Part shown: positions 1 through 64,000 of the stretch, piece after piece | Layout of the letters: the number at the start of each line of letters is the position of its first letter | Position numbering within the stretch: position 1 is the stretch's first letter | Assembly: GCA_020056635.1 (NCBI GenBank) | Contig: JAGVHI010000016.1 | Location: forward strand, 4,702 to 68,701 | Length of the DNA stretch: 64,000 nt | Source: an archaeon | GTDB lineage: Archaea > Micrarchaeota > Micrarchaeia > Anstonellales > Anstonellaceae | Direction of reading: 5' to 3' | The notes under the pieces: model-generated | Seen by the model: only the letters and a program-made list of their open reading frames with translations | Databases searched by the model: none | Told to the model about the DNA's origin: nothing | Made by a program: the position numbers and the translations under genes

Positions 1-42
1 GCTTTCCGATACTCGGCGAATCCTCGGTTTCGGTACCCTGAT

Positions 43-52
43 TTTTAAATAT
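43..52 (+). promoter_or_regulatory. TATA-like box upstream of the ATPase operon
   Basis: TTTTTAAATA lies about 45 nt upstream of the ATG at 96. A purine-rich AAGGGG sits 6 nt before the ATG. Confidence 0.35.
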
Positions 53-95
53 TGATTGGCACAACCTAATCAGACGTTTCATTAAGGGGCAAATC

Positions 96-2147
96 ATGAA
101 AGTTCGCGAGATGGAGTTGTACTCCGAAAAGGTGAAGGAGGATGACATCCGAAACCTGCTTGGGCAGATAGTCAAATCCCGGCTTCCCCTATTCGGCTTC
201 CTGGACTTTTCCGACCTCTTCTCATTCAATTACGTGAACCTCATAATCACGCGCAAGAACAATACTGTAAAGTTCTTCGTGAAGGAGCGCAGGCATTTGC
301 ACAACCTATCCGCTCTGCTTTTCCCGTTCAAGCTCTCCGAGCCAACAGAAGTGCAGTACGCAAAAGCCCCAATCTCAATCCCCCCACGCTTCTACATACT
401 CGGGGGAAAGCACGATTTCCTTGATTTCATGCTTAAGGAAAACGTTCTTGAGCTGCACCTTCACCTCTCGCGCTTTTTGGGCGGCGATTTTTCAATCGGC
501 TCAGCCACTTACGAGAACGGGCGCAAGGGCGTAATAATAGTCCCCAACCCCTCCCGCTTCCTGGTTGTCGACCTTGAGAAGAACCCCTCAATATACATTG
601 AATTGCTCGAGCCAATCCCCAAGCGCATGTCCACCACCTCGCGCTTCCCGGCATTCGAGGAAACCGGAATGACTTTGGGCGTTGACAATTACGACCCTTT
701 CCAGCACTCGATGGTGGTGGGAGCATCCGGAACAGGGAAAAGCAAGGCGCTCTACATCATCCTTCGCGCCATGGAGGAGATGCACAAGGATGGCGTGCGC
801 ATGATAATACTCGACCCGCACGGCGAGTTCGCGCGCATGTACAAGCACCGCGCAAAAATCGTGAATTTCATCGATAATTACGTTGAGCCCCTTGACATGG
901 GCGGGAACAAGACCCCGCTTATGACCCAGCTTATCGCGCAACTTGTTTCAAGCACAATAGGGCAGGAGAACAAGTACTCGGAGCGCGTGCTGTTCTATGC
1001 AGTGCACCTGCTCACCTCAATTGAGAAGCTCGACCTTTCCAATATAGCGGCCCTGCTCACGGACTCTTCAGTCCGCGCTGAATTCGTCTCCTCATGCGAC
1101 AATGATGAAGTGAAGAGATTTTTTGATGAGGAGTTCAACGACATCTACATCCACCACTTCAATGACGCCATACTCCCTATTCTCAATTTCGTAGGGGAAT
1201 ACAAACTGTACTTGGGGAAGCAGATGAAGCAGGAGAGCCTGCTTTCGCTGCTTCGCACCAACCGCGTCACAGTGGTCTCATTCGACCCGCACTTTTTTGG
1301 AAAGCGCATGATTTCTTTCCTTGCAGGCGCAATCATAAACCAGATGTACATCCTTGCAATCACTGGCCAGATTCAGGACAAGCCAACTATACTTGCGATT
1401 GATGAGTTCTCCCGCGTGGAGACAAAGGTCACAAAGGACATATTGGTTGAAACGCGCAAATTCAACCTCTACCTTTACATGTCGGTCCAATACCTCAATC
1501 AGCTCTCAAAAGAGGTATACGATTCCATCATAGGGAACGTGCGCAACATAGTGGCATTCAAGCTCTCGCGCCAGGATGCCACTTCAATTTCCTCGATAAT
1601 GGAAATCAAGATTGAGGAGTTCTTCAAGAAGAGCCGCTCGCAAACAGAACTGGAAGAATCAAAGAAGGAGATGTTCGTCCGGCTTCACCAGCGCGAGTGC
1701 ATAGTCCGCTTCTTTGACGGGAAGAAATACATGCTGCCCATGAAAGTGCGGGCTGTGGATGCGAAGAAATGGGGCTGGAACGAGAGCATGGAGGTAAAGG
1801 AGTCCCGCGAGGTAACAGATTCGGAATCCCCCTTCCCGCCGCCTAAAGGGCCATCGCAAGGTGGAAGGGTTGTTCCAAGCGAGCAACCTCCATTGCAGCA
1901 AGCGGGGCGGGCCGAGCCAAATGAGCAACCTCCACCGCAGCAAGTGGCTCGTACTCCTGCGCAAGCTGCACAGCACCCGGGAGCCAGTTCGCACGCACCT
2001 GCAGCGCAAGAACCCCCTCCAACCAAGGTGCGCGTTTCTCCTCCAGCTTCGGGAGAGCAGGGCTCGCCATTCCACAGGCTCAAAGACGCGCACGAGGGCG
2101 GGCACTCAAGGCTGCCAAGCGCGCTAAGGAAGAAGAAGGATGAGTAA
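96..2147 (+). CDS. HerA/FtsK-type (DUF87-like) P-loop ATPase with an unknown ~200-aa N-terminal domain and a Pro/Gln-rich C-terminal tail
   Basis: 683-aa ORF. Walker A GASGTGKS (nt 720-743) is followed by ILDPHGEF. Walker B-like ILAIDEFSRV and ETRKFNLYLYMSVQ are present. The tail is low-complexity (SEQPPLQQ / NEQPPPQQ). Confidence 0.7.
   Translation: MKVREMELYSEKVKEDDIRNLLGQIVKSRLPLFGFLDFSDLFSFNYVNLIITRKNNTVKFFVKERRHLHNLSALLFPFKLSEPTEVQYAKAPISIPPRFYILGGKHDFLDFMLKENVLELHLHLSRFLGGDFSIGSATYENGRKGVIIVPNPSRFLVVDLEKNPSIYIELLEPIPKRMSTTSRFPAFEETGMTLGVDNYDPFQHSMVVGASGTGKSKALYIILRAMEEMHKDGVRMIILDPHGEFARMYKHRAKIVNFIDNYVEPLDMGGNKTPLMTQLIAQLVSSTIGQENKYSERVLFYAVHLLTSIEKLDLSNIAALLTDSSVRAEFVSSCDNDEVKRFFDEEFNDIYIHHFNDAILPILNFVGEYKLYLGKQMKQESLLSLLRTNRVTVVSFDPHFFGKRMISFLAGAIINQMYILAITGQIQDKPTILAIDEFSRVETKVTKDILVETRKFNLYLYMSVQYLNQLSKEVYDSIIGNVRNIVAFKLSRQDATSISSIMEIKIEEFFKKSRSQTELEESKKEMFVRLHQRECIVRFFDGKKYMLPMKVRAVDAKKWGWNESMEVKESREVTDSESPFPPPKGPSQGGRVVPSEQPPLQQAGRAEPNEQPPPQQVARTPAQAAQHPGASSHAPAAQEPPPTKVRVSPPASGEQGSPFHRLKDAHEGGHSRLPSALRKKKDE
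1881..1944 (+). repeat. Imperfect 22-nt direct repeat (period 42 nt) encoding the EQPPxQQ tail repeats
   Basis: gagcaacctccattgcagcaag (1881-1902) versus gagcaacctccaccgcagcaag (1923-1944), with 2 mismatches. Confidence 0.8.
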
Positions 2148-3720
2148 TAACATGCCTTCGCAGACATACGATTTGCTCAACCGCGCATGGAAATCGACTA
2201 GCAAAGTGATTTTCGGCGAACCGCTTGGCGAGTTGGCTGATTATGAGGAATGGCTCTCGCAGCTCCAGGGCAAAATGCGCGTTGAAACCTCCTCGATTTC
2301 CGGAAAGCCTGTCTATTTCGCGTTAAACGACTATTGCAAGGATGCGAAATTCCTAAGCTTTGACGAAGTAAAGCCCAGTGCAAAGTACGAGCCTCTCAAT
2401 ATCAACGAGATTAAGGACATCGATTCCATCCTGAATGGCTTGAGGGAGCAGTTCGAATACACAGGAAACCGCTTTCTTGGGAACAGCAATTTTGTCGAAT
2501 CATCCGACATAGTGCTCGATTCTCAGTTCATCTATAACTCCACGAACATTGAACAGTCCTCCTACATTTACTCCTCATACATGATGCGGAGGGGCAGCAA
2601 GCACGTTTTCGGCTCAGGCTGGACCGCAAATGGGGAATTCCTGCTTCGAGTTGTTGCAGGAATCGATATCCACCGGTGCTTTGAATCGCACTTCATAGGC
2701 GAATCAAGCGACCTTTTCTTCTGCTTCAACTGCAACGGATGCCACAACATGCTGTTCTCATTTGGCCAGAGGAACAAGGGCCATCTGATCGGCAACCTCG
2801 CATTACCGAAAGACAAATTTGCGGAACTCAAAGCAAAGCTATTGAGCGAGGCATTCACTCAGCTCAGAGCTGACAAGCGCTTTCCCTCCCTTTTTCAGCT
2901 TGTTCCCAACAAAACCCCAACTGCGCTTCCGAAATTGGCTGCTTCGAAATTGGAACATGGCGACATGCGGCCAATAGAAAAAGGCTTTTCCTCAACTTAT
3001 GAGGTAATGCTGAAACGAAAACCCATAAGCATAACCGCGCTTGAAAGCTGGCTTGGCAACCACACTGTCAGGCTTGCGGAAGCACGGACCCCATTTGGCG
3101 ACGAAACATATACCCCTCTCAATCACGGCATAATATCAGAAATGCCAAACAAGCGGCTTGTGACTATCGAGGAATCGTTCGAGCTTGGCAAAATAGCCCT
3201 TGATGAAACGTCAATTTCATCACTGGATAAAATAATTGGCGCACTTGATAAAATTGCATTCTTCAGCGCGGAATTCATAACAGGCGAGAACCATAACATA
3301 ATAAAATCGCCCCTCCTGCTCAGCAGCGCCAACATATACAAGGGATATGAAGCGACTTATTCCGAAAACACAGGTCTAACCTCCCTTTCCCTGCACTCGA
3401 AAAATGTTTATGGCTGCCACCGGATAATAGAATCCCAGTTCTGCCTCAAATGCTACAATTCCCTTTACCTGAACCGGTGCTTCGAGCTTGATGCCTGCCT
3501 AAAATGCGCAGACTCCTACTTCTGCCACAATTCCGAAGCATTGGGCGATTGCATGTTCTGCTTCAATGCAAAGGGAAAGAGGCACGCAATAGGAAACAAT
3601 GAGCTTGAGCTTGTAAAATACAAATCTGTAAAGGATTCTGTGCTTGAGCAAATAGCAGATGAGCTTGAGAAAAAGAAATCGCTCCACTACGACATTTTCA
3701 ACATAGGTGCCAAAGGCTAA
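2140..3720 (+). CDS. Cysteine-rich repeat protein A (unknown family; two copies of a ~240-aa module)
   Basis: 526-aa ORF whose start overlaps the ATPase stop by 8 nt. Motifs include CFESHFIGESSDLFFCFNCNGC...LFSFGQRNKGHLIGN and CLKCYNSLYLNRCFELDACLKCADSYFCHNSEALGDCMFCFNAKGKRHAIGN. It is a clear paralog of the next ORF. Confidence 0.75.
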   Translation: MSNNMPSQTYDLLNRAWKSTSKVIFGEPLGELADYEEWLSQLQGKMRVETSSISGKPVYFALNDYCKDAKFLSFDEVKPSAKYEPLNINEIKDIDSILNGLREQFEYTGNRFLGNSNFVESSDIVLDSQFIYNSTNIEQSSYIYSSYMMRRGSKHVFGSGWTANGEFLLRVVAGIDIHRCFESHFIGESSDLFFCFNCNGCHNMLFSFGQRNKGHLIGNLALPKDKFAELKAKLLSEAFTQLRADKRFPSLFQLVPNKTPTALPKLAASKLEHGDMRPIEKGFSSTYEVMLKRKPISITALESWLGNHTVRLAEARTPFGDETYTPLNHGIISEMPNKRLVTIEESFELGKIALDETSISSLDKIIGALDKIAFFSAEFITGENHNIIKSPLLLSSANIYKGYEATYSENTGLTSLSLHSKNVYGCHRIIESQFCLKCYNSLYLNRCFELDACLKCADSYFCHNSEALGDCMFCFNAKGKRHAIGNNELELVKYKSVKDSVLEQIADELEKKKSLHYDIFNIGAKG

Positions 3721-3723
3721 ACC

Positions 3724-5274
3724 ATGGACATAAACGGCGCGTTCAAACGCACTTTCAAGCTCATATTTGGGCAGTGCAACCTCGAGTTGGATGACCTCAA
3801 GGAATACCTTTTGAGCTACCAGCCCCCTTTTGTAATGAGGAAATCAAGCCTCTCAGGCAAGCAGGTCGCACTCTGCAACGGCAACTACCCGGCTTCTGCA
3901 AAATTCATCTCAGAAGATGAAATCGATTTCAATAAGAAATTTAACCCGCTTGGAATAAACGAAATAAAAGACATGGATTCGCTTGTTGCGGCTGCCCGAG
4001 AGCGGCTCTATTACGCAGGGAACAAGGTGCTTGGGAACTCCAATTTCGTGACAGAGTCTGACACCTGCTTCGACCTCTCATTTTCGAAATACGGGCACAA
4101 CAACATCTCCTCAAAATACATTGCCTATTCCTCCTACATCCGAAGCAATTCCTCCTTCATTTTCGGGGGCTGCTACATGGGCCGCTCAAGCCACGCAATC
4201 CACTCAAGCGCGTTCGTGGATTCCACGCGGTGCTTCGAATCCTACATGACCTACAACTCCTCTGACATGTTCGCCTGCTATAATTGCAGGGGCTGCACGC
4301 AGACAATGTTCTCATTCAACCTGCGGAACAAGAAATACTGCATAGGCAATCTCGAGCTTCCCAAGGAAAAATACCTTGCGATAAGGGAAAAGCTCGTCTC
4401 GGAAAGCAGGGAATACATAGAGAAAAACAGGAAATTCTACCCTGTTTTCAGCCTCAATCTGTGTGCGCCGCGGACTGGTGCCCTATCCATTCCAGCTCTC
4501 AAATCTGAAACCACAGACCCTGCCCCAATAGACTTGGCTTTCAAAAAAACCTGCAACATTCTTTTTGGGCACGAAATCGGCCCTCTGCAACAGTACGAAA
4601 AATTCCTCTCAAAGCGCATTGGTGAAATTGAGCGCCACAAATCGGTTTTCGGGAACGAAACCACTCTTCCCCCTATGTTTTTCTATGCTCATCTCCCAAG
4701 GGGCAGGCTGTTAAATGCGCAGGAGGCAGAGGTAGCAGGAAAAATAAGCATGGACGAAGAGAAACTAAATGGCCTTGGGACCCTGCTCCAAAACCTCGGG
4801 AAAATTGCGCTCTACCCATCCGAGCTAAGGCTTGGGGAAAACCGCAATCTCATCGAAACCCCATTTGCAATAGATGCAGTAAGCGCATACAAATGCCCGA
4901 ACATTTCCTACTCGAAGAACTGCGGCTGCTCTTTTGCGAACAACTGCGAGAGCGTTTTCGGCTGCTACCGCTCAGTCTATTCCACTTTCTGCATAAGGTG
5001 CTTCTTCGCAACAGGGCTTACCCGCTGCTCTGAGTGCGACGCGTGCGAGAAATGCTCGGACTGCTACTTCTGCCACAATTGCGAGAACCTTCAGGACTGC
5101 ATCCTTTGCTTCAATGCAAAAAACCTGCGCTATGCAATCGGGAACGCAGAGGTCGGAAAGGAGAAATACCTTGAATTCAAGGCAAGATTGCAGGGCTGGA
5201 GTGCCTTATCGCTTGAGCGGGAAAAAGACCTCAAGCACGATATTTTCAACATCGGAAGCAAACAGGCTCAGTAG
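3724..5274 (+). CDS. Cysteine-rich repeat protein B (paralog of 2140..3720)
   Basis: 516-aa ORF starting 3 nt after the previous stop, with the same two-module layout. It carries a seven-Cys C-x2-C ladder, CSECDACEKCSDCYFCHNC (nt 5026-5082). The C-terminus DIFNIGSK is shared with protein A (DIFNIGAK). Confidence 0.75.
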   Translation: MDINGAFKRTFKLIFGQCNLELDDLKEYLLSYQPPFVMRKSSLSGKQVALCNGNYPASAKFISEDEIDFNKKFNPLGINEIKDMDSLVAAARERLYYAGNKVLGNSNFVTESDTCFDLSFSKYGHNNISSKYIAYSSYIRSNSSFIFGGCYMGRSSHAIHSSAFVDSTRCFESYMTYNSSDMFACYNCRGCTQTMFSFNLRNKKYCIGNLELPKEKYLAIREKLVSESREYIEKNRKFYPVFSLNLCAPRTGALSIPALKSETTDPAPIDLAFKKTCNILFGHEIGPLQQYEKFLSKRIGEIERHKSVFGNETTLPPMFFYAHLPRGRLLNAQEAEVAGKISMDEEKLNGLGTLLQNLGKIALYPSELRLGENRNLIETPFAIDAVSAYKCPNISYSKNCGCSFANNCESVFGCYRSVYSTFCIRCFFATGLTRCSECDACEKCSDCYFCHNCENLQDCILCFNAKNLRYAIGNAEVGKEKYLEFKARLQGWSALSLEREKDLKHDIFNIGSKQAQ

Positions 5275-6218
5275 AACGGCACTTCATACCTTACAGAGGA
5301 ATAGACAATCGCTTCCTCGCCGATTTTCTTCTCGCCAATCCTAATCATCGCACCTTTTGGCGAGGGTTCGAAATAAGCTGAAAGTATCGCATGGTTGTCC
5401 GGCAGCTTCCTAATCCTGGAAGAAATCGAGTTGTTCCCGAGCATCCCTATAAGCGCGTATTTTGTCGCATCCGTGAACTCGATTGCCATTTTCCGCTTGC
5501 TAGTCACGCTCTGCAATGTAACATGCTTTCTGTCTATGCTCATCCACCCGGCCTTCTCCCCTTTCATGAACTCGAATATCCTGCTTCTCCTCTCCTCGAC
5601 TGAGTGCCTTATCCTCTCAAGCGTGTGCCTCTCCGAAACAGTCGCAGCGCGCCTTTTCACATTCAGTATGTGCCCTTTTGCAAATTCAATCCTGCCTTTC
5701 ATGCCGCTCTTGTGCTTTCCGGACTCAAGCATCATGCTATGCTCGAACTCAAGCATGTTCTTCTCCGCATTTTCCGCATCCCTCTCGAAAATTGAGAATT
5801 TCCCAAGCAAATCGACAACATTCTCCCCCTGCCCAGATGCCTCATGTATTTCGGAAAGCCTGCTCTCAAGCTTCCCAAAAAGCCTCTTTAGCGCCTCAAG
5901 CCGAGAAGCGTATTTTTCGTGGTTCGAGAGTATCACAGTATCCTCGACCACCTGCTCCATCTCCTGCAAGTCGGTCGTGAGCTTGTCCGCAAGCACCACT
6001 GCCTCATTTAGCTCAAGCTCGGAATCGGACTGCATCCTGGAGAGCGATTCGCACCTGCCGCACGCCTCCTCAAGCCTCTCGCGCATCGACTCAAGCCTCT
6101 CCTCGTGCTCAAGCGATGCCACAAGCCTGTCCAGTATGCGCTCAGCTTTCGAATTGAGGGTCTGCAGCCTAAGTTGGCATTTCTTCAAGGAGTAGTCTTT
6201 CTGCCTTGCAGGTCGCAT
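5268..6218 (-). CDS. Coiled-coil protein, function unknown
   Basis: 316-aa ORF. The N-terminal ~200 aa are Glu/Leu/Arg-rich and heptad-like (LEHEERLESMRERLEEA, LQEMEQVVEDT). The C-terminal ~90 aa look globular. Its 3' end overlaps the convergent gene by 7 nt. Confidence 0.55.
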   Translation of the reverse strand: MRPARQKDYSLKKCQLRLQTLNSKAERILDRLVASLEHEERLESMRERLEEACGRCESLSRMQSDSELELNEAVVLADKLTTDLQEMEQVVEDTVILSNHEKYASRLEALKRLFGKLESRLSEIHEASGQGENVVDLLGKFSIFERDAENAEKNMLEFEHSMMLESGKHKSGMKGRIEFAKGHILNVKRRAATVSERHTLERIRHSVEERRSRIFEFMKGEKAGWMSIDRKHVTLQSVTSKRKMAIEFTDATKYALIGMLGNNSISSRIRKLPDNHAILSAYFEPSPKGAMIRIGEKKIGEEAIVYSSVRYEVPFY

Positions 6219-6250
6219 ACCGCAAATAGGTGCTGTTTTGCTTTAAAAAG

Positions 6251-6838
6251 CTAACTTATCGCGCTTGCCAGGCGGAAATCCACAAACTCCCGGATTCTGG
6301 CTGTGAACCCAATTACCTTTGTAACTGCCTCATTCTGCCTCTGCCGCTCGCGTTCCTTCATCCTAGATAGCGTCGGCCCAAGCACCACAAGTGTTGCAGC
6401 CGCGATTATCACAGCCATTTCCCCGCCCCCTATATGCCCGATGCCAAGAGGGCTTCCTTCGCCGCTTCCCTTGCTCCAGCTTGGCGTATCAGAAAAATCC
6501 AAGGACGGCAGAAAAGGGATTGTGAGAGCCGCACCCAGTACTGCATCATAAATGCGTGTGCCAAACCCGGCTTTTATCCTACTCGGGGTTGATGGTTCCT
6601 GGGAAAGAAGCTTGGTTGCCTCAAAAAAAACCGAGCGCTCAAGCGCAACCCTTGCATCTTTATCCAGCCGCCTCGCAGCAGGGACGTGTTCCAGCAGCCT
6701 GCTGAACGGTTTTCTTGAAAATTCGGCATTTGGGTTCCCGCATGCGCGGATTACCCCAAGTGAATCAAAAGGCCTGATATAGCCTCCGGACTGGAGCGGA
6801 ACCGCTATTCCTTTTAGCATTCTGCCTGCCTGGCTCAT
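6251..6838 (-). CDS. Hypothetical protein with one C-terminal transmembrane segment
   Basis: 195-aa ORF with the hydrophobic stretch MAVIIAAATLVVLGPTL followed by a basic segment. An AT-rich TATA-like region lies upstream (6860-6890, minus strand). Confidence 0.5.
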   Translation of the reverse strand: MSQAGRMLKGIAVPLQSGGYIRPFDSLGVIRACGNPNAEFSRKPFSRLLEHVPAARRLDKDARVALERSVFFEATKLLSQEPSTPSRIKAGFGTRIYDAVLGAALTIPFLPSLDFSDTPSWSKGSGEGSPLGIGHIGGGEMAVIIAAATLVVLGPTLSRMKERERQRQNEAVTKVIGFTARIREFVDFRLASAIS

Positions 6839-6910
6839 GTGTACCCCTTATGTTATTTAATAAGATATTTTATGTATTTCTGTTTATAACCCTTTCCCCC
6901 TCCTCACCTC

Positions 6911-9733
6911 CTATTCTACAAATGCGAAGTAATTCTGGCGCGCTGTAGTCAGGAGTTCCTGGTTCGCAGAGCAGAATTGCTGGCTTAAGCACGGGAAAGG
7001 CAGGAACGCATCATTCTCCTGCGATAATGGCCCGACAAAATTGCCCCCTCCATACTTCAGGTATTCGTTCACAAGCAAAAAGAACTCCCGGATATTTTTG
7101 CGCGCAGCCCCCTGCCTTGCCTTCTCCTGTTCCGAATCGGCAGCGCCTGGCAGCCCATACTCGGCAAACATTGATTCGAAAAGTTTCGCATCCGAGGTAA
7201 TCTGGCCAAGCGCCATGCCATTTACGCTTGCATCAAGCATCCCAATTGACATGCAAAGCTCCCTGCAGAACTCGGCGGTCTTCGGGCCCAGCTGCCCATC
7301 TATCCTAAAGCCGGAACCTGAAATCCTTTCCAAATCCATGCTCACATAAGGGCTTTGCGAAAGCATGCAGAGGTTCTGCTGGAAAACTGCGGCCTGGGTG
7401 CGTGAAATCCCCTTATTATAGGAAAATACCGCGGTAAACGACACATCCTCAGGTGACGGTATTCGAACTGGCGAGCCGGATTCCGCCTCCACCCTTGTCC
7501 TGTCCACCACGCTTCTCAAATCCAGCGAAAAGCGCAGGTATGCAAAGTAAAGCTGCATCCGGTCGCTTGAGAGAATGTCCCCAACAACCTTCTCGCGCTT
7601 TTTTTGCGCATCCAATGCCGGGTTCCAATTTTCAATCACATTCCTTACTCCCTTTTCCTTGCCTGTGGCAGACAGGAGCTGTGCAAGCTCCACCTCAGCC
7701 TCCACGCGCTTTGCTGCAGGAAGCGCGTTCCTGTTTGCAAGGTGATCCAAATATTCAATGGTCTGCCTTACGCCCACTTGGAATATCCCGATGCTGTTTG
7801 GCAGCTTTTTCCCATGCCCTGCACGCTCCGAAACGTCATCCGCAATATTGTCTACCCACCTGTCCGGAAGCAGGCTGTATGCAATATTGTATAGGACATC
7901 CAGCCCGACCCGCTTTCCCAGCGACGAATAATATTCGTTGAACAGGACGGTTTTTAGCGCCCCTGTGATTGGGGCAGGTATCCCCATCTCCTTTGCATAG
8001 CGCGAAATGTCCTCTGCTTTCGATTCGAACCTGCTTGTGGCCCACCACCTCGAAATCGACATCCTGCCTGCGGTGCTTTGGGGCGTTTTTGCAGGGTTTC
8101 CCTCCAGATTGAATGTTATGTCCGGCACAATCCCTGGGAAAGTCGGCACCCGGAGCGTGACTATGAAATCTATCGAGCGGTGGGCGACCGCCTGCTTGAA
8201 ATTGAAATTCTTGGCCATGTTCTGCCTTGCCACTTCCGGAAAAATGGCCTCGAACGGCATGTTGAGCTTGCCTGACAGCCTGCGCGCAAAATCAACAGGC
8301 GAGAGCGAAAGCCTCTCGGGCAGCGCCCCCGCATCATCCTGCTCTGTGTACGCATCCCGGACCACGAATGTTTGGTTCACTGCAGGCGCAAACCTCTCAA
8401 AGCGCGGCACAAAAAGCCTGCTGTCCTCCTGTATTGTGAACTGGCCCAGCACCAATTTCTCCTTTCCATACCCTTTGAAAAATTTCTGCAGCTCAAGCAT
8501 GTTTGAAAAGTCGAATTCACGGTACCTCATCCCAAAAACATCCGCGTATTTCCCATCCCCGAGGCAGACCATCGCGTGCGTTATCCCTCTTTCAATTCCC
8601 GTCCCGGTCCTCTCGTTCCGCACGGTCAGTATGGAACCCCTTGGGGCAGGCAAGAGCTGAGCGCGCAGGGCTTTCCAGGCTGCGGCATTTGCTATTGTCC
8701 CGTCCCAGTTTGTTTCTGCCCAAATCCGCTGCTGCTCGAACATCGGCTCGCGCAGCACAGCAATGTAGCCTGGGGAGGGCGGCTGTGCATCCATCTGTTC
8801 ATACGGCCTCCCAAAATGATGGTAAACGTTTGTCGAAAGCCCTTTTTCCGCAAGCATGGCATAGAACATCGCCATCACGCCAGATGAGCACCATGCAGCC
8901 TCGTTCCTGCGCTCCGCCCTCCTCACCTTTGCATCCTCCTCGTAAAAATGTGTCATCACTCCAACCGAATCTGCAAATGGCTGGCTTGAAGGAGACTCAA
9001 AGAACCTCCTTCTCACCTGTATCTGGAGCGGCGGGCGGGCAATGTTCAGCTCCGCATATCCTTCCGGCGGCTTGGTGCGAAGGATCTTCTCCCTATCCAT
9101 AGCCTCGAGCCGTGAGCGCGTGGCGCCTATTTCATGTGCAAGCGCTTCAAGCGACGGGTACTCATTCTGAGTGTTGTAATCATATACTGAGCCCACTCCG
9201 CTTCCGCCGTCCCCAATAAGCCGCACCACCCTGCTTCCAGTCCCTTTTTTTGTGCTGTAAACAAGAACCCTGTTGCCATCATCCCAAAACTCATCATCAG
9301 TCCCAAAGAACTTGGTTTTTTTCGGGCTTGGGAGTGCAAATAGCTTTGGGGCAATCGAACGCCCTGCGCTTCCACCTCCCCCATGCCACGCAACCCCTGC
9401 ATCTGCCCGCTGCACAGGCTGCCTAACTTTTGCAGGCACGTACTCCTCAAGCTTTGCAAGTGCCAGCCTGCCCTCCTTTCCCGGGATATATTTTGCACCA
9501 AGCCTTGCCAGAAGTGCATCCACTGAGGAAAAAACGAATTTTTCGCTTCCCGCCTCTTTGAGGTTGAAATCAAGCACGGTGCCATCGCCATTAACCCTTA
9601 TGATGTGCCTGCCTTCCCTGCCCTTAAACGAGTACCTAAGCACATGGAGCGCTTCGTCCCCCCCCATTATTTCAGCCTGGAGTTCGTTGGGTATGTACAG
9701 CGCTTTTTTGCCCTGGGCGGCTTCCTGTGCCAA
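6911..9733 (-). CDS. Large multidomain protein: tandem N-terminal ~75-aa repeats, NlpC/P60-like Cys/His peptidase motifs, SLT-like lytic transglycosylase motifs and a PG-binding-like motif
   Basis: 940-aa ORF. Motifs are WCSSGV (Cys282, nt 8888-8890), THAMVCLGDGKYADV (His386), LFNEYYS, SIGIFQVG, FSYNKG and IDGQLGPKT. It is a paralog of 11291..14512. A GAGGTGGTG SD-like element lies upstream. Confidence 0.75.
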   Translation of the reverse strand: MAQEAAQGKKALYIPNELQAEIMGGDEALHVLRYSFKGREGRHIIRVNGDGTVLDFNLKEAGSEKFVFSSVDALLARLGAKYIPGKEGRLALAKLEEYVPAKVRQPVQRADAGVAWHGGGGSAGRSIAPKLFALPSPKKTKFFGTDDEFWDDGNRVLVYSTKKGTGSRVVRLIGDGGSGVGSVYDYNTQNEYPSLEALAHEIGATRSRLEAMDREKILRTKPPEGYAELNIARPPLQIQVRRRFFESPSSQPFADSVGVMTHFYEEDAKVRRAERRNEAAWCSSGVMAMFYAMLAEKGLSTNVYHHFGRPYEQMDAQPPSPGYIAVLREPMFEQQRIWAETNWDGTIANAAAWKALRAQLLPAPRGSILTVRNERTGTGIERGITHAMVCLGDGKYADVFGMRYREFDFSNMLELQKFFKGYGKEKLVLGQFTIQEDSRLFVPRFERFAPAVNQTFVVRDAYTEQDDAGALPERLSLSPVDFARRLSGKLNMPFEAIFPEVARQNMAKNFNFKQAVAHRSIDFIVTLRVPTFPGIVPDITFNLEGNPAKTPQSTAGRMSISRWWATSRFESKAEDISRYAKEMGIPAPITGALKTVLFNEYYSSLGKRVGLDVLYNIAYSLLPDRWVDNIADDVSERAGHGKKLPNSIGIFQVGVRQTIEYLDHLANRNALPAAKRVEAEVELAQLLSATGKEKGVRNVIENWNPALDAQKKREKVVGDILSSDRMQLYFAYLRFSLDLRSVVDRTRVEAESGSPVRIPSPEDVSFTAVFSYNKGISRTQAAVFQQNLCMLSQSPYVSMDLERISGSGFRIDGQLGPKTAEFCRELCMSIGMLDASVNGMALGQITSDAKLFESMFAEYGLPGAADSEQEKARQGAARKNIREFFLLVNEYLKYGGGNFVGPLSQENDAFLPFPCLSQQFCSANQELLTTARQNYFAFVE
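7379..8011 (-). other. SLT (family 1 lytic transglycosylase)-like region of the 940-aa protein
   Basis: NEYYS (candidate E-S motif), GIFQ (compare GLMQ) and SYNKG (compare AYNxG) occur in the canonical order. Confidence 0.55.
8504..8926 (-). other. NlpC/P60 (papain-fold)-like region of the 940-aa protein
   Basis: Cys in the W-C-S-S-G context and His in the H-A-M-V-x-L-G-D-G-K context are about 100 aa apart. This matches the order and spacing of NlpC/P60/CHAP catalytic residues. Confidence 0.55.
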
Positions 9734-9776
9734 AAAACCACCACCTCACTTACCTTCATTCCAATTATTCTTCCAG

Positions 9777-11204
9777 CTAACCTTTCACCACTCCAATCGG
9801 GACCAGTTTCGCAACCATATCGGAAATGCCAGCAGCCTGCACAGACGCCACAACCATGTTCACATCCTTGTAAGCGCCTGGCGCCTCTTCCGCAATCAAA
9901 TCGTACTCCGTCGCCTTGATTATGATTCCTTTTGCGAGCAGTTCCTCCTGCACCTGCTTGCCGGTCCAGGAATGCACTGCCTTGCTCCTGCTCATTGTCC
10001 TGCCGCTCCCGTGGCAGGATGAGCCAAACGATTGCTTCATCGCCCCTTCCTTCCCAACCATCACGTAGGATGCGGTCCCCATGCTCCCGGGAATCATCAC
10101 AGGCTGCCCAATCGCCCTATAAATATCAGGAACCTCCTTTCTCCCGGCCGCAAACGCGCGTGTAGCCCCCTTCCTGTGCACACACACTTTCTTCATTTTC
10201 CCCTCGACCTCATGCTCCTCGAATTTTGCAATATTGTGGCACACATCGTACAGCATTTCCATCCTGTCGCCCGTGCCATTCCCGAAAACAGAGTCAAACG
10301 TTTCCCTTACCCAGTGCGCCATTATGTGCCTGTTGCAGAACGCATAATTCACCGCGCACCGCATCCCCTTCAAATACCGCTCCGCTTCCGGCGAATTGAT
10401 TGGCGCGCAGCACAATTCCCTATCCGCAAGATTGATTTTGTATTTTGATGCTGTCCCAATCATCGAGCGCAAACTGTCATCGCAAACCTGGTGCCCGAAT
10501 CCCCTTGACCCGCAGTGAATCATCACGGTCACTTCACCCTGCTCAAGCCCGAACGCCTTTGCCACTTCCGGGCTCTGGATTTCGCTAATCTCCTGAATCT
10601 CAAGGAAATGGTTCCCTGCCCCCAATGTCCCGAACTGCGGCGCGCCCCTCTTTTTCGCGGTATCGCTCACAACCAGAGGGTCCGCCCCATCTATTCTCCC
10701 GCCTTCCTCGCACCGCTTCCTGTCCTCCTCCCAGCCCCACCCTTTTGAGAGCGCCCATTCCACACCTTCAGTGGTTGCCTTCTCAAGCTCCTGTGGCGAG
10801 AGCCTCACCCTCCCCTTGCTCCCTACCCCAGATGGCACATTATCGAACAATTTGTTCACAAGCTCGCGCAGCTTCGGCCTTACGTCCTCTGCTTTCATTC
10901 CAGTTTTGAGCAATCTCACTCCGCAATTGATATCGTACCCTACTCCCCCAGGTGACACTACTCCTTCCTCCAAATCAAAAGCAGCCACCCCCCCAATCGG
11001 GAACCCATACCCCTCGTGGCAATCCGGCATCACCATTGCGTAATTGATAATTCCAGGAAGGGTTGCAACGTTGCGCAGCTGATTAAAGCTCCTATCCTTG
11101 CCCATCTGCTCGAAAAGCTCTTTTGTGGCAAACACGCGCGCAGGCACTCGCATTTCCCCTTCCTTTTCCAATTCCCAAACAGCATCCGCAATCTGCTTGA
11201 CCAT
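9777..11204 (-). CDS. rtcB: RNA-splicing ligase RtcB
   Basis: 475-aa ORF with RtcB hallmarks: PDCHEGYGFPIGGV, GYDINCGVR, GAGNHFLE, HCGSRGFGH, AVNYAFCNRH and SSCHGSGR. The length shows no intein. Confidence 0.95.
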   Translation of the reverse strand: MVKQIADAVWELEKEGEMRVPARVFATKELFEQMGKDRSFNQLRNVATLPGIINYAMVMPDCHEGYGFPIGGVAAFDLEEGVVSPGGVGYDINCGVRLLKTGMKAEDVRPKLRELVNKLFDNVPSGVGSKGRVRLSPQELEKATTEGVEWALSKGWGWEEDRKRCEEGGRIDGADPLVVSDTAKKRGAPQFGTLGAGNHFLEIQEISEIQSPEVAKAFGLEQGEVTVMIHCGSRGFGHQVCDDSLRSMIGTASKYKINLADRELCCAPINSPEAERYLKGMRCAVNYAFCNRHIMAHWVRETFDSVFGNGTGDRMEMLYDVCHNIAKFEEHEVEGKMKKVCVHRKGATRAFAAGRKEVPDIYRAIGQPVMIPGSMGTASYVMVGKEGAMKQSFGSSCHGSGRTMSRSKAVHSWTGKQVQEELLAKGIIIKATEYDLIAEEAPGAYKDVNMVVASVQAAGISDMVAKLVPIGVVKG

Positions 11205-11249
11205 GTGAAATCACCTTGAGTAGAACCAATCAGCTATTTCTCGCCCCTG

Positions 11250-11262
11250 TTTTATTAAATAA
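11250..11262 (-). promoter_or_regulatory. TATA-like box upstream of rtcB
   Basis: The minus strand reads TTATTTAATAAAA, 46-58 nt upstream of the rtcB ATG, inside the 86-nt spacer. Confidence 0.35.
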
Positions 11263-11290
11263 GGTGGATTGCCTGGGGCTGCGGTGTGGG

Positions 11291-14200
11291 CTACTGCAGC
11301 GGCTCGAGGTTGCTTGAGTACCTCACCAGCATGAAATAGTTCTGCCTTGCGGGCGTGAGTATTTCCGGGTGCGCATTGAGGAACAGGAAATCAAGGCACG
11401 ACCTGGGCTTAAATGGCGTAAACTCATTGAGCGCTTGCGCAGTTGGCGGCGCAGGGGGGCCGTGCACATCTGGCTGGGGCTCATACAGCCTTGAGACGGC
11501 CAGAACGCGCAAATACGCGTTCGCCTGGTCGAAAAACGCCCTGCCTTCGGCATCCACCAGTTTTTGCGCAGACGCAAGCGTGGGCTTTTTTTCCTCGCGT
11601 TGAGGGTCGTTTTTCATCCTCCCTTCCCAGTATCGTATTTCTTGCGTTAGCCGCTCGTTCGGGTCAAAAAGGTACTTGAACAGCGAGAGGTTCATGTCAT
11701 AAACACTATACTCTGTTCCATTCGCAGTCGTGAACTTAGCCATCCCCAGGTGCAGGCATACGTCCTTGAAAAGCGAGAAAGTCTTTTCCCCCAAATCGCC
11801 GTCAAGCTCGAACCCCCTTGCCGCCGCCCCCATATCCATCCGCAGCCGCTCGTCGCACGCAAGCGCGTACATGTTCTGCTGCAACACGGAATTGAAAGTT
11901 TTTTGAATGCCCTTATTGTACGCAAATGCTGCTGTGAATGATATGTCCTCCGCAGTCGGGATCTCATATACTCCATCTGCGCTTCTCATCGCGCTCCTGA
12001 CCCTCTCGCGCACATCATGCCTGTCCCTTTCATAGTGCCTGTAAGCAAAAAACAGCTGCATCCTGTCATCGTTTATGAAAGCATCGATTGCAATGTTCCT
12101 CTTCTCCTGGTATGCTGCATTCTTGTCCCAGGAGTATATCACGGCCTTGAGGTGCGCATCGCTCCCAGCCGCTTTTACCAGCGCCTCCTTCTCCTTATCC
12201 CCCATATTATCCAAATAGCGTATCACCCCAGTCATGCTTATCTGGAAAATCCCAAGCGTGTCGGGCAGCTTCCCATCATCCAGTTTCCGCGCGCCCCATT
12301 CAATCCATTTAGTTGGCACGATGTCCGAATCATGCGCCACAACATAGCCCAGGTCTTGTACGGTCCTTTTCCCAAATCCGGAATAATACTCATTATACAA
12401 TATGCCAAACAGCGACGGGAGCGCGCCAGAAGGGATGCCCATCTCCTTTGCAAGCCCCTCGAGCCTGTCCACCTTCGGCCTGAAAAACTTTTCCCAAAAA
12501 TTGTCCGCCGCGTTCCTGATTTTCCACCAGGTCTTAACCGCCACATCTGCGCTGCTGGCAGGGTCGCCCAAACCTGCCTTCGCAACCTCTCCCGCCTCAA
12601 TTTCTATGTGTGCATGCCTTCGTGCGAGCTCCCCATCATCGAACGCCAGGCTTGGGACCGGGCCCGAATAAGTCGGAACTTTCAGAGTCACCTGCAAATC
12701 CCGCGTTTTCTTCCAGCTCGCATCAGCCCAATCGAAGCCCTCTGGCAGGTTCTGCCTCACAACCTCCGGGAATACTGCCTCGAACGGCATGCGCAGCTTC
12801 TCCACTAGAGCCTGCGAAAAAGTGACGGGCGTCATCTTCCTCCCTGGCGCTACATCCTCTATTGTGAACGTCTCTTCCTTTGCTTCAGAGAATTTGTCCC
12901 ACCTAGGCACGTAAAAGAATGCATCCTTCGGAAGGTAGAAAAGGCTGCCTTTTCCGTCAATCTGCCCTTTGAAGAATTTTTTCACTTCCTTGATGCTTGA
13001 GAAATCAAACTCCCTGTACTCTATTCCGAACACATCCGCAAATTTCCCGTCCCCCAAGCTTATCATCGCATGCGATACTCCTTCAGCCCCGGAGCGGGTG
13101 TATGAGTACCTCACAGTGAGTATTGTGCCGCGCTTAGCGCCCTCAAGCTGCTTTCTTAAGCCCTCCCAATTCTCCTCAGTGAATTGCCCATCCTTGCCCT
13201 TGTCAACAACCTGCCCCCACGCATCCCGTTGTGCTTGAATTGGCACGTGAAAGAACATCTCCTCATTCAGGTTCTGCGCATAGCCCTCGACGGTTTTCCC
13301 ATCATCAGCAAGCTTCCTGTATGGCCTTCCAAAATTGTGGAACACATCTGTCGCAAGCCCTCTTTCAGCAACTATTCCGTAAAAAACGGCCATAACGCCC
13401 GAAGAGCACCAATAGCCCTGGTCCCTGCGCTCCATTGCCCGCGCCTTCTGGTCTTCAGTGTAATACCTCTTCATCGCAGCCAATCCGTCCTTCACGGGGT
13501 TCTTTGACGGCGGGATGACTGTGCGCATCTGCGGCCCTATAAATTCAGGCTTCGGTTTCGGAACCTCCTTGGGCTTTGGAACTTCAGGCAGCCCTTTTTT
13601 TCTTCTTTCATACTCCTCAGGCGACCAAGGGCCGACGTAGCCTTTCTCACCTGGCAGCACTGGCGGCTTTGGCAGCTTGCCTTCAGAGTAGGAAATCTTC
13701 TTCCCATCAAGCGGTTCAAGCCTCCCTTCTGCCGCCCCGATCCATTTTTTCAGCTCATCCACTGAGCCGAAATTCTTCTTCAAATTATAATCCCAAACAT
13801 CGCTTACCTTCCCTTTTTCGTCCTTGATAACCATCACTATCCTGCTTCCATCCCCATTCCTGGTCCGGTATACCAACACCTGGTTGTTCTTATCTTCTGT
13901 ATCCAAATCCCCTTCTTCGCCATAAAACCAGGTTTTTGCAGGTGATAAAAGCGGCTTTGGTGCTGGTGCCTGGGCTATACTCCCGCCAGATTGGCTCGAG
14001 CGCGTAGCCGGGCTGCTCCCATCCCCGCGGGTTGCAGGCGCCCTATCTGCTCTTCCGCCCTGTTGGCCTGGAGTTGGTGCAATTGCTTCCCCGTTCCTTG
14101 CAGGTACGAATCGGTTGAGGCTTACAAGCGCCCTCTCCTCCCGCCGCTCGGACACCACCCCGCCCTGCTCCTCCTTCACGTATGCCGCCCCAAGGTGCTT

Positions 14201-14512
14201 TCTCAACTCTTCAACCGACTTGAACTTGTATTTTTTGCTGCCTCCCCCCTGCGCGCGCAGGTTGTAGTCAACAATGGTGCCATCCTGCTCGATTTTCACC
14301 ACTCGCCTGCCCTTCCTACCTGAAAACTCGTATTCGAAGACCTTGAAGTTGCCCTCACCCTGCAGCACTTCCCTTTTGAACTCAGCCGGGATGAATAGGC
14401 GCCTGCCCCGCGCGCTTGCTTCGGTCAATTTTCCACCGGATAAATTGGGCTTTTCTCTCTTTATTAAGCTTCTCGAATCCCCTAAGTTAAGCTTATATCC
14501 CATCATTCCCAA
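11291..14512 (-). CDS. Large multidomain protein, paralog of 6911..9733 (N-terminal repeats, NlpC/P60-like, SLT-like and PG-binding-like motifs)
   Basis: 1073-aa ORF. Motifs are WCSSGV (Cys369, nt 13406-13408), SHAMISLGDGKFADV (His481), LYNEYYS, LGIFQIS, FAYNKG and LDGDLGEKT. The C-terminal ARQNYF motif is shared with the 940-aa paralog. Confidence 0.75.
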   Translation of the reverse strand: MGMMGYKLNLGDSRSLIKREKPNLSGGKLTEASARGRRLFIPAEFKREVLQGEGNFKVFEYEFSGRKGRRVVKIEQDGTIVDYNLRAQGGGSKKYKFKSVEELRKHLGAAYVKEEQGGVVSERREERALVSLNRFVPARNGEAIAPTPGQQGGRADRAPATRGDGSSPATRSSQSGGSIAQAPAPKPLLSPAKTWFYGEEGDLDTEDKNNQVLVYRTRNGDGSRIVMVIKDEKGKVSDVWDYNLKKNFGSVDELKKWIGAAEGRLEPLDGKKISYSEGKLPKPPVLPGEKGYVGPWSPEEYERRKKGLPEVPKPKEVPKPKPEFIGPQMRTVIPPSKNPVKDGLAAMKRYYTEDQKARAMERRDQGYWCSSGVMAVFYGIVAERGLATDVFHNFGRPYRKLADDGKTVEGYAQNLNEEMFFHVPIQAQRDAWGQVVDKGKDGQFTEENWEGLRKQLEGAKRGTILTVRYSYTRSGAEGVSHAMISLGDGKFADVFGIEYREFDFSSIKEVKKFFKGQIDGKGSLFYLPKDAFFYVPRWDKFSEAKEETFTIEDVAPGRKMTPVTFSQALVEKLRMPFEAVFPEVVRQNLPEGFDWADASWKKTRDLQVTLKVPTYSGPVPSLAFDDGELARRHAHIEIEAGEVAKAGLGDPASSADVAVKTWWKIRNAADNFWEKFFRPKVDRLEGLAKEMGIPSGALPSLFGILYNEYYSGFGKRTVQDLGYVVAHDSDIVPTKWIEWGARKLDDGKLPDTLGIFQISMTGVIRYLDNMGDKEKEALVKAAGSDAHLKAVIYSWDKNAAYQEKRNIAIDAFINDDRMQLFFAYRHYERDRHDVRERVRSAMRSADGVYEIPTAEDISFTAAFAYNKGIQKTFNSVLQQNMYALACDERLRMDMGAAARGFELDGDLGEKTFSLFKDVCLHLGMAKFTTANGTEYSVYDMNLSLFKYLFDPNERLTQEIRYWEGRMKNDPQREEKKPTLASAQKLVDAEGRAFFDQANAYLRVLAVSRLYEPQPDVHGPPAPPTAQALNEFTPFKPRSCLDFLFLNAHPEILTPARQNYFMLVRYSSNLEPLQ
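11888..12460 (-). other. SLT-like region of the 1073-aa protein
   Basis: NEYYS, GIFQ and AYNKG motifs in order. Confidence 0.55.
12998..13450 (-). other. NlpC/P60-like region of the 1073-aa protein
   Basis: Same Cys/His motif pair as the paralog. Confidence 0.55.
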
Positions 14513-14521
14513 TCAATTTGC

Positions 14522-15106
14522 ATGAGACCAATATCCTCAGACTCAATGCACTTCCCGCAAATCCTCTCGAAACTAAAGCGCGGCCCGCAGGTCATACTCC
14601 CAAAGGACATCGGGCTCATACTCGCATATACTGGAATCGGAAAGGAAAGCGTTTGCATAGATGCTGGCACAGGCAGCGGCTTTCTTGCAGTCGCGCTCGG
14701 GAATGTTGCGAAGAACGTCACAAGCTACGAGAAGAATGCCCAATTCTTCGCTCTTGCAATCGAGAACACAAAGCGCGCGAAACTTGAAAACGTGAAAATA
14801 TTGCACAAGGATATTTTCGAGGGGATTGAGGAGAAGGATGCCGACCTTTTCACGCTTGACATGGCGGACTCGGATAAGGCAGTTCCTCTTGCGCATGCTG
14901 CGCTAAAATCCGGAGGCTATCTAGTGGGCTATCTCCCGCACGCGGAGCAGGCGCAAAAATTTGTTTCCGCCTGCCGCACAGCAGGCTTTTCCGAAATTTT
15001 CGTGCTCGAATCCATAGTGCGCGAATACCTTGCGCGCGAGCAGGGATTCCGCCCAGAGAATACAGGCCTCACTCACACAGCCTACCTCGCTTTTGCCCGG
15101 AAGTAG
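14522..15106 (+). CDS. trmI: tRNA (adenine-N1)-methyltransferase, TrmI/Gcd14 family (catalytic domain only)
   Basis: 194-aa ORF. It has RGPQVILPKDIGLI, the SAM motif IDAGTGSGFLAVAL and a DMADS...GGYLVGYLP layout. An alternative start at 14546 is possible. Confidence 0.8.
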   Translation: MRPISSDSMHFPQILSKLKRGPQVILPKDIGLILAYTGIGKESVCIDAGTGSGFLAVALGNVAKNVTSYEKNAQFFALAIENTKRAKLENVKILHKDIFEGIEEKDADLFTLDMADSDKAVPLAHAALKSGGYLVGYLPHAEQAQKFVSACRTAGFSEIFVLESIVREYLAREQGFRPENTGLTHTAYLAFARK

Positions 15107-15149
15107 TTAGACATTAAACGAACTTTTTAAAAGAACGAATTTAAAGAGT

Positions 15150-16433
15150 ATGCTCCAATACCCCAGTATGGCTGCAGGCTCCATCTCAATGCATCATCCA
15201 AACGAAGACATACTGGACCTGCTCTACCCAGTCGCAAGGCGGGCAGTGCAAACCAGGCTCGAGTGGCTCACCGGCGGGAGCAGGAGCAAAAAACAGGCTA
15301 AACTGGCCAAAACCCCTGAGATGCAATCGTCAATCGGCGAACCTGAAAAACCAGCCCCTGAAACTGCGGTTTTGCACCAAAAAAATTCAGGCTCAATTGA
15401 GCAACTAATCCTCCCCTCGCATGCTGAAACGGAAAAAACCCACTCAAGTGTTTCTGCAGAAAAAACAGCCTCTCCTGCAAAAACCCAGCCCCCCATATCC
15501 CACACTCAAACTGAATCTAACTTCTCTAATTCTATTCAAGATTCCCGACTCCCTACTCCAATATTTGAAAACGCAAAACTTCCAATGCCTATGCAGCGCA
15601 CCAGGGCAGCATTCGGTGGCAGTGTGCCCCCAACCGGCAGCGATTCTGGAGACAACTTCAAGCCCTACTCGGATGCTTTTTCGCAGCCTGTCCAATACAT
15701 CCCAATCTCAAAAGGAGCTGAGCAAATCGAGCTGCTTTCGCACGCCTCGCTCAAATCCCAAAATCCGAAGTTTGCAACCGCATACCTGGAAAACCTCAAA
15801 ACATTCGTGCTTGAGCTTGCGCAAGGAAGCAAGCCTGCAAGGGCAAAGCTCTCATTGCTCCTTTCAGATGCAGTCGATTCAATAAAATCAGGCAAAGGCA
15901 TTAGTGAGGATTTGCATCAATGCATCATCTCGCAGTTCAAGTCCCTTATCGAGGAAGTGAGGCAATCCCTTTGGAAAGCGGAAATCTCGCTTGCAACCTC
16001 CCGCTTTGAGCCGCTTTCCGAAGGCGCTGCAAAAAACCCACTCACCCCCGATTTGCGCCATGCAAGAACAATCGCAGCCTCGATTGGCAAATCCGGCAGG
16101 CCTGCGGCTTTTGCGCAAAATGATAGTTTCGATTCGCAGGATTTGGACTCGCTTGAGGAAATGACTTCCTCCCCGCTCATGTACCAGCGCGCTGCAGGCG
16201 CAAACGCCTCTCGCTGCATAGTTTCCAAGGGCAGCACTTCTATTGCAAACCACCATTCCTTCTCGCGCATGAGCCACAGGCACTGCCCAATCGATGGTTT
16301 CATCGCATCGGGCGGGATCGCGCTGCACGTAATGCACTTTAGAAGCTCGCTCAAGGTATTCTATAATGGGCTCAACTGGATTGGCGGCTGGTACCTTATT
16401 GAGCGCCAGTGCAAGCTGAGCAGGTTTTGCTGA
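15150..16433 (+). CDS. Hypothetical protein (low-complexity Ser/Pro/Thr-rich N-terminal half)
   Basis: 427-aa ORF with a TATA-like CTTTTTAAAA about 20 nt upstream. No recognisable motifs. The last ~90 aa look non-protein-like and compete with antisense ORFs. Confidence 0.35.
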   Translation: MLQYPSMAAGSISMHHPNEDILDLLYPVARRAVQTRLEWLTGGSRSKKQAKLAKTPEMQSSIGEPEKPAPETAVLHQKNSGSIEQLILPSHAETEKTHSSVSAEKTASPAKTQPPISHTQTESNFSNSIQDSRLPTPIFENAKLPMPMQRTRAAFGGSVPPTGSDSGDNFKPYSDAFSQPVQYIPISKGAEQIELLSHASLKSQNPKFATAYLENLKTFVLELAQGSKPARAKLSLLLSDAVDSIKSGKGISEDLHQCIISQFKSLIEEVRQSLWKAEISLATSRFEPLSEGAAKNPLTPDLRHARTIAASIGKSGRPAAFAQNDSFDSQDLDSLEEMTSSPLMYQRAAGANASRCIVSKGSTSIANHHSFSRMSHRHCPIDGFIASGGIALHVMHFRSSLKVFYNGLNWIGGWYLIERQCKLSRFC

Positions 16434-16444
16434 GCGGGCGCTCC

Positions 16445-16453
16445 TTTTTTTAA
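16445..16453 (+). promoter_or_regulatory. TATA-like box of the tRNA-Leu gene
   Basis: TTTTTTTAA ends 23 nt upstream of tRNA position 1. This is the typical archaeal TATA-to-start distance. Confidence 0.5.
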
Positions 16454-16475
16454 CCCCAACTGGCCGAATCCTTAT

Positions 16476-16670
16476 GCAGGGGTGGCAGAGCCTGGCCAAA
16501 TGCGCAGGACTTAAGTAGGCCTTTTTCTCTCTCCGAGAGAAAAAGCCCTGGGAAAAAGAGAAGAGTTTTGCACGAAAAATATCCGGCTTCGCCCGGTTTT
16601 TTCGCCCCAAAATATCCAGAGAAATCCTGTGACCTTAGGGTCTTCAAGAGTTCAAATCTCTTCCCCTGCA
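16476..16670 (+). tRNA. tRNA-Leu (anticodon UAA) with a 108-nt intron between positions 37 and 38
   Basis: Hand fold. The acceptor GCAGGGG/CCCCTGC is a perfect 7 bp. D arm GCAG..ATGC. Anticodon stem CAGGA/TCCTG with loop C-T-TAA-G-[intron]-A. Long variable arm GACC-TTAG-GGTC. T arm AAGAG-TTCAAAT-CTCTT. Discriminator A. No encoded CCA. Confidence 0.85.
16516..16623 (+). other. tRNA-Leu intron
   Basis: The intron interrupts the anticodon loop after G37. It contains a ~13-bp hairpin, GGCCTTTTTCTCTC/GAGAGAAAAAGCCC, with one mismatch. Confidence 0.8.
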
Positions 16671-16740
16671 CTCGCATTCGCTCGTTCGGAAAAGTTTTTC
16701 GCTGGTGCGAAAAATCTCGCCAACCGCTGTGCGGTTGCCG

Positions 16741-16755
16741 ATCTCTTCCCCTGCA
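16741..16755 (+). repeat. 15-nt direct repeat of the tRNA-Leu 3' end (att-like)
   Basis: ATCTCTTCCCCTGCA at 16656-16670 (T arm and acceptor 3' strand) recurs exactly at 16741-16755. Confidence 0.8.
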
Positions 16756-16814
16756 TTCAGCACTACCCTTGCGGAAAATAAAAAGAAGGCGGAATCTTAT
16801 CGCTTCCGCGTTGC

Positions 16815-17774
16815 TTATATCTCAGCATAGTGCATGTCGCTCCTGTTTTCGGAAAGCACGGCGCCCTGAAGCGCGAACCCCGATATTTCGGCTTTGCTCT
16901 TTGGCACTATGCTCTTGGAGCCGTCTTTTTTCACCACGAGCACCCCGTTCCACGGGCATTGTTTGCATCCGGGCACAAGGCTTATGCCTATCCTGCTTGT
17001 GTCGAATTGGACGTGGATGGACAGCCTCAGGGCATCCGGATACGCGTTTGTTATCAATTCCGAATGTGCGCTTGTTCTTGCGATAGATGAAAGGGTCAGC
17101 CTGTGCAAGGTCTGCTCCCCCTGTGCCAAATCCATAATATCGAGAATCGGCTGGAAATAGCCCCCTATCGTTCTTTTCAACCCATCGTACTGCGAACGCG
17201 TGCGGCAGTTCATCCTGATTGTTGGAATCCTCACGTCCTCTTCTTTGCGCAGGAACTCGGCAGCCCCTACGGTTATATTCACACGTTCCATCAATGCTTC
17301 AATTGGCACTCTCCGAAGCTTTTCAGCCATGCCCGGGATTTGTGCATCCATCTCTAAAATTATTTCATAAACGCCCCTTTCGAACCGCGCAACCGCGGCT
17401 TCCTCCAAGCCGAACGTGTTTCCGTTGTGGCTGACTTGGAACAAATCGAAAAAAACTCGGCTATCGGTCATTATGTGGACTTCGACGTTTTCCTCTACCA
17501 GAATTGCAAGGTTCCGCAGGCTTTCTGCTTCAGCCATGTCAGCGCGTTTGCAGTCTATCACCCTGTCCGGGTTTGGAGATTTGAACGGAAATGCGGGCAA
17601 CACGTAAGTTATTTTGCCGCCATGCGCAAGCTGCCGTTCCATGTTCACCCTAAGCGCCTCGAACTGTTTCTGCCTATGCGTCTGGTCGAAAGACCGCATA
17701 AGGGGCGATATTTTTTCGACCTGGCGCGTGATTAATGCTGCATTGCTCATTGACCCACCTATTATCATATACAT
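16815..17774 (-). CDS. PvcA/IsnA/Dit1-family protein (putative isonitrile synthase)
   Basis: 319-aa ORF. Motifs are VLPAFPFKSPN, ADMAEAESLRNL, IMTDSRVFFDL, ALRLSIHVQ, RIGISL and CPWNGVLVVKKDG, all in the order expected for PF05141-type proteins. The true start may be the internal Met at 17750. Confidence 0.65.
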   Translation of the reverse strand: MYMIIGGSMSNAALITRQVEKISPLMRSFDQTHRQKQFEALRVNMERQLAHGGKITYVLPAFPFKSPNPDRVIDCKRADMAEAESLRNLAILVEENVEVHIMTDSRVFFDLFQVSHNGNTFGLEEAAVARFERGVYEIILEMDAQIPGMAEKLRRVPIEALMERVNITVGAAEFLRKEEDVRIPTIRMNCRTRSQYDGLKRTIGGYFQPILDIMDLAQGEQTLHRLTLSSIARTSAHSELITNAYPDALRLSIHVQFDTSRIGISLVPGCKQCPWNGVLVVKKDGSKSIVPKSKAEISGFALQGAVLSENRSDMHYAEI

Positions 17775-17915
17775 TATTTATTTTGCTACCACATTATATT
17801 GTTCAGTGTTTATAAATATATCTTTATGTGTATTATAACAGAGATTCTGGTAAAACTATTTAAGCAGGAAAAAGGGAAGCATCTATCTACAAAACCAGTG
17901 GAAATGGATGTTATT
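17775..17915. promoter_or_regulatory. AT-rich divergent promoter region
   Basis: GTTTATAAATATATC (about 17806-17820) and other TATA-like runs lie between the divergent genes. Confidence 0.4.
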
Positions 17916-18422
17916 ATGAAAACGCAATTGGCCGCAATGATTGTGCTAACCATCCTTTTTGCGGGCTGCACCATCAACCCGCAGGATTTGGCGCCCAAGC
18001 TGCCGGCAAATAATTCTCCGCCGCAGAATGCCCGGGCTGCACAGCCGGGCCTTCAAAAGTCAAGCCAGATAACGCTTACCGCTGCAGAGGTTGCAAAGCA
18101 CAGCTCCGCATCCGACTGCTGGATGACAATAAGCGGAAAGGTGTACGACCTAAGTTCTTTCACAAACCACCCTGGCGGGTCTACATATGTCCCATACTGT
18201 GGAACTGCCGGAACAACTGGCTTCCAGACAAGGGGTGGCACTGGCACGCCCTCCGGTAACGCGGCGGCCATGCTCAGCAGCTATTACATAGGCGCGCTTG
18301 GGCAGACTGTGTTTTTGGGCACAGGCCAAACTGGTGCGGGCAGTGCAATTTCCCAAAATGGGAGTAACTCTGGCTTCGGCTACGGGGATGATGAGGACGG
18401 GTATGAAGGGGAAGACGACTAA
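17916..18422 (+). CDS. Cytochrome b5-like heme-binding domain lipoprotein (extracytoplasmic)
   Basis: Signal peptide plus lipobox MKTQLAAMIVLTILFAGC. The b5-like core is LTAAEVAKHSSASDCWMTISGKVYDLSSFTNHPGG. The C-terminal tail is acidic. The ORF track start at 17799 is probably too far upstream. A second axial His is not obvious. Confidence 0.7.
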   Translation: MKTQLAAMIVLTILFAGCTINPQDLAPKLPANNSPPQNARAAQPGLQKSSQITLTAAEVAKHSSASDCWMTISGKVYDLSSFTNHPGGSTYVPYCGTAGTTGFQTRGGTGTPSGNAAAMLSSYYIGALGQTVFLGTGQTGAGSAISQNGSNSGFGYGDDEDGYEGEDD

Positions 18423-18442
18423 AAACTAGCGGAGATGATGGC

Positions 18443-19069
18443 ATGCAAAAAAGCAGCTTCCTGTTTCTTTTAATTTTGGCAGGTGTTGCCCTTATCGGCG
18501 CATACAACGCGCTGTTCCCGCTGCCTGCGGGCACTATGCTCATCCGCTTTTTCGCCCTTTCCTCACTGTTCATAATCTGCGTTGCTCTCGTGATTGGCCC
18601 GCTTGCGGTTATCGACATAAAATACGCCTCACTCATAGAGCCTCGCCGCGCAATCGGAATTGCCGGGTTTGTTTTTGCAGCCACGCACATCCTGCTTGCG
18701 CTTGGCCTCGTGTTCGGATGGCAGCTTGCCGCAGTGCTTGGCGCCTTCCCAATTCTGATATCCATCCCCGCAGCACTAATACTGCTGGCCATGACGCTCA
18801 CCTCCTCTGACTGGGCGGTGCAGAAGCTGGGCATGGGCAGCTGGAAAACCCTGCAGATGCTCATCTACCCTGCATTTGTGCTCATACTTGCGCATTTCAT
18901 GCTCCAGTCCAACGGGCTTTTCGCGAAAACGCAGGCAGGCACATTCGTCAATCTTGCGGAAGTTGCTGTGCTTGCCCTTTCCATTGTGGCAATTATCCTT
19001 CAGTTCTATGGATTTTACCTTAAGAAAAAGAGGCTGTCGGCAGTAGCTGCCCCTGCAAAACCTGCATGA
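18443..19069 (+). CDS. Ferric-reductase-like (YedZ/MsrQ-type) transmembrane heme-b protein
   Basis: 208 aa with about 6 TM segments. It has RRAIGIAGFVFAATHILLALG and WKTLQMLIYPAFVLILAHFML, with conserved His residues in TM helices. Confidence 0.65.
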   Translation: MQKSSFLFLLILAGVALIGAYNALFPLPAGTMLIRFFALSSLFIICVALVIGPLAVIDIKYASLIEPRRAIGIAGFVFAATHILLALGLVFGWQLAAVLGAFPILISIPAALILLAMTLTSSDWAVQKLGMGSWKTLQMLIYPAFVLILAHFMLQSNGLFAKTQAGTFVNLAEVAVLALSIVAIILQFYGFYLKKKRLSAVAAPAKPA

Positions 19070-19228
19070 GGAATATTTTAACGTTCATTCTAATGTTCCT
19101 CAAGCGCCTTTAGGCTTTTCATTCTCGCTTCTCTAAAACCTCTTATGGGAATTCATTTTTAAAGCGCGCAAGTTCAAGTGGTGCAAAGCCCAATAGCGCA
19201 GGCGCGCGAAGGGAAAACTCAATAGCAG

Positions 19229-19756
19229 GTGATTCGATTGGCAAAAGGTTTGGGCATTTACGGGTTTGCTGCAAAAAGCATCGCAATATTCATTTTCGTG
19301 ATGCTGGTTTCAATGCTGCTTTCGGGCTGCGCTTCGCAGGAACAGCAGAACACGGGCGGCGAGTTGATTAAGGAAAACAAGACTGGCACAGTGGTGACCG
19401 AGAACAAGACTGGCTATGAAAAGACAAACGAATCAATAGCGCTTGCGGTAGCTGACGGCACCTATATTGAGAACGTCACTTACCCATATCACGTCGGCCT
19501 GCCAACCGAAGCCAACGAGACAATAGAAGTTAAAGTCACTGTCGAGGGTGATGTGATAACCGACGTATCAATAACAGCGATGGGCACTCCACACCAATAC
19601 TCCGCCAAGCTCATACTGGGTTTGAATGCAGCCCTCCCCGACCTAGTGGTCGGGAAGAAGATAACCGAGCTTAACATACCGAAAAATGTAGCAGGAAGCT
19701 CGCTCACAACTGCGGCATTCAAGGGCTATTTGGAAAACCTGGTGGAAACCTATTAG
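19229..19756 (+). CDS. FMN-binding-domain lipoprotein (candidate ApbE substrate)
   Basis: GTG start. Signal peptide plus lipobox VSMLLSGCAS. The C-terminal VAGSSLTTAAFKGYL resembles the FMN_bind flavinylation motif (S/T-G-A-T/S). It sits immediately upstream of apbE. Confidence 0.6.
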   Translation: MIRLAKGLGIYGFAAKSIAIFIFVMLVSMLLSGCASQEQQNTGGELIKENKTGTVVTENKTGYEKTNESIALAVADGTYIENVTYPYHVGLPTEANETIEVKVTVEGDVITDVSITAMGTPHQYSAKLILGLNAALPDLVVGKKITELNIPKNVAGSSLTTAAFKGYLENLVETY

Positions 19757-19764
19757 GCGCTAAA

Positions 19765-20661
19765 ATGGAGACAGTTGCGAGGACCGAGGAGCTGCTTGGC
19801 TCGGCAATCGAAATCAAGCTTCCCAGGCAGCATTCTTCCTTTTTCCCCATTTGTTTCGAAGAAATGAAGCGGATTGAGGATGCCTACTCCCGTTTCCTTC
19901 CTGATTCCAAACTCTCGAAACTGAATAAGACGCTCGGCACCTGGCAGCATGTTTCCGAAGAATTCATCTTTCTCCTTTCAAAGGCTGAGGAATTCAAGGC
20001 GAAAACAGGCGGTAATTTTGACATAACGCTAAAGTCTGCGCTTGACGCAATGGGCTATGACAAGGATTATTCATTCAAGCAAAAACCCGAGGCAAAGCCC
20101 GGAATTCTTGCAAGCATGAGAGGCGCGCTTTCGGGCGCAATACAAATCAACCGGAACGAGAAAAAAATCCTGCTAAATAGGGAAATCGATTTCGGCGGTT
20201 TCGGAAAGGGTTACGCCTCGGACCGTGTAGCTGAAGTGCTCGAGCGCAAGGGCGTTTCCCACTATTACATTAACGCAGGCGGTGACATGCTTGCAAAAAG
20301 CGCGAAAGGCGAGAAGGATTGGGAAATACTTCTCGAACACCCTGATAACCCTGAAATTGCAATTGGGAAAATCAATCTGAACGGAAAAGCAATCGCAGGC
20401 TCCGCCCCAAACAGGCGGAAATGGGGCGATTCGCACCACCTGATAAACGCGAAAACGGGCAAGCCTGCGCAGGGCACAAAGGCAATATTTGTTATCGCAA
20501 GCACAGGGATTGAAGCGGACGCATGCGCAACCGCGCTTTTCACTGCTGGTTTCGAGCATGGCATTTCTCTTTCGAAAAAAATGCCAGTTGAAATCCTTTC
20601 AATCTCAAGCCAGAACAAAATGTACCAAAGCCCTGGGTTCGGGGCGGAACTGTTCGGATGA
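19765..20661 (+). CDS. apbE: FAD:protein FMN transferase ApbE
   Basis: 298 aa. Motifs are MKRIEDAYSRFLPDSKLSKLN, IDFGGFGKGYASD, YYINAGGDM, GSAPNRRKW, HHLINAKTGKP and ADACATALF. Confidence 0.9.
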   Translation: METVARTEELLGSAIEIKLPRQHSSFFPICFEEMKRIEDAYSRFLPDSKLSKLNKTLGTWQHVSEEFIFLLSKAEEFKAKTGGNFDITLKSALDAMGYDKDYSFKQKPEAKPGILASMRGALSGAIQINRNEKKILLNREIDFGGFGKGYASDRVAEVLERKGVSHYYINAGGDMLAKSAKGEKDWEILLEHPDNPEIAIGKINLNGKAIAGSAPNRRKWGDSHHLINAKTGKPAQGTKAIFVIASTGIEADACATALFTAGFEHGISLSKKMPVEILSISSQNKMYQSPGFGAELFG

Positions 20662-21501
20662 TTAGTCCCCTGCCCCCACGAGCAGCTTAATCAGCAATGG
20701 CACAAGCGCAAGCAGCCCAATGCTTGCAAGGAAATAATGCGAAGGGATTTTCCGAGCAATTTTTGTAAGCACATCCATTGTTACGAACGAAGCAACTGCC
20801 GCAATCACAATTCCCACCGCAATCACTTCAATTGAAAATCCCTCAAACCCTTCCACAAAATAAAATGCAACAAACGCAGCCGCAACCATGGGCGCACTCA
20901 TCATAAAGCTTAGCCTCACCGCTTTTTGCGGCTCAATCCCCTGCAAAAGGAGCGAGCACTGGGTTATCCCGCTCCTGCTTATCCCAGGGATAACTGCCAG
21001 CCCCTGCGCAAACCCGGTTATCAATGCAGTTGAAATTGAAATTTTCGCATTTTGCTCAATCGCCTTCTTGGCTATTACAGTTATTGCGGCCATTACAAAC
21101 AGGAGCACTCCCACTGCAGCAAGCAGCCATTCCCCGGAAAGTTCGGTGAATACTTTGCGAACGATAAAATATGCCGGCAGTGCGACAATTGCGGTTGCAA
21201 CTATCGATATCACAAGAAACAGATGCTCCTTTTTTATTTCATCAGCTTTCTCGAATGAGGCCAATTCAGCGGGCTTAGTGACTGCTGCAACCACTGCCCC
21301 AATATACTCATTCCGGTACTTAAAAATCGCAGCAATGAAATCGCCGCAATGCAAAATAAGTGCGAATGCAAGGCATTCCTTGAAAGGGAGCGAAAAGAAT
21401 GCGCTTCCCGCAAGTATCACCTGTGTTTTCGAGCTCACCGGAATCCATGCGGTAATCCCCTGGATTATTGCAAGCACAATGGCCTGGAATATGTCAATCA
21501 T
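20662..21501 (-). CDS. uppP: Undecaprenyl-diphosphate phosphatase (BacA/UppP family)
   Basis: 279 aa, polytopic. Motifs are AIIQGITAWIPVSSKTQ and PGISRSGITQ. Confidence 0.85.
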   Translation of the reverse strand: MIDIFQAIVLAIIQGITAWIPVSSKTQVILAGSAFFSLPFKECLAFALILHCGDFIAAIFKYRNEYIGAVVAAVTKPAELASFEKADEIKKEHLFLVISIVATAIVALPAYFIVRKVFTELSGEWLLAAVGVLLFVMAAITVIAKKAIEQNAKISISTALITGFAQGLAVIPGISRSGITQCSLLLQGIEPQKAVRLSFMMSAPMVAAAFVAFYFVEGFEGFSIEVIAVGIVIAAVASFVTMDVLTKIARKIPSHYFLASIGLLALVPLLIKLLVGAGD

Positions 21502-21547
21502 GCTAGCGATGGGAAGAAGAAAAAATAAAAAGAGGGGCTAGCAGCAC

Positions 21548-24500
21548 TCACGAGTGCTGCTGCGAATAGGTGCACTCGAGCGGATAATTAGCCCCGGAAT
21601 GGACGCACACCCTTATTGCCCCTGCCCAGGCGTAAGTGCCCTCGCTAGTCCTGCTCCCGACATGCGCGCAGTAGGACCCGTCTGGCAGGTTGCCTTCCAC
21701 ATAGCTTGTCTGGCCAAGCGGAAGGATTGTTACCGGCGCATTCCCGAAGCTGCAGCTGACTGGCCTCTGCCGCGGGTCAACCACGTCCCTGCGAATCGAG
21801 AGTATGCTTCCACCCCCTCCGCCGCCCGGGCTTACCAAATTCTGGATGTTGCTTTTCACCCCAGAGTCGGAAACAGTCTTCGCTATGTCGGTTGTGCCGC
21901 CTGCAATAACCGGGCCTGATTCAATGTTCGCCTGATTGGCGATGCTGCTCTCGATTGCGGAATCGGAAACAAGATCCCCTTGCCCAACAGGCGAGTGCGC
22001 CACCTGCACAACGTAGTTCTCAAGGAACGGCGAGTAATCCGGCTCCACCCAACTCATTGCAACCGAGTGCGAGCCCTGTGCGCTGGTCGCGCCGAATCTG
22101 TACGGCACCACGACCCTAGTGTAATACCTTCCGGTCCTCTCAAAATTCTGCCTTTGGGTGGGCCACAGCCTATTTAGCGGCGAATCGAATGCATTCGTGC
22201 TCCATGCATAGAGCGACTGATATGTCGGGTTTCCTGTTTCATACCTCTGCGAACCGCCCGACCCGCTCACTATGTCCAGCATCCCGTCGCCGTCAATGTC
22301 CGCGACCACCTTTCCCTGTGACCCCAGCGCATCAAGCTCAACGTACTTTGCAGGCATCGCATCTGTCCCGTTCATGCTTTTTGCGCGCAATGCTCCGAAG
22401 TAAGTTCCGGACACGTTCTCCACATCCTCGTACAATATGTCCGGCTCGCCATCCCAGTTCACATCCCCAATCACAGGGCCAAGCCTGTCATCCCAGCCAA
22501 GTGCGCTGTCCCACTGCCCAATAACCGCACCAGTGCTGTTCAGCACCCTAATCCCATGCGCGGTGCCGGTCACGCTCGCAATTATCTCAAGCCCACCTAC
22601 ACTGTCAAGGTTTGCAACTGCCGGAGTTTCCGGCATCTGCCCCAAAAGCGCGGTCCAGAGCAGAGTTCCGTTGCCCCGATACGCAAGCAGCCCGTCCCTC
22701 GTCGGAATCAGCAGCTCATCCCTGTTGTCATAGTTGATATCCGCACTTGTTGCGCTCGCCCTTGCAGGGGATGCGAAAGCCACTGGCCATCCAGGAACTG
22801 CAGTGCCATTCGCATTGAAAGCAAATGCCTTCCCACCTGGCACATTGCAATTCTCCCAGTCCCCAGCATAGAATATCTCAAGGTCCGAGTCCGAATCCAA
22901 ATCTGCGACTATCGGGCTCTGCTGCACCCCTTCGCGCGGGAAGCAGTCGGGCACGCTCTGCGGCCAGCCGGGCCTTATCTGCCCGCTCAAGTTTGTTACA
23001 TAAATCAGTTTCGTATGCGATATCTGTGTCGGCCCTGGCACAATATACACGAGCTCCTTCTGCCCATCGTGCTCAAGGTCAGCTGACATCGCATACGCGC
23101 CAAACTGCCCTGCCCGCCCGGCATTTTGTATCTCATTTTCCCAAACAGCCTGCCCTAAAAGCGATTGCGCCACAGTCCTGTACGCCTCGCTTTCGCTTAC
23201 CCCTCCTTTTGCGTAAATCGCATCCATTATCCCATTGCTCCCGATATCCGAAACAAGCAGCGAGAGCCGATTCAGGTTCGGAAGCGAATCCGGTGCGGAA
23301 ATAACAGTGCTTTCTATTGCGCCGTCCGCCCCAACCACATATACTGCGCTTGCGGAATTGTCCGGGCTCCTGCTTGCAAAAATTATTTCTTTCCCTTCAT
23401 CCGCATCGACATTTTTGATTACCGGAATCGGGTAATCGTGGCTTGTGCTTGGGATTTTCACAGGGAACCCTTCTCGAAGCTCCCTGCCCATGCGCACTGT
23501 TGCGAACTCCTCGCCCAGTTCCTGCTCCCCGCCGCTTCCAAACACCGCAATCCGCATCTTATAGAAGCCGCTCTGCGTATCGGCTGGCAGCGAGAAATTC
23601 GCAAGCCTTCCATTCTGTACAGGCAGGTTGCCATCCCGTTCAAGCGCAATCCCGTCAGCGCTCCAATCCTCTGTCCCAACAGGTGCGTACTCGATTTCAT
23701 AATTTCCGCCCCCGTGCGACCAAATGCACCCGTCAACAGAAAGGCCTTCCCTGTACACATCCCCTCCTTTTGGAGAAGATATTCTTAGCTCTACACTCTC
23801 CTGCGCTCCCATGTAATTCCCGCTTCGCACAGGGTCGTGGTGGTATTCAGGCCATTGCATTGAGGATTCCGGGGTTCCAAGCTCCCAAACGTACACTCCC
23901 CCGTCGCCCTCTTCCCCCGTCCAGCCATAATAAGCGCCATCATCCCCAGTCGTGCCAACCATCTCAAGCATTCCATCATTGTCTATATCGGCTATTACTG
24001 GAGCGGAGCGCATCCCCCTCGGAAGCCGCATCCTCCAGATCGCGTTTTGCGAGTCATTTGCCCTGTATGCGCCCACCCCTGAGAGGTAGCTGAATGATGC
24101 CCCGCATCCGCCTCCTTCGGCAGTTATCAAATCATCCTGCCCATCTCCGCTCACATCCGCCGACACGACAGAGAAGTCCTGCCCGCACCTTGTAGGCACG
24201 CTGCCGATCGTAGTCCCGTTCTCATCTATTATCCTTGCGAAAGATTCGCTGTTCGAATTCGATGCGAGCTCGACGCTTCCGTCATCGTTCAAATCGGAGA
24301 GCATAAGGTACTTCGGAAGTTCGGTCGGCACATTCGTCCAGCCCGGAAGCGGGTTCCCCTGTGCATCGAACCTATAGATGTTATAGAAGCTTGCAATCGC
24401 CAGATCGGGCAGGCAATCCCCGTCAAAGTCATTGATTACCGGAGCCGCCATCCATCCTGCCCTCTCATCGATTGTCCATGCGTTTGAAACGCTTCCATCA

Positions 24501-26899
24501 GCTTCGAGTATTTCCACCCCCGTCTGCAAATTGTTGTCATCCATCACCACATACGCAATCTCCAGCTGCCCGTCGGAATCAAAATCCCCGGCTGCCGCTG
24601 TTGTGAATGCAGCGCCCACTGCGGGCCACTGCCCCATCTGCCTTGGCCAGCCAGACCTCACCTCGCCTGTGTGGTTGAGCACATACAGGTTCTGGCCTCC
24701 GGGAACCATCAGTTCCTTGTACCCATCCCCATCAAGGTCGACCGCTGTCGGGGAGCCAAGCAGGTTCCCATTCGTGCCCCAATGCTCATAATCGCCCGGG
24801 AGCTCGAAAGGCCATCCTTCCTTCTCAGTCCCATCCGGATTGAACACATAGACTTTCATGGTGCCCCTTGCGATAAGCTCTGGGGTGCAGTCCAAATCGA
24901 GGTCCGAAATGAGCAATGGCGAATTGGCTGCCCAATCCCACCCTGGCTCGGGCCAAACTCCCTCATCAAATGAAGCCGGCCAACCCGGCATCAAATTCCC
25001 GTCCGAATCAAGCAAATAGAAATACCCGTTCTTCGCGCTTAAGAATATCTCGCTCATCCCATCATTGTTCACATCCCCGACTGCAGGGGTGGAATATATG
25101 CTCGAGCCTGTGAAGAAAGGCCATCCCTGCTTCTGGTTCATTGTGAAATAGAACGCCTTCTGCTCAAAATTCCCTGCGTCCGACCTCACCACCAGCCTGA
25201 GTGCGTGCCATCCATCGCTCAGCGTTCCAATGCCCCACGTTCCCAGAATTCCGTTCTCCACGCTCGTGCCTTCCGCAATCACGGTCCAACTGCCCGGATA
25301 ATACCCCTCCCCGTAATAGAGAGAGTAATTGGCTCCCCCTATTGCGCTCCCGATTACCTCAACAGTCTGCGTGCCTGAAGAAATCGGCAGTATCACGCCG
25401 GATTCAGGCGAATCAATGCTTGCAACAAGGTTTGGCATCAAGCTCACGCGCACTGCTCCGCTCACATTCACCCGCCCTGCTCCAATATAGCAGTCCGGGA
25501 AATAGCATCCAGCAGGAATTGCGGTTTGCTTGAGTATCTGCTCCACCTGTGCAGGATTGAAGCTCTGGTTATGCGATATTATCAGCCCTGCGGCCCCCGC
25601 GACATACGGGGTTGCCATCGAGGTCCCCCTAAGCTCGCGGTAGCCGGATGGGCTCCCAAGCGGGCCAAAAATCGGCACAGTGCTCAATATTCCAGTTCCC
25701 TCAGGATGGCCTCCTGGCGCAGCCATGTCAGTCCAATACCCGTAAGTGGAATAATACGCCTTCGCATCATTCAAGTCAGTAGCAGTGACTGCAATCACAT
25801 TGTCATATGCCCCAGGATAATTCCTCTCCCTCATTCCAGAGTTTCCTGCAGCCGCAACAAGCACAACCCCCATCCCATGCGCGTACTCGATTGCATCCTG
25901 CTCCATCCCAGAATGCGGGCCTCCAAAGCTCATGCTTATCACGCGCACTCCATTGTCCGCTGCATAGTGTATCGATGCCGAAATATCATCATGCTCAAGT
26001 ATCCCGTACGCATAGCCCCCGTAATAAACCCCAAACCCGTTCCGAACTGGCATTATCCTGCAGTTGTGGCATACGCCGGCTACTCCTATGCTGTTGTTTG
26101 TTGCCGCGCCTGCAATTCCTGCGCAGTGCGTCCCGTGCCCGAAATAATCGCTTGGCATATCATCGGGTTGCGTATAATCCTCCTCGGGCGCAAGCGAGAA
26201 CCCCATTGCCTCGTACGCCGCAGTGTCAATATCCACAAAATCGTATCCTGTCCCATCCGGGCACCCTCCTGTGCAGTCCGCAAGCATGTTTCCCGCCAAA
26301 TCCTCGTGCGAGTAATCCACTCCGGTATCGGCTATTGCTATCACAACCGAGCCATTCCCCAGCTCAACGTCCCACCCTGCCTCCGCGTTCGAGTGCTGGT
26401 GTGACCACTGCTGAGGATAAAGCGGGTCATTTGGGACAAATGAAGTCCTCGCAAGGTAATTGGGCTCTGCATACTCCACATCAGGGAGCTTTGACACTTC
26501 GCGCGCCAACTCTTCCATATCAAGCACATAAGGCAGCCTGTACTCATATATCCTATCAAGCCCGATCTGTTTTGCAAGCTCGTCATCAGGCCTTATATTG
26601 AACACCCTCCTCGGGGCGATGCTTGACCCATCTACCGGTGGCGAATCAAGGCTCTTCTCCGATATCTGGGCGTTCGCAGCATCAGCAACTTGGGGGTCAA
26701 TCGGACTTCCGCTATATGTTTTCACAATCAGCCCGCCTGGCGCATATTCCGGGAACCTTGGCGGGGCTTGAAGAAAATTCGAATAAGTGATATTCGTTTC
26801 ATTGGAAAACCAAACCCCGCTTTCCTGCGCAAGGCAGAATTGCAGCAAAGCCAATATCGTTATCAATGCAACCAATTTCACATTTTTCATTCCAACCAA
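21548..26899 (-). CDS. Giant secreted subtilisin-like (S8) serine protease fused to FG-GAP/VCBS-type beta-propeller repeats
   Basis: 1783 aa. Signal peptide MVGMKNVKLVALITILALLQFCLAQE. Catalytic triad motifs are IADTGVD (D191), HGTHCAG (H255) and GTSMATP (S427). Many DxDxDG-type repeats are present (DVNNDGMSE, DLDGDGYKE, DFDGDC, DIDNDGMLE, DIDGDGMLD). Confidence 0.9.
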   Translation of the reverse strand: MVGMKNVKLVALITILALLQFCLAQESGVWFSNETNITYSNFLQAPPRFPEYAPGGLIVKTYSGSPIDPQVADAANAQISEKSLDSPPVDGSSIAPRRVFNIRPDDELAKQIGLDRIYEYRLPYVLDMEELAREVSKLPDVEYAEPNYLARTSFVPNDPLYPQQWSHQHSNAEAGWDVELGNGSVVIAIADTGVDYSHEDLAGNMLADCTGGCPDGTGYDFVDIDTAAYEAMGFSLAPEEDYTQPDDMPSDYFGHGTHCAGIAGAATNNSIGVAGVCHNCRIMPVRNGFGVYYGGYAYGILEHDDISASIHYAADNGVRVISMSFGGPHSGMEQDAIEYAHGMGVVLVAAAGNSGMRERNYPGAYDNVIAVTATDLNDAKAYYSTYGYWTDMAAPGGHPEGTGILSTVPIFGPLGSPSGYRELRGTSMATPYVAGAAGLIISHNQSFNPAQVEQILKQTAIPAGCYFPDCYIGAGRVNVSGAVRVSLMPNLVASIDSPESGVILPISSGTQTVEVIGSAIGGANYSLYYGEGYYPGSWTVIAEGTSVENGILGTWGIGTLSDGWHALRLVVRSDAGNFEQKAFYFTMNQKQGWPFFTGSSIYSTPAVGDVNNDGMSEIFLSAKNGYFYLLDSDGNLMPGWPASFDEGVWPEPGWDWAANSPLLISDLDLDCTPELIARGTMKVYVFNPDGTEKEGWPFELPGDYEHWGTNGNLLGSPTAVDLDGDGYKELMVPGGQNLYVLNHTGEVRSGWPRQMGQWPAVGAAFTTAAAGDFDSDGQLEIAYVVMDDNNLQTGVEILEADGSVSNAWTIDERAGWMAAPVINDFDGDCLPDLAIASFYNIYRFDAQGNPLPGWTNVPTELPKYLMLSDLNDDGSVELASNSNSESFARIIDENGTTIGSVPTRCGQDFSVVSADVSGDGQDDLITAEGGGCGASFSYLSGVGAYRANDSQNAIWRMRLPRGMRSAPVIADIDNDGMLEMVGTTGDDGAYYGWTGEEGDGGVYVWELGTPESSMQWPEYHHDPVRSGNYMGAQESVELRISSPKGGDVYREGLSVDGCIWSHGGGNYEIEYAPVGTEDWSADGIALERDGNLPVQNGRLANFSLPADTQSGFYKMRIAVFGSGGEQELGEEFATVRMGRELREGFPVKIPSTSHDYPIPVIKNVDADEGKEIIFASRSPDNSASAVYVVGADGAIESTVISAPDSLPNLNRLSLLVSDIGSNGIMDAIYAKGGVSESEAYRTVAQSLLGQAVWENEIQNAGRAGQFGAYAMSADLEHDGQKELVYIVPGPTQISHTKLIYVTNLSGQIRPGWPQSVPDCFPREGVQQSPIVADLDSDSDLEIFYAGDWENCNVPGGKAFAFNANGTAVPGWPVAFASPARASATSADINYDNRDELLIPTRDGLLAYRGNGTLLWTALLGQMPETPAVANLDSVGGLEIIASVTGTAHGIRVLNSTGAVIGQWDSALGWDDRLGPVIGDVNWDGEPDILYEDVENVSGTYFGALRAKSMNGTDAMPAKYVELDALGSQGKVVADIDGDGMLDIVSGSGGSQRYETGNPTYQSLYAWSTNAFDSPLNRLWPTQRQNFERTGRYYTRVVVPYRFGATSAQGSHSVAMSWVEPDYSPFLENYVVQVAHSPVGQGDLVSDSAIESSIANQANIESGPVIAGGTTDIAKTVSDSGVKSNIQNLVSPGGGGGGSILSIRRDVVDPRQRPVSCSFGNAPVTILPLGQTSYVEGNLPDGSYCAHVGSRTSEGTYAWAGAIRVCVHSGANYPLECTYSQQHS

Positions 26900-26909
26900 C
26901 CTCCGATTA

Positions 26910-28004
26910 TTATTTTACAAGTGTCATCTTTTTTGTTCGTGATATTCCATCAGCTTCGAATCTGTACAAATAAGTCCCGCTCGGAAGCCCGTCTGTTTTG
27001 AAAACTGTGCTATATCTCCCGGCAGTCTTCGTCCCATCCACGAGCGTTGCAACCCGCCTTCCAGTCACATCATAAACGCGAATCTTGACAAAGGCGCGCT
27101 TTGGAATCTCGTATTCAATAGTGGTCGTAGAATTGAACGGGTTCGGGTAATTCTGCTTAAGCTCTATTCCCGAAGGCAGCGCAAATGGGATCCTCCCAAC
27201 CGGCAGCCTTGCGGTCAATTCATTTGCCTGCAGCGTATCATGCACAAGAGTGCTCCAAGAGTATCTCCAAGGCTGCACACCCACTGCTTCCAATGCCGCC
27301 GAATCAATCAGGGAAAACGCCCAAGTGTTCCTGACTGCAACCAGCTCGCTCCCATTTGTGAATACTGCGTTCACTGGCATTCCCGCAATTGTCGTATCGA
27401 GGTTCACTGGCGGAAACCCGCTGGATGCCATGATTGAAATGAAATTCTCAAAGTTCCCGCACGGCGAAGGCATTGCCCAGCGCTGGCACGTGCTGTCCGC
27501 AATCCTCGCAGCCTCTGCCGAATCGCCAAGCGCTTCATCGAAAACTATGAATACGCCATAGCCCCTTGCAAGACCCACCCTTCTCTCCGCATCAGTGAAC
27601 GGTCCATCTTTCATTATCGCTTTGAGCGTGTCCCCGCACGTAGGATTATCTGGGTTATTGCCAGGCCATATCACCGCGCGCGCCATGAACGAAGGGTCAG
27701 GCCACACCCCATCAATCTCAACATGCTGGTAAACCCATATTGTGTCCTGGCCGTGCTCAAGGGCATAAATGGTCTGCTGCACATGCTGCTCCGAAGCAAA
27801 TGCAGAATGCAACTTGTCCACGAGCGGAACCAGCAGCATAAATGCCCCACCCGCAGCAAGCTTTCCAATGCCGCGCAATCCAGGCCCGTTCCTGAAGAAT
27901 TCGGAAATCCTACCTGGCATTTTCCTTTCAAATGCCCTTGCTTGCGCTGGCGCATTCGGGTTCTGGAAACTGTACGTTATCCTTTCCGAACTCATGTCCC
28001 TCAT
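26910..28004 (-). CDS. Membrane-anchored/secreted protein ending in a T9SS type-A (Por) C-terminal sorting-domain-like / FlgD-Ig-like module
   Basis: 364 aa with an N-terminal hydrophobic anchor, KLAAGGAFMLLVPLV. The last 84 aa are ELKQNYPNPFNSTTTIEYEIPKRAFVKIRVYDVTGRRVATLV...GTYLYRFEADGISRTKKMTLVK, ending exactly at the stop codon. The start overlaps the upstream stop by 4 nt. Confidence 0.8.
   Translation of the reverse strand: MRDMSSERITYSFQNPNAPAQARAFERKMPGRISEFFRNGPGLRGIGKLAAGGAFMLLVPLVDKLHSAFASEQHVQQTIYALEHGQDTIWVYQHVEIDGVWPDPSFMARAVIWPGNNPDNPTCGDTLKAIMKDGPFTDAERRVGLARGYGVFIVFDEALGDSAEAARIADSTCQRWAMPSPCGNFENFISIMASSGFPPVNLDTTIAGMPVNAVFTNGSELVAVRNTWAFSLIDSAALEAVGVQPWRYSWSTLVHDTLQANELTARLPVGRIPFALPSGIELKQNYPNPFNSTTTIEYEIPKRAFVKIRVYDVTGRRVATLVDGTKTAGRYSTVFKTDGLPSGTYLYRFEADGISRTKKMTLVK
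26913..27164 (-). other. T9SS-CTD-like terminal domain
   Basis: QNYPNPFN...VYD..GR.V..L.......G.Y...F......SG.Y.YR.......KKM.L.K pattern at the extreme C-terminus. Confidence 0.7.
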
Positions 28005-31000
28005 CCTTCTTCAGTAATTATGTTTCCAGCATCTGCAACAATTCCCTCTATCGCGTTGATTCCAACTTCAGTGCTGTTGTTGATGCTCACGCCAGGCCCA
28101 ATGGCCCCGATGGAATTCACTATTTGCGAGTTCCAGTCAATCCTTCTCCTATTCCCAATCCCCACTACATCTATTGGTGTAGCCGGGCAGTTTGCAATCC
28201 CGCCTATGCACACTCTCTTGGCAGCAGTCCAAGCATACCTTTGGTCCGGAGGCATTGCGAATGAATTCACGCTTGCCGCCCTCACATAGTGCCACCCGTT
28301 TGCAAGCCCGCCAATCACATAATTGCCAGGTGCAGGGACTTCCTGTATCGGGCTGTTTGCAAAATCCTGGCTCATGGATTCCTGCAATGCATATCCTGAA
28401 AGGAACATGTAATCGTCAGCCTCAACAAAGCTCACAGTAATCGAGTTCCCGGAAACAACGGCATTAAACCCATAAGGCGCGCTCATTCTTGTTATCTGCC
28501 TTCCAGTCCTCTCAAAATTCCTCCCTAACGTCGGCCAAACCCTGCTTCTCGGGCCTGCGTTTCCCCCAAGGCTCCATGCATAAACTGACTGGCGCGTTGC
28601 AACATCCTCGCCTGTTCCGTACCTGTTCGCCCCTTCACTTCCGCTCACAAGCTCCAGCATTCCATCCCCGTCAATATCTGCGATTGCTTTCCCATGCGAG
28701 CCAAGCACCGTCAATTCAACGTATTTTGGCGCAACAGCATCGTTGCCTTCAATGTCCCTTGCGCGCAGCATCCCGAACACTGTGCCCGAGACATTCTCAA
28801 CATCCTCGTGGATTATATCGAGCGACCCATCGCCATCCGCATCAGCAAGCACGGGCCCCATCCTGTCGTCCCATGCCAGGTTGGTGTCCCAGCTTCCGAC
28901 AAGCTGCCCCTGCTCATTTAACACTCTGATTCCGTGTTGTGTTCCAGTCACGCTCACCACTATTTCAAGCCCCCCATCAAAGTCCAAATCTGCAAGCGCG
29001 GGCGCCTCTGCCCACTGCCCTTCTAGTGCATGCCATATGAGTTCGCCGTTTGGGCGGTATGCATAAAGCCCGTTCCTAGTTGGAATTATGACTTCATCCT
29101 TCCCATCATCATCCAAATCAGCGCTTGCGGAACTTGCCCTTGCAGGCGAATCAAAGAGCACTGGCCACCCCGGAACCGGGCTTCCGTTTGGGTTGAATGC
29201 AACTGCTTTTCCTGAGGGCACATCACAATTGTCCCCTTCAGCCGCGTAAACCACCTCAAGGTCGGAATCCGCATCAAGGTTTGCGACTATCGGGCTTGGC
29301 TGCACCCCGTCGCGGGGCCCGCAATCAGCCGTTTCAGTTGGCCACCCGTTCCTGGTAACCCCTGCAAGGCTTTTCACATAAATGCTCCTCATGTGCTCTC
29401 CTGACGGGGCAACGAACACCAGCTCCTTCTGCCCGTTCCTGTCTATGTCTGAGAGCACCGTGAAAGTGCCGTATTGCTCAGCCCTGCCGCCATCAGGCAG
29501 GCTCTCCTGCCATCCCTGCTGCCCGGAGAGCGAATATGCTGATGTATAGTACGGAGTGCCTTCTGCATTCCCGCCTGATGAATAGACCGCATCCTGCACA
29601 CCGTCATTCCCGATGTCCGCGACCTGCAGAGAAAGCCGGTTTAAGTTCTGGTTCGTGTCAGGCTCGGATTCCACGATTGCTTCCAACTCCCCGTCTGCGC
29701 CTACAACATACACCACGCTTGCGGTATCAAGCTCATTTCTGCTTGCAAAAATAATCTCCTTTTCCGCATCTGCATCCACGTTCCTTATCATCGGAATCGG
29801 ATAATCCCTTGCAACGCTCGGAACCCTTGCAGGGAACCCCTGCGCAAGCCCGGTGTCAATCCGGACGGTTGCAATTTCCTGTGACAAAAGTTCGCGCCCA
29901 TCGTTAGCCACGACCCTTATCCTGAATTTGTAGAACTCGGGGGCAAATCCTGCCGGGGCATTGAAATCTGCAATATGCGTCCTGTTCGGGCCTGCGCTTG
30001 GCGCAATCTCCACCCCTTCAATGCTCCATTCTTCAGTGCCCACAGGAGCGTATTCCACAAACAATCCAAATCCTTGCGGAATATATGCGCTTCCATCAAC
30101 GCTCATCAAATCCCCATACACATCCCCTCCATAGGGGTCTCCGACAGAGAGCGCACCGCTTCCAACCATTGCAGGCGCGGCCCACGCATAGCTTCCATTC
30201 ATGCTCCTGCTCCCTGCCCGCGCATAATACGCTCCCTCGCCAACATTGGTGAACGTGTAGTCCCTTGTAGAAAGGGAAACATTCACATCTGCAACCATCT
30301 GCCCAAATCCCGAATCGTTCGCAAGCTGCACCGCATACCCTGCAAGAAGCGGGTAATTGTCTGCCTCAGCCCAGGAAACTGAAATATTCCCCTCCATAGT
30401 GCCCAGTGCATCAAATGAATATGGCGCCCCAAGCCTGCCAACATACCTGTTTGTCCTCCCCTCATCCCTATGCTGCGTAGGCCACGCATTATTTATTTGC
30501 GATGCTTGCGCCCCAAGATGCCAAACGTAAGCAGTCTGCCTCGGGACAGTGCTATCCGAGTGGTTTGTGCCTATGCGTATATTGTCAAACCATGACAACC
30601 TCTGCCTGCCCTCGCCAGTGCCCACAAGCTCAAGCGTGCCGTCATTATTCATATCCGCAAGGTTCAGCCCTTCCAATATGCTTGACTCCACGTATTTCGG
30701 GAACCCTGCAAGCTCCTGCCCTGCGAGATTCCTTGCGTGTATGGTGTTGAACGGAACTCCGCTCACAATTTCCCGTCCCTCATAAACCAAATCAAGCTGC
30801 CCGTTCCCGTCAATGTCCCCAAAAAGCGGCTCATATACCGAGAGGCCGCTTCTCCAGCTCGAGCCTGCGGCATAAGCATGCTGGTTTTGCACTGGCCAGC
30901 CCGGATGCTCAGTGCCGTCCGCATAAAGAAGGTGCACAAGCCCCGAATTATCCTCAACTGCGATATCCGGCGCCCCATCCCAATCAACATCCGCAACTGC

Positions 31001-34000
31001 TGGGCTGGAAACAAATGTTGAGCCATTCAGCACTGACATGGCAACTGTGCCCGAAGAGCCAAATGCCCTAAGCGCATTGCCCCCTGCAACCAATAGCTCG
31101 TCAATCCCGTCCCCGCCCAAATCTACCGCAACAGGGGTTGAAATAAGCGGATAGCCGCTTGTGTTGTAATATACTGGCCAGCCCGGCATCACGCTCCCAT
31201 CTAGCTCGAACATGTATGCCTTCCCAAGCGGCATGCTGCAGTTTTCAGCATAGAAGCATTCTGACATGCCAGTATAAGCAATCTCAAGCTGCGGGTCAGA
31301 ATCGAAATTCCCCACCATCGGGCTTGGCTGGCTTGGCTGCCCGCTTACCATATGTGTCACATTCTGCGGCCAGCCAGACATCACGCTTCCGTTTGCCCAA
31401 ACAACATAAATCGCGGCATTCAAATTCCCGGGCAGCACGAACACGAGCTCCTTTTCCCCATCGTGGTCCAGGTCTGCAAGAACCTGGTAATTGTTGAGCT
31501 GGTATTCCATCCTGTAATAATGGTACCACGCAGGCGGCTGCGTCTCATTCGAATATAAAGACCAAAACTCGCTTTCATCCTGCTGCTGCGCAAACACGCT
31601 GTGGTAATGCGCAGCCTTGTATTTTGCATAAGAATATTCGTTCTCCCCATCCAAGTCAAAATCATTCAAGTGCAGCGAGAGCCTGTTCACCTCCCCTTCT
31701 GCTTCCGGAGGGGAAATCACCAGACTTTCCGATACTCCGTCGCTGCCTATTGCATAAACCGCGCTCGTGCTCCTGTCAGGCAAATTTTCTACATATGCTA
31801 TTTCCTTCTGCCCATCCCCATCCACGTCCTTTAGCGTTGGCATTATGTAATACGAATCCAGCTCGTACTCATACGCTTCGCTCCGGTAGCTCCACCTATG
31901 GTCATAGCGCGGAACCGGAATTTCAATATACGCCGGATAATTCTGCGCAATCCCCCTGTCAATCCTCAATATTGCGAAAACCTGTTCAACCGAAGGCCCA
32001 CCCCCGTTCTGGTCGTACATCCCGAGCCTGAACTGGTAAAACCCGCTTTGCAATCCAGCCGGCGCATCAAACCTTGCAATCCTCCCATCCGCGCTCTGCA
32101 GCCCGCCATTCTCGAGCGTTATCCCTTCAGCGCTCCATCCACCTGTTCCGTTTGGCGCATACCACACTGTATATGTATAGTTCTCCGGAAGCAGCACAGT
32201 CCCGTTTATTTCAAGCGAATCGCGGTAAACATCCCCATTGAAAGGAGTGAGAACTGCCGGGTTATCCACTACGAACGTGAAATAATCAATCGTCTCCCGC
32301 CCGTTCCCGCTCACATTCAGCTTCACAAGATACAGCCCATTTTGCGGGAACAATGCGACCTTCTCAATCTGCGCAAATTGGAGCTGCGCAGGCATCCCTG
32401 CAGCCAGTTGCACGCTTCCCTGCTCATGGTATGCCCCCAGCCACGATTCCGGGTCTTCAAGAATCGGGCCGTCTTCCCTTGGATTCTGCCCCATGAACCC
32501 AACATCATAAGTGTAATTGTATTCGCCTGCAGCTTCATTCGCATACGCATTGAGATTCGCCTCAAACCGCACCGCCTGGCGGCTCTCGCTTTCTTTTCTC
32601 AGCTCAACAATGGCCGGCCTTGGCGAGCCTCCGGCCGCGAACGCATTTATCCTCCCATGCCCCTTGTCAAGCACGTTTGCTTGGAACCGAACCCCATCTA
32701 TGGATTTCGTGACATTCGCGTTTGCAGTGTTCCTTAGCGCATACTTGATTTCATCCGGGTTCCACTCAGGGTGCTGCTGCACAAGCAGCGCCGCCGCCCC
32801 TGCAGCCGCGGGCGTTGCCATCGAGGTTCCGCTGTAGCTTATGTGCCCCGGGAACCCATAGCAGCTCCTGTTCTCATGCCCTGTCCAGAAAGTCGAGCAT
32901 ACCATTGCGCCTATTGCAAGCACATCCGGCTTTACTGCTCCCCCTAGCACCGGGCCTCGGGAGCTGAATCCAGCAAGGGTTCCAAACTTGAACGAAGCCC
33001 CGACACCTATCGTTTTCCGCGATGCGGCCGGTGACGCGACATACCCGTACTGTGCATACGCGCCACCGCCACCATATCCGTAGTTATGGACAGCCGCAAC
33101 CGCGACCACCCCCACATTCACCATATTGTCCGATGAAAGCGACACTATGCTGTCCGGGTCATTGTCAAGCGCGCCTATGCTCATGGTTGCAATATCCACA
33201 TGGTCCTCCATATTAGAATCATTGTTCGGGTCAAGTATCCGCTCAAACGCATTCAGGATTGATATTTCAGGGCAGCTGTTTGCAGGCGCAGGCTCTATAT
33301 GGAAGTGGTCTAAATCGCACACTTTGTAATCATAAATAGTTGCGTCAGGCGCCATTCCCCTAAAAAGCGCCCCGCTTTCATTTGTGAAATTGGCGGCAAC
33401 AATTCCTGCCACATGTGTTCCATGCCCCCAATAGCTCGGCTGCGGAAGGTCATGGTCATAAACAAAATCATATGCCCACTCCACCCTGCATCCCGGCCCG
33501 ACACTCCCGTTTGCGGTGCACCCGGGGACCGCAAAGTCAGGGTGCGTCGCATCCACTCCAGTATCCACAACCCCGACCCGCACGCCAGCGCCAGTGTAGC
33601 CTCCTGCCCACATATCGACTGCCCCAAGCGTAACCGTGACGTTTGGCATCGCAGGCCAAGCATGCCCGAGCTCGTATATTTTTTTCACAAACGAAAGCTT
33701 CTCGATTTTTGCTTTCTCCGCAGGAGAAATCTCTTTCACCATTATCCCATTCTGCACAAGCACCAAATCGTATCTTTGCCTGCCCGAGAACCCTGGAACC
33801 GCATTTTCAATCTGGCTCAGGTAGCCGCTATGCGCAGCTTTTAGCCAGTTCGCATAGTTTTTAGCCTCGTCAAACTGCGAAGGCTGCGTAGGGAACGTGC
33901 CTATATGGACAGATGCAGGCGCTTCCATGAACTGGATCAGATACCCGCTTGGGCCGGCATAGACCGGAGTTGCATTCCAATAGGGCTGCCCTTCCTCCAA

Positions 34001-34084
34001 AAGCGGTGATTCCTGCGCAATGCAAACCGACGCTAAAAGCAGAAGCGCGAATGCGACAGTTTCAATATTTTTCATAAGAATCAA
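28001..34084 (-). CDS. Giant secreted subtilisin-like (S8) serine protease with two FG-GAP/VCBS propeller units (paralog of 21548..26899)
   Basis: 2027 aa. Signal peptide MILMKNIETVAFALLLLASVCIAQE. Catalytic motifs are VVDTGVD (D174), HGTHVAG (H221) and GTSMATP (S421). The C-terminal ~700 aa look more than half identical by eye to the 1783-aa protein. Confidence 0.9.
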   Translation of the reverse strand: MILMKNIETVAFALLLLASVCIAQESPLLEEGQPYWNATPVYAGPSGYLIQFMEAPASVHIGTFPTQPSQFDEAKNYANWLKAAHSGYLSQIENAVPGFSGRQRYDLVLVQNGIMVKEISPAEKAKIEKLSFVKKIYELGHAWPAMPNVTVTLGAVDMWAGGYTGAGVRVGVVDTGVDATHPDFAVPGCTANGSVGPGCRVEWAYDFVYDHDLPQPSYWGHGTHVAGIVAANFTNESGALFRGMAPDATIYDYKVCDLDHFHIEPAPANSCPEISILNAFERILDPNNDSNMEDHVDIATMSIGALDNDPDSIVSLSSDNMVNVGVVAVAAVHNYGYGGGGAYAQYGYVASPAASRKTIGVGASFKFGTLAGFSSRGPVLGGAVKPDVLAIGAMVCSTFWTGHENRSCYGFPGHISYSGTSMATPAAAGAAALLVQQHPEWNPDEIKYALRNTANANVTKSIDGVRFQANVLDKGHGRINAFAAGGSPRPAIVELRKESESRQAVRFEANLNAYANEAAGEYNYTYDVGFMGQNPREDGPILEDPESWLGAYHEQGSVQLAAGMPAQLQFAQIEKVALFPQNGLYLVKLNVSGNGRETIDYFTFVVDNPAVLTPFNGDVYRDSLEINGTVLLPENYTYTVWYAPNGTGGWSAEGITLENGGLQSADGRIARFDAPAGLQSGFYQFRLGMYDQNGGGPSVEQVFAILRIDRGIAQNYPAYIEIPVPRYDHRWSYRSEAYEYELDSYYIMPTLKDVDGDGQKEIAYVENLPDRSTSAVYAIGSDGVSESLVISPPEAEGEVNRLSLHLNDFDLDGENEYSYAKYKAAHYHSVFAQQQDESEFWSLYSNETQPPAWYHYYRMEYQLNNYQVLADLDHDGEKELVFVLPGNLNAAIYVVWANGSVMSGWPQNVTHMVSGQPSQPSPMVGNFDSDPQLEIAYTGMSECFYAENCSMPLGKAYMFELDGSVMPGWPVYYNTSGYPLISTPVAVDLGGDGIDELLVAGGNALRAFGSSGTVAMSVLNGSTFVSSPAVADVDWDGAPDIAVEDNSGLVHLLYADGTEHPGWPVQNQHAYAAGSSWRSGLSVYEPLFGDIDGNGQLDLVYEGREIVSGVPFNTIHARNLAGQELAGFPKYVESSILEGLNLADMNNDGTLELVGTGEGRQRLSWFDNIRIGTNHSDSTVPRQTAYVWHLGAQASQINNAWPTQHRDEGRTNRYVGRLGAPYSFDALGTMEGNISVSWAEADNYPLLAGYAVQLANDSGFGQMVADVNVSLSTRDYTFTNVGEGAYYARAGSRSMNGSYAWAAPAMVGSGALSVGDPYGGDVYGDLMSVDGSAYIPQGFGLFVEYAPVGTEEWSIEGVEIAPSAGPNRTHIADFNAPAGFAPEFYKFRIRVVANDGRELLSQEIATVRIDTGLAQGFPARVPSVARDYPIPMIRNVDADAEKEIIFASRNELDTASVVYVVGADGELEAIVESEPDTNQNLNRLSLQVADIGNDGVQDAVYSSGGNAEGTPYYTSAYSLSGQQGWQESLPDGGRAEQYGTFTVLSDIDRNGQKELVFVAPSGEHMRSIYVKSLAGVTRNGWPTETADCGPRDGVQPSPIVANLDADSDLEVVYAAEGDNCDVPSGKAVAFNPNGSPVPGWPVLFDSPARASSASADLDDDGKDEVIIPTRNGLYAYRPNGELIWHALEGQWAEAPALADLDFDGGLEIVVSVTGTQHGIRVLNEQGQLVGSWDTNLAWDDRMGPVLADADGDGSLDIIHEDVENVSGTVFGMLRARDIEGNDAVAPKYVELTVLGSHGKAIADIDGDGMLELVSGSEGANRYGTGEDVATRQSVYAWSLGGNAGPRSRVWPTLGRNFERTGRQITRMSAPYGFNAVVSGNSITVSFVEADDYMFLSGYALQESMSQDFANSPIQEVPAPGNYVIGGLANGWHYVRAASVNSFAMPPDQRYAWTAAKRVCIGGIANCPATPIDVVGIGNRRRIDWNSQIVNSIGAIGPGVSINNSTEVGINAIEGIVADAGNIITEEG

Positions 34085-34374
34085 TCTCCCCTAGCGCGCT
34101 CTAGGCATGCGCATATAATCCGGAAAACAGGATGCAGAAAAAGCACGGGAAAAGTTTCTCTTGGCTAACCAATCGGGACACGCACATTGCATTCGGAACA
34201 AATGCATTAGGCAACCACTCTAACTTCCTTTCTCTCCCGACGAATATTTGTTGTAGCTAGTATATAAACGTTTTGTTGCTTGAAAATGCAGAAAATCGGC
34301 TCCACTATGCCCATTGCTGAAAAAAGAAAAATGGAAAAAGCGAAAATAAGCAAAACGGGAAAAAATCAGCCCAT

Positions 34375-35118
34375 TTACCCGTACATGGGGCCCAGCGACT
34401 GCGCAGATTCCGTCTTCTTGTAATGCTGCTGCGCCATTTTCGCCTTTCCCATCATGTCTCGCATTTTGTTCTCAATAAGCTTGGACTCGCGCTCAAGCTC
34501 GCTGGTGTCAATCTCAATCCCAAGCATCCCGTGCACGATTTCAAGCACCATGCTCGCAGCTTTCGGGTCTATGTACTCCTCGTGCGATTCCGCAAGCAAG
34601 GATGCGACCGGGAATTCCAGTATTGCGCCGCGCGCAAGCAGCACCCCTGTGACTCCAGTGGTCGCGCCCTCGTCAATGAGCTTTATCGCCTTGTACTTGG
34701 AGAGCGTGTCCCTCATCTTCTGCGTGCTTGCAATCGCGTACACAGTGTCCTGCTCCCCCTTTATCGTGATTCCCCCAAGCGAGATGATTTGCGATACCTT
34801 GTTCTTTTCCGCGAATTGGAAAAGTTCATCCGCAAGCTCGTGCACAGCGTCCATCGGTATTACAAACTCGGATATGAACACAATGAGATTGTGCTTCTCT
34901 GAGCAATAGATTCTTGCAGGGTGGAGCGGGATTTTCCCGTGCACTGCCGCAAGCGGTGGGAATTTCTCTGAGGTGATATACCCCATGGGCTTCATTTTCA
35001 GCTTCTCCACTATGTAGCTTGCGGAAATCGTGCCAACAAGCCCGAGCCCTGGGAACCCCTCAATCAAAGTCGGGTTCTTTAGCTTAAACTTTCCAAGCTG
35101 GTGCAGTTCTAGTGCCAT
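34375..35118 (-). CDS. PAC2-family proteasome assembly chaperone
   Basis: LIEGFPGLGLVGTISASYIVEKL...PPLAAVHGKIPLHPARIY. The likely start is MALELHQ at 35118 (the ORF track extends to 35208). Confidence 0.75.
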   Translation of the reverse strand: MALELHQLGKFKLKNPTLIEGFPGLGLVGTISASYIVEKLKMKPMGYITSEKFPPLAAVHGKIPLHPARIYCSEKHNLIVFISEFVIPMDAVHELADELFQFAEKNKVSQIISLGGITIKGEQDTVYAIASTQKMRDTLSKYKAIKLIDEGATTGVTGVLLARGAILEFPVASLLAESHEEYIDPKAASMVLEIVHGMLGIEIDTSELERESKLIENKMRDMMGKAKMAQQHYKKTESAQSLGPMYG

Positions 35119-35173
35119 ATTCCCGGTTATTCCTTCCCAATCTTTTAAAATACTCCCCTGCGCTTCTTCACGC

Positions 35174-36439
35174 ATGGAAAAACTGCTAGCGCTCGCCCGC
35201 AGGCACAACCTCGAGGCCGAATTCTACCACGAGCGCTCGCACGGGATAACGCTTGGCACAGCAGGCAGCGCTGTGAAATTCAAGTCAAGCGAATTTTGCG
35301 AGGGCTATTCTGTGCGCGTGCTCCACCAAGGGCGCATTGGCTTTGCGTATTTTGAGCGCTTGGCCGATGCGGAAAAAACAACCTTGCTTGCAAAAAAGCT
35401 CTCCTCATTTTCCCCCAAATCCGGCTTCTCATTTGCCCAAAAGCAAAAATATGCAAAAATCATACCGTATGACAAAAGGGTGGCGGCAATCACCCCAGAG
35501 GATGCGGTATCGCACGCAAAGGAAATGCTCAAATCCGCCTCTTCAATAAAAGGCGCAATCCCAACTGAAGGCAGCATCTCATTCTCAACTGGCGGGTTCG
35601 AGCTTGCAAGCTCAAGCGGCCTTTTTTCCAGCTCCCGCTCCACCGGGCTCTCAATCTGGTGCGGCGCCAATTTCAAAGGGAGCACCGGGGGCGCAAGCTT
35701 CTCGCACTATAAATTCGAGGACAAATTCGCTGCGGTCGGAAAGGAAGCGGCTCAGGTTGCAAAGCGCATGCACACTGCGAAAAAAATCCCCCAGAAAAAG
35801 ATGACTGTGATTTTCGGGCGCGAGGCGCTTCACTCGCTTTTGCACGGGATACTGCTCCCCTCGCTGAATGGAGACTGGGCTAGGCGGAAAATTTCAAAGT
35901 TCACCGGGTTAGAGGGCAAGCAGGTTGCAAGCGAATGCTTTACGCTATCTGATGACCCGTTTGCGGACGCGGCAGGGCTCTCCCCATTCGACGGGGAAGG
36001 GGTTGCGGCAAAGCGCATCCCACTGATTGAAAAGGGAATTTTCCGCTCTTTCCTATTCGACAGGCTCACTGCCTCGCTTGCGCAGGTTGATGCGCAGGGC
36101 TCATGCGCAAGGGGAAGCTACCTTGGAAGCCCCTCAATCTCCCCAAGCAACCTCTCAATCGCACCAGGCACTATCCGCAACCTGGAATCCGAATTCCCAA
36201 ATTCCCTAATTGTTCGCGATTTCCACGGCGAGCACACCGCAAACAAGGTGACTGGGGACTTTTCAGTTTCGCTTGATGCGGCCTTCCTTGCGGACGGCAA
36301 ATCGGTGCGCGGCAACCTCCTTTCCTCCAACATATTCGAAATGCTAAAAAACATAGCAGGGGCAGAAAAGGGTGCTTGCGCCTATGCCGATATGGTTGCT
36401 CCCAGGGTTGCATTCGGGGATATCCTTATAGTCGGATAG
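35174..36439 (+). CDS. TldD/PmbA-family metalloprotease
   Basis: Starts [19 protein letters not shown]-terminal motifs are [26 protein letters not shown] and [13 protein letters not shown]. Confidence 0.8.
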
Positions 36440-36465
36440 GCTGCAAGCAAGACAGGGAGGATAAA

Positions 36466-38475
36466 ATGCGAAAGTTCAAAACCACTGCCGAAGTTACGGT
36501 CCCGGAAAAGCTCGTGGACCAGGTAATCGGGCAGGAGGAGGCAGTCAAGCTAATAAAAAAAGCCGCAAAGCAGCGGCGCCACGTGCTGATGCTAGGCTCG
36601 CCAGGAACCGGAAAAAGCATGCTTGCACAGGCTATGGCCGAGCTCATGCCCGCAGCCGCGCTCGAGGACGTGCTTGTATACCCCAGCCCGAATGATGAGA
36701 ACCGCCCCATGGTGCGCGTGGTGAAAACGTACCCTTCGCGCGAGGAGATAAAGCGAGACCCGCAGCTCCAGCTTCTCTACCGCACGTTCGAATCCGCGAA
36801 AGCGATGCTGCCCCCACAGCAGCAGGCCGAGCAAAAGAAGGAGCCCGAGCTTGGGCAGGGGAGGAAAATAATAGAGAGCGGGAAGATGCGCGCGCAGTTC
36901 CAGTCACGCGGCATTTCCCCGATGCTGCTTTTCGCGCTTTTGATAATGGGCGCAGTCATACTTATCTACTCCACCAACGGGATGGATCCAGACAGCCGCT
37001 GGTTCCTGCTTGCAATCATTTTCGGGGTCGCATTCATGTTCCTTATGTACCGCTTCACCTCGCAGCTTGGGAGGAGGATGGGCATGGCAATGGGCGATGG
37101 GATCGAGCCCAAGCTCATAGTGGACAATTCGGGCAGGCGCAACGCCCCGTTTGTCGATGCGACCGGCTCAAAGGCGGGCGCGCTCCTTGGGGATGTGAAG
37201 CACGACCCGCTCCAATCAGGCGGGCTTGGCACCCCTGCGCACCTGCGTGTGGAATCCGGAGCAATCCACCGCGCGAACAAAGGCGTCCTATTCATAGATG
37301 AAATCGCCTCCCTCCGCCCCAGGGCGCAGCAGGAGCTTCTCACAGCGATGCAGGAGAAGAAATATTCCATCACCGGGCAGTCCGAAATGTCATCTGGCGC
37401 AATCGTGAAAACCGAGCCGGTCCCATGCGATTTTGTGCTTGTTGCGTCAGGCAACATAATGGACATACGGGGAATGCACCCTGCGATGCGCTCGCGCATA
37501 CGCGGCTCGGGCTACGAAGTCTACGTGCAGGACTCGATGCCAGACACAATTGAGAACGAAGACAAACTGGTGCAGTTCATAGCGCAGGAAGTGAAAAAGG
37601 ATGCAAAAATCCCCCATTTCACTTACGATGCGGTCATTGAAATAATTCACGATGCAAGACGGAAAGCGGGCAGGAAAAAAAGGCTCACGCTCAATTTGCG
37701 CGAGCTTGGGGGGTTGGTGCGCGCAGCAGGCGACATTGCAGTGGACGAGGGCGCGGCGCTTGTAACTCCCGAGCACGTGCAAAAGGCGCGCGGGCTTGCG
37801 CAGACTCTTGAGCAGCAGATTTCACGCCGCTCAATCGAGCACAAGAAGGATTACCAGATGTACATGTCCTCTGGCTTCGCGATCGGGAAGGTGAACGGGC
37901 TTGCAGTCATGGGCGACGGCTCATCCGGGCTCGTGCTTCCTATAGTTGCGGAAGTGACCCCGGCCTCCTCGAAGAGCGAAGGGAAGCTCATTGCGACCGG
38001 GAAGCTTGGCACGATTGCAAAGGAGGCGGTTGAGAACGTTTCTGCGATAGTGAAAAAGCACATAGGCAAGGACATTTCCCAATACGACATACACGTGCAG
38101 TTCCTTCAAACCTACGAAGGGGTAGAAGGCGACAGCGCCTCTATTTCAATCGCAATCGCGGTTCTTTCCGCAATGGAAGGGATCGGGGTTGACGAATCCT
38201 ATGCGATGACAGGCTCGCTCTCAGTCCGCGGCGAAGTGCTGCCTGTGGGCGGAGTTACTGCGAAAACCGAGGCTGCAATAGATGGCGGAATACGCAACGT
38301 AATCGTGCCCAAATCCAATGCCGAGGACATCTACCTTGCGGAAAGCATGAAAAAGAGCGTGAAAATCATCCCTGTCTCCAACATCATAGACGTGGTTGAG
38401 CTTGTGTTCAAGGATTCGGAACAAAAAGAGAAGATAATACGCAAGATGCGGGGCATGCTAAACGGGAAGAAATAG
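36466..38475 (+). CDS. lon: Archaeal membrane-bound Lon protease (LonB)
   Basis: GGGAGG SD upstream. Walker A GSPGTGKS. Two TM helices are inserted in the AAA+ domain ([34 protein letters not shown]). The protease domain has [15 protein letters not shown] and [10 protein letters not shown]. Confidence 0.95.
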
Positions 38476-38479
38476 CGCT

Positions 38480-39388
38480 TTAGTGGATTGTAATCCCACC
38501 CCTCCCGCCAATCTGAATCCCGAAATAAATTCCAAGCATTTCCGAAGCAAAATCCGTTGTCGCATGGCAATTTCCAATTCTGGCAACATTTGTCAGCGCT
38601 TCTTTTAGCATTTCCTGAAGCCTTATGTTCGCCTTATGTCTCGCATCCCAAACTTTCATCCCGTCTGTTCTGTTTATCGAGTTCTCAATCTCCGCAGAGA
38701 GCATTCCTGCCGCAAGCAGGCTCGGCTTTTCGATAAAAGAAGAAGCAATCGTTTCAAGCATCCAAATCAGGCCATGCAGAGCCACGCTCCCAAAAATCTC
38801 GGTAGTGTACCTGCCGTACCTTCTGTCCTCAACCACCACTTCATGCCAGCTTTTCTCATCCGAATTCTCCACCTCCTGTTCAATCCTCTTGGAGAGAATC
38901 CCATACATCCCAAAAACAGCCGCAGGTCCTATCTCCTCATGCGCCAGCTTGTCGCTTGCTAGCAGGGCCAATTCCCTTCCAACTGCCTCGGCCCCATCGG
39001 TCCACTCCTGCGCCACCCTCGTGTCCAAATCCGAAACAAGCACTGCTGTAGCAGTCAGGCCAACAGCTGTACTCCCGCGCCTGGCAATTCTTGAAAGGGT
39101 GCTTGCAGCCATCCAGATTCTTCCCTCTTCTGTTCCGGGCAATTCGGACAAAAGGGAGCCAATCTTAGCGACCGCAACCAAGCCCGCGTTACCACCCTCG
39201 CTTTCCAACGCAGCAATTTCAAAGCGCGCAAGGTCCATGGCAAACTCGAGTTCTGTGCTGTCCCTTCCTCTGCCCTTGGAAATCCCATGCGGCTCCGGCT
39301 GTTTCAAATGCACCCTGCTAAACAGCGGGCGCCCTGCCAATTCTGGAGTTCGCAGCGTACCCTGCCTGCGGAATTTCCTCCTTGTCAT
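38480..39388 (-). CDS. Hypothetical protein
   Basis: 302-aa ORF with protein-like composition and no motif I recognise. Confidence 0.5.
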   Translation of the reverse strand: MTRRKFRRQGTLRTPELAGRPLFSRVHLKQPEPHGISKGRGRDSTELEFAMDLARFEIAALESEGGNAGLVAVAKIGSLLSELPGTEEGRIWMAASTLSRIARRGSTAVGLTATAVLVSDLDTRVAQEWTDGAEAVGRELALLASDKLAHEEIGPAAVFGMYGILSKRIEQEVENSDEKSWHEVVVEDRRYGRYTTEIFGSVALHGLIWMLETIASSFIEKPSLLAAGMLSAEIENSINRTDGMKVWDARHKANIRLQEMLKEALTNVARIGNCHATTDFASEMLGIYFGIQIGGRGGITIH

Positions 39389-39513
39389 ATGTGGTAACTT
39401 GTAGATTTCCTACCTTTTAACCCTATTTCCAATGCATTTCGCCTGAGTGCTGCCTTTAAAAGAATATTCGATATAATCAAATCACTAATCTATTACTACA
39501 GGAAGGTGTCTGT

Positions 39514-39627
39514 TTGGGTGCAAGACCTAGAAAATGGAAAAAGAAAGGCCGCATGCGCTGGAAATGGCTAAAGAAGCGCCGCAAGCGCCTTAAGCGAAGG
39601 ATGAAGCGCAGGGTAGGCGAGCTCTAG
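39514..39627 (+). CDS. rpl41e: 50S ribosomal protein L41e (eL41)
   Basis: Not in the ORF track (37 aa, TTG start). Translation is [37 protein letters not shown], carrying the [11 protein letters not shown] core I recall for archaeal L41e. GGAAGGTG SD lies 6 nt upstream. Confidence 0.75.
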
Positions 39628-39910
39628 CCTGCATTTGGTGAGGGAATGAACCATCCACTAGTTAAGCGAGCGGGCAAAGCCCCTAACGATTTTCGGGTGC
39701 ACAGCTATATCCTCCACCCAAGCAGGCTGGGCCAGAGAATCCGGGCATTATTTTCAAGCAAGGCAAAGCCTCCTGAACGAAACCCCGTATCGCTCGAAAG
39801 CGCAGGCGGCGGAGACCCGCACCTGGCTGACATTGTTGCAGGCGCGCCCATTGGTTGCGTATCCGAACCGCCCAGCATCTTATTCAGAAAGAAACCCTGA
39901 TGCGCATTAT

Positions 39911-40939
39911 TCAATTCACGAATTCTTCGGCAAATAGCTTCCCCTTCTCATTTTTCACTTTCACATTCACTTTCTTCCCAACGAGCGCGCTTGCTTTTAG
40001 CATTGCAACTGTTTCCACTTTAACATCCGCAGGGATGTTCGAAGCCTCCAAGAACTGCAGCACAAGCTTTCCTTCGAACACCACGCTTTTTCCGTCAATT
40101 AGCGCAATCACCCTCCCCTCCTCAAACGCGTAGCTTTCAACCTCCCCGCTCACCACATCCTCGCGCACCGCGCGCGCAAGCCTCACAATCCTCGAGTACA
40201 GGTTCACATGCAGTTCAGTGTTCTTGAAAAGCGCATTCTCGATTTTCACCGCATCCCCGGCCCCCAGCTCTTTCACTTTCGCAGTCTCGCTCCACACTAC
40301 TACTCTCACTTCCCCCGTCTGGTCCTCAAGCACGAACGACGACATCACACGCTCCTTTCCGTCCCGCACGAAATAATAATCAAGGTTTATGCTTTTCACT
40401 TTCCCAATGCAATTATTCAGCCCCTCCAAAAGTTCCTTCACCCCTCTTGCTTTCGCTGGCTCCTGCACCGATATTTTCCCGCTGTACTTGAGATACAGCT
40501 CCCCGCCCCTCATGTATGCGCCTTCCACTGTGACCCTGTCCCCAATTCCTATCGCCCCGTCCACGAGCTTTGCCTGCTCGTTCCAGAGCACAAGCGTCAG
40601 CTCGCCGCTTGAATCCGAAACAAACATCCTCACCGATTTCCTTTTCCCGTCAGCGCTTGCAAGCTGCGGGAATATTCTGGTGACAGTGGCTCCAAACGAG
40701 GCATTCGCCATATCCGGCCTAATGTCCGAGAGAAGGAGGGGCTCGTTCCCAAACAGCCCTTCCCGCTTTGCAATCACCCTAAGCGCAGCCTCGTGCGTGA
40801 GGAGCCCTGAGTATTTCCTAACCAGGTCCGAAACCATCCACTCCACTTGCTCGCCAGTGTATTTTTTCGCAAGGGCTTCTGCTGCGGATTGCATACCTCC
40901 CCTCTTCCCAGTTAAGCTTTTTATTCCCAAACCGCGCAT
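39911..40939 (-). CDS. RPA-like single-stranded DNA-binding protein (two OB folds)
   Basis: Repeated OB pattern: VTRIFP...GKRKSVRMFVSDSSGELTLVLWNEQA...GDRVTVEGAYMRGGELYL and VMSSFVLEDQTGEVRVVVWSETA...GDAVKIENALFKNTELHV. The start may be the Met at 40894. Confidence 0.7.
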   Translation of the reverse strand: MRGLGIKSLTGKRGGMQSAAEALAKKYTGEQVEWMVSDLVRKYSGLLTHEAALRVIAKREGLFGNEPLLLSDIRPDMANASFGATVTRIFPQLASADGKRKSVRMFVSDSSGELTLVLWNEQAKLVDGAIGIGDRVTVEGAYMRGGELYLKYSGKISVQEPAKARGVKELLEGLNNCIGKVKSINLDYYFVRDGKERVMSSFVLEDQTGEVRVVVWSETAKVKELGAGDAVKIENALFKNTELHVNLYSRIVRLARAVREDVVSGEVESYAFEEGRVIALIDGKSVVFEGKLVLQFLEASNIPADVKVETVAMLKASALVGKKVNVKVKNEKGKLFAEEFVN

Positions 40940-40947
40940 GGGGGCAC

Positions 40948-41835
40948 ATGGACATAATAACAGTCGGCCATATCGTTTACGACATCCGCGCCTACGTTGA
41001 GCACCTACCGGAGCCTGACGTTCGCGGGCTGATGCGCGAGCCTTTCCACGTGGGCGGGGGAGGAAGCGCAGCGAACGTTGCAGTGAACTGCTCTAGGCTT
41101 GGGAAGCGCGCAGGCGTGATAGGCAATTTGGGCAAGGACCACCATGGCAGGTTCCTGTGGGACAACCTGTGGGCCGAGGGGGTGGACACGCGCGAAGTCC
41201 GCCTGTTCGACGGGCGCACAGCGCTCTCAATAATCACAATCGACCGGAAAGGCGAGGTAGAAGTGACTCAGGATTTGGGCGTTGCGGAGCGCGACCGAGC
41301 AATCGATCCCTCCTACATTTCCGAAACCCGCCACCTGCACCTTGCAGGCACGAGCCTTGAGATGCTGCTTCGCGCAGCATCGATAGGCTCCAAAAAAGGG
41401 GTTTCAATCTCATTTGACCCCGGGAGGGCAGCTGCGTTTCACGGCGAGAAAAAGCTCTCCCCGATTTTGCGCGCAACCGATTACCTGCTTGTGAACAGAA
41501 AGGAGCTCAAATACATCACAGGTTCGGATTCAGACCACGCTGCCAAGCACCTTGCAAGCAAATACGACCTTGCAATCGTAATCAAAAGCGGTTCTGCGCC
41601 AATAGTCACTTTCGGGGTTGAAGAAGTTTCAGCCCCGCCTTTCAAAGTAAAGGCAATCGACACCATAGGCGCAGGGGACGCGTTCTGCGCAGGGTTCCTA
41701 TGCTCGATTCTGGATTCCAAGAACCTCACCCAGGCTGTGCGCTTTGCAAATGCTGCGGGCGCTGCAAAGGTATTGCACCGCGGGGCGCAGGGCATGCCCA
41801 AAAAGCAGTGGATAGAAAAAACGTTTGGAGTATAA
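40948..41835 (+). CDS. PfkB-family carbohydrate/nucleoside kinase
   Basis: HVGGGGSAANVAV and DTIGAGDAFCAGFL motifs. Confidence 0.85.
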   Translation: MDIITVGHIVYDIRAYVEHLPEPDVRGLMREPFHVGGGGSAANVAVNCSRLGKRAGVIGNLGKDHHGRFLWDNLWAEGVDTREVRLFDGRTALSIITIDRKGEVEVTQDLGVAERDRAIDPSYISETRHLHLAGTSLEMLLRAASIGSKKGVSISFDPGRAAAFHGEKKLSPILRATDYLLVNRKELKYITGSDSDHAAKHLASKYDLAIVIKSGSAPIVTFGVEEVSAPPFKVKAIDTIGAGDAFCAGFLCSILDSKNLTQAVRFANAAGAAKVLHRGAQGMPKKQWIEKTFGV

Positions 41836-41842
41836 TTGAACA

Positions 41843-42088
41843 ATGGCACGCGAAATCAGGGGTTGCATGAACTGCGGCAGCCCAAACCTCGACTTTCTCC
41901 CAGTCGCCTCGGAAGCTTACATCGGGACCGTGGTCCTTACAGACAATGCACTTTGCAGAAATTGCGATTTTTACGGAATCCCGCTAATCTTCAAGGGCGA
42001 AAAGATGCGACAAGCGTACGAGAATGCAAAAAGGAAACGCACAATGCCCAAAAAATATGCAAAGCCAAAAAAAGCGAAAAGCAAATAG
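41843..42088 (+). CDS. Small zinc-ribbon protein with a basic C-terminal tail
   Basis: 81 aa with CMNCGS...CRNCDF (two CxxC pairs) and a Lys-rich tail, KRKRTMPKKYAKPKKAKSK. Confidence 0.5.
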   Translation: MAREIRGCMNCGSPNLDFLPVASEAYIGTVVLTDNALCRNCDFYGIPLIFKGEKMRQAYENAKRKRTMPKKYAKPKKAKSK

Positions 42089-42132
42089 CATACGGTAACG
42101 CAAAGAAGAAAAAGCAGTCTCGGGTGTTTTCC

Positions 42133-43197
42133 ATGCGCACAATGTGCAACATTGAATATTCCTTCCTATTGCGCGAGCTTGGGCCATTGGTAGGGAAGCA
42201 CCTGAACAAGCTATACGATTGGGGCGAGGGAAAACTGCGCTTCAAGTTCGGCAATGCAGATATTGCTTGCAAATTGGGTGCATGGCTTGCGCTCACCAAC
42301 TATATTGAGGAGACGCCCTCCTCCCCAACCGATTTTGCAATGCAGCTTCGCAACAGGATTGAAAATACGAAGCTCGTTTCTATTTCCCAGCCAAACTCGG
42401 ACAGGCTGCTCCAGTTTGAATTCTCAGATGGCCACCTGCTGGTATTCGAAATGTTCGCAAAAGGCAACCTGGTGCTTGTGAATGATGGAAAATGCATACT
42501 CTGCTACAGGCGCGAGGAATGGAAGGACCGCAAAATCGCCCCTAGCTCCCCCTACCAATACCCAAAGCCGCCCCAAATAACCGAACCTCTCCCCTCATTT
42601 GGGCAGTTCCGCTCCCTATTCGATTCGCGTTATTCAATTTCCTGCGCAAACCAGCTCCCCATCGGCCTGCTCTACATCAAGGAAGCGCTCATCCGCGCAA
42701 AAATCCCCGAGCAAAAGCAGGGCTCCGGGCTAACTGACTCCGAGCTTAGGCTGCTTTACGAAACGCTTGCGTCGATGCTTGCAACCCTCTCCCCTCTCTC
42801 CTACTATGGTGCGGACGGGAAACAAGCTGACTACTCACTCACATTGCTCTCGCAGCATTCGCTGCTCCAAGCAAAACCATCTGCCCTGCTCTCGGAAGCG
42901 GTTTCTTCATTTGCGCTTGCACATCCTGTTCAAGATTCAAAACTCGAGGAAAAAATAAAGCAGCTTGAGCGCCGCCTCTCATCCCAGCAGGAAGCACTCC
43001 TTGCGCTTGAAAAGGAAGAGCTAAAAGCGCGCGAGGCCGGGGAAAGAATAAAGGGGAGGCAGCATGAGCTTGACGAGTTTCTGCAAAAGCTTCGCGCGCA
43101 CTCCAAGCTAAGCGAAAGCGAGCTGGAGCTCCTCCTGGCGCAGTTTGAAGGAAAATTCGACAAAAAGAAAGGGAAGGCGCAAGTCACTCTAGATTGA
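42133..43197 (+). CDS. NFACT-N domain protein (RqcH/FbpA-like N-terminal half plus coiled coil)
   Basis: From the Met at 42133: NIEYSFLLRELGPLVGKHLNKLY...GKLRFKF...SDRLLQFEFSDGHLLVFEMFAKGNLVLV. The C-terminus is a coiled coil. The ORF track start at 41836 overlaps the zinc-ribbon ORF. Confidence 0.65.
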   Translation: MRTMCNIEYSFLLRELGPLVGKHLNKLYDWGEGKLRFKFGNADIACKLGAWLALTNYIEETPSSPTDFAMQLRNRIENTKLVSISQPNSDRLLQFEFSDGHLLVFEMFAKGNLVLVNDGKCILCYRREEWKDRKIAPSSPYQYPKPPQITEPLPSFGQFRSLFDSRYSISCANQLPIGLLYIKEALIRAKIPEQKQGSGLTDSELRLLYETLASMLATLSPLSYYGADGKQADYSLTLLSQHSLLQAKPSALLSEAVSSFALAHPVQDSKLEEKIKQLERRLSSQQEALLALEKEELKAREAGERIKGRQHELDEFLQKLRAHSKLSESELELLLAQFEGKFDKKKGKAQVTLD

Positions 43198-43579
43198 GGT
43201 ACGGCGCCAGCAATTTTTCGGCTTTTGAGGTCTTGTCCACCTTGATTGAGAACACAGCGCTCTCCTTGTCCCGGGTGAGCATGTGTATGTTTTCAATATT
43301 GATCCCACTGTCCGCAAGCAGCTTGGACAGCCTTGTGAGCTCGCCGGGCTGGTCGCTCATCTTGATTATCAGATTTTCCGAGCTCATCACCCTGTAGCTG
43401 TTGTTCATGAGAACATCCTTTGCGCGCTTCTCATCCTTCACGCCAATGTAGATTATGGCGTTCTCGCCAACCTTTGTGACAGTTATCGCATCAATGTTGA
43501 TCTTGGCTTTCCCGAGGATGTATGATATGTCGGCAAGCACGCCTACCTTGTCCTCTACCATTATGGTTATTTGCTTCAT
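43184..43579 (-). CDS. Tandem ACT-domain protein
   Basis: MKQITIMVEDKVGVLADISYILG... and IIKMSDQPGELTRLSKLLADSGINIENI. The start is taken at the internal Met. Confidence 0.7.
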   Translation of the reverse strand: MKQITIMVEDKVGVLADISYILGKAKINIDAITVTKVGENAIIYIGVKDEKRAKDVLMNNSYRVMSSENLIIKMSDQPGELTRLSKLLADSGINIENIHMLTRDKESAVFSIKVDKTSKAEKLLAPYLNLE

Positions 43580-43604
43580 GGCAATCCCCTCCAGGACACC
43601 TGCG

Positions 43605-43847
43605 CTAGCTTCTTGCCAGGGCAACAACTTGCGCGATTTTCGGTTCGGATCCAAGTATTTTAAATCCGTTGTTCCTGATGACCTCGAGCGCACGCCTGTC
43701 ATCGCGCACGCCGATTTTGATGATCACTTTCCCCATCTCCCCCACAATATCCATGCTCTCCACGATAACCTTGGACCGGGCGAATACAAACGAAACGTCG
43801 CCCATAAGCCCAGGCCGCTCGTCCGCCTCAAAGGTCAGGTATTTCAT
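43605..43847 (-). CDS. Single ACT-domain protein
   Basis: MKYLTFEADERPGLMGDVSFVFA...VIIKIGV. Confidence 0.5.
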   Translation of the reverse strand: MKYLTFEADERPGLMGDVSFVFARSKVIVESMDIVGEMGKVIIKIGVRDDRRALEVIRNNGFKILGSEPKIAQVVALARS

Positions 43848-44150
43848 TTCTATCTCCCTTCGCACCTCGCCCAAATCTTCAAGCTCGGAGTTCACCTGTT
43901 CCCCAAGCAGTTTTGGCAAAGTAGCATGCATCCTTGCGCTTCAATTTCACTTAAATAAGCTCAAAGATTATTTTTGTAAAAACAGCAAAGCAAGCTGGAA
44001 TTTGCTTAAACTAAACATTTCCGGGCACAACTGCGCTTTCCAGTTCCGCTGCATTCTTAACACTAACACCAACCAATCCGCTTTCTACGCCCTTGCGCAG
44101 TTTGAATTTCGTGACAGCGCATTTCCCGTTTTTTCAAACCAAAAATTCGG

Positions 44151-44615
44151 CTATTGACGTGATTTTTCGCCCTTCATCTTCCCATAAATCCCATCATGCA
44201 TCTTCTCGACCTGCCCTGCTGGGAACCCCTCTGCTATTATCTCATACTCCGCAGAGCCGCTTGTGTTTATCCTCAGGTTCGAAACGCCCATCAGCTTGTC
44301 CGCTGCACTTGCATTTACGGAAATGTCAGTCACCATGCCAGCCGGGATGCTCCGTTTGTAGCTTGCAATAATCCCTGTCCGATGCACTATGAGCTCGCCC
44401 TCAAGCGAAACCGATGTGGTTCTCACATGAAGGGCAGAATACAGCGCTGAAAAGAAGACTATGAATGCCCCAAGCGCAAAAAATACGACCTCGAACGGCA
44501 GGTCGAACTTGAGCTGGGGGATGAAAATGCCGCTTGCAAAAAGGGCAGCTGCAAATACCAGCGAAAAACCGTACGTCCTTACATAATACGCCGCAAACGA
44601 CGGGTGCATCTCCAT
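44151..44615 (-). CDS. Membrane protein with a bacterial PH (bPH_2/YdbT-like) domain
   Basis: Two N-terminal TM helices, then LIVHRTGIIASYKRSIPAGMVTDISVNASAADKLMGVSNLRINTSG. Confidence 0.6.
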   Translation of the reverse strand: MEMHPSFAAYYVRTYGFSLVFAAALFASGIFIPQLKFDLPFEVVFFALGAFIVFFSALYSALHVRTTSVSLEGELIVHRTGIIASYKRSIPAGMVTDISVNASAADKLMGVSNLRINTSGSAEYEIIAEGFPAGQVEKMHDGIYGKMKGEKSRQ

Positions 44616-44726
44616 GCAATCTCCAGCGCATGCTCCCTTTTTATCTTCTCCTGTCCATCCCCAGATTGCTCTCACTGCATAAGCTCCACCCGAAGCTATT
44701 CTAATATAAACCAGGCTAATAAACTC

Positions 44727-45320
44727 ATGGCAGGCTCAAACCGGCTCCTCGTTCCGCTCACTATTGGCGGGTTTGCAATTTTCAACATCCTATTCATCCT
44801 AGCAGTGCTCAATTCGCAGGATTTCACCCTTTTCACAAGCTGGGTAAGCGACCTCGGTGTCGGCCCCTCTGCGCAATATTTCAATCCTGCTTGCATGATT
44901 GCAGGCGCAGCGCTCCTGCCGATTTTTGCGCTTCTTCTCAAATCCTCATCCAGCATCAAATTCTCGCAAATCGCATGCGCACTGGGCTTCCTTTCCGGAA
45001 TTGCGCTAATCGGGGTGGGCGCGTTCCCCGAAACCCACGAGCTGCACTCTTCAGTCTCAATCGCATTCTTCATTCTCGCTGCCCTCGCGGTGCTGTCCTA
45101 CACGCTTTCCTACGGGCATGCGCTTGGTTTCATAAACCATCTCGCATTTTTCGGCGCACTCCACTTCATTCTCACAATACTGCTTGCAACCGCGGTGATT
45201 GAGAACACGAAATCCGCCCCGCGCTACGAAACGCTTGCGGTATTCTCATTCCAGCTCTGGATGCTATCCGCCGCATTCTCGAAAAAGGAAAAAGAAAAAG
45301 GCGAGGCTACTTTGCCTTAA
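44727..45320 (+). CDS. Polytopic membrane protein (DUF998-like)
   Basis: Start at the ATG at 44727. WVSDLGVGPSAQYFNPACMIAGAALL plus about 6 TM segments. Confidence 0.55.
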   Translation: MAGSNRLLVPLTIGGFAIFNILFILAVLNSQDFTLFTSWVSDLGVGPSAQYFNPACMIAGAALLPIFALLLKSSSSIKFSQIACALGFLSGIALIGVGAFPETHELHSSVSIAFFILAALAVLSYTLSYGHALGFINHLAFFGALHFILTILLATAVIENTKSAPRYETLAVFSFQLWMLSAAFSKKEKEKGEATLP

Positions 45321-46716
45321 GCAGCCTCTCGATGTTCGAAAGCCTCCTGTCAATCGATGAGAGCCTCTCATCAATGCTTCTTACCTCCGCACTCTCCTGC
45401 ATTGCGGCATAATTCACGGGCTCCTGCTTCCTGGCCTCGGTGTCCTCGAACATCCCATTCAGGAACGAGCCCTCCTGCACCTTTTTCGCATCGTACTTGT
45501 TCTTGGTCCACTCGTGCATTACGAATAGCAAGCCTCCGCCGATTAGGAGCTGGATTATGGAATTTAGCATTGCATCAAGCGCCACATCCTGCGAATACCC
45601 TGTCCGCTGCATCGCATCATTCAGGCTGAAAACGCCTGCAAACAGCCCCACGAGCAGCAGCAGCGCGCCAGCAACCATCGGCACGTAATGCCCGGTCCGC
45701 ACAATCCCCTGCTCCTCCTGCTTCCTTAGCATCCAGTGCAGGAAATACAGTCCAGCCCCTACGAATACTGCGCCAACCAGGAAAGTTGTATACCAGTAAT
45801 CGCCCCTCCCGTATACCACTCGGTTAAGGGACTCCAACACCATGAAAAGCCCGCTTGCAAACAGCGCAATCCCTGCAAACGACGCAGGGGTGTTGTAGGT
45901 GTACTCCGCAAGCGCCCCTTTCCCCTCGAGCTTTTTCGAATGCTCGAGCACCTTGAAAGCGGCTCCCCCAAGCACCAGGCTGTAAACAAGCCAGCCAAGC
46001 AGCCGCGCAGGGTCGTATATTATTTCATCAGTCCACTTGGACCCGCCCATCGCCTGCTTCACCACATCGATGAATTGGTTTGCATACGCCACAAGCGTGA
46101 TTGACGCATACAGCGCCAGGAACAGCCCGGCATTGTGCGCCACAATCGAATAAACAGACCTTGGCGAGCCCCGCTCCTTCCTCCACCTTTCCGCAAGGAA
46201 CAGCGCCGCATGCGAGAGCAGCCCGAACACTATGCTTTGCACAAGCCACCCGTACTGCTGCCAGAACGTCGGCTTTGTGTACGACTCGCTCGGGTATAGC
46301 GACAGCATATCCCTAAATCCCCCGATGAACACGAAAATTGCGCCAAACAATAACATTGAGCCTATGAACCCTGCGCCCATGGTTTTCAAATCGTTTTTCT
46401 CAGTCCGCTCGCCCATCCTAATCAAAGTCACAATCGGCATCACAATAGTCACTATGAAAAACCACAATGAATCCGCGCCCTTAAGCGGGTTGTATGCCCA
46501 ATACCCCCCTCCCCCATAGCTCGGGCTCGGTGCAGCGCTCCCCTCATACCCGCCGCTTCCTCCCCAATAAGCTCGCGATTGCGAGGTTTTCGCATCAGAC
46601 GACATAGCTGGGAAAAAGCCAATAGTTGCAATTGAAATAATCCCGAAAAAGAGCACAAGCACAACGGCAACCACAAGAAAGCCTGCATTCATGCGGAATC
46701 TGGCCAATCCAACCAC
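45307..46716 (-). CDS. Polytopic membrane protein with a C-terminal coiled-coil tail
   Basis: 469 aa with at least 10 hydrophobic segments. The tail is SIDERLSSIDRRLSNIERLLKAK. Confidence 0.6.
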   Translation of the reverse strand: MVGLARFRMNAGFLVVAVVLVLFFGIISIATIGFFPAMSSDAKTSQSRAYWGGSGGYEGSAAPSPSYGGGGYWAYNPLKGADSLWFFIVTIVMPIVTLIRMGERTEKNDLKTMGAGFIGSMLLFGAIFVFIGGFRDMLSLYPSESYTKPTFWQQYGWLVQSIVFGLLSHAALFLAERWRKERGSPRSVYSIVAHNAGLFLALYASITLVAYANQFIDVVKQAMGGSKWTDEIIYDPARLLGWLVYSLVLGGAAFKVLEHSKKLEGKGALAEYTYNTPASFAGIALFASGLFMVLESLNRVVYGRGDYWYTTFLVGAVFVGAGLYFLHWMLRKQEEQGIVRTGHYVPMVAGALLLLVGLFAGVFSLNDAMQRTGYSQDVALDAMLNSIIQLLIGGGLLFVMHEWTKNKYDAKKVQEGSFLNGMFEDTEARKQEPVNYAAMQESAEVRSIDERLSSIDRRLSNIERLLKAK

Positions 46717-46777
46717 CTGCTTTCCCTAGACGCTTTGCATTTATATCTTTTCCCCTGCCAATCGCCCTCGGGGTCAA

Positions 46778-47764
46778 ATGGAACTTTACAACCTGCTTGC
46801 AAAGCTTGCTGCTTTTGCAGTTATTCTTTTCATCCTCCTGCTTGGGCTCTGGGCCATTCCAAATTACCTCTCCAGCACAGTAAAGCCCGATTATTCCAAG
46901 CCAGTGGAAACCCCTGGCCCAATAAACGGAAGCAAAATACTCGAGTACAAGGACCATGAAGTCGATTTTGACCGCTCAAACCCGGAATTCCGCTCGCTTC
47001 AGACAATTTTGCGCGGGCAGGAATATTCCCTTGAATATCCTGTCTATTCCGAGCTTGATTCCTACCTCTCCAACCGCTCAAAGGACGTTTTCATAGTGAA
47101 CTCAATCGGCGACCCGCTCCCCCAGGAACAAACCGAGAAAATAGTGAGCAAGCGGTTGCTTGACGAGCCCAATTCGCTTGAGCAGCTGCGCTTCCTTGCG
47201 CGCACTATACAGAATTTTACCTCCAATAAAGATGACCAGGCGCGCATTGCAATCTCGCTTGCGCAGCGCATACCCTACGATTCTGCAAAAGCCTCTGCAG
47301 CGGAAAAAATACGCCTATACCCCTACCAGGTGCTCTACCACAGTTCCGGCGTTTGCGAGGAAAAGGGACGCCTGCTTGCAATCCTGCTTCGCGAATTGGG
47401 GTTCGGTTCAGTGATTTTCAGCTTTGAGCAGGAGGCGCACCTTGCGGTCGGGATAAAATGCCCGATGCAATACGGCTACCGCGGCACTGGCTACTGCTTT
47501 GTGGAAACTACAGGCCCTACAATAATTACTGATGATTTTTCCAACTACCCGGGTTTCGGGAAGCTCTCATCCGCGCCGCTCATCCTGCCTGTTTCCGATG
47601 GCGCATCCTTCAACTCAGTAACCGAGGAAGCATCCGACCTAGTTGAATGGCGCAGGATTGCAGAAATCGCTTCCAGCTCCCCTGACCATTCCCTCGTGGA
47701 TTCGGATTACAGAAAATGGCTGGAACTCAAGAACAAGTACGGTTTGGTTTCAAAAAGCAGCTAA
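46778..47764 (+). CDS. Membrane-anchored transglutaminase-like cysteine protease-fold protein
   Basis: N-terminal TM segment. The core is SGVCEEKGRLLAILLRELGFGSVIF...EAHLAVGI...GYCFVETT (Cys...His...Glu/Asp order). Confidence 0.6.
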   Translation: MELYNLLAKLAAFAVILFILLLGLWAIPNYLSSTVKPDYSKPVETPGPINGSKILEYKDHEVDFDRSNPEFRSLQTILRGQEYSLEYPVYSELDSYLSNRSKDVFIVNSIGDPLPQEQTEKIVSKRLLDEPNSLEQLRFLARTIQNFTSNKDDQARIAISLAQRIPYDSAKASAAEKIRLYPYQVLYHSSGVCEEKGRLLAILLRELGFGSVIFSFEQEAHLAVGIKCPMQYGYRGTGYCFVETTGPTIITDDFSNYPGFGKLSSAPLILPVSDGASFNSVTEEASDLVEWRRIAEIASSSPDHSLVDSDYRKWLELKNKYGLVSKSS

Positions 47765-47766
47765 CT

Positions 47767-48873
47767 CTACAGCCTTCCCTCAACCATGGGCTTTAGGTAT
47801 TCCCCTATTGATATTGCGCAAGTAAGCCCTGGGGAATCAATCCCAGTAAGATTAAAATAGCCCGGCAGGCTCTCCTCAATCACAAAATCCCTAAACCCTC
47901 CCTCTTTTCCAGACAATTTGGGCCTCACTCCAGACATGTCCGGGGCCAAGTCCCCCTGCTCAAGGAACGGGAGGAACTTTCTTGCCCCTTCGAAAAATTC
48001 CCTTGCATGCCCTTCATCCACTGAATAATCAACAGGTTCTTCTTTCTCGATGAAAAACGCATTTGGCCCCAGCCTTCCCCTCCCCTCCAGCCCTTTTGTG
48101 AAGTGCGCCCCAAGCCCGATTGCGCCAGGAACCGGGTAAACCAATCCATTCACCATCCCAGCCTTTCCCGGTGCTATTGAGAAATACTCCCCCTTGCAAA
48201 AGTGCAGAGTAAGCCTCTCATCCCCCAGCCCAATCATCCGATTAATTCTCTCCGAACCCAATCCAGCGCTGTTTATTACAACCGACGACAGAAATGAATA
48301 CGTTTCGCTCCCTGTCTTTGCAGTAATCTTATACCCATCCCCAGTTTGCTCAATCCCGATCACTTCATTCCCTTGCGCAATCTCATACCCATTTGCAACT
48401 GCTTTGGAATGCAAGCAATCCATGAGCCCGTGCGCGCTCACAATTCCTGTGTTCATGCTAGAGAGTGCCCCAAGCGCGCTCACATTCGGCTCGCGCCGCT
48501 CACGCTCTCTTTTGACGAGCATATGCAGGCCGTCCACCCCATTCAACAGCCCATTTATGTACAGGTCCTCCAGCTTTTCCATCTCCCCCTCGGAAGTTGC
48601 AACTATGACCTTTCCAACCCACGCGTGCGGTACTCCCTCTCTTTCGCAAATTTCGAAAATAAGGCGGTTCCCCTTCACGCACAATATTGCTTTGAGCGAA
48701 TCCCGGGGGTAGTAAATCCCCGCATGCACCACTTCGCTGTTCCTGCTGCTTATCCCCATCCCGTATTTCCTTTCCTTCTCAAGCATGAACGCAGGCCCTT
48801 TTGGCTTCACGCTAGCTGCAATTCCCAAGCCTACGGCTCCAGCTCCGATTATAGTGAGGGCAACTTTCTCCAT
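47767..48873 (-). CDS. FAD-dependent oxidoreductase (DAO family; L-2-hydroxyglutarate/glycerol-3-phosphate dehydrogenase-like)
   Basis: The N-terminal Rossmann motif IIGAGAVGLGIA is followed by SSRNSEVVHAGIYY. Confidence 0.8.
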   Translation of the reverse strand: MEKVALTIIGAGAVGLGIAASVKPKGPAFMLEKERKYGMGISSRNSEVVHAGIYYPRDSLKAILCVKGNRLIFEICEREGVPHAWVGKVIVATSEGEMEKLEDLYINGLLNGVDGLHMLVKRERERREPNVSALGALSSMNTGIVSAHGLMDCLHSKAVANGYEIAQGNEVIGIEQTGDGYKITAKTGSETYSFLSSVVINSAGLGSERINRMIGLGDERLTLHFCKGEYFSIAPGKAGMVNGLVYPVPGAIGLGAHFTKGLEGRGRLGPNAFFIEKEEPVDYSVDEGHAREFFEGARKFLPFLEQGDLAPDMSGVRPKLSGKEGGFRDFVIEESLPGYFNLTGIDSPGLTCAISIGEYLKPMVEGRL

Positions 48874-48952
48874 AAGGCTGATATGTTATTGAAACTATTT
48901 AAATGTGAATCAGCATCCGCCATGCAAATCTATTTCGGCTCAGGCGCCACCA

Positions 48953-49438
48953 TTACACTTCGGCGAGTATCACAGTGTAATTTTTCCCATAATGCTTGGC
49001 ACAGTTCGGGCACGTAGTATAGAAAAAATACATCTTCTTCATTTCTTTTCCCTTCATTTTCACATGCTCCTGCATCTCCTTAATCCATTTGTCCATGTTC
49101 TGGTACGGCCCTTCGAAAACCTTAGTCAGGAACGTCCCGGAGATTTTTTCCATTTTCGCACCCGGGACCTCCTTGCTTACTGCGATATACACATCGCTTC
49201 CGAAAAATGAACCTTCATCAGAGAGCATGAGCGGCTTTGGAGTAAGCGCACCCGCATTCTTGATTAGCTCCATATTTTTCACTATCACCTGCCCAAAATT
49301 CAATGGAATGGAAAATATGCTCGTAACATGGTCCTTGAGAAACAGCTTGTCCTTCCAGTCAATCTCCTTCCCTTCCCACGGGTCAGGGTCAAACCGCGGG
49401 CAGCAGCCGGTTTCAGCATCCTCGTATAGTTTGTCCAT
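48953..49438 (-). CDS. Conserved hypothetical protein with Cys motifs (CCPRFDP ... CPNC)
   Basis: Start at MDKLYEDAETGCCPRFDPDPW. The C-terminus has FFYTTCPNCAKHYG. Confidence 0.55.
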   Translation of the reverse strand: MDKLYEDAETGCCPRFDPDPWEGKEIDWKDKLFLKDHVTSIFSIPLNFGQVIVKNMELIKNAGALTPKPLMLSDEGSFFGSDVYIAVSKEVPGAKMEKISGTFLTKVFEGPYQNMDKWIKEMQEHVKMKGKEMKKMYFFYTTCPNCAKHYGKNYTVILAEV

Positions 49439-49472
49439 CGCACCCACCTCAAACTTGTTCCTGCCCCTATTG

Positions 49473-49766
49473 TCACATCCCAAGGAATTTCATCAGCTCA
49501 TAAACAAGAAAGGCGGGCCAGACAAGAGCTTTCAGGAATCCGATTACTCCTCCCCAGAGGCTAGTCGCAGTCGAGACATAATACACCAACGCGCCAATGA
49601 AGCCCAATCCATAAAAAGCTCCCCCTCCTCCGCATCCAGGCCTGGGCATGCACTCTTTTATCTGCCAAGTCTTGCGCTTGTCATCTTTGCATTCCTGTTC
49701 CATCTTCGTCCCTATCGCCTTTCCAATCTTATCCCACGTTGGTTCTTTAGTAGATTCCTTTTTCAT
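49473..49766 (-). CDS. Small membrane protein
   Basis: 97 aa with CGGGGAFYGLGFIGALVYY and a second hydrophobic helix. TATA-like AAATTTATAC lies about 35 nt upstream. Confidence 0.5.
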   Translation of the reverse strand: MKKESTKEPTWDKIGKAIGTKMEQECKDDKRKTWQIKECMPRPGCGGGGAFYGLGFIGALVYYVSTATSLWGGVIGFLKALVWPAFLVYELMKFLGM

Positions 49767-49921
49767 CTCAATCCACCCCCATCACAGTTGCCACTTGGGG
49801 TATAAATTTGTTTGGCTCAGAAGCTACTCCGTTGATGCATAGGTTTCCCTACATCACTGGGACGGTGTCATCACAGCCGCCAATATTTACGTTTTCAGTG
49901 CTTAAAAAGCAGCAGCAATTT

Positions 49922-50716
49922 TCAGTATATAACAATCACGGGCTCGGTATACCTTCTTACTGCGTTCGTGTTTATCCTTTTGAGCAGGAATTCCCTCATC
50001 ATTATTTCCGCGCTCTCCTGCGGCTCTGAAAGCATTCCAAGCGGCAAATTCAATCTTATAATCCTGTTCGGAATAATATGCCGCGTTGATTTTGGGGGAA
50101 GCGGGTTCTTCGCAAGCGCCTCCTTCACCACATCCTCCTTCCTAAACATCCGGCGGTATAGCACGGTGTACCCCCTGCTCAGGAACTCATCAGCGCGGAA
50201 ATCCTCCACATACTCTATTTTCATGCCTGAAAAATTCGAAAGGAGCGCATTCTGCTGCTCCACCACCTGCCTAAGCTCGTGCGAGCACGAATCAAACAGC
50301 TTGCATTTTTTCTTCCCATTCTCATCATTGCGCACCATCAAAAAGCAGCCCTTCATCGCATCAAGCTCTGCCATCCCATGCTCGAAATCCACGTTCTCAG
50401 GATGGTCTTCAAACATCTCGGGCTTGAAGTCCTTGGACATCGGGTGCCAACCACCTATTTTTATCCCGGGGTCAAAATAGTCCACCACCTGCACCGCAAC
50501 ATTCTGCGCCGAAATGTCACGGAGCACGTGCAGCCTGTGGTTCCCGTCAAGCACGATTTTGTGCTCCTTATCGATAATAAGCGGGTCCACCAGCCTCCCT
50601 ATATTAAGCATGGTTTCCTTCAGGTAGCCTATGTTCTGCGGGAGAGTCTGCTCATGCTGCAAAAGCTGGTCCGTGGGTATTATTTTCAATACATCCAAAA
50701 TTTCGCTCTCAGCCAT
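49922..50716 (-). CDS. ParB/sulfiredoxin-like nuclease-domain protein
   Basis: IPTDQLLQHEQT...VDPLIIDKEHKIVLDGNHRLHVL. Confidence 0.65.
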   Translation of the reverse strand: MAESEILDVLKIIPTDQLLQHEQTLPQNIGYLKETMLNIGRLVDPLIIDKEHKIVLDGNHRLHVLRDISAQNVAVQVVDYFDPGIKIGGWHPMSKDFKPEMFEDHPENVDFEHGMAELDAMKGCFLMVRNDENGKKKCKLFDSCSHELRQVVEQQNALLSNFSGMKIEYVEDFRADEFLSRGYTVLYRRMFRKEDVVKEALAKNPLPPKSTRHIIPNRIIRLNLPLGMLSEPQESAEIMMREFLLKRINTNAVRRYTEPVIVIY

Positions 50717-50751
50717 AGGAAACCATCTCATGAAAGGCTTTTATGGGTTAG

Positions 50752-52188
50752 CTAGCGCATCCCGGCTTTCTGGAGAAGGGAAGTGCGGGGCAGGGCCAGC
50801 CTGATTGCCTCCTGCCTTCGCAGAGTCTCATAAATTCTTGTCATGGCCCTTACTTTCTCCGTATCTTCGTTCCTTATCCTGTCCGAATCGATGTATGTCA
50901 GAAGATGCGTGTGCTTCTCCCCCCTTTTCACCGCACCGAATTCCTCCATGATTCTCTGCACCGTGTGGTGGACCGCCCCATCGCCTATCTTCACCCTGAC
51001 CACATCTTCTATAGTCTCTTCAATCCGCATGTTCGGGACAAATATCGAGCCGGCCTGGTATGGCGCCCATACCTGCCTTTTTATCGTAATCCTGTCAAGC
51101 TTGGCGTGTTTCCGCTCTATCTCCTTCTCAAGCGGATAGACCATTCCGGCTTCCTCCAGCATGCGGTAATCCTCCAACCGGAAAACAATTTCGGTAATCG
51201 GGACTATGCCTGCGGCGGTTCCGGTCGCAAACATCCCAACAGCCTGCCCCTGCACCAGAGTCAGCGGCATGTCCTGCCGGAGAAATTGCATCGGAATCGA
51301 GGGCGCTATCTCATTTTCCACAGCCCTCATCACAGTAGAATCGAGCTGCCCGGCCTTTTTCGGGTCCGGGGTGATGATTACTGGCTCGGTTCCCTGCAAA
51401 ACCACAATCCCAAGGTTCGAGCCGTTGGTTTCAGAAACATTGCCATCGTGTGCAAGCACTAGGCATTCGCCGCATGAGCGATCCGAGGCATCTGCTTTTG
51501 CAATCCCGCCGACAGAATACAAGCCGCCGATTTTCCCATCGGTCACTGTCCTGGCAGGGTCGCCCCTCCGTATCCACGTGAAGAAAAGGGCGCCGTTAGC
51601 GATGTAATTCCCCCACTGCTGCGATATTATAGTCACGATCGGCGCATTCCCCAACGGGTCGACGCCAAGCCCTCCCGGGCCGCGCAGGATGTCAGGCCGG
51701 ATGTATGATGCAGGGTTCCCATTCAGTTTTGCGAAATACCGCCCGTTTAGCGCCGCAGTGAACATTATCAGCTGCTTTATCTCGTCAAAATTCTGGTACA
51801 CCCATGCTACCAGCTCGCCATCTTTCTGCCTGCCGAAAGCAATTGCCCCTTCGTCCGATGTTGTCATCCTAAGCAGGTGGGATGTATGCCCGAGGCGCGA
51901 GACATGCTGGGGAAGCTGCAGAATCGCAAGGCCGTCCTTTGTCCAAACCGCCACAATGCCCTCGAAGGCAATCGAGCCGTAATGGTCCGCGTGCTGCGTT
52001 GGGTCATACCCGTGCGATTCGAAAAAGCCGGCATTTGTAAGTTCATAATGGCGCATCGCCTGCAAATCGACATAATCCTGGGATGCTGCAAGTCCAGTCA
52101 TCCCAGGCGCATTGAGGAGGGGAATTTCATCAAGAGTTGCCACATCTCTTCCAATAACTATATATGGCCCCTGTGTAATCTCGACCAT
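50752..52188 (-). CDS. PLP fold-type IV (branched-chain amino-acid aminotransferase-like) protein with insertions
   Basis: It aligns by eye to IlvE: HYGSIAFEGI, ASYIRPDILRGPGGLGV, GKIGGLYSVGG (Lys), NVSETNGSNL and MFATGTAAGIVPI. A GGGAGG SD precedes the ATG at 52188. Confidence 0.65.
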   Translation of the reverse strand: MVEITQGPYIVIGRDVATLDEIPLLNAPGMTGLAASQDYVDLQAMRHYELTNAGFFESHGYDPTQHADHYGSIAFEGIVAVWTKDGLAILQLPQHVSRLGHTSHLLRMTTSDEGAIAFGRQKDGELVAWVYQNFDEIKQLIMFTAALNGRYFAKLNGNPASYIRPDILRGPGGLGVDPLGNAPIVTIISQQWGNYIANGALFFTWIRRGDPARTVTDGKIGGLYSVGGIAKADASDRSCGECLVLAHDGNVSETNGSNLGIVVLQGTEPVIITPDPKKAGQLDSTVMRAVENEIAPSIPMQFLRQDMPLTLVQGQAVGMFATGTAAGIVPITEIVFRLEDYRMLEEAGMVYPLEKEIERKHAKLDRITIKRQVWAPYQAGSIFVPNMRIEETIEDVVRVKIGDGAVHHTVQRIMEEFGAVKRGEKHTHLLTYIDSDRIRNEDTEKVRAMTRIYETLRRQEAIRLALPRTSLLQKAGMR

Positions 52189-52430
52189 CGCCTCGCCTCC
52201 CAAATCCACTTGTGGCTAGAAATTATATAATGCTTACGCATGTTTCCATAAAGAGAAAAACTGAAAAAAGCGTTAATTGCCTCAGATGCTGTTAGCCTCA
52301 TCACAAATCATGCAACTTGCGTTGCAAGCTCGAAAGGCTTTCAGCCTTCCGATCAGAGGTTGTTCATATCATCACAGGCATGCTCCTTTTGCCGTCAGCA
52401 ATATAAAAGCTAATCCGCCATCCTAAAGCT

Positions 52431-53066
52431 GTGGAAAAGCTGCTGCTCTACCTGCTCTCGAAAGGCGCGCACAAGGAAGCAGTGCGCATCACAACGTTCG
52501 ACATAGCGGATGCGATAGGCGCCTCGCAGCAGACCGCCTCAAGGAAACTGCTTGAATCAATCTCGGACGGCTACGTTTCGCGCTGGGGCAGGAACCTGAT
52601 GCTCACGCAAAAGGGGAAGGAGCAGCTCGCGCGAATCTACCGCACCCTAAAAACCGCATTCGAGCAGCCCAAATTCCAATTCAAGGGAAAAGTCGTTTCC
52701 GGGGTAGGGGACGGCAAATATTACCTCTCGCTCCCAGGGTATGCAAAACCCCTGGAAAAGCACTTTGGCTTCAAGCCCTACCCAGGAACGCTGAATTTGG
52801 AAATCCCACCAGAGCAGCTTGAGCTGCGCCTCCAGCTAAAGGCAAAGAACGCGCTCACCATCCCAGGCTTCTCGCACAAGGGGCGCGAGCTTGGCCCGAT
52901 ACACTGCTTCCCGTGCAAAATAGGCAAAATATCAGGGGTGTTGGTGTTCCCTGAGCGCTCGCACCATGGGCTGAACGTGCTTGAGCTCATGGCGCATGTT
53001 GATTTGCGCAAAGCGCTTGGGCTAAAGGACGGAAGGGCGCTTTTTGTGGAAGTGATGGCGGAATAA
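52431..53066 (+). CDS. ribK: wHTH-fused CTP-dependent riboflavin kinase (RbkR/RibK type)
   Basis: GTG start. N-terminal wHTH (FDIADAIGASQQTASRKLLE). Kinase domain GKVVSGVGDGKYYLSLPGY...GFKPYPGTLNLE...VFPERSHHG. Confidence 0.8.
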   Translation: MEKLLLYLLSKGAHKEAVRITTFDIADAIGASQQTASRKLLESISDGYVSRWGRNLMLTQKGKEQLARIYRTLKTAFEQPKFQFKGKVVSGVGDGKYYLSLPGYAKPLEKHFGFKPYPGTLNLEIPPEQLELRLQLKAKNALTIPGFSHKGRELGPIHCFPCKIGKISGVLVFPERSHHGLNVLELMAHVDLRKALGLKDGRALFVEVMAE

Positions 53067-53067
53067 T

Positions 53068-53727
53068 TCAGAGCAAGTGCTTCTTCTTCAGGAATCCAAT
53101 CGCTTTCTCCAAATCCCTAAATACGGCATCTGCTTTGGAAAAATCCTGAGAATCGGAAAATTCATTCGGCACCGCATAGCAGACAATTCCTGCGCCTTTT
53201 GCTGATTCCACTCCGGATTGCGTATCCTCAAAAGCGATGCACTCCTCAGGTTTGCAGCCTATTTTCCTTGATGCAAGCAGGTAAATTTCAGGGTTTGGCT
53301 TGCTTAGCTTTACCTCATCCCGGGAAGCAACCGCATCAAACATCTCTTTTAGCCCGGCCCTTTTCAGTTTCACTTCAATCTCATGCGCAGAGCCGCTGGA
53401 TGCAAGCGCAACTTTCAGCCCTTTTGATTTGAAGAATGCAAGCGCATCCTTCGCATGGTGCAAGTGCCTCAACGGTTCTGTCGCAAACCATCTCTTGATG
53501 AACTTCTCCTTCTCATCCCAAAGTGCAACCGGGTCAACTTTCAATTCATGCTTTTTCACCAGCTCCTTTGCAATTATTTTCCCGCTCTTTCCTGCATACT
53601 TGCGGTACTCCTCCCTTTTCAGGCCTGCTTTGTAGGGTTTGAGCGCCTCGACCCAGCCTTTCCATTGGTAACTCTCAGTCTCAAGCAGCGTGCCATCCAA
53701 ATCAAAAATTGCGCCCTTTATTTTCAT
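53068..53727 (-). CDS. HAD-superfamily hydrolase (beta-phosphoglucomutase-like subfamily)
   Basis: AIFDLDGTLLETE, ALASSG and FEDTQSGVESAKGAG. Confidence 0.8.
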   Translation of the reverse strand: MKIKGAIFDLDGTLLETESYQWKGWVEALKPYKAGLKREEYRKYAGKSGKIIAKELVKKHELKVDPVALWDEKEKFIKRWFATEPLRHLHHAKDALAFFKSKGLKVALASSGSAHEIEVKLKRAGLKEMFDAVASRDEVKLSKPNPEIYLLASRKIGCKPEECIAFEDTQSGVESAKGAGIVCYAVPNEFSDSQDFSKADAVFRDLEKAIGFLKKKHLL

Positions 53728-53728
53728 C

Positions 53729-54070
53729 TTACAACCCTATGCTTGCCCGCACATCCGGATTCATCTTCTCAATGCTCCAGGGCGGGTCGAACACCACTTC
53801 GACAATCACATTTTTAACATCAGGCAGTTGCGAAATGTGCGATCGCGCGCTCTCCTCAATCATGCCTGCCATCGGGCAAGCTGGACTGGTCATGGTCATC
53901 TGAACGTACACTTCTCCTTTTTTCTTATCCACTTCCACCTTGTAAATCAGCCCGAGGTCAACCACGCTGATTTGGAGCTCAGGATCGATTACTCGCTTGA
54001 GCGCTTCCCAAACAGATTTCTCATCAAGAGCAAGTGCAGCGGGCTTTGCATCAGTTTTTTTCTTAGCCAT
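53729..54070 (-). CDS. DUF59/MIP18-family Fe-S assembly protein (SufT/PaaD-like)
   Basis: VIDPELQISVVDLGLIY...MTMTSPACPMAG... Confidence 0.8.
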   Translation of the reverse strand: MAKKKTDAKPAALALDEKSVWEALKRVIDPELQISVVDLGLIYKVEVDKKKGEVYVQMTMTSPACPMAGMIEESARSHISQLPDVKNVIVEVVFDPPWSIEKMNPDVRASIGL

Positions 54071-54094
54071 GGCTCCCACTTCCATTCCCTGCTG

Positions 54095-55132
54095 CTAAAA
54101 CCATTTGCCCAAATCAGACTGCTTCCCCTTTTCTGAAAGCACTTTCACCAGATTCTCAACTGTATTTGCAACTCGTTCACCTGAAAAATCATGCTCATCG
54201 CACAAAATGGACACAAGTTCGCGCTTGTCTGGCAAGGAGAATGAAATCCCAACATTCTTCTCAACAGGTGGATGCAGGAAAAACTGCTCAATCTCCTCCA
54301 CATCTTCCGGGAATTCATATTTGAGCTCGTTTTTCGCATATCTCACAATATCCGCAAGCTTCTTGTGCTCCTTCACAATTTTCAATCCTTTTTTCGGCCC
54401 AATCCCCTTCACTCCCTCATTAAAGTCCGTTCCAACCAGTATCCCAAGCAAAATCAGCTGCTCCCTCGTAAGCCCGCTTGCCTTCAATGTTTCCTCAAGC
54501 GATATTAGCTCAGGCTCAATCATGATATACTCATTCTTTCTAGGAACTTTCCTCCTCCCGGTTATTGAAAGGTTCTTGAGCAAAAGCGGCGCCCCAAACA
54601 ATAATGCATCAAAATCCTGCGAAGCGGCTGCGAACACCTTTCCCTCGCGCGCCAATTCTGAAGCTTGTGCTTCCCCTTCGCTCGGAGCCTGAATTACTGG
54701 GATTCCCATGTAAGTCAGCAATCTTTTGCTCTCCTCAACCATCTCTTTTGTCAGCCGCGAAGTTGCCTGCGCATACCTTTTCATCGCCTCCTCGTCTCCC
54801 CTCTCCTTCGCATCTGCATAATTCTCTTCAGCTCTCACTTTTATCGCAGCCCTTGCGGCAATTGTTTTTTTCTTGAACTCCGGAGGAGTTCCATCGAACA
54901 CATAAACCAGTTTCACTCCCTTCTCAAGCAGGTTCGCATTCCTGTAAAACAATCCTGAAAGATGCCCGGTCACTTTTCCCTTGGAGTCCATAAGCGGAGT
55001 GCCATCCTGCTGCCGGATTGAGGAAAGGAACTGGTAAATCGTATTGTACGCATCCACCGCGAATATCTTTCCAGAAAGCGTTTCAACTGGCATAGGTGTC
55101 GAAACAGCCAAATCCCCCAAATTCACTCCCAT
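54095..55132 (-). CDS. fen: Flap endonuclease 1
   Basis: MGVNLGDL...AVDAYNTIYQFLSSIRQQDGTPLMD..G..TGHLSGLFYR...VYVFDG.PP; H3TH region GIGPKKGLKIV. Confidence 0.95.
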   Translation of the reverse strand: MGVNLGDLAVSTPMPVETLSGKIFAVDAYNTIYQFLSSIRQQDGTPLMDSKGKVTGHLSGLFYRNANLLEKGVKLVYVFDGTPPEFKKKTIAARAAIKVRAEENYADAKERGDEEAMKRYAQATSRLTKEMVEESKRLLTYMGIPVIQAPSEGEAQASELAREGKVFAAASQDFDALLFGAPLLLKNLSITGRRKVPRKNEYIMIEPELISLEETLKASGLTREQLILLGILVGTDFNEGVKGIGPKKGLKIVKEHKKLADIVRYAKNELKYEFPEDVEEIEQFFLHPPVEKNVGISFSLPDKRELVSILCDEHDFSGERVANTVENLVKVLSEKGKQSDLGKWF

Positions 55133-55252
55133 AAAACTCAATTAGCCTCGCAGGTAAAATAAATCAATATCCTCAAAGTTGCAATATTTATTAATTTATG
55201 TGGGCATATATTTGCCTCAATTACTTAGAAACAACAATGGTGGGTCGAAATA

Positions 55253-57289
55253 ATGTCACAGGCACACAAAAAGAAAGGCAATGATCATCAGCACCACAAG
55301 AAAGACCCTTTCGGCGTACATGTCGGCGCAAAGAAAAGCAAACGGGCGCACAAGAATCCGGACCCATTCGCACATGCCAATCGCGAGGAAAGCCGGCACC
55401 AAAAATCAGCACTCGAAACCTATCTCTCCACCCGGGTTGAGGTCGAACCGCCCATCGCGGCACAGGGTGATAAAACAGCCGCGCAAACTCCACAACCTCG
55501 AATTTCAGCAAGCGCAGAGCAAATCGAGAGGCTGAATTCCGACGTTTCCCGTTTCGCAGACCTTGTTGCATCGGCTGTTGATGCAATCGGGCAACAGGGG
55601 CTTGCAAGCTGGGCTGCGAAAAAAGGGGTCCCATTAGGGAAAGATGCCGTAGTATCAAAATTCTCTTTCAATAACAAAAGGGATGTTCACGAGCAGATTC
55701 GCTTGCTGAGCTCTCTTACAGTGTCCCTAATTGAGCATGCAAAACTCATTCTTGGCGGCGAGCTTCAGGCTTACAAGTCACTTCTTAAAAAAGCGGGCAA
55801 AACTGATTCTGAATGGGACAAGCTATGCAACTACCAAGGGCTTCCAATTGATGAAATCCTAAAACGCATCACAGATGTAAGGGCACGCTGCGAAAAAACG
55901 CGCAAGGATACTAAATCCGGCGGGGACCGAGAGGAATCCGCGGTGCGGCCAGAGAAAGAATCGCACGAGCCAATCGACGACCTTGCAGCCCTTGCAGTCA
56001 AATTGGTCGAGTGCCTGAACGCGGCAGAGCGCGCAGGGCATAATATCCAACACTCGGAATGGCAAGCAATTATAGCTGAAATCAGGATTCTCAAACGAAT
56101 CAACGCTGCACGGAAGTACGGCGATGATAGAACATCCGTTATCGGCGACTATCTAAGAAGCAATGATAAGCGGAAATGGGCCGGCAAAAAAATAGACCAT
56201 CTCCTCTCGTTTGCCAATACGCTTGCTGAATATATCTGCATATGGCAGCGCACTACAGGCAAAGAAGGCTGGCTCCAAAGCCATGGTATCACTCCATTCA
56301 TACAAAGACGGGAAGCTGCCAAAATACAAGAAGAAAAAGAAGCGAAGGCAGAAAGGGAACGAGTGGCAAGGGAAGCTCAAGAACAAGCAGAAATCAAATC
56401 GCTCCTTTTGTTGGTGTGTGACGCGCTGAACGGGCCTGTCAAACTATCGAGCCGCCAGCTTGAAAAGGCTGTGGGAGGTGGATATTTTGCAGAGAACCTC
56501 CAGCGGCTTGCAGGGTTGCACGCGCAGGGAAGGGCTGAGGCGTCAGGTCTGCTGGGGAGGATGGGTTTACCCTACAATAACCATAAAGATCGAGTCACAT
56601 TCCTACAAGGGTTAGTTCCTGCAATCAAGGCGGCCATAGAAGCCAAGCAAAACCCTTCCGCCAGTGTAACGGACGAGCAGCTCATTGTCGAAACATTCTG
56701 CAAGCTGTTCGAGAGAACTGATCCATGGTCAATACGGTCGGATGCTCGAATCAAAATTGGCACTGCCACATGGGTCTTTGACAGTTATTCCAGAGGAACT
56801 ATATCACGAGTAATAGATATGGGGCGGGAGGCAGCCGCTGATGCAGATCAAGAGCTTTATGCAGATGCAGCGCGTATGATCAGAAGCGAAATATTTTACA
56901 GTTCCGAACTTTATTCAGCTTTGACCAATCTGGCATTGGCAAGTAGGCAAGCGCAAATTTCAGGGGATGGGCAGGTCTCATCAAGCGGTGCAGCAAGCAT
57001 GGAAAGGACAGTTGTTGACGAATTCTATAACGTAATACGAGGTCTAGATTTTGAGGACTTGGGCAGCCAGATCATAAGGTTAGGTTCCTATGGCTGCAAA
57101 TTCTATGTTGATGAGACTCCGTTTGAAAGAATCGTGCAATTGCACGAAGAGATTGGCAGAACTATAACCGAAGCCGATTACTACGCACGGGCCCACGAGC
57201 TTATTGTAGGTTGGGATGACGATGGGAAAGCCCGGGCCGCCATTAGTGCAATGTCCAGTCCAGTTCGGACAAAGGGGCGCGCTTTCTAA
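55253..57289 (+). CDS. Hypothetical 678-aa protein with a basic His/Lys-rich N-terminus and two C-terminal repeats
   Basis: Long ORF with no motif I recognise. It has an internal repeat, TDEQLIVETFCKLFER...IKIGTATWVFD versus MERTVVDEFYNVIRGL...IRLGSYGCKFYVD. Confidence 0.6.
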   Translation: MSQAHKKKGNDHQHHKKDPFGVHVGAKKSKRAHKNPDPFAHANREESRHQKSALETYLSTRVEVEPPIAAQGDKTAAQTPQPRISASAEQIERLNSDVSRFADLVASAVDAIGQQGLASWAAKKGVPLGKDAVVSKFSFNNKRDVHEQIRLLSSLTVSLIEHAKLILGGELQAYKSLLKKAGKTDSEWDKLCNYQGLPIDEILKRITDVRARCEKTRKDTKSGGDREESAVRPEKESHEPIDDLAALAVKLVECLNAAERAGHNIQHSEWQAIIAEIRILKRINAARKYGDDRTSVIGDYLRSNDKRKWAGKKIDHLLSFANTLAEYICIWQRTTGKEGWLQSHGITPFIQRREAAKIQEEKEAKAERERVAREAQEQAEIKSLLLLVCDALNGPVKLSSRQLEKAVGGGYFAENLQRLAGLHAQGRAEASGLLGRMGLPYNNHKDRVTFLQGLVPAIKAAIEAKQNPSASVTDEQLIVETFCKLFERTDPWSIRSDARIKIGTATWVFDSYSRGTISRVIDMGREAAADADQELYADAARMIRSEIFYSSELYSALTNLALASRQAQISGDGQVSSSGAASMERTVVDEFYNVIRGLDFEDLGSQIIRLGSYGCKFYVDETPFERIVQLHEEIGRTITEADYYARAHELIVGWDDDGKARAAISAMSSPVRTKGRAF

Positions 57290-57327
57290 TAATGCAAGCC
57301 CGTATTTTCTCTCGTTCCCTCCCCATG

Positions 57328-57336
57328 TTTTATAAA
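57328..57336 (+). promoter_or_regulatory. TATA-like box of the ATP synthase operon
   Basis: TTTTATAAA lies 54 nt upstream of the atpH ATG. TAGGTGGTG SD sits next to the ATG. Confidence 0.45.
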
Positions 57337-57389
57337 CTCTATCTCCGTAAGGATTCGCGGGAAAGTGCTACTTTACACTAGGTGGTGCG

Positions 57390-57743
57390 ATGCACAACCA
57401 TACAAAGACCCCAGACGAATTCGTGAATCTTGTCTCCGTGCTGAAAGATGAGGAAAAGAAAGCCCAGCATGCAATAGAATCAGCGAAGCAAAGGGCTGCG
57501 CAGATTGAAAAGGAGGCGCGCGAGCAGGCAATCGAAATCGCATCAGCAGAGCAGGAAGCAGCGGTGAAGGCGAAGAACGAAATCCTGGCTGCGGGAAAGA
57601 AGAAGATGGATGATGACACTGAAAAGATACTCACTAAAGCAAGGGCGGAAGCAAAGGAAGTGCGCTCATTGAAGATAAAGGCGGAGCAGGCAAAAAAGCT
57701 TGCATCAGAGATAATTTCCAAGTACAATAAGGGAGATGGGTAA
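57390..57743 (+). CDS. atpH: A-type ATP synthase subunit H
   Basis: 117-aa Ala/Glu/Lys-rich helical protein occupying the first position of the operon. Confidence 0.7.
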   Translation: MHNHTKTPDEFVNLVSVLKDEEKKAQHAIESAKQRAAQIEKEAREQAIEIASAEQEAAVKAKNEILAAGKKKMDDDTEKILTKARAEAKEVRSLKIKAEQAKKLASEIISKYNKGDG

Positions 57744-59608
57744 TGCTTGAGCCGGAGCGGATGGACCGCGTAAGGATCCTGGGCATGAGAAGTTCGATGC
57801 CCGCGGTAATTGGTTCCCTGCATCGCGCCGGCGTGCTTGAAATCCGGGAAATGGACCCTGGGAAAATCGAGCGGGACAGGCCGCTTGAAATTTACGAGGA
57901 GATATCCGCGCAATTGGTGCGGATGAGGGCAATCGCATCAGGTCTCAAGCGAGTGCTGGGCGCAAACAAGCAGGCAAAGCTCACGCTTAAGGGTGCGCTC
58001 AAGCTTGCAGGCACGATAAAAATTGAGGAAGAGCTTGAGAACGTGCGCAAAGGGATTGAGGGAGCACGCTCTGAGCTTGAGCAAATCAAATCAAACGAGC
58101 GCGCGCTTCGCGAAATTGAAAGGATGGATATTGATTTCTCTAAATTGAACTCCAACCTGCTAGCGTTCAGGCTCGGGCTGGTTCCGCAGAAGGGCGCAAA
58201 AGCGCTGGTTTCCGAGCTTCACGAGCTTGGGGCAACTGTTGCACAATCCGAGGCAAAAAGCGGGGATGTTGCGCTCCTGGTTGCGGTGAAAAAAGGGGAG
58301 GAAATCCAATCTGCGTTTGATGCAAGCAAATTCCAGGAGATTCCGCTAACCGCGATACGCACAACTCCGAAAAAAACGCTTTCTGAGCTTTCGGGCAGGA
58401 AGGAGAAGCTTGCGCGCGAGCAAAAGAGGCTTGAGGGGATACTGGAGGAAATGTCCGAAGTGTTCTACCCGCAGATAATCGCAATCCAGGAGGCGCTTGA
58501 AATCGAGGCTGACAGGGCGCAGATCGCCACGAAATTCGGGAAAACCGAAAAGCTGTTCGTGGTTGAGGGCTGGGTCCCAAAATCAAGCTCAAACTGGCTG
58601 AAAAGCTCACTTGAAGCCAGATTCAAGGAATCTGTGCACGTGCTTGATGCGCCGGATGACGGGACTGCGCCCACCAAGCTTGCGAACCCGAAAATCGCCC
58701 ATCCCTTCGAGGGTTTCATGGACATGTTTTCGCTCCCAAAATACAACGAGCTTGACCCGACACTGATCCTTTTCATCACGCTTCCGCTCCTGTACGGATT
58801 GATTGTCGGGGATGCGGCTTATGGTGTAATCTCTTTCCTGCTCGCATTTTTGATGGTGCGGGGCGCAAAAGAGGGCAGCATGCTGAAAACCGTGGGCATG
58901 ATTTGGATGTATTGTGCAATCCCCACACTGCTATTCGGGATAATTTTTGACGAGTACGCGGGCTATTCGCACACGGTTTTCACAGGGGCGAAGCTATACA
59001 CCGGGTTCCACAGGCTCACACAGCTCTCGGATTTGATGCTAATCTCCCTAATCATAGGGATGGTGCACCTTGCGCTGGGATTCATAATCGGGTTCCAAAA
59101 TGAGAGGCACCACAACATGACGCACGCGCTTGGGAAGCTGGGCTGGATTCCAATCGAAATTGGGGGCGTGCTCCTAATCACGGTATTCATGTTTGGCGCG
59201 CTTGGGCAAATTTGGGGAATCGCAGGCGCAATGCTCTTCATAATCGGCGCAATCCTGGTTTACCGTGCGGAGGGGGCAATCGGTCTTATTGAAATCCCGA
59301 GCCTTGCGGGAAATATAATGTCCTACCTCCGTCTCGCAATAATCGGACTTGTGGGCGTGATACTGGCGGAAATCATAAACACGTTCGCCCCGAAATCGCC
59401 TGCCTTTACGCTTGATGGGATACTCATATTCCTGATCACCGCGCTGTTCTACGTGACGCTTCACGTGGCGCACACAGGGATTGCGATGTTCGAGGCATTG
59501 ATTCAAGGGGGCAGGCTTAACGTGGTGGAATTCTTCGGGAAGTTCTACCATGGCAATGGGGCGCGCTTTGCGCCCTTTTCATACGTACGAAAGTACACAT
59601 GTGAATGA
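57743..59608 (+). CDS. atpI: A-type ATP synthase subunit I (a-subunit)
   Basis: 621 aa. A soluble N-terminal half is followed by about 7 TM helices, with SYLRL(A)IIGL containing the conserved Arg. The start overlaps the atpH stop (TAATG). Confidence 0.9.
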   Translation: MLEPERMDRVRILGMRSSMPAVIGSLHRAGVLEIREMDPGKIERDRPLEIYEEISAQLVRMRAIASGLKRVLGANKQAKLTLKGALKLAGTIKIEEELENVRKGIEGARSELEQIKSNERALREIERMDIDFSKLNSNLLAFRLGLVPQKGAKALVSELHELGATVAQSEAKSGDVALLVAVKKGEEIQSAFDASKFQEIPLTAIRTTPKKTLSELSGRKEKLAREQKRLEGILEEMSEVFYPQIIAIQEALEIEADRAQIATKFGKTEKLFVVEGWVPKSSSNWLKSSLEARFKESVHVLDAPDDGTAPTKLANPKIAHPFEGFMDMFSLPKYNELDPTLILFITLPLLYGLIVGDAAYGVISFLLAFLMVRGAKEGSMLKTVGMIWMYCAIPTLLFGIIFDEYAGYSHTVFTGAKLYTGFHRLTQLSDLMLISLIIGMVHLALGFIIGFQNERHHNMTHALGKLGWIPIEIGGVLLITVFMFGALGQIWGIAGAMLFIIGAILVYRAEGAIGLIEIPSLAGNIMSYLRLAIIGLVGVILAEIINTFAPKSPAFTLDGILIFLITALFYVTLHVAHTGIAMFEALIQGGRLNVVEFFGKFYHGNGARFAPFSYVRKYTCE

Positions 59609-59624
59609 AATCAGAGGTGAGTGA

Positions 59625-59885
59625 ATGGTGAGTTTGCTGGATACGAATGGTGCTTTGGGCATCGCGGCTGCAATCGCGATTTTTGGCGGCGCAGTCGGAA
59701 CCGCATGGGCGCAGGCTGCAATCGGCTCTTCCATCATGGGAGTCGTTGCGGAAAGGCCGGAGGAGGCAATGAAGCTGATAGTGTACATGGCGCTTCCGGA
59801 GCTTATACTGCTGCTCGGGTTCGGGGTTGCGTTCTTCCTGATGGGGAAGATGACGGGTGCCGAGGCGGCTGTTGCAGCGCAGTAA
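59625..59885 (+). CDS. atpK: A-type ATP synthase proteolipid subunit K (c)
   Basis: 86-aa hairpin with GxGxGxA-like AIFGGAVGTAWAQAAIG and the carboxylate in MALPEL. Confidence 0.85.
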   Translation: MVSLLDTNGALGIAAAIAIFGGAVGTAWAQAAIGSSIMGVVAERPEEAMKLIVYMALPELILLLGFGVAFFLMGKMTGAEAAVAAQ

Positions 59886-59939
59886 GGTGCAAATCCCGCG
59901 CAATGGCTGGGAAGCAATGCGCTCCTTTGGGCGCGGTGA

Positions 59940-60512
59940 GTGATGCAAATGGCAATCGAGAAACTCTCTGCACAGATTGCGCAGTCGGCGCAGGAAGAAG
60001 CGGAGCGGATAACCCGCAATGCGCAAGCAGCGGGCGCCGAAGTGATAAAGGGCGCAAAATCCGCAGCTGTGCAAAGGAAAAAGGCGGCCGAGGATGAGGC
60101 AAAGGAGCTGGTTTCCACACAGCGTGCCGAGCGGATTGCTGCGGCCAAGCTTGAGGCAAAAAAGCTCATAGCGCACGCGCAGGATGAGGCGGTGGGTGCA
60201 TCGCTCCAGCACGTGTGGTCCGAGCTAAAGCAGTTCCGGCGCACAAAGGAATACGCAAAGCTGCTCCAGTCGCTTGCAAGCCAGGCCCTTGATGAGCTTG
60301 GGGACAGGGACGGAATAGTATATGTGAATTCCGAGGACCAAAAGCTGCTTTCTGGAATGAAGAACCTCTCAAAAAAGCCGATTGAGTGCGCAGGCGGGTG
60401 CGTTGCCGAGTCCAAGGGGGGCTCGGTGCGCGTGAACCTGACGCTTGAGGCAATTTTCGAGTCAGAACAGGATGGATTTAGGAAAAAGGCGTATGATTCG
60501 CTGTTTGGGTGA
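59940..60512 (+). CDS. atpE: A-type ATP synthase subunit E
   Basis: 190 aa. A long N-terminal helix is followed by a C-terminal globular domain, at the expected operon position. Confidence 0.8.
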   Translation: MMQMAIEKLSAQIAQSAQEEAERITRNAQAAGAEVIKGAKSAAVQRKKAAEDEAKELVSTQRAERIAAAKLEAKKLIAHAQDEAVGASLQHVWSELKQFRRTKEYAKLLQSLASQALDELGDRDGIVYVNSEDQKLLSGMKNLSKKPIECAGGCVAESKGGSVRVNLTLEAIFESEQDGFRKKAYDSLFG

Positions 60513-60521
60513 TTGGTGCAT

Positions 60522-61592
60522 ATGCGGAACATTGCAAGCGCGCAAATAGGCCCGCTCGACCCGTTAATTTACGGGTATTCGAATGCGCGGGTGAAGGCAA
60601 GCAGGAGCCTGCTTGTCAAAAGCTCGCAAATAGCGGAGCTTATTGATGTGCGCACCATGCCTGCGGTGCTTGAGCTGCTTGAGCGAACGCCCTATAAGCA
60701 GGATTTGGTCGCAATAGGCGCAAAGGGCGCAACAGTCGAGCAAATCGAGCTTGCGCTTGGAAGGCATTTCGCAAGGATTGCGCAGAAAATACGGCGCATC
60801 ACCCCAAAGCATGACCGGCCTCTTGTTGATGCCTTCCTGTACAGGTGGGACGCGCACAACCTGCGCGTAATCCTCCTTTCGAAAAAAGTCGGGAAAGACC
60901 AGTCTCACCTATTCGTTCCTGCAGGCTCGGTTTCAGAAAAACGGCTTGCAGAGCTTTCAGGCTCGCACGACATGAGCGCATTCATGGGCAGGCTTCACTC
61001 AACTCCTTTTGGCTCAGCGTTCTTCTCCTCAAAGCCTGGCAGGGCGCTTTTGGGGAAAAAGCTTTCATTTGAGAATGCGCAGGATGCAATCTCCGCTTTC
61101 GAGCTTTTCTATTTCGAGAACCTTGAGAAATCCGCGCTCAAGGCTGCGCGCGACAGCGCGTTCATCCTCTCGCTCAACCGCGCAGAAATCGATGCGAAGA
61201 ACATAAGCACGCTCCTTCGCTTGAGAAAAGCGGGCATGAACCACGAAGAGGCTCTTGGCTACTCGGTAAAAGGCGGGACGCTAAAGCCCTCGCAGCTCCG
61301 CCACCTCTCAAAGCTTGAATCCGTGCAAGAGGTGGAAAAATACATAAGCAGGAAATTCCCGCTGAAGCAGGGTTCCGGCGCAAAAGGGATCGGGGCGCTT
61401 GAAACCGAGCTTGAGCGGCACCTTGCTCTGGCAGGCATCCGTACGCTGCGAAGGAGCATGCTCTCGGTCGGCGCAATAATCGGATTCCTGTTCCTCAAGG
61501 AAGAGGAGATGAACAACATCCGCAAAGCGGTGCGCGCAAAAGCGCTTGGGCTCTCAAAAGAGCAGGCAATGGAAATGCTCGTGGAAGTATGA
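60522..61592 (+). CDS. atpC: A-type ATP synthase subunit C (d)
   Basis: About 356 aa, helical, at the expected operon position. The ORF track begins at a TTG at 60513, and the ATG at 60522 is more likely. Confidence 0.8.
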   Translation: MRNIASAQIGPLDPLIYGYSNARVKASRSLLVKSSQIAELIDVRTMPAVLELLERTPYKQDLVAIGAKGATVEQIELALGRHFARIAQKIRRITPKHDRPLVDAFLYRWDAHNLRVILLSKKVGKDQSHLFVPAGSVSEKRLAELSGSHDMSAFMGRLHSTPFGSAFFSSKPGRALLGKKLSFENAQDAISAFELFYFENLEKSALKAARDSAFILSLNRAEIDAKNISTLLRLRKAGMNHEEALGYSVKGGTLKPSQLRHLSKLESVQEVEKYISRKFPLKQGSGAKGIGALETELERHLALAGIRTLRRSMLSVGAIIGFLFLKEEEMNNIRKAVRAKALGLSKEQAMEMLVEV

Positions 61593-61637
61593 ACAGCTAG
61601 TGGAAATGGAATGTAAACTGACGCATATGGTGGACGC

Positions 61638-61967
61638 ATGAATTACCCAGACAAGGTTGCAATAATCGGCGATGACACGCTGGCGCAAGGGTTCAAGCTG
61701 GCGGGCATTGAGGATTTTTTCATCGTCCCTGACGAGCAGGTAGAAGCAAAAGTGAACGAGTTGCTTTCGAACCCCTCATATGGAATACTGATTGTGAGCG
61801 AGAGGCTTGTTGAAGGGTTTGATTGGAGATTGAAAAAGAAAATCGAAGCGAGCGCGAAACCTGTATTGATTGCCGTGCCTGAACGCAAAGGCGCGGTCGA
61901 GCAGTCAGAATCCATAAACAAGCTAATCAAGCGTGCAATAGGGTTTGACATAACAAAAAAATCATGA
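61638..61967 (+). CDS. atpF: A-type ATP synthase subunit F
   Basis: 109 aa with KVAIIGDDTLAQGFKLAGI. Confidence 0.85.
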   Translation: MNYPDKVAIIGDDTLAQGFKLAGIEDFFIVPDEQVEAKVNELLSNPSYGILIVSERLVEGFDWRLKKKIEASAKPVLIAVPERKGAVEQSESINKLIKRAIGFDITKKS

Positions 61968-63727
61968 TTAAGAGGTGTGAACATATGGGAATGCTCAAAA
62001 AAATATCCGGCCCCGTGGTTGTTGCTTCAGGCATGGCAGGCACAAAGATGTACGATGTCGCGAAAGTGGGCGAAATGGAGCTCATGGGCGAGGTCATCAA
62101 AATTGTTGGCGAGGATGTCACAATCCAGGTGTATGAAGACACCTCGGGCTTAAAGCCGGGGGAAAAAGTGGTCTCCACAGGCGAGCCCCTATCGCTCGAA
62201 CTCGGGCCGGGGCTGCTAAAGAGCATTTACGACGGAATACAGAGACCCCTTGAGCTCATTGCGAAAAAGTGCGGCCCGTTCATTGCACGCGGGATATATG
62301 TCCCTCCAATTGACCACAAAAAACAATGGGAATTCCAGCCCTACATGAAAAAGGGCGCCAAAGTAGTCCGGGGTGACATTCTCGGCGTTGTGCAGGAAAC
62401 CGAGCTTATCGAGCACCGGATCATGTCCCAGTTTGACGGCACGCTTGAAGTCCTTGAATCCGGGAACTTCACTATTGAAGAGGATATCGGAAAAATAAAA
62501 ATAGGCGAGAAATCCGCAGATGTCCAGATGGCAAGCAGGTGGTTCGTGCGAAAGCCGCGGCCATATGCTGAAAAGCTCGACCCTAACCTGCCGCTCATCA
62601 CGGGGCAGAGGATTGTGGACATGTTCTTTCCCATTGCAAAAGGAGGGACTGCCTGCGTGCCCGGCCCGTTCGGCTCGGGAAAAACAGTCACGCAGCACCA
62701 ATTCGCAAAATGGTCTGACACGCAGCTTGTGGTTTACGTGGGATGCGGGGAGCGCGGAAATGAAATGACCGAGGTGCTCACAGAATTCCCGCACTTAATC
62801 GACCCGAAAAGCGGAAAGCCGCTTATGGAGCGGACAGTGCTCATTGCGAACACATCGAACATGCCGGTGGCTGCAAGGGAAGCATCGGTTTACACCGGAA
62901 TCACTATCGCGGAGTATTACAGGGATATGGGTTACGATGTGTCCCTGATGGCGGATTCCACCTCAAGGTGGGCAGAGGCCATGAGGGAAATTGGGGGAAG
63001 GCTGGAAGAGATGCCCGGTGAAGAAGGATATCCAGCTTACCTGGCGCGAAGGCTTGCCGAGTTCTATGAGCGCGCTGGCAGGGTGCAGTGCCTTGGCAGC
63101 GATAAGCGCCATGGCTCGGTCACTGTTATCGGGGCCGTTTCCCCGCCCGGCGGCGACATTAACGAGCCGGTTTCGCAGAACACCCTGCGCGTTACGAAAG
63201 TGTTCCTGGCACTGGATGCCTCTTTGGCACAGCGCAGGCACTTCCCGGCTTTCCACTGGCTGCGAAGCTACTCGCTATACACAAACAATTTGGACAACTG
63301 GTACCTGACGAATATTTCCTCGGACTGGACGAGGCTGCGCTCCGAAGCAATGGCACTATTGCAAAAGGAAGCGGAGCTGCAGGAGATTGTTCAGCTGGTC
63401 GGGCCTGATGCCCTGCCTGAAAAGGAGCAGTGCGTGCTGAACACTACCAAAATGATCCGTGAGGACTTCCTGCAGCAGTCCGCGTTCCATGAGGTGGACA
63501 CGTACTCAAGCATGCAAAAACAGTATCTTATGCTCCGGAACATTCTCAAGTTCCACGAGCGCGCCATGGCGACAATCGACCTTGGCGTTCAGCTAAAGCG
63601 GATTCTTGAGATTCCGATACGCGAAAAGATTGCGAGGATGAAGGAAATTCCGGAAGCGGAACTCAAATCGCTTGATGCGCTGGGCGGGCAGATTGAGGCT
63701 GAGTTTGAAAAAGTTGCGAAGAAGTAA
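61964..63727 (+). CDS. atpA: A-type ATP synthase catalytic subunit A
   Basis: Walker A GPFGSGKTV, plus VYVGCGERGNEM and a non-homologous-region insert. The length (587 aa) shows no intein. The start may be the ATG at 61985. Confidence 0.95.
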   Translation: MIKRCEHMGMLKKISGPVVVASGMAGTKMYDVAKVGEMELMGEVIKIVGEDVTIQVYEDTSGLKPGEKVVSTGEPLSLELGPGLLKSIYDGIQRPLELIAKKCGPFIARGIYVPPIDHKKQWEFQPYMKKGAKVVRGDILGVVQETELIEHRIMSQFDGTLEVLESGNFTIEEDIGKIKIGEKSADVQMASRWFVRKPRPYAEKLDPNLPLITGQRIVDMFFPIAKGGTACVPGPFGSGKTVTQHQFAKWSDTQLVVYVGCGERGNEMTEVLTEFPHLIDPKSGKPLMERTVLIANTSNMPVAAREASVYTGITIAEYYRDMGYDVSLMADSTSRWAEAMREIGGRLEEMPGEEGYPAYLARRLAEFYERAGRVQCLGSDKRHGSVTVIGAVSPPGGDINEPVSQNTLRVTKVFLALDASLAQRRHFPAFHWLRSYSLYTNNLDNWYLTNISSDWTRLRSEAMALLQKEAELQEIVQLVGPDALPEKEQCVLNTTKMIREDFLQQSAFHEVDTYSSMQKQYLMLRNILKFHERAMATIDLGVQLKRILEIPIREKIARMKEIPEAELKSLDALGGQIEAEFEKVAKK

Positions 63728-63759
63728 AATGCAAATGCAGAAAGCTTGAAAGCAAAATG

Positions 63760-63798
63760 GAAAATATCCGGAAGCAAAAATAGAAAGTGAAAATATCC
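63760..63798 (+). repeat. Two copies of GAAAATATCC in the A-rich atpA-atpB spacer
   Basis: Copies at 63760-63769 and 63789-63798. Confidence 0.7.
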
Positions 63799-63840
63799 CT
63801 AAGAAAATATGAAAAGCGCTTGAAAAAATGGGTGGTTTGG

Positions 63841-64000
63841 ATGAAAGAATATCAAACAGTCACGCAAATCGCAGGGCCGCTGGTCTTCGTGTCTGGCGTG
63901 GACGGCGTGGGCTACAATGAGCTTGTAGAGGTAACGCTGCCCTCAGGAGAGCGCAAGAAAGGGCAGGTGCTGGAAACAAGCAAAGGGCTTGCAATCATCC
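63841..64000 (+). CDS. atpB: A-type ATP synthase subunit B (5' fragment, runs off the window)
   Basis: MKEYQTVTQIAGPLVFVSGVDGVGYNELVEV... A GGGTGG SD lies upstream. Confidence 0.85.
   Translation, partial: MKEYQTVTQIAGPLVFVSGVDGVGYNELVEVTLPSGERKKGQVLETSKGLAII

Follow-up and report, generated by a model that had tools for sequence, protein, structure and literature searches.

Organization of the locus

The analyzed window is a 64,000-nt stretch of chromosomal DNA from a member of the Micrarchaeota, a DPANN archaeon. Near its left end, three ORFs lie on the + strand at positions 96-2147 (ORF1, 683 aa), 2140-3720 (ORF2, 526 aa), and 3724-5274 (ORF3, 516 aa). ORF1 encodes an ATPase, and ORF2 and ORF3 encode two predicted solenoid proteins, A and B. 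The preliminary description had reported an 8-nt overlap and a 3-nt gap between these genes, and the sequence confirms both. The ORF1/ORF2 junction reads ATGAGTAA, with the ORF2 start at 2140 and the ORF1 stop at 2145-2147, and the ORF2/ORF3 junction reads TAA-ACC-ATG. Since the ORF2 orthologue in the closest relative (L081, ATPase 85% identical) starts MPSQTYD, translation of ORF2 may actually begin at position 2152 (ATG, Met5), which would replace the overlap with a 4-nt gap that is tight all the same. The solenoid gene of L081 starts 4 nt past the ATPase stop. Each of the three ORFs has hundreds of homologues, with E values down to 0, so these are real genes and chance ORFs are excluded.

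Two putative control elements were read from the sequence upstream of ORF1, both on the + strand. A TATA-like AT-rich element at positions 42-53 (TTTTTAAATATT) could serve as an archaeal operon promoter, and GGGG at positions 86-89 is a possible Shine-Dalgarno sequence ahead of the ATG at 96. It had been suggested that the operon could extend further left. We judged the left boundary from the 95 nt upstream within the window and from L081, in which the gene for ribosomal protein L15e lies upstream of the ATPase on the opposite strand. This arrangement makes a leftward extension unlikely, and the operon probably ends at ORF1. No mobile-element hallmarks were found near the locus.

A soluble ATPase of the HerA/VirB4/TrwB clade

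ORF1 (96-2147, +) was assigned to the FtsK-HerA superfamily, in agreement with the preliminary description, by its Walker motifs, RecA-like core, and predicted structure. Two Pfam models matched above their cutoffs: DUF87 (40.4 bits against a gathering threshold of 23.2 bits, with only aa 203-258 matched) and TrwB_AAD_bind (30.4 bits). When the predicted model was searched with Foldseek, the matches at E 1e-11 to 1e-9 were HerA, VirB4, TrwB, DndH-C, TdpA, and Sir2-HerA, including HerA 4d2i at 1e-11 with a probability of 1.00. The translation contains all three motifs named earlier, GASGTGKS, ILDPHGEF, and IDEFSRV. The first is Walker A (aa 209-216, positions 720-743, +), in which G209, S211, G212, G214, and K215 are invariant in the homologue alignment; Walker B is TILAIDE (aa 431-437, positions 1386-1406, +), with D436 and E437 invariant.

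The regions on either side of the core were also as first described. The N-terminal alpha/beta domain (aa 1-200, positions 96-695, +), which had been called unrecognizable, has no family match in Pfam or NCBIfam. It is conserved in 28/28 aligned homologues, is specific to this orthologous group, and is modeled with mostly confident pLDDT values of about 60-90. The Pro/Gln-rich tail with its polybasic end (aa 570-683, positions 1803-2144, +) is predicted to be disordered (pLDDT <50). Among ATPase homologues the tail varies from 0 to 354 aa, with a median of 9 K+R in the last 25 residues. The core is basic, with a pI of about 8.3. No transmembrane segment was found in the ATPase, as hydropathy averaged over 19 residues peaks at 1.68, at a site inside the core.

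The ATPase is not HerA proper, scoring 19.8 bits against the HerA equivalog NF040819 (cutoff 970). The best NCBIfam match, CedD, reached 30.5 bits (cutoff 600), and TraD reached 20 bits (cutoff 521). Micrarchaeota homologues are 50-85% identical, and the gene is single-copy and vertically conserved in the 78 species-level genome loci recovered.

A family of internally duplicated solenoid proteins

Protein A (ORF2, positions 2140-3720 with a likely start at 2152, +) belongs to subfamily F2 of a large family, and its paralogue protein B (ORF3, positions 3724-5274, +) belongs to subfamily F4. Full-length alignment of the two gives 39% identity (E 2e-121), with 14 Cys residues in A and 27 in B, and both align from end to end with 119 homologues. 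Members are about 520 aa long and share the hallmark motifs INEIKDIDS, FSFGQRNK...IGN, and FCHN.E...FCFN.KG.R..IGN. The AF2 model of A (pLDDT 87, pTM 0.88) shows two units of about 255 aa in tandem (N-unit aa 1-262, C-unit aa 268-526), each combining a hexad-periodic beta-solenoid with a head and a long helix. Comparison by hhalign shows that the two halves of the protein are homologous to each other (probability 100%, E 2e-47). Elsewhere, 98 half-size genes were found, in n-then-c order in nearly all arrays. These split "n" and "c" gene pairs are the same unit pair as that fused in A and B.

A and B had been described as two paralogous proteins of a family that could not be named, and this stands: no well-characterized family was matched in Pfam, NCBIfam, PADLOC, or the PDB. 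Pfam, NCBIfam, and PADLOC gave 0 matches for A and B, none of the at least 442 homologues of A bears a Pfam domain, and a lenient Pfam scan of 24 family members returned scattered single-member noise. Effector domains, among them nucleases and NADases, were likewise not detected in A or B by these searches. The family profile matched nothing below E 0.03 among PDB sequences, and Foldseek with the solenoid model found nothing below E 1 in the PDB or BFVD. Because the predicted structure is confident and neither database has a match to it, the family is a candidate new fold. Viral sequences also gave no relative, neither by tblastn against 50,697 phage records nor when the family alignment was used to scan IMG/VR. 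The sole outside signal was a weak but recurrent match to phrog_15341, a family with no assigned function, in 10/24 members (best E 2.9e-5). It spans the Cys-rich solenoid stretch only, and protein B is among the weak matches.

An exhaustive profile search gave 1727 clusters, and the best 150 of the 1727 are all close family members. Among the matches listed, the family is found in Micrarchaeota-type genomes only. Median identity is 37% between paralogues within a locus and 65% for the best match between genomes, which indicates that the solenoid paralogues are ancient and maintained.

The family resembles other beta-solenoids with small-residue ladders, such as TmAFP, the hexapeptide left-handed beta-helix, and bactofilins, in having strands of 3-4 residues every 6 or 12 residues. 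TmAFP is an insect antifreeze protein with 12-residue coils. Like these ladders, the family also has Ser/Cys/Ala at each sixth position. It differs in the alpha/beta head and long C-terminal helix that accompany each solenoid. Membership in the canonical hexapeptide beta-helix class was rejected, since neither Hexapep nor any other Pfam repeat matched at E<=1 in 24 members and the register is S-x-x-[IV]-x-x (3/3) instead of the canonical i/i+4 [LIV]-[GAED]-x2-[STAV]-x.

The Cys/Ser ladder

In the "cysteine ladder" of the preliminary description, the Cys residues proved largely interchangeable with Ser and Ala. Could the solenoid partners be primarily metal-binding proteins of the zinc-ribbon or Fe-S type? 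In close subfamilies, C438, C447, C456, and C474 of the C-unit are 98-100% conserved and H463 is invariant, and one family member is annotated by NCBI as 'zinc ribbon domain-containing protein'. Family-wide, however, about 10-30% of units carry Ala, Ser, Thr, or Val in the same Cys columns, leaving only C474 and H463 nearly invariant among the candidate ligands, and the N-unit counterparts are mostly Ser, Leu, or Val. The Cys/Ser columns also recur strictly every 6 residues along the solenoid (autocorrelation 0.55-0.58), and zinc-ribbon Pfam models gave only single-member matches at E >0.03 in 24 members. A primarily metal-binding role is very unlikely, and the alignments suggest that the ladder is mostly a Cys/Ser/Ala stacking ladder and probably not an obligate metal site.

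Linkage of the ATPase and solenoid genes

Synteny of the pair extends to other genomes: in 53/80 loci, the ATPase has a family gene as its immediate neighbor. The ATPase was present in 78 genome loci, and of the 46 with at least 5 kb on both flanks, 41 hold family genes and 5 have none within 10 kb. Direct flanking persists down to about 46-50% ATPase identity, while all other neighbors change; the next commonest neighbor cluster, an HTH_10 regulator of the arrays, occurs in at most 27 loci. Gaps on the downstream side of the ATPase range from -27 to +80 nt.

The co-directional, coupled operon seen in this locus does not hold as a general rule. Thirteen loci are co-directional, as here, whereas 31 are convergent (tail-to-tail) and 15 have a family gene directly upstream. 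In most loci the genes are convergent and therefore not co-transcribed. The conserved trait is the gene neighborhood, and the operon is lineage-specific. The co-directional loci have gaps of -10 to +80 nt and involve six subfamilies (F2, F4, F5, F8, F16, and n-type), suggesting several independent rearrangements. That proximity is kept while orientation and side vary argues for selection on linkage. The number of partners varies as well: there are two here, but arrays elsewhere reach 14 gene blocks of the family in a 20-kb locus, split half-size pairs included. The locus is a compact co-directional version of a Micrarchaeota-wide module of one ATPase and a variable solenoid set.

The family does not always travel with the ATPase, since solitary family genes are found far from it among housekeeping genes, and only 6/14 metagenome family loci with full flanks include the ATPase. 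Together with the excess of convergent over co-directional loci and the ATPase loci without family genes, this would fit a reading in which the two are functionally unlinked. The ATPase would then have a housekeeping role, translocating DNA in repair, segregation, or uptake, whereas the solenoids would be unrelated proteins such as regulated enzymes, and their adjacency would be an inherited accident of genome architecture. Many solenoid paralogues also adjoin their own HTH_10-type or tandem Lrp/AsnC-type regulator. We consider this reading unlikely because the direct flanking outlasts the turnover of all other neighbors and repeated changes of orientation and side, and because co-directional coupling occurs with six subfamilies. 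The tandem Lrp/AsnC neighbor was considered as a siroheme decarboxylase and rejected, as LrpA outscores AhbA/AhbB and all scores are far below cutoffs. A provirus or packaging ATPase was likewise rejected, given core chromosomal surroundings and no viral matches.

Comparison with known ATPase systems

HerA-NurA, the complex for DNA end resection in archaea, shares with this locus a soluble HerA-clade ATPase encoded beside a soluble partner, which in that system acts as a dimer atop the hexamer. Among the best Foldseek matches are HerA of S. solfataricus (4d2i) and HerA-NurA of T. kodakarensis (9x1m). The ATPase described here differs in falling far below the HerA cutoff and in having an N-terminal domain unrelated by sequence, and its partner lacks a NurA domain and comes from a family with multiple paralogues. 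No nurA, mre11, or rad50 gene was found in the window or among the neighbor clusters shared by the 80 loci; in the Micrarchaeota relative L083, a NurA gene lies elsewhere, by itself.

Bacterial HerA-effector defense systems (Sir2-HerA/Nezha, DUF4297-HerA, TdpAB, DndFGH, and MADS mad8) share the ATPase fold and the logic of a motor with an adjacent partner. The locus could accordingly be read as a HerA-type anti-virus defense island in which solenoid paralogues act as sensors or effectors. In PADLOC, the ATPase matched mad8 (E 1.7e-12) as well as several models of HerA, the closest structures include defense HerA complexes, and paralogue arrays are common in defense loci. Defense genes are patchy, though, while this ATPase is vertical, single-copy, and 50-85% identical in 78/78 genome loci recovered. 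The partners have no PADLOC match and no recognizable nuclease, Sir2, or other effector domain, mobile-element hallmarks are lacking nearby, and the paralogues are ancient and orthologue-conserved; we know of no HerA-effector defense system with arrays of ancient paralogues. A defense role is highly improbable.

The type IV secretion ATPase VirB4, the coupling protein TrwB (VirD4), and the archaeal Ced ATPases (CedB/CedD) share the RecA-like core with its helical insertion (Foldseek TMt 0.5-0.65 to VirB4 and TrwB). This likeness in fold and Pfam match raises the possibility that the ATPase powers assembly or export, as VirB4/VirD4 do in type IV and EccC in type VII secretion, and that the solenoids are its substrates, either secreted host-interaction factors of an episymbiotic DPANN archaeon or subunits of a large intracellular or surface structure. 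Multi-gene arrays with obligate n/c pairs bring to mind Esx, PE/PPE, and similar paired substrates of secretion systems, and beta-solenoids commonly polymerize. Imaging of ARMAN cells has also revealed an unexplained tubular structure in the cytoplasm (PMC6098224). Signal peptides and transmembrane segments, however, are absent from both the ATPase and the family, whereas CedD carries a transmembrane domain (PMC11868833). The neighborhoods of the 80 loci show no conserved gene for a pilin, a membrane channel such as VirB6/CedA, or any other secretion component. The paralogues are ancient and conserved instead of fast-evolving, and solitary copies sit among housekeeping genes. Solenoids as cargo or building blocks are, in our view, improbable in either variant.

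A possible ATPase-solenoid complex

We tentatively favor a complex in which pseudo-dimeric solenoids dock on a hexameric ATPase, although we give it somewhat less than an even chance. NurA dimers, Sir2, and DUF4297 dock on HerA hexamers and, to our knowledge, every well-studied soluble HerA-clade ATPase encoded beside a soluble partner complexes with that partner. By analogy, the single-copy, soluble, presumably hexameric motor would have the solenoid proteins as dedicated partners. Whether fused or formed as an n + c heterodimer, each partner would act as a pseudo-dimer and dock on a ring made by the lineage-specific N-terminal domain of the ATPase. The half homology (E 2e-47), the 98 half-size genes, and the two-unit model (pTM 0.88) support the pseudo-dimer. 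The mostly convergent loci, the solitary family genes, the presence of the ATPase in only 6/14 metagenome loci, the 5/46 ATPase loci without a family gene, and the lack of an effector domain in the partners speak against the complex.

The motor would move a polymer, most likely nucleic acid, a substrate suggested purely by the ATPase clade, the basic core, and the polybasic tail. Ancient paralogues could then be interchangeable modules of differing specificity or activity. Their functional site may be formed by conserved polar residues (K92, D93, D95, S96, R179, D191, N219; E449, H463, N464, E466, N476, K478, and N486) and not by the Cys ladder. The descriptive part of this account, namely the gene structure, ATPase fold class, novelty of the partner family, internal duplication, n + c fission, and tight linkage, is very probably correct.

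Our literature search found no description of an ATPase-solenoid pairing, in keeping with the earlier statement that the combination was undescribed, and two Micrarchaeota genomics papers and an archaeal 'dark matter' review are silent on both the ATPase and the family. The 'cysteine-rich repeats' treated in a 2026 preprint, which names Micrarchaeota in passing only, are of a different kind.

Nearly everything said about the cell biology of Micrarchaeota, DPANN symbionts with reduced genomes, is deduced from annotation. In this module, to which no function has been assigned, a single-copy ATPase of high conservation is joined by as many as 14 gene blocks from one family. A bolder and rather doubtful idea is that the ATPase and solenoid arrays form an unrecognized, Micrarchaeota-specific ATP-driven machine with a new fold. 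It might, for example, be a heteromeric intracellular or host-contact assembly of many conserved paralogous pseudo-dimers remodeled by the hexameric motor. No known HerA, T4SS, or defense system would be equivalent to such a machine, and the assembly might correspond to structures like the ARMAN cytoplasmic tubular organelle (PMC6098224). If the docked complex is correct, it would add a new partner class for HerA-clade motors beyond nucleases, NADases, and secretion channels and would give a concrete handle on the lineage-specific biology of a largely uncultured phylum. The naturally fused and split forms of the solenoid proteins provide a built-in clue to the interacting surfaces.

Layout of the locus

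In the ORF listing of the window, three genes follow one another on the plus strand: a 683-aa ATPase (ORF1, 96-2147), protein A (ORF2, 526 aa, 2140-3720) and protein B (ORF3, 516 aa, 3724-5274). The preliminary description had called them closely packed, and the sequence agrees, with an 8-nt overlap at the ORF1/ORF2 junction (ATGAGTAA) and a 3-nt gap at the ORF2/ORF3 junction (TAA-ACC-ATG). A possible alternative start of ORF2 is the ATG at 2152 (Met5), since the orthologue of protein A in the closest relative, locus L081, has the N-terminus MPSQTYD and starts 4 nt past the ATPase stop. The ATPase and ORF2 are tightly packed with either start. It had also been proposed that the operon could reach further left. 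L081, whose ATPase is 85% identical to that of the window, has the gene order L15e(-), ATPase(+), one gene of the solenoid family of A and B(+), a 316-aa gene(-) and RtcB. Because L15e(-) precedes the ATPase there, the operon probably starts at the ATPase. As L081 has one family gene, the window owes its second one to a lineage-specific gain or retention.

A Glu/Leu/Ser-rich protein of 316 aa without a family match (5268-6218, -) is convergent with protein B, and their 3' ends overlap by 7 nt. L081 has a gene of equal length at the same position; among the loci compared, no other homologue of this gene was found.

Named homologues of all three proteins come almost entirely from Candidatus Micrarchaeota, Micrarchaeia, Anstonellales or Bilamarchaeaceae, and a few homologue loci bear the submitter label 'Iainarchaeum sp.'.

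A new orthologous group of HerA-clade ATPases

The Pfam match of the ATPase is confined to its P-loop stretch (aa 203-262; DUF87 40.4 bits, TrwB_AAD_bind 30.4 bits), and its scores against NCBIfam equivalogs were all far under the cutoff (CedD 30.5/600, HerA 19.8/970, TraD 20/521). An AlphaFold2 model was built from an alignment of 28 homologues (mean pLDDT 76.8); confidence is mostly high over the core (aa 1-565), and the stretch aa 570-683 is disordered. In a Foldseek search of the PDB, the model matched archaeal HerA, VirB4, TrwB, DndH-C and TdpA nearly equally (E 1e-11 to 1e-9), and Sir2-bound and DUF4297-bound HerAs fell in the same range. Because the matches are near-equal across these clade structures, the ATPase is placed in the HerA/VirB4/VirD4 clade of the FtsK-HerA superfamily, where it is an orthologue of no characterised member. 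The initial assignment as a HerA/FtsK-type ATPase is thus supported by both DUF87 and the Foldseek matches.

The N-terminal alpha/beta domain of about 200 aa is kept across the whole orthologous group and has no Pfam or NCBIfam match. No transmembrane segment was found in the ATPase. Among homologues, the median pI of the core is 8.3. The tail varies in length; where it has 25 residues or more, it ends in a polybasic stretch in 87% of homologues. The group is very conserved: identity within it is 46-85%, and each species-level genome yielded one locus (78 distinct loci). By itself, the ATPase is a new orthologous group in a known superfamily.

PADLOC matched the ATPase to mad8 (E 1.7e-12) and to several HerA models, and a rival explanation is that the locus is a defence island. 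The remaining genes of the window are those of an archaeal chromosome, including RtcB, LonB, an RPA-like OB protein and A-type ATP synthase subunits; no tRNA or Rfam match was found in the window.

The solenoid family and its two units

Full-length identity between proteins A and B is 39%, and neither has a Pfam, NCBIfam or PADLOC match. A family profile built from 121 sequences found nothing among PDB sequences. Foldseek searches of the PDB and BFVD with the AlphaFold2 model of protein A (pLDDT 87.3, pTM 0.88) returned no match below E 1. The early impression that these proteins resemble nothing nameable therefore holds. The family comprises at least 442 clusters at 90% identity in a word-indexed search, and 1727 clusters at 50% identity (E<=1e-3) in an exhaustive profile search, 329 of them below 1e-30. 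It is firmly shown that the family is new and, apparently, restricted to one phylum, and that its predicted structure is confident yet unmatched.

The Cys-rich solenoid stretch of 10 of 24 members matches the viral family phrog_15341, weakly but recurrently (best E 2.9e-5); in the window this match lies at 4879-5118 (protein B aa 386-465). Searches for phage or IMG/VR sequence relatives of the family found none.

Profiles of the N-half and C-half of the solenoid protein match each other (probability 100%, E 2e-47), indicating a tandem duplication. In the model of protein A, each unit of about 255 aa combines a helical/alpha-beta head and a long C-terminal helix with a run of strands of 3-4 residues. 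Rather than being partners of the ATPase, the solenoid proteins could be its cargo or building blocks in secretion or assembly. The solenoid proteins are soluble, with a pI near neutral; against such a cargo role, no signal peptide or transmembrane segment was found in them.

The Ser/Cys columns of the strand run repeat strictly every 6 residues (lag-6 autocorrelation 0.55-0.58), which implies a hexad-periodic beta-solenoid. In most columns of the 'cysteine ladder' that had been described, Cys alternates with Ser, Ala or Gly. Only C474 is nearly invariant among ladder cysteines across all subfamilies, and the positions that are invariant hold polar residues (K92, D93, D95, S96, R179, D191 and N219 in the N-unit; E449, H463, N464, E466, N476, K478 and N486 in the C-unit). 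For these reasons, we read the ladder as a probable core-packing feature. That the solenoid proteins are primarily metal-binding is a rival explanation, and a metal or catalytic site near C474 and H463 is possible.

Linkage of family genes to the ATPase

The 78 loci came from scanning a genome collection with the ATPase alignment, and they were searched for family genes by tblastn and ORF clustering. Family genes were present in 61 of the 78, and in 41 of the 46 whose flanks both reach 5 kb or more; loci that lack them include L004-L006, L043, L056 and L062. With the window and L081 added (80 loci), a family gene lies immediately next to the ATPase ORF in 53, and many of the loci without a flanking family gene end at contig ends. 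Three arrangements, which overlap in that several loci belong to more than one, were seen: co-directional and downstream of the ATPase, as in the window (13 loci, gap -10 to +80 nt); convergent, with 3' ends that abut or overlap (31 loci, gap -27 to +42 nt in 30); and directly upstream (15 loci, gap -8 to +222 nt). The proposed synteny is upheld by the 53 flanked loci, but the co-directional operon is the arrangement of 13 loci against 31 convergent ones. Only three other neighbour clusters occur in more than 8 loci: an HTH_10 regulator (27), a PLP-dependent enzyme (18) and a tandem Lrp/AsnC-type protein (14). It is firmly shown that the tight linkage of ATPase and family has been conserved far better than the gene order around it.

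The PLP-dependent enzyme (PALP, threonine-synthase-like) adjoins the ATPase in its 18 loci, for example at 11947-13419 (-) of L067; besides an extra domain, it carries a transmembrane segment at its C-terminus.

A rival explanation is that the ATPase and the solenoid family are functionally unlinked. For the reverse test, metagenomes were scanned with the family alignment. Multi-gene arrays whose flanks were complete mostly contained the ATPase, and loci with a single family gene never did; altogether, 6 of 14 fully flanked family loci included it. Two solitary family genes were inspected directly, and both lie among housekeeping genes.

Arrays of old paralogues

The 245 family genes include 131 full-length and 98 half-size genes (45 N-type, 53 C-type), and the largest array has 14 gene blocks. 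In nearly all arrays the half-size genes form pairs along the direction of transcription, the N-unit gene before the C-unit gene. Such pairs represent the fused protein naturally split in two, which implies that the two units act together. That the protein has two units, and that these have been split into separate genes, is firmly shown. Paralogues within a locus have a median identity of 37%, and family genes have a median best identity of 65% to orthologues in other genomes; judged by these values, the paralogues are old. Protein A belongs to the second-largest subfamily, F2, found once in each of 21 loci, and protein B to subfamily F4.

Proteins of 378 aa from two different genomes (L002 5985-7121 and L082 11675-12811) each lie about 1 kb or less from a solenoid-family gene. 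Neither has an NCBIfam match, and one has a faint radical-SAM match on record.

A possible motor and its partners

To our knowledge, every characterised soluble HerA-clade ATPase beside a soluble partner gene complexes with that partner (NurA, Sir2, DUF4297 or TdpB). By analogy with these complexes, we favour the solenoid proteins as partners docking on a hexameric ATPase. The preference is tentative, at somewhat less than an even chance, because the genes often converge, solitary copies lie dispersed and no effector domain can be recognised. Under the docking model, solenoid pseudo-dimers would dock onto the lineage-specific N-terminal ring of the hexamer and serve as interchangeable partners of a polymer-translocating motor, with nucleic acid as the likely substrate.

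The locus is classified as a HerA-clade motor with a dedicated partner, i.e. a novel version of a known arrangement; that it is a categorically new lineage-specific machine is a smaller but real possibility. The partner family, and the architecture in which one motor is combined with dedicated regulators and arrayed ancient paralogues, fused or split, appear undescribed so far. Neither full-text literature searches nor relevant papers yielded a mention of the family or of the ATPase-plus-solenoid architecture.

Other genes in the window and its relatives

A Micrarchaeota relative (L083) has a solitary NurA gene at 4549-5601 without a neighbouring HerA. The RtcB of the window (9777-11204, -; 475 aa) is intein-free, and that of L081 (7181-10024; 947 aa) has an intein (RtcB + Intein_splicing). 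Two large paralogues of 940 and 1073 aa flank RtcB in the window (6911-9733, -, and 11291-14512, -); they are 34% identical and neither has a Pfam domain. A DIT1_PvcA protein (isocyanide synthase / dityrosine biosynthesis-like) is encoded at 16815-17774 (-), in a reduced DPANN genome. Two giant proteins of 1783 and 2027 aa with subtilase (S8) domains and FG-GAP repeats occupy 21548-34084 (-), and the 364-aa protein between them has a Por_Secre_tail (T9SS-type C-terminal sorting) domain, which is unusual for an archaeon.

Follow-up and report, generated by a model that had tools for sequence, protein, structure and literature searches.

A small family of modular proteins from Micrarchaeota-type archaea and recoded bacteria with a putative NlpC/P60-like Cys/His domain

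Results

Two paralogues at an archaeal locus

The window analyzed here is a 64,000-nucleotide stretch of a micrarchaeal contig. It carries two large genes, paralogues A and B, with the RNA ligase gene rtcB between them, all three closely spaced on a single strand (Table 1). The proteins align over their full length with 34% identity across 1069 columns (BLASTP, E 2e-180), which bears out the first-pass annotation of two ~1000-aa paralogues. From its N terminus, A consists of two N-modules, a linker, a Cys/His domain, a small helical domain, and an alpha-helical C-terminal domain. B has the same architecture, but its Pro/Lys-rich linkers are longer. The gene context of the window (LonB, PAC2, RtcB, a GCD14/TrmI-type methyltransferase, NFACT, FEN1, and A-type ATP synthase) confirms that the genome is archaeal. 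The neighbors of A and B are housekeeping genes. The sole ATPase nearby is HerA/FtsK-like and shows no linkage to the family in other genomes. At the loci examined, family genes share no conserved operon and have no secretion machinery around them, and no T4SS or phage gene cluster surrounds A and B.

Table 1. Features of the locus (window coordinates) and motif positions in the two proteins
Feature	Position	Strand	Residues	Remarks
HerA/FtsK-like ATPase	96-2147			
Paralogue A	6911-9733	-	940 aa	TTG start
A, N-module copy 1	9460-9682	-	about 18-91	four strands and a helix; matches no known family
A, N-module copy 2	9091-9304	-	about 144-214	
A, Cys/His(/Asp) domain	8354-8983	-	about 251-460	papain-like, NlpC/P60 closest
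A, small helical "middle" domain	8099-8338	-	about 466-545	conserved; consensus TPxxFAxxLSxxYGIPFEYxxxEIxxQN
A, C-terminal domain part 1	7334-8023	-	about 571-800	candidate very divergent lysozyme/SLT-like core
A, helix-loop-helix with IDGQLGPKT	7220-7333	-	about 801-838	PG_binding_1-like motif
A, C-terminal tail	6914-7219	-	about 839-940	conserved; consensus ...FF...L.Y.YL....LT.Y.KNYFFF
rtcB	9777-11204	-		RNA ligase
Paralogue B	11291-14512	-	1073 aa	TTG start
Motif WCSSGVMA (A)			A 281-288; B 368-375	
Motif THAMVCLGDGKYADV (A)			A 385-399; B 480-494	
Motif NEYYS (A)			A 599-603; B 707-711	
Motif GIFQ (A)			A 649-652; B 754-757	
Motif SYNKG (A)			A 771-775; B 864-868	
Motif IDGQLGPKT (A)			A 811-819; B 903-911	

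A small, previously undescribed family

A and B are members of a small family of modular proteins that has not been described so far. The family has only 22 representatives in 1.8 billion proteins. It is confined to two lineages, Micrarchaeota-type DPANN archaea and bacteria that decode UGA as glycine, both of them ultra-small symbionts. The three ordered motif sets quoted in the annotation are all present in A and B, and they are kept throughout the family. Because they are conserved in 20 further relatives, these motifs are not chance features of a single pair. The putative catalytic residues proposed from the sequence are also conserved: C282 and H386 alone are invariant in an alignment of 18 archaeal and bacterial sequences, and E600 occurs wherever a sequence extends over its position. 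The Cys/His domain also stands alone, as in P0013, P0021, and the product of a 237-aa gene that lies upstream of P0006. One recoded bacterial relative has it fused to a PG_binding_1 domain scoring 28 bits, above the Pfam cut-off of 23.

The annotation had likened the motif sets to NlpC/P60 or CHAP (PF05257), SLT, and PG_binding_1 (PF01471), and profile searches of A and B did not recover these families. Pfam searches gave no match to any of the four with A and B (E<=1) or with block-wise HMM consensus sequences (E<=10), and none to NlpC/P60, CHAP, or SLT with 19 relatives (E<=0.01). NCBIfam and PHROGs likewise yielded none of the four. Neither these libraries nor HMM or phmmer searches of PDB sequences gave a significant match to any known family.

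The Cys/His domain resembles NlpC/P60 enzymes

We examined the predicted geometry of the Cys/His domain in an AF2 model of A (domain pLDDT 82-96). C282 is the first residue of a helix (282-296), H386 opens a strand (386-392), and D398 occupies the position of a third catalytic residue. Every member has D, E, Q, or H at this position, His+12. These four residues are the set that serves NlpC/P60 enzymes as third catalytic residue.

We compared the domain with NlpC/P60 proteins from E. coli (YafL, MepS, NlpC, and MepH) using hhalign, for which comparison domains were picked after the motifs had already been seen, and obtained P 0.0028 over 52 columns. The alignment pairs 'APxGTILTVRY...SHTMVSLGNGxWADN' with 'LxxGDLVFF...HVGIYxGNxQFIHA' and places H386 and D398 on the NlpC/P60 catalytic His and third residue. 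Cross-controls gave P values of 0.2-0.9, and 2 of 100 column shuffles reached the score. The probabilities from hhalign were 11% for NlpC/P60 and about 1% for SLT, both low. The Cys-to-His distance in A is 104 aa, twice that of E. coli NlpC/P60.

Foldseek searches of PDB and BFVD returned no match at E<=1e-3. NlpC/P60 and other papain-like enzymes were enriched among the weak matches of the model that contains the Cys/His domain (3npf, 3pvq, 4r0k, 4xcm, 6biq, 8tw1, MCF, and Josephin; E 0.06-0.7 with a 560-aa multi-domain query). The six PDB entries of this list fell at E 0.1-0.6. The NlpC/P60 proposal stands as regards papain-like geometry, the hhalign match, and this weak structural recurrence, but not as a significant profile match. 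We infer that the domain belongs to the NlpC/P60 superfamily, and the alignments and model together give an NlpC/P60-like reading reasonable support.

The domain might instead belong to a papain-like enzyme that is not directed at cell walls. Such an enzyme might be a protease, an acyltransferase, a transglutaminase, or deubiquitinase-like, and would act on proteins or lipids, for example membrane lipids or proteins of the S-layer or host surface. The C-terminal alpha-domain would then be a domain of a new type that binds or serves as a scaffold, and the resemblance to SLT and PG-binding motifs would be a coincidence. The fold evidence supports only "papain-like", with the MCF effector and Josephin ranking alongside NlpC/P60. 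Some members of the NlpC/P60 superfamily do not act on walls, the LRAT acyltransferases among them. However, the His block fits the NlpC/P60-specific pattern 'GDLxF...HxGIYxGxGxFxH', the bacterial fusion joins the Cys/His domain to PG_binding_1, and three independent motif-level matches all lead to murein enzymes. We consider a non-wall enzyme quite unlikely.

Motif-level similarity of the C-terminal region to murein-binding and murein-cleaving domains

The C-terminal domain was modeled confidently (pLDDT 81, pTM 0.82). Its first part contains, in order, a helix with E600 at its end (587-602 in the model), a low-confidence insertion, the GIFQ beta-hairpin, a helical subdomain, and SYNKG. The SLT motif order is kept, but the spacing is not canonical. 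In A, 49 aa separate Glu from GxFQ and 122 aa separate GxFQ from YNxG, which is 2-3 times the canonical values in E. coli (about 15 and about 60 residues; GLMQ-to-YNAG is 59 in Slt70). The AYNxG segment aligned with five E. coli SLT domains (hhalign P 0.06-0.08, 16-19 columns), a result reached by 0 of 100 shuffles. The Glu-helix block sets E600 on the SLT catalytic Glu, weakly (score 10.9, 0 of 80 shuffles), and the two matches are collinear. The domain had no SLT match at E<=10 in the PDB HMM search. Its best Foldseek match had an E of 2, MltF appeared at E 2.8-6.5 with a TM of about 0.13, and BFVD gave no match. Motif order and local matches above the shuffle null favor the SLT proposal, while spacing, profile searches, and fold searches go against it. 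We treat the resemblance as a suggestive, motif-level lead from sequence. The large domain is probably a lysozyme/SLT-like or substrate-binding module that has diverged very far and taken up insertions, and a catalytic activity for it is speculative.

The DGxxGxxT stretch matched PG_binding_1 over ~25 columns (hhalign P 0.005, 0 of 60 shuffles), and no profile match extended over the three-helix domain. This suggestive resemblance stays at the motif level. The Ku70 SAP domain fits the same stretch about equally well, if weakly (E 0.046), which favors the non-wall enzyme described above, as does the absence of a structural match for the C-terminal domain in Foldseek searches of PDB and BFVD.

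Taken at face value, the motifs would describe a bifunctional peptidoglycan hydrolase, combining NlpC/P60, family-1 lytic transglycosylase, and PG-binding parts, with which the archaeon breaches the wall of a bacterium that is its host or prey. The three family-wide motif sets are all murein-related, and each beats a shuffled null against genuine domains. A genuine PG_binding_1 domain is present in the bacterial relative, and MltF recurs among the weak Foldseek matches. LT-domain proteins of other DPANN have already been read as anti-bacterial (PMC8204110; GH23 genes, Vigneron et al. 2022, PMC9723730). Against this, no profile or fold search detects SLT or PG_binding_1 in A or B, 16-19 columns carry the whole SLT match, the motif spacing is atypical, an export signal is absent, and in the bacterial relatives the protein could just be remodeling the cell's own wall. 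A murein-breaching enzyme of this kind is possible but rather doubtful.

A novel N-module in place of a signal peptide

The annotation had also described a tandem ~75-aa domain at the N terminus and no signal peptide, and both observations held. Comparing the copies of a single protein by BLASTP shows a genuine but weak repeat (E ~1e-6). With an HMM built from 12 modules, A and B each yield two copies at i-E values of 1e-18 to 1e-22, the A and B sequences being themselves part of the HMM. Their relatives have a single copy. The ~75-residue N-module of archaeal members (one or two copies) is novel and stands in place of a signal peptide. Signal peptides and TM segments are absent from all archaeal family members. 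The maximum Kyte-Doolittle value is 1.2 (19-residue window), and there is no room for an upstream signal because the stop-to-stop frames add only 4 codons in A and none in B. Neighboring surface proteins of the same genome carry classic Sec signals, unlike A and B. At the C terminus of six archaeal members lies a Por_Secre_tail-type beta-sandwich, which is typical of surface proteins.

The lack of a signal peptide or TM segment and the tight B-rtcB-A packing could reflect a cytoplasmic role, for example as a regulatory protease, with the position by rtcB and a tRNA methyltransferase gene pointing the same way. However, rtcB was not linked to family members at any of the six other archaeal loci examined (6/6). 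The Por_Secre_tail-type domains and PG_binding_1 in bacterial relatives also argue against an intracellular protein, which we regard as most improbable.

Discussion

We put at about even the chance that A and B represent a family of divergent NlpC/P60-like hydrolases acting at the symbiont-host cell interface. The catalytic heart would be a papain-fold Cys-His-(Asp/Glu/Gln/His) hydrolase most similar to NlpC/P60 amidases/endopeptidases (Cys282, His386, and Asp398 in A). It is followed by a small helical domain and then by a large alpha-helical domain with a conserved Glu ending a helix, a G-x-F-Q hairpin, a Y-N-x-G helix, and a terminal DGxxGxxT helix-loop-helix. Most likely, such an enzyme would cut a peptide or amide bond of a cell-envelope polymer where the small symbiont contacts another cell. 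It may reach this polymer by a non-Sec route, or the N-module may anchor it or be recognized. Both the export route and the choice of murein, pseudomurein, or another envelope polymer as substrate are speculative. Archaea are not known to make murein, and the hosts of cultivated Micrarchaeota are wall-less archaea; both points count against this reading. The proteins may, but need not, serve as weapons against a bacterial partner.

We compared the family with known lytic systems. PrgK/TraG-type (SLT plus CHAP) hydrolases, phage tail lysins, and endolysins likewise join glycosidase-like and cysteine-peptidase-like modules in one polypeptide, and endolysins share the lack of a signal peptide. 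PrgK/TraG proteins have the opposite domain order and an N-terminal TM anchor. The analogy to PrgK/TraG drawn in the annotation fails on context because A and B lack both a TM anchor and a secretion-system gene cluster. Unlike PrgK/TraG and phage lysins, they have no T4SS or phage gene cluster and no PHROGs match.

The family-1 lytic transglycosylases/GH23 (PF01464; Slt70, MltC, MltD, MltE, and MltF) match A and B in motif order: 'G-I-P...A-L...I-L-x-x-E-x-x-S', a G-x-[FM]-Q hairpin, and A/S-Y-N-x-G at a helix start. As in these enzymes, the Glu ends a helix in A, and the local alignments fall on corresponding SLT columns. A and B differ in being missed by Pfam, the PDB HMM search, and Foldseek, in having an extra well-folded helical subdomain, and in the family-specific 'AIFQQNLL' after YNxG.

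Standard LT/GH23 models recognize the lytic proteins of other DPANN, which have been described as extracellular (PMC8204110, PMC9723730). The A/B family, found in Micrarchaeota, is missed by these models, lacks a signal peptide, and has a Cys/His domain at its center. Common to both are large size, putative wall-lytic domains, and a proposed use as tools for cell interaction.

The closest comparison is with NlpC/P60 enzymes (PF00877, papain-like clan; MepS/Spr, YafL, and the gamma-D-Glu-diamino-acid endopeptidases 3npf and 4xcm). Unlike these, the A/B domain has no Pfam or PDB profile match, has a Cys-His stretch longer by about 50 residues, and lies inside an archaeal protein of ~1000 aa that lacks a signal peptide. 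Around the Cys, the A/B family reads 'HC[AS]xxA' or 'WCSSG' where NlpC/P60 has 'DCSG'. Both have the Cys at the N terminus of a helix, the His where a strand begins, a polar third residue at His+12, and the aligning block 'G-[DT]-[LI]-L-x-[FV] ... H-x-x-[IV]-x-[LI]-G-[ND]-G-x-[FWY]-x-[HDEQ]'.

RESULTS

Two paralogous proteins in an archaeal chromosome

The first-pass annotation described two large paralogous proteins, A and B, with motifs typical of murein hydrolases, and its description of the sequence was borne out. Both open reading frames are present and begin with TTG, and their products align over their full lengths (34% identity, E 2e-180). All of the quoted motifs were found at the residues claimed. 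The tandem repeat of a domain of about 75 residues at the N-terminus, which we call the N-module, is genuine, although within a single protein it scores merely E ~1e-6. A 12-sequence HMM found two copies in both A and B and a single copy in every archaeal relative. Neither protein has a signal peptide, as had been claimed, or a transmembrane (TM) helix, and in neither reading frame is there space for an overlooked extension at the N-terminus.

The window is part of an archaeal chromosome and encodes LonB, PAC2, a GCD14/TrmI-type methyltransferase, an RPA-like OB-fold protein, NFACT, FEN1 and an A-type ATP synthase. A prophage origin of A and B was rejected: PHROGs gave no match, GC content near the genes shows no anomaly, and the neighbors are housekeeping genes. 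We rejected a functional link to rtcB, since the linkage is not conserved, and a conjugation/T4SS context, since in other genomes the HerA/FtsK-like ATPase shows no linkage to family members. The 90%-identity cluster to which RtcB belongs includes a protein of 947 aa (P0004), double the usual 475 aa, which points to an RtcB with an intein or a fusion in a related genome. The DIT1/PvcA-family and cytochrome b5-domain proteins are both unusual in a reduced archaeal genome. GC skew is negative (-0.07 to -0.28) over 1-56 kb, except for a near-zero value (+0.02) at 36-38 kb, and is about +0.12 from 56 kb to the window end. The cumulative minimum, near position 56000, falls where gene orientation changes, at the A-type ATP synthase cluster.

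Table. Coordinates of A, B and other features of the window
Feature	Position	Strand	Length	Remarks
HerA/FtsK/TrwB-like P-loop ATPase	96-2147	+	683 aa	DUF87, E 4.6e-10; Pro/Gln-rich tail; ~5 kb from A
Cys-rich paralogue	2140-3720	+	526 aa	Adjacent to next
Cys-rich paralogue	3724-5274	+	516 aa	
A	6911-9733	-	940 aa	
"Middle" domain of A	8099-8338	-	aa 466-545	YGIPFEYxxxEIxxQN
rtcB	9777-11204	-		Pfam RtcB, E 2.5e-174; between A and B, same strand
B	11291-14512	-	1073 aa	
DIT1/PvcA-family protein	16815-17774	-		Pyoverdine/dityrosine biosynthesis, isonitrile-synthase-like; E 6e-27
Cytochrome b5-domain protein	17799-18422	+		Adjoins DIT1/PvcA-family gene
Giant ORF	21548-26899	-	1783 aa	Classic Sec signal peptide
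Por_Secre_tail protein	26910-28004	-	364 aa	C-terminal sorting-type domain, E 6.6e-10; giant ORFs either side
Giant ORF	28001-34084	-	2027 aa	Classic Sec signal peptide
Transglut_core-like protein	46778-47764	+	328 aa	Borderline match (22.4 bits vs cut-off 23)

A small family in archaea and recoded bacteria

An exhaustive HMMER scan of 1.84 billion representatives with an A+B profile returned 22 proteins at E<=1e-3, nine of them at E<=1e-10. A word-indexed protein search found A's own cluster only, in a collection that lacks the 1073-aa paralogue. The closer relatives (P0006-P0015, P0017, P0021, P0023 and P0024) have a common plan of one N-module, a low-complexity linker, a Cys/His domain, a small helical domain and a C-terminal alpha-domain; some consist of the Cys/His domain alone or of the C-terminal part alone. 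Two were placed in GTDB genomes, a Candidatus Micrarchaeota archaeon from Lac Pavin and the uncultured archaeon LFW-35, which is 'Ca. Anstonella stagnisolia' (Anstonellales, Micrarchaeia; PMC8561730). The contig of another, P0007, encodes PolD.

No conserved gene neighborhood surrounds the family among the loci examined, and metagenome scanning added two further loci with uninformative neighbors. In LFW-35, a standalone 237-aa Cys/His-domain gene (L020 1407-2120, contig CABMCJ010000004.1) lies directly upstream of the full-length relative P0006, so tandem paralogues of the family occur in a second genome too. The only neighbor recurring near the family is related to the two Cys-rich paralogues of the window, each internally duplicated with repeated CxxC-type motifs and lacking any Pfam or NCBIfam match: two homologues of about 255 aa (E 1e-38 to 1e-45) lie directly upstream of P0009 on an archaeal contig (L022 5884-7424).

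The remote relatives (P0018-P0020, P0022, P0025 and P0026) are bacterial genes with UGA mistranslated as Trp in public protein collections. We read the TGA codons in the DNA for P0020 (L015), P0022 (L004) and P0025 (L016), whose contigs have 30-39% GC; that of P0020 carries genes for UvrC, GrpE, TrmD, Der, SSB and signal peptidase I. TGA encodes 41 of the 47 Trp positions in P0022, 19 of 25 in P0020 and 25 of 31 in P0025. These in-frame TGA positions coincide with near-invariant Gly columns of the family, and among archaeal residues at TGA columns Gly occurs at 2.3 times its background frequency. The placement of TGA on conserved Gly columns indicates that UGA is read as Gly (code 25) in all three. 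Translating UGA as Gly restored the family motifs and brought a PG_binding_1 domain in P0022 above the Pfam threshold (28 bits, E 2.4e-6); Pfam found no NlpC/P60, CHAP, SLT or PG_binding_1 in recoded P0020 and P0025. To our knowledge, code 25 occurs solely in Gracilibacteria and Absconditabacteria, and the family is therefore restricted to two ultra-small symbiont lineages from different domains of life. Standard annotation misses the family completely, and in public collections one half of the bacterial relatives carry the wrong translation, at the cost of domain annotations such as PG_binding_1.

A probable NlpC/P60-like Cys/His domain

The proposal that A and B contain NlpC/P60 and SLT (family-1 lytic transglycosylase, GH23) domains failed in profile searches, which gave no significant match to either family. 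NlpC/P60, CHAP, SLT and PG_binding_1 were all absent from Pfam searches of A and B (E<=1), of the archaeal proteins among 19 relatives (E<=0.01) and of the HMM consensus of each block (E<=10), from NCBIfam and PHROGs searches, and from HMM/phmmer or consensus searches of all PDB sequences (E<=10). Foldseek searches of PDB or BFVD with both AF2 models returned nothing at E<=1e-3. The top match, the tandem SH2 of SYK (E 0.03), was attributed to the two small alpha/beta modules at the N-terminus and treated as noise. The N-module consensus had no Pfam match, and the module is without a known relative in the Pfam and Foldseek searches.

Judged by conservation, the proposal did not fail. C282 and H386 (numbered as in A) are the sole invariant columns across 18 sequences from archaea and bacteria, and every member has D, E, Q or H at His+12. 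AF2 modeled the domain with pLDDT mostly 82-96; C282 opens helix 282-296 and H386 opens strand 386-392, which in the prediction is the papain-fold arrangement. We ran hhalign between the family and authentic E. coli NlpC/P60 domains (an alignment of YafL, MepS, NlpC and MepH). Fifty-two family columns aligned onto the 'GDLVFF...HVGIYxGNxQFIHA' block (P 0.0028), pairing H386 with the catalytic His and D398 with the third residue; cross-controls gave P 0.2-0.9, and 2 of 100 column shuffles reached the score. NlpC/P60 and papain-like structures recur among weak Foldseek matches (E 0.06-0.7: 3npf, 3pvq, 4r0k, 4xcm, 6biq, endolysin 8tw1, an MCF effector and Josephin). The NlpC/P60 reading thus lacks a profile match but is favored by the invariant pair, the papain-like model and the hhalign result. 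We conclude that this is probably a papain-fold Cys-His-Asp hydrolase domain whose closest relatives are NlpC/P60 enzymes, and that it forms a new family, in which about 50 additional residues separate the Cys from the His. Elsewhere in the window, the Transglut_core-like protein is another candidate for a papain-like cysteine enzyme.

The C-terminal domain and the murein lysin reading

The model of the C-terminal domain is confident (pLDDT 81, pTM 0.82) and all-alpha, with a small hairpin precisely at GIFQ; in A, the helix of residues 587-602 ends at E600 and is followed by a low-confidence insertion. In an hhalign comparison with five aligned genuine E. coli SLT domains, the AYNxG segment alone scored (16-19 columns, P 0.06-0.08, reached by 0 of 100 shuffles), and global mode and sub-optimal alignments of the SLT-like core yielded nothing besides it. 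The Glu-helix block taken alone mapped to the SLT catalytic 'AIAxQES' with E600 on the catalytic Glu (score 10.9, 0 of 80 shuffles), a column that the shuffled block covers by chance 17% of the time. Removing the insertion extended this alignment and placed GxFQ onto GLMQ. Foldseek of the C-terminal model against PDB/BFVD gave all-alpha noise only, in which MltF was the only lytic transglycosylase (E 2.8-6.5). The SLT reading holds at the level of motifs only: the three matches are collinear, the spacings are atypical (49 and 122 residues in A versus about 15 and about 60 canonically), and the profile and fold searches gave no match. The domain is compatible with a very divergent lysozyme-like core with two insertions, short of SLT membership. 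The "middle" domain aligns weakly (P 0.19) to the Glu-helix SLT columns, QN replacing ES, and may be a degenerate duplicate of the Glu-helix helix-turn-helix.

The third assignment, PG_binding_1, likewise amounts to a motif match. The DGxxGxxT stretch scored 19.6 against genuine PG_binding_1 versus a null of 8.4 +/- 1.6 (P 0.005) over about 25 columns, but A and B have no Pfam match. The same stretch is weakly similar to a Ku70 SAP motif (E 0.046). A bifunctional murein lysin directed against bacteria would combine these activities with that of the Cys/His domain; we consider this reading possible but rather unlikely.

Location of the family

No archaeal family member has a Sec signal or TM segment. 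Such features are present in the same genome, in the two giant ORFs and the neighboring Por_Secre_tail protein, genes that probably make up a cluster for surface proteins of the DPANN cell. A Por_Secre_tail-type beta-sandwich is added at the end of six family members, which, together with the bacterial PG_binding_1, points to a site of action outside the cytoplasm. For export, anchoring or recognition, the obvious candidate is the N-module.

DISCUSSION

The first-pass observation was confirmed, and its interpretation was supported in part, by the conserved Cys/His pair as against the missing profile matches. We give roughly even weight to the view that A and B represent a new, divergent family of NlpC/P60-like cysteine hydrolases with a possibly lysozyme-like alpha-domain. 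The Cys/His domain, fused to the alpha-domain, would act on an envelope polymer where symbiont meets partner. A bolder and improbable extension is that Micrarchaeota-type DPANN and UGA=Gly CPR bacteria, the two great groups of ultra-small episymbionts, exchanged the family, and that it serves as an effector that breaches envelopes in a contact-dependent way and is delivered via the novel N-module, free of a Sec signal. If so, the lysozyme/SLT superfamily would gain in the C-terminal domain a new branch rich in insertions, and some Micrarchaeota would attack walled partners (bacteria or pseudomurein-bearing methanogens), not wall-less Thermoplasmatales.

How DPANN archaea attach to and draw resources from their hosts is largely unknown, and for non-acidophilic Micrarchaeota the hosts themselves are unknown. 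The family offers a conserved, lineage-restricted and probably catalytic protein with a clear active-site hypothesis (Cys282, His386 and Asp398, plus Glu600). Beyond the archaea, it is found in recoded CPR bacteria only. These traits make it a concrete candidate, open to testing, for an enzyme at the interface of symbiont and host.

The earlier analogy to PrgK/TraG breaks down in the order of the domains, the membrane anchor and the genomic context, and our literature search found no paper joining DPANN with NlpC. Lytic transglycosylase-domain (GH23) proteins in Woesearchaeota and Pacearchaeota have been read as a means to bind or attack the walls of bacteria (PMC8204110, PMC9723730). In contrast to those proteins, the A/B family goes unrecognized by standard models, is centered on a Cys/His domain, carries no signal peptide, and belongs to Micrarchaeota, which hold it in common with code-25 bacteria.

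Follow-up and report, generated by a model that had tools for sequence, protein, structure and literature searches.

A Micrarchaeote three-gene unit probably encoding two anciently diverged propeller-bearing subtilases and a small exported accessory protein

A Micrarchaeote probably uses a three-gene unit, found on the minus strand of the window (the whole 64,000-nucleotide stretch of DNA analysed here), to make A and B, a pair of modular, Ca2+-dependent subtilases that leave the cell by the Sec route, diverged long ago and reach their targets through beta-propellers, together with a small exported accessory protein, C. Both giants are large members of a known but uncharacterised family whose protease-plus-propeller design is widespread among bacteria and archaea that have not been cultured. 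DPANN archaea rely on scavenged building blocks or on other cells, and their large exported proteins are the chief candidates for the means of obtaining them. From such an organism the cluster offers two specific, intact proteases that can be cloned and whose binding modules can be separated, although current concepts are unchanged unless a role in host contact is shown.

Organization of the cluster

The ORF list places three frames on the minus strand, A at 28001-34084, C at 26910-28004 and B at 21548-26899, which together span 12.5 kb, or 19.6% of the window, close to the 20% estimated in the original prediction. The frame of A runs for 2027 codons from a TTG at 34084 and that of B for 1783 codons from a TTG at 26899. 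In each an ATG lies three codons inside, with GGAG (A) or GGAGG (B) upstream, and these ATGs, at 34075 and 26890, are the likely starts, giving proteins of 2024 and 1780 aa, the lengths also found in the public gene calls. A and C overlap by 4 nt (ATGA), and the gap between C and B is 10 nt counted from B's TTG or 19 nt from its ATG; the predicted arrangement, a 364-aa gene between the giants with a 4-nt overlap and a 10-nt gap, is thus borne out when counting from the TTG.

The intergenic space within the cluster is too short for a promoter. A TATA-box-like sequence, TTTATATA (34261..34268, minus strand), was read directly from the sequence 186 nt upstream of A's ATG; it comes after a T-rich stretch behind the upstream PAC2 gene and is a candidate archaeal promoter of the cluster. 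At the other end, a hairpin that was likewise read directly, GCAGCACTC-GT-GAGTGCTGC (21514..21560, minus strand), spans B's stop codon, and together with the T-rich run that follows it is a candidate terminator of the unit. The genes are packed like one transcription unit, and their spacing suggests an operon. The expectation that all three are probably one transcript accords with the tight packing, the box before A, and the hairpin and T-run after B.

Proteases and propellers

Gene A (28001..34075, minus strand) encodes a 2024-aa secreted subtilase with two propeller modules, and gene B (21548..26890, minus strand) a 1780-aa secreted subtilase with two propellers, as judged for both from the ORF, profiles and gene calls. 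In each protein the signal peptide is the sole hydrophobic segment; that of A covers aa 1-20 (MKNIETVAFALLLLASVCIA, followed by QES; 34016..34075, minus strand). The two signal peptides had been described as near-identical: they have the pattern MKN...C[IL]AQES in common, yet are only 41% identical over 29 residues.

The S8 catalytic domains were placed by Pfam, PDB matches and motif residues. In A the domain covers aa ~162-454 (32714..33592, minus strand), scores 149 bits against Peptidase_S8 (PF00082; cut-off 21.8) and has the Tk-SP-type subtilase 3afg as its closest solved structure (E 2e-31). That of B is thermitase-like (aa ~181-457; 25520..26350, minus strand), scores 179.3 bits against the same cut-off and is closest to thermitase itself (1thm, E 9e-45). 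When the canonical motifs DTG, HGTH, GN and GTSMA were checked, both proteins had the D/H/S residues in order plus the oxyanion Asn (D171, H218, S418 and N331 in A; D188, H252, S424 and N350 in B), in agreement with the complete triads originally reported. Pfam finds no I9 or fervidolysin-type prodomain in A, and Inhibitor_I9, one of the domains proposed for annotation, matches neither A nor B. Prodomain matches in B stay below threshold (Fervidolysin_NPro-like, 17.7 bits vs 21; Peptidase_S8_N, 17.6 vs 30.5), but homologs aligned to this region do exceed the cut-off.

Beyond the protease, A carries module M1 (aa 607-1300; 30176..32257, minus strand), an Ig-like sandwich, an eight-bladed FG-GAP propeller and an FN3-like sandwich, with Ca loops at residues 750, 805, 868, 923, 985, 1029, 1087 and 1141. 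Module M2 (aa 1291-1960; 28196..30205, minus strand) has the same order of Ig-like sandwich, propeller (blades 1432-1800) and FN3-like sandwich, and is 53% identical to the module of B and 33% identical to M1. In B, an Ig-like domain (aa 480-595) and the first eight-bladed propeller (blades 606-968, ending WPEYHHDPVRSG; together 23801..25453, minus strand) form a unit that many homologs have in one piece. Its module M (aa 1017-1780; 21551..23842, minus strand) again comprises an Ig-like sandwich, an eight-bladed propeller and an FN3-like sandwich, the last holding a low-complexity insertion of ~75 aa. Each propeller therefore sits after an Ig-like sandwich; behind all but one of the four propellers comes an FN3-like sandwich.

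That these are two giant secreted S8 subtilases with long FG-GAP propeller regions, as first proposed, is confirmed by Pfam scores and motifs: FG-GAP_3 (PF13517) reaches 107.4 and 110.8 bits in A and B (cut-off 26.9), and FG-GAP (PF01839) 29.7 and 45.8 bits (cut-off 22.1). A relaxed motif scan found 16 Ca loops in the two propellers of A and 15 in those of B, where the sixteenth, NVDADEGKEI at about residue 1160, was found by eye; the four eight-bladed propellers thus account for 32 blades (31 by scan, one by eye), with loops recurring at a period of ~50-60 residues. The AF2 model of M2 is all-beta (pLDDT 63.5, pTM 0.58), and a Foldseek search with this medium-confidence model gives eight-bladed FG-GAP-type propellers as best matches, at TM-scores of about 0.4. 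The proposed Ig-like and FN3-like units appear in the model as seven-stranded sandwiches, but have no Pfam fn3 match.

A and B have a pI of 4.3-4.45, compared with 6-9.5 for housekeeping proteins. A contains 29 N-glycosylation sequons against 12.6 expected, a number reached in none of 2000 shuffles; such an excess fits an extracellular protein of an archaeon. Membrane anchors are absent from A and B: no TM segment and no PGF-CTERM or other recognisable anchor was found, and the label "surface protein" in the original prediction was an assumption. The S8 domains of A and B are about 24% identical (BLAST) and their common modules 33-53%, and the synonymous sites are saturated (pS 0.70-0.74). Judged by this divergence, A and B are old paralogs; because of the saturation, a dN/dS test between them is uninformative.

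Gene C and its sorting domain

Gene C (26910..28004, minus strand; ORF, profiles, model) encodes 364 aa. A moderately hydrophobic, signal-like segment at aa ~46-68 (...SAFA before SE) precedes an orphan middle domain (aa 69-285). The C-terminal domain (aa 286-364, motif KQNYPNPFNSTTTIEYEIP; 26913..27149, minus strand), identified by Pfam, NCBIfam and fold match, contains a T9SS type A sorting-domain-like beta-sandwich at aa 286-360. It scores 39.6 bits against Por_Secre_tail (PF18962; cut-off 27) and 42.8 against TIGR04183 (cut-off 23), has relatives at about 50% identity in >589 metagenome loci, and is modelled at pLDDT 72-88 with fold matches to the CTDs of mirolase and RemZ. By profile and fold this is a genuine T9SS type A sorting domain, odd in an archaeon, and no component of the T9SS machinery (SprA/PorV/PorU and others) was found among the window ORFs scanned. 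A T9SS-type domain on an archaeal protein bears on the spread of sorting domains and on their role outside T9SS.

Relatives of A and B

The S8 plus FG-GAP architecture had been presented as a different one; it is not special but very common. With B residues 1-1200 as query, motif counts show the combination of S8, Ig-like domain and propeller in about 120 of the best 148 representatives of clusters, and where Pfam was applied, to seven sampled relatives, S8 plus FG-GAP was confirmed in all seven. At least 14 representatives match B ~110-1030 as a single alignment, with 35-44% identity. The tails differ from relative to relative (dockerin-like, T9SS CTD, Ig, HINT), a T9SS CTD lying at the end of 10 of the 148; the dockerin-like, T9SS and Ig types are export or anchoring tails of the sort usual in extracellular enzymes. 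The named relatives, several of them with T9SS sorting domains or dockerin-like tails, are bacterial (Marinimicrobia, Lentisphaeria, Chloroflexota, Acidimicrobiales, Deltaproteobacteria), and JGI names for the family include "thermitase", "Subtilase family/FG-GAP-like repeat" and "subtilase family protein/VCBS repeat protein". This distribution suggests no specific link to episymbiosis. A search for a characterised member of the family found none; as public data contain S8 and propeller relatives by the tens of thousands, defining the ligand of one propeller would provide annotation for many genes.

Proposed function and alternatives

Once exported, A and B would each cut off their own N-terminal pro-region, like other subtilases. 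Their acidic propellers, loaded with Ca2+, would serve as binding modules that keep the enzymes on a macromolecular target, for instance a protein or glycoprotein surface, a particle or the envelope of another cell, and the S8 domain would cleave what the propellers hold. For a metabolically reduced DPANN cell the payoff would most likely be the scavenging of peptides and amino acids, with remodelling of a neighbouring cell's surface layer as a possible alternative. We infer that A and B probably have in C a partner or tether that acts via its beta-sandwich C-terminal domain.

A possible, if rather unlikely, alternative is that A and B act in host attachment or invasion. They would sit on the surface of the Micrarchaeote, perhaps held by C, where the propellers would bind the host envelope and the proteases open the S-layer or surface proteins, a functional analogue of the extracellular part of SPEARE. 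In favour, the Micrarchaeote belongs to a DPANN group whose cultivated members are host-attached (see also 10.1101/2023.02.24.529834). A and B are very large, duplicated and diverged, and take up 12.5 kb with C; propellers of their fold type include the adhesins integrin alpha and Bap1, and A is enriched in glycosylation sequons. Against this reading stand the absence of a TM segment, PGF-CTERM or other anchor from A and B, and the abundance of the S8 plus propeller architecture in lineages without an episymbiotic lifestyle. The serine protease is the only SPEARE-defining feature present in A and B, and with dS saturated, diversifying selection is untestable between them.

It is improbable, in our estimate, that selection in an archaeon has preserved the bacterial T9SS-type sorting domain of C, either as a docking piece of an A/B surface complex or as a mimic by which C contacts a bacterial partner at its T9SS or outer-membrane surface. 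Were the mimic real, the Micrarchaeote would combine a borrowed bacterial module with its two propeller-proteases, and the cells that it attaches to or feeds on would be FCB-type bacteria instead of archaea.

Still less credence is given to the idea that the propeller modules are PL11-type polysaccharide lyases, making A and B bifunctional protease/lyases that degrade glycoprotein or pectin-like polymers. The best Foldseek matches are indeed rhamnogalacturonan lyases (YesX, YesW, 4cag; E about 1e-12), and all three likewise have a beta domain at the N-terminus and a propeller of eight blades that binds Ca; but identity is 13-15%, the TM-scores of about 0.4 come from a medium-confidence model, Pfam and NCBIfam find no lyase family, and the fold is common to the non-enzymatic binders Bap1, integrins and BBSome subunits.

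Host organism and integrity of the locus

The DPANN archaeal context that had been assumed is supported by AtpA, whose nearest named relatives (77-86% identity) all belong to Micrarchaeota, Anstonellales or Burarchaeum; the FEN1 and A-ATPase of the window are also archaeal. The locus is present in one public run only, and no RNA run contains it. Logan contigs of that run match 22225-34158 at 100% identity with no indels, although the match is not independent confirmation because the run and the window assembly probably derive from one DNA sample. The 3' end of B is thinly covered: its last ~220 codons have 3-7x fragments only, with four short gaps (about 20-60 nt each), and one coverage gap, 21530-21559, spans the stop codon. 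On one side, Logan unitigs join the cluster to the flank with PAC2, TldD and LonB (34129-37055); on the other, they connect it with the beginning of UppP (21379-21529).

That a chimeric MDA assembly produced the ORFs or their archaeal placement, or that the cluster is a non-functional bacterial import, is very unlikely: the sole run is MDA-type, with inverted chimeric joints and 0-113x depth, C bears a bacterial-type sorting domain and the named propeller-module relatives are mostly bacterial, but uninterrupted 5.3- and 6.1-kb ORFs with intact active sites are unexpected from decay, A, B and C use codons like the remainder of the window (r 0.78-0.87, equal to housekeeping genes), and the unitigs keep the window order on both flanks. 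No relative exceeds about 44% identity, and therefore any transfer of the cluster would be old.

Comparison with known systems

Like A and B, the SPEARE proteins of Nanohaloarchaeota are DPANN proteins of very large size that have domains of adhesion type and a serine-protease region outside the cell. The defining features of SPEARE are laminin-G and other adhesion domains, a TM segment close to the C-terminus and, on the cytoplasmic side, a type III restriction-enzyme region that is the most conserved part (PMC6642349). A and B are 2-4 times shorter; they lack such a TM segment, match no nuclease or helicase family in Pfam or NCBIfam, and have no Laminin_G match at E <= 0.01 in Pfam. Membership in SPEARE is thereby ruled out, and the original distinction between the two architectures stands. 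The cell-envelope proteinases (lactocepin PrtP, C5a peptidase) were also rejected: Pfam finds no PA, fn3 or Gram_pos_anchor match, and the NCBIfam LPXTG-anchored peptidase model gives 31 and 15 bits against a cut-off of 1400.

Tk-SP of Thermococcus kodakarensis (3afg) and thermitase (1thm) have homologous S8 domains but are proteins of 280-660 aa with at most one small C-terminal domain, whereas >1300 aa of propeller modules follow the protease in A and B. The best PDB matches of the propeller model bind or cleave extracellular polymers: PL11 YesW/YesX, V. cholerae Bap1 and the integrin alpha head share its predicted fold, blade number and Ca2+-binding DxDxDG loops, except that integrin propellers have seven blades; sequence identity to all of these is 9-15%, and none is fused to a protease.

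In C, the last ~85 residues carry the NYPNPF motif of T9SS type A CTDs from Bacteroidota/FCB cargo, pass both cut-offs, are about 50% identical to hundreds of bacterial CTDs and are modelled as the Ig-like sandwich of the mirolase and RemZ CTDs. They differ in lying on a separate 364-aa protein with an orphan body, in an archaeal genome without an outer membrane to cross.

The closest known systems include the S8/FG-GAP (VCBS) proteins of bacteria and archaea that have not been cultured. A and B differ from these in having two propellers each, whereas two propeller-end motifs occur in 2 of the 148 best relatives; their second-type module (Ig-like, propeller, FN3-like) is without a relative above 33% identity, its FN3-like part having none among the 148; and they bear none of the dockerin-like, T9SS CTD, Ig or HINT tails of the relatives. 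What the two groups have in common is the thermitase-like S8 domain, the Ig-like sandwich and the propeller, down to blades of the form ...dG..pGWP... and a propeller end of WPxxxHDxxxTG.

Organization and assembly of the gene cluster

The cluster comprises three minus-strand genes arranged head to tail. Genes A (28001-34084) and B (21548-26899) each encode a giant secreted subtilase with FG-GAP propellers, and gene C (26910-28004), between them, encodes a protein of 364 amino acids. For A and B alike the mechanical ORF begins with TTG, and an ATG preceded by GGAG or GGAGG lies three codons inside it; public gene calls, made on a 107,179-bp contig, start at this internal ATG and yield proteins of 2024 and 1780 amino acids. 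The A stop codon overlaps the C start codon as ATGA, and the C stop codon is followed by B after 10 nt (TTG) or 19 nt (ATG). Within the 290-nt spacer upstream of A are the PAC2 gene's T-rich end and, 186 nt before the ATG of A, a TTTATATA box; the B stop codon sits within a hairpin (9-bp stem) with a T-run after it. Judged from spacing only, this layout is consistent with a single transcription unit, as originally proposed.

The locus is present in only one public sequencing run, which is tiny, ranges in depth from 0 to 113x and contains several inverted joints. In the Logan contigs of this run, used to check the assembly, opposite strands are joined at 22225/30395, 34129-34158/37044, 45110/46227 and 48270/52580; these are MDA-type chimeras, so that the run probably stems from a single-cell or mini-metagenome amplification. 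Over 22225-34158 the contigs of the run agree perfectly with the window, and k-1 overlaps link them to the PAC2-TldD-LonB flank. From the 3' end of B to UppP, low-depth fragments bridge the interval with four short gaps (~20-60 nt each); the gap at 21530-21559 covers B's stop codon. ORFs A, B and C are uncontradicted by the run's contigs, which probably share their source DNA with the window assembly.

Host and genomic neighbourhood

The flanks of the cluster encode RtcB, PAC2, LonB, an RPA-like OB protein, NFACT, FEN1 and an A-type ATPase. Pyrococcus structures are the best matches of FEN1 and AtpA. The nearest relatives of AtpA are 77-86% identical, and all named ones are Candidatus Micrarchaeota, Micrarchaeia, Anstonellales, Burarchaeum, Gugararchaeum or Parvarchaeota; the DNA is therefore that of a DPANN Micrarchaeote. 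Rfam and tRNA scans gave no matches within the window.

At 96-5274 on the plus strand, a HerA/FtsK-like ATPase with weak PADLOC mad8/HerA matches precedes a tandem pair of paralogs (526 and 516 aa) that are 39% identical to each other, have Cys-rich C-termini and match no family; together these genes could form a defence or DNA-translocation module. RtcB (9777-11204, minus strand) belongs to a 90%-identity cluster in which one member, from another NCBI contig, has 947 aa, double the normal length, and may carry an intein or fusion. On either side of RtcB are paralogous minus-strand ORFs of 940 aa (6911-9733) and 1073 aa (11291-14512), 34% identical over their full length, with basic pI and with neither a signal peptide nor a Pfam or PADLOC match. 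The genes at 16815-20661 encode a DIT1/PvcA-like protein (isocyanide/dityrosine-synthesis family), a cytochrome b5-domain protein, a ferric-reductase-like membrane protein, a lipoprotein-like ORF and ApbE, a redox set that is unusual in a reduced DPANN genome.

Protease and propeller domains

That A and B are S8 subtilases with complete catalytic triads and FG-GAP repeats, as the original prediction held, is borne out by Pfam and NCBIfam: Peptidase_S8 and FG-GAP/FG-GAP_3 score far over the curated cut-offs in both proteins. The Asp, His, oxyanion Asn and Ser residues map to canonical motifs, at D171/H218/N331/S418 in A and D188/H252/N350/S424 in B. The A protease is nearest the Thermococcus Tk-SP type (3afg) and that of B nearest thermitase, the two S8 domains being ~24% identical by BLAST.

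C-terminal to the protease, pairwise comparisons delimit a module of ~690 aa composed of an Ig-like sandwich, an eight-bladed propeller and an FN3-like sandwich. This module occurs twice in A (M1, aa 607-1300; M2, aa 1291-1960) and once in B (aa 1017-1780), where a first propeller distinct from that of the module (aa 596-1030) directly follows the protease. M2 and the B module are 53% identical, versus 33-34% for M1 with either. By a relaxed motif scan A has 8+8 Ca-loop blades and B has 8+7; the missing B blade, at about residue 1160, was recognized by eye, making 8+8; A and B together are thus predicted to carry four eight-bladed propellers, 32 blades in total. The AF2 model of M2, all-beta and with a pLDDT of 63.5, places a seven-stranded sandwich on each side of the propeller, and its top PDB matches are eight-bladed FG-GAP-type propellers (PL11 YesW/YesX, Bap1 and integrin alpha). 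Each propeller is preceded by a sandwich homologous to the Ig-like domain that, across the wider family, separates protease and propeller, and the duplicated unit is therefore [Ig-like + propeller]. None of 148 homologs (the best cluster representatives matching B 1-1200) contains a sequence relative of the FN3-like sandwich, which also lacks a Pfam match. In B this domain contains a ~75-aa low-complexity insertion (aa ~1655-1730; 21700-21930, minus strand) that is rich in Ser, Gly and Ile, includes GGGGGG and is missing from both A modules.

A and B are strongly acidic (pI 4.3-4.45, versus 6-9.5 for the housekeeping proteins of the window), and N-glycosylation sequons are two-fold enriched in A. 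A salt-in halophile, which would favour an analogy with Nanohaloarchaeota, is ruled out by the housekeeping pI values.

Distribution of the architecture

An exhaustive HMMER search of 1.84 billion cluster representatives with B 1-1200 returned 16,752 matches at E <= 1e-30, a count that takes in all good S8 matches. The GWP blade motif is present in ~120 of the 148 best matches. At least 14 relatives align in one piece from the pro-region to the end of the first propeller, and Pfam assigns S8 + FG-GAP to each of the seven sampled, whose tails differ (dockerin, He_PIG/Big_9, CARDB, beta-helix, Por_Secre_tail, PT-HINT). Tandem propellers, scored by the propeller-end motif, are rare (2/148). The clusters of ten top homologs carry next to no taxonomy, with "thermitase" twice and one Chloroflexota entry.

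A ranks only ~133rd among the matches of B, and the two therefore diverged long ago. Between the paralogous modules synonymous sites are saturated (pS 0.70-0.74), rendering dN/dS uninterpretable. The module profile found distant relatives only, at most 33% identical, many of them also S8 + FG-GAP, with or without a T9SS type A C-terminal sorting domain (CTD); these come from Marinimicrobia, Lentisphaeria, Acidimicrobiales, Deltaproteobacteria and KSB1, and include one Thermoplasmata protein. A metagenome scan with the module alignment gave no matches. Among GTDB species representatives A had no close relative at the sensitivity of the search, the search yielding only two FG-GAP matches, both weak and both in Flavobacteriales MAGs, at 28-29% identity across 160 aa. 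A 2008 serine-protease survey lists trypsin-FG-GAP and not subtilisin-FG-GAP, and nothing pertinent to S8 + FG-GAP in archaea or Micrarchaeota was found in the literature. The cluster is an unusually large, duplicated example of a widespread but uncharacterised kind of protein.

A T9SS-type sorting domain on C

Only one feature of the cluster is truly odd: a small orphan archaeal protein, encoded between two proteases, bears a T9SS-type sorting domain. The last ~85 residues of C contain KQNYPNPF (the NYPNPF motif) and score above curated cut-offs for Por_Secre_tail as well as TIGR04183, as a canonical type A CTD (26913-27149, minus strand), and the confident model of this domain has the Ig-like sandwich of the mirolase and RemZ CTDs. 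This domain is ~50% identical to bacterial CTDs at >589 loci in a metagenome scan with C, all matches being to the CTD and none to the body. The longest apparent match to C proved to be a bacterial LVIVD-repeat protein with the CTD in common. The body (aa 66-285, 220 aa) has no homolog at E <= 1e-3 in 5.8 billion proteins and gave no confident fold from single sequence (pLDDT below 50); the signal-like segment is moderately hydrophobic and ends SAFA|SE. A CTD also terminates 10 of the 148 S8-FG-GAP relatives. Archaea have no outer membrane and no known T9SS. No report of T9SS CTDs in archaea was found in the searchable literature, which is weak negative evidence.

Function and comparison with known systems

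The signal peptide is the sole hydrophobic segment in A and likewise in B, and neither has a transmembrane segment or a PGF-CTERM or PEF-CTERM tail. The original prediction of a role in host attachment, with which the DPANN lineage is compatible, draws no support from anchoring signals or from the distribution of the family, and we consider it doubtful. Catalysis by the propellers in the manner of PL11, suggested by the modelled fold, would be very improbable. In codon usage A, B and C lie as near the window average as any housekeeping gene does and show no signal of recent horizontal transfer or chimeric insertion; the cluster is therefore neither a recent import nor a foreign insert. That it is an artefact or a decaying import is scarcely credible.

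The export signals, intact protease sites, four Ca-loop propellers, lack of an anchor, native codon usage and DPANN host would together be best explained if A and B were secreted, Ca2+-stabilised proteases whose propellers direct the protease to a polymeric substrate. Such enzymes would probably serve a reduced Micrarchaeote for peptide scavenging, and possibly for the remodelling of a neighbour's surface. As the original prediction maintained, their architecture is distinct from that of the SPEARE proteins (PMC6642349), whose defining features A and B do not share, and the defining features of the Gram-positive cell-envelope proteinases set these apart from A and B as well.
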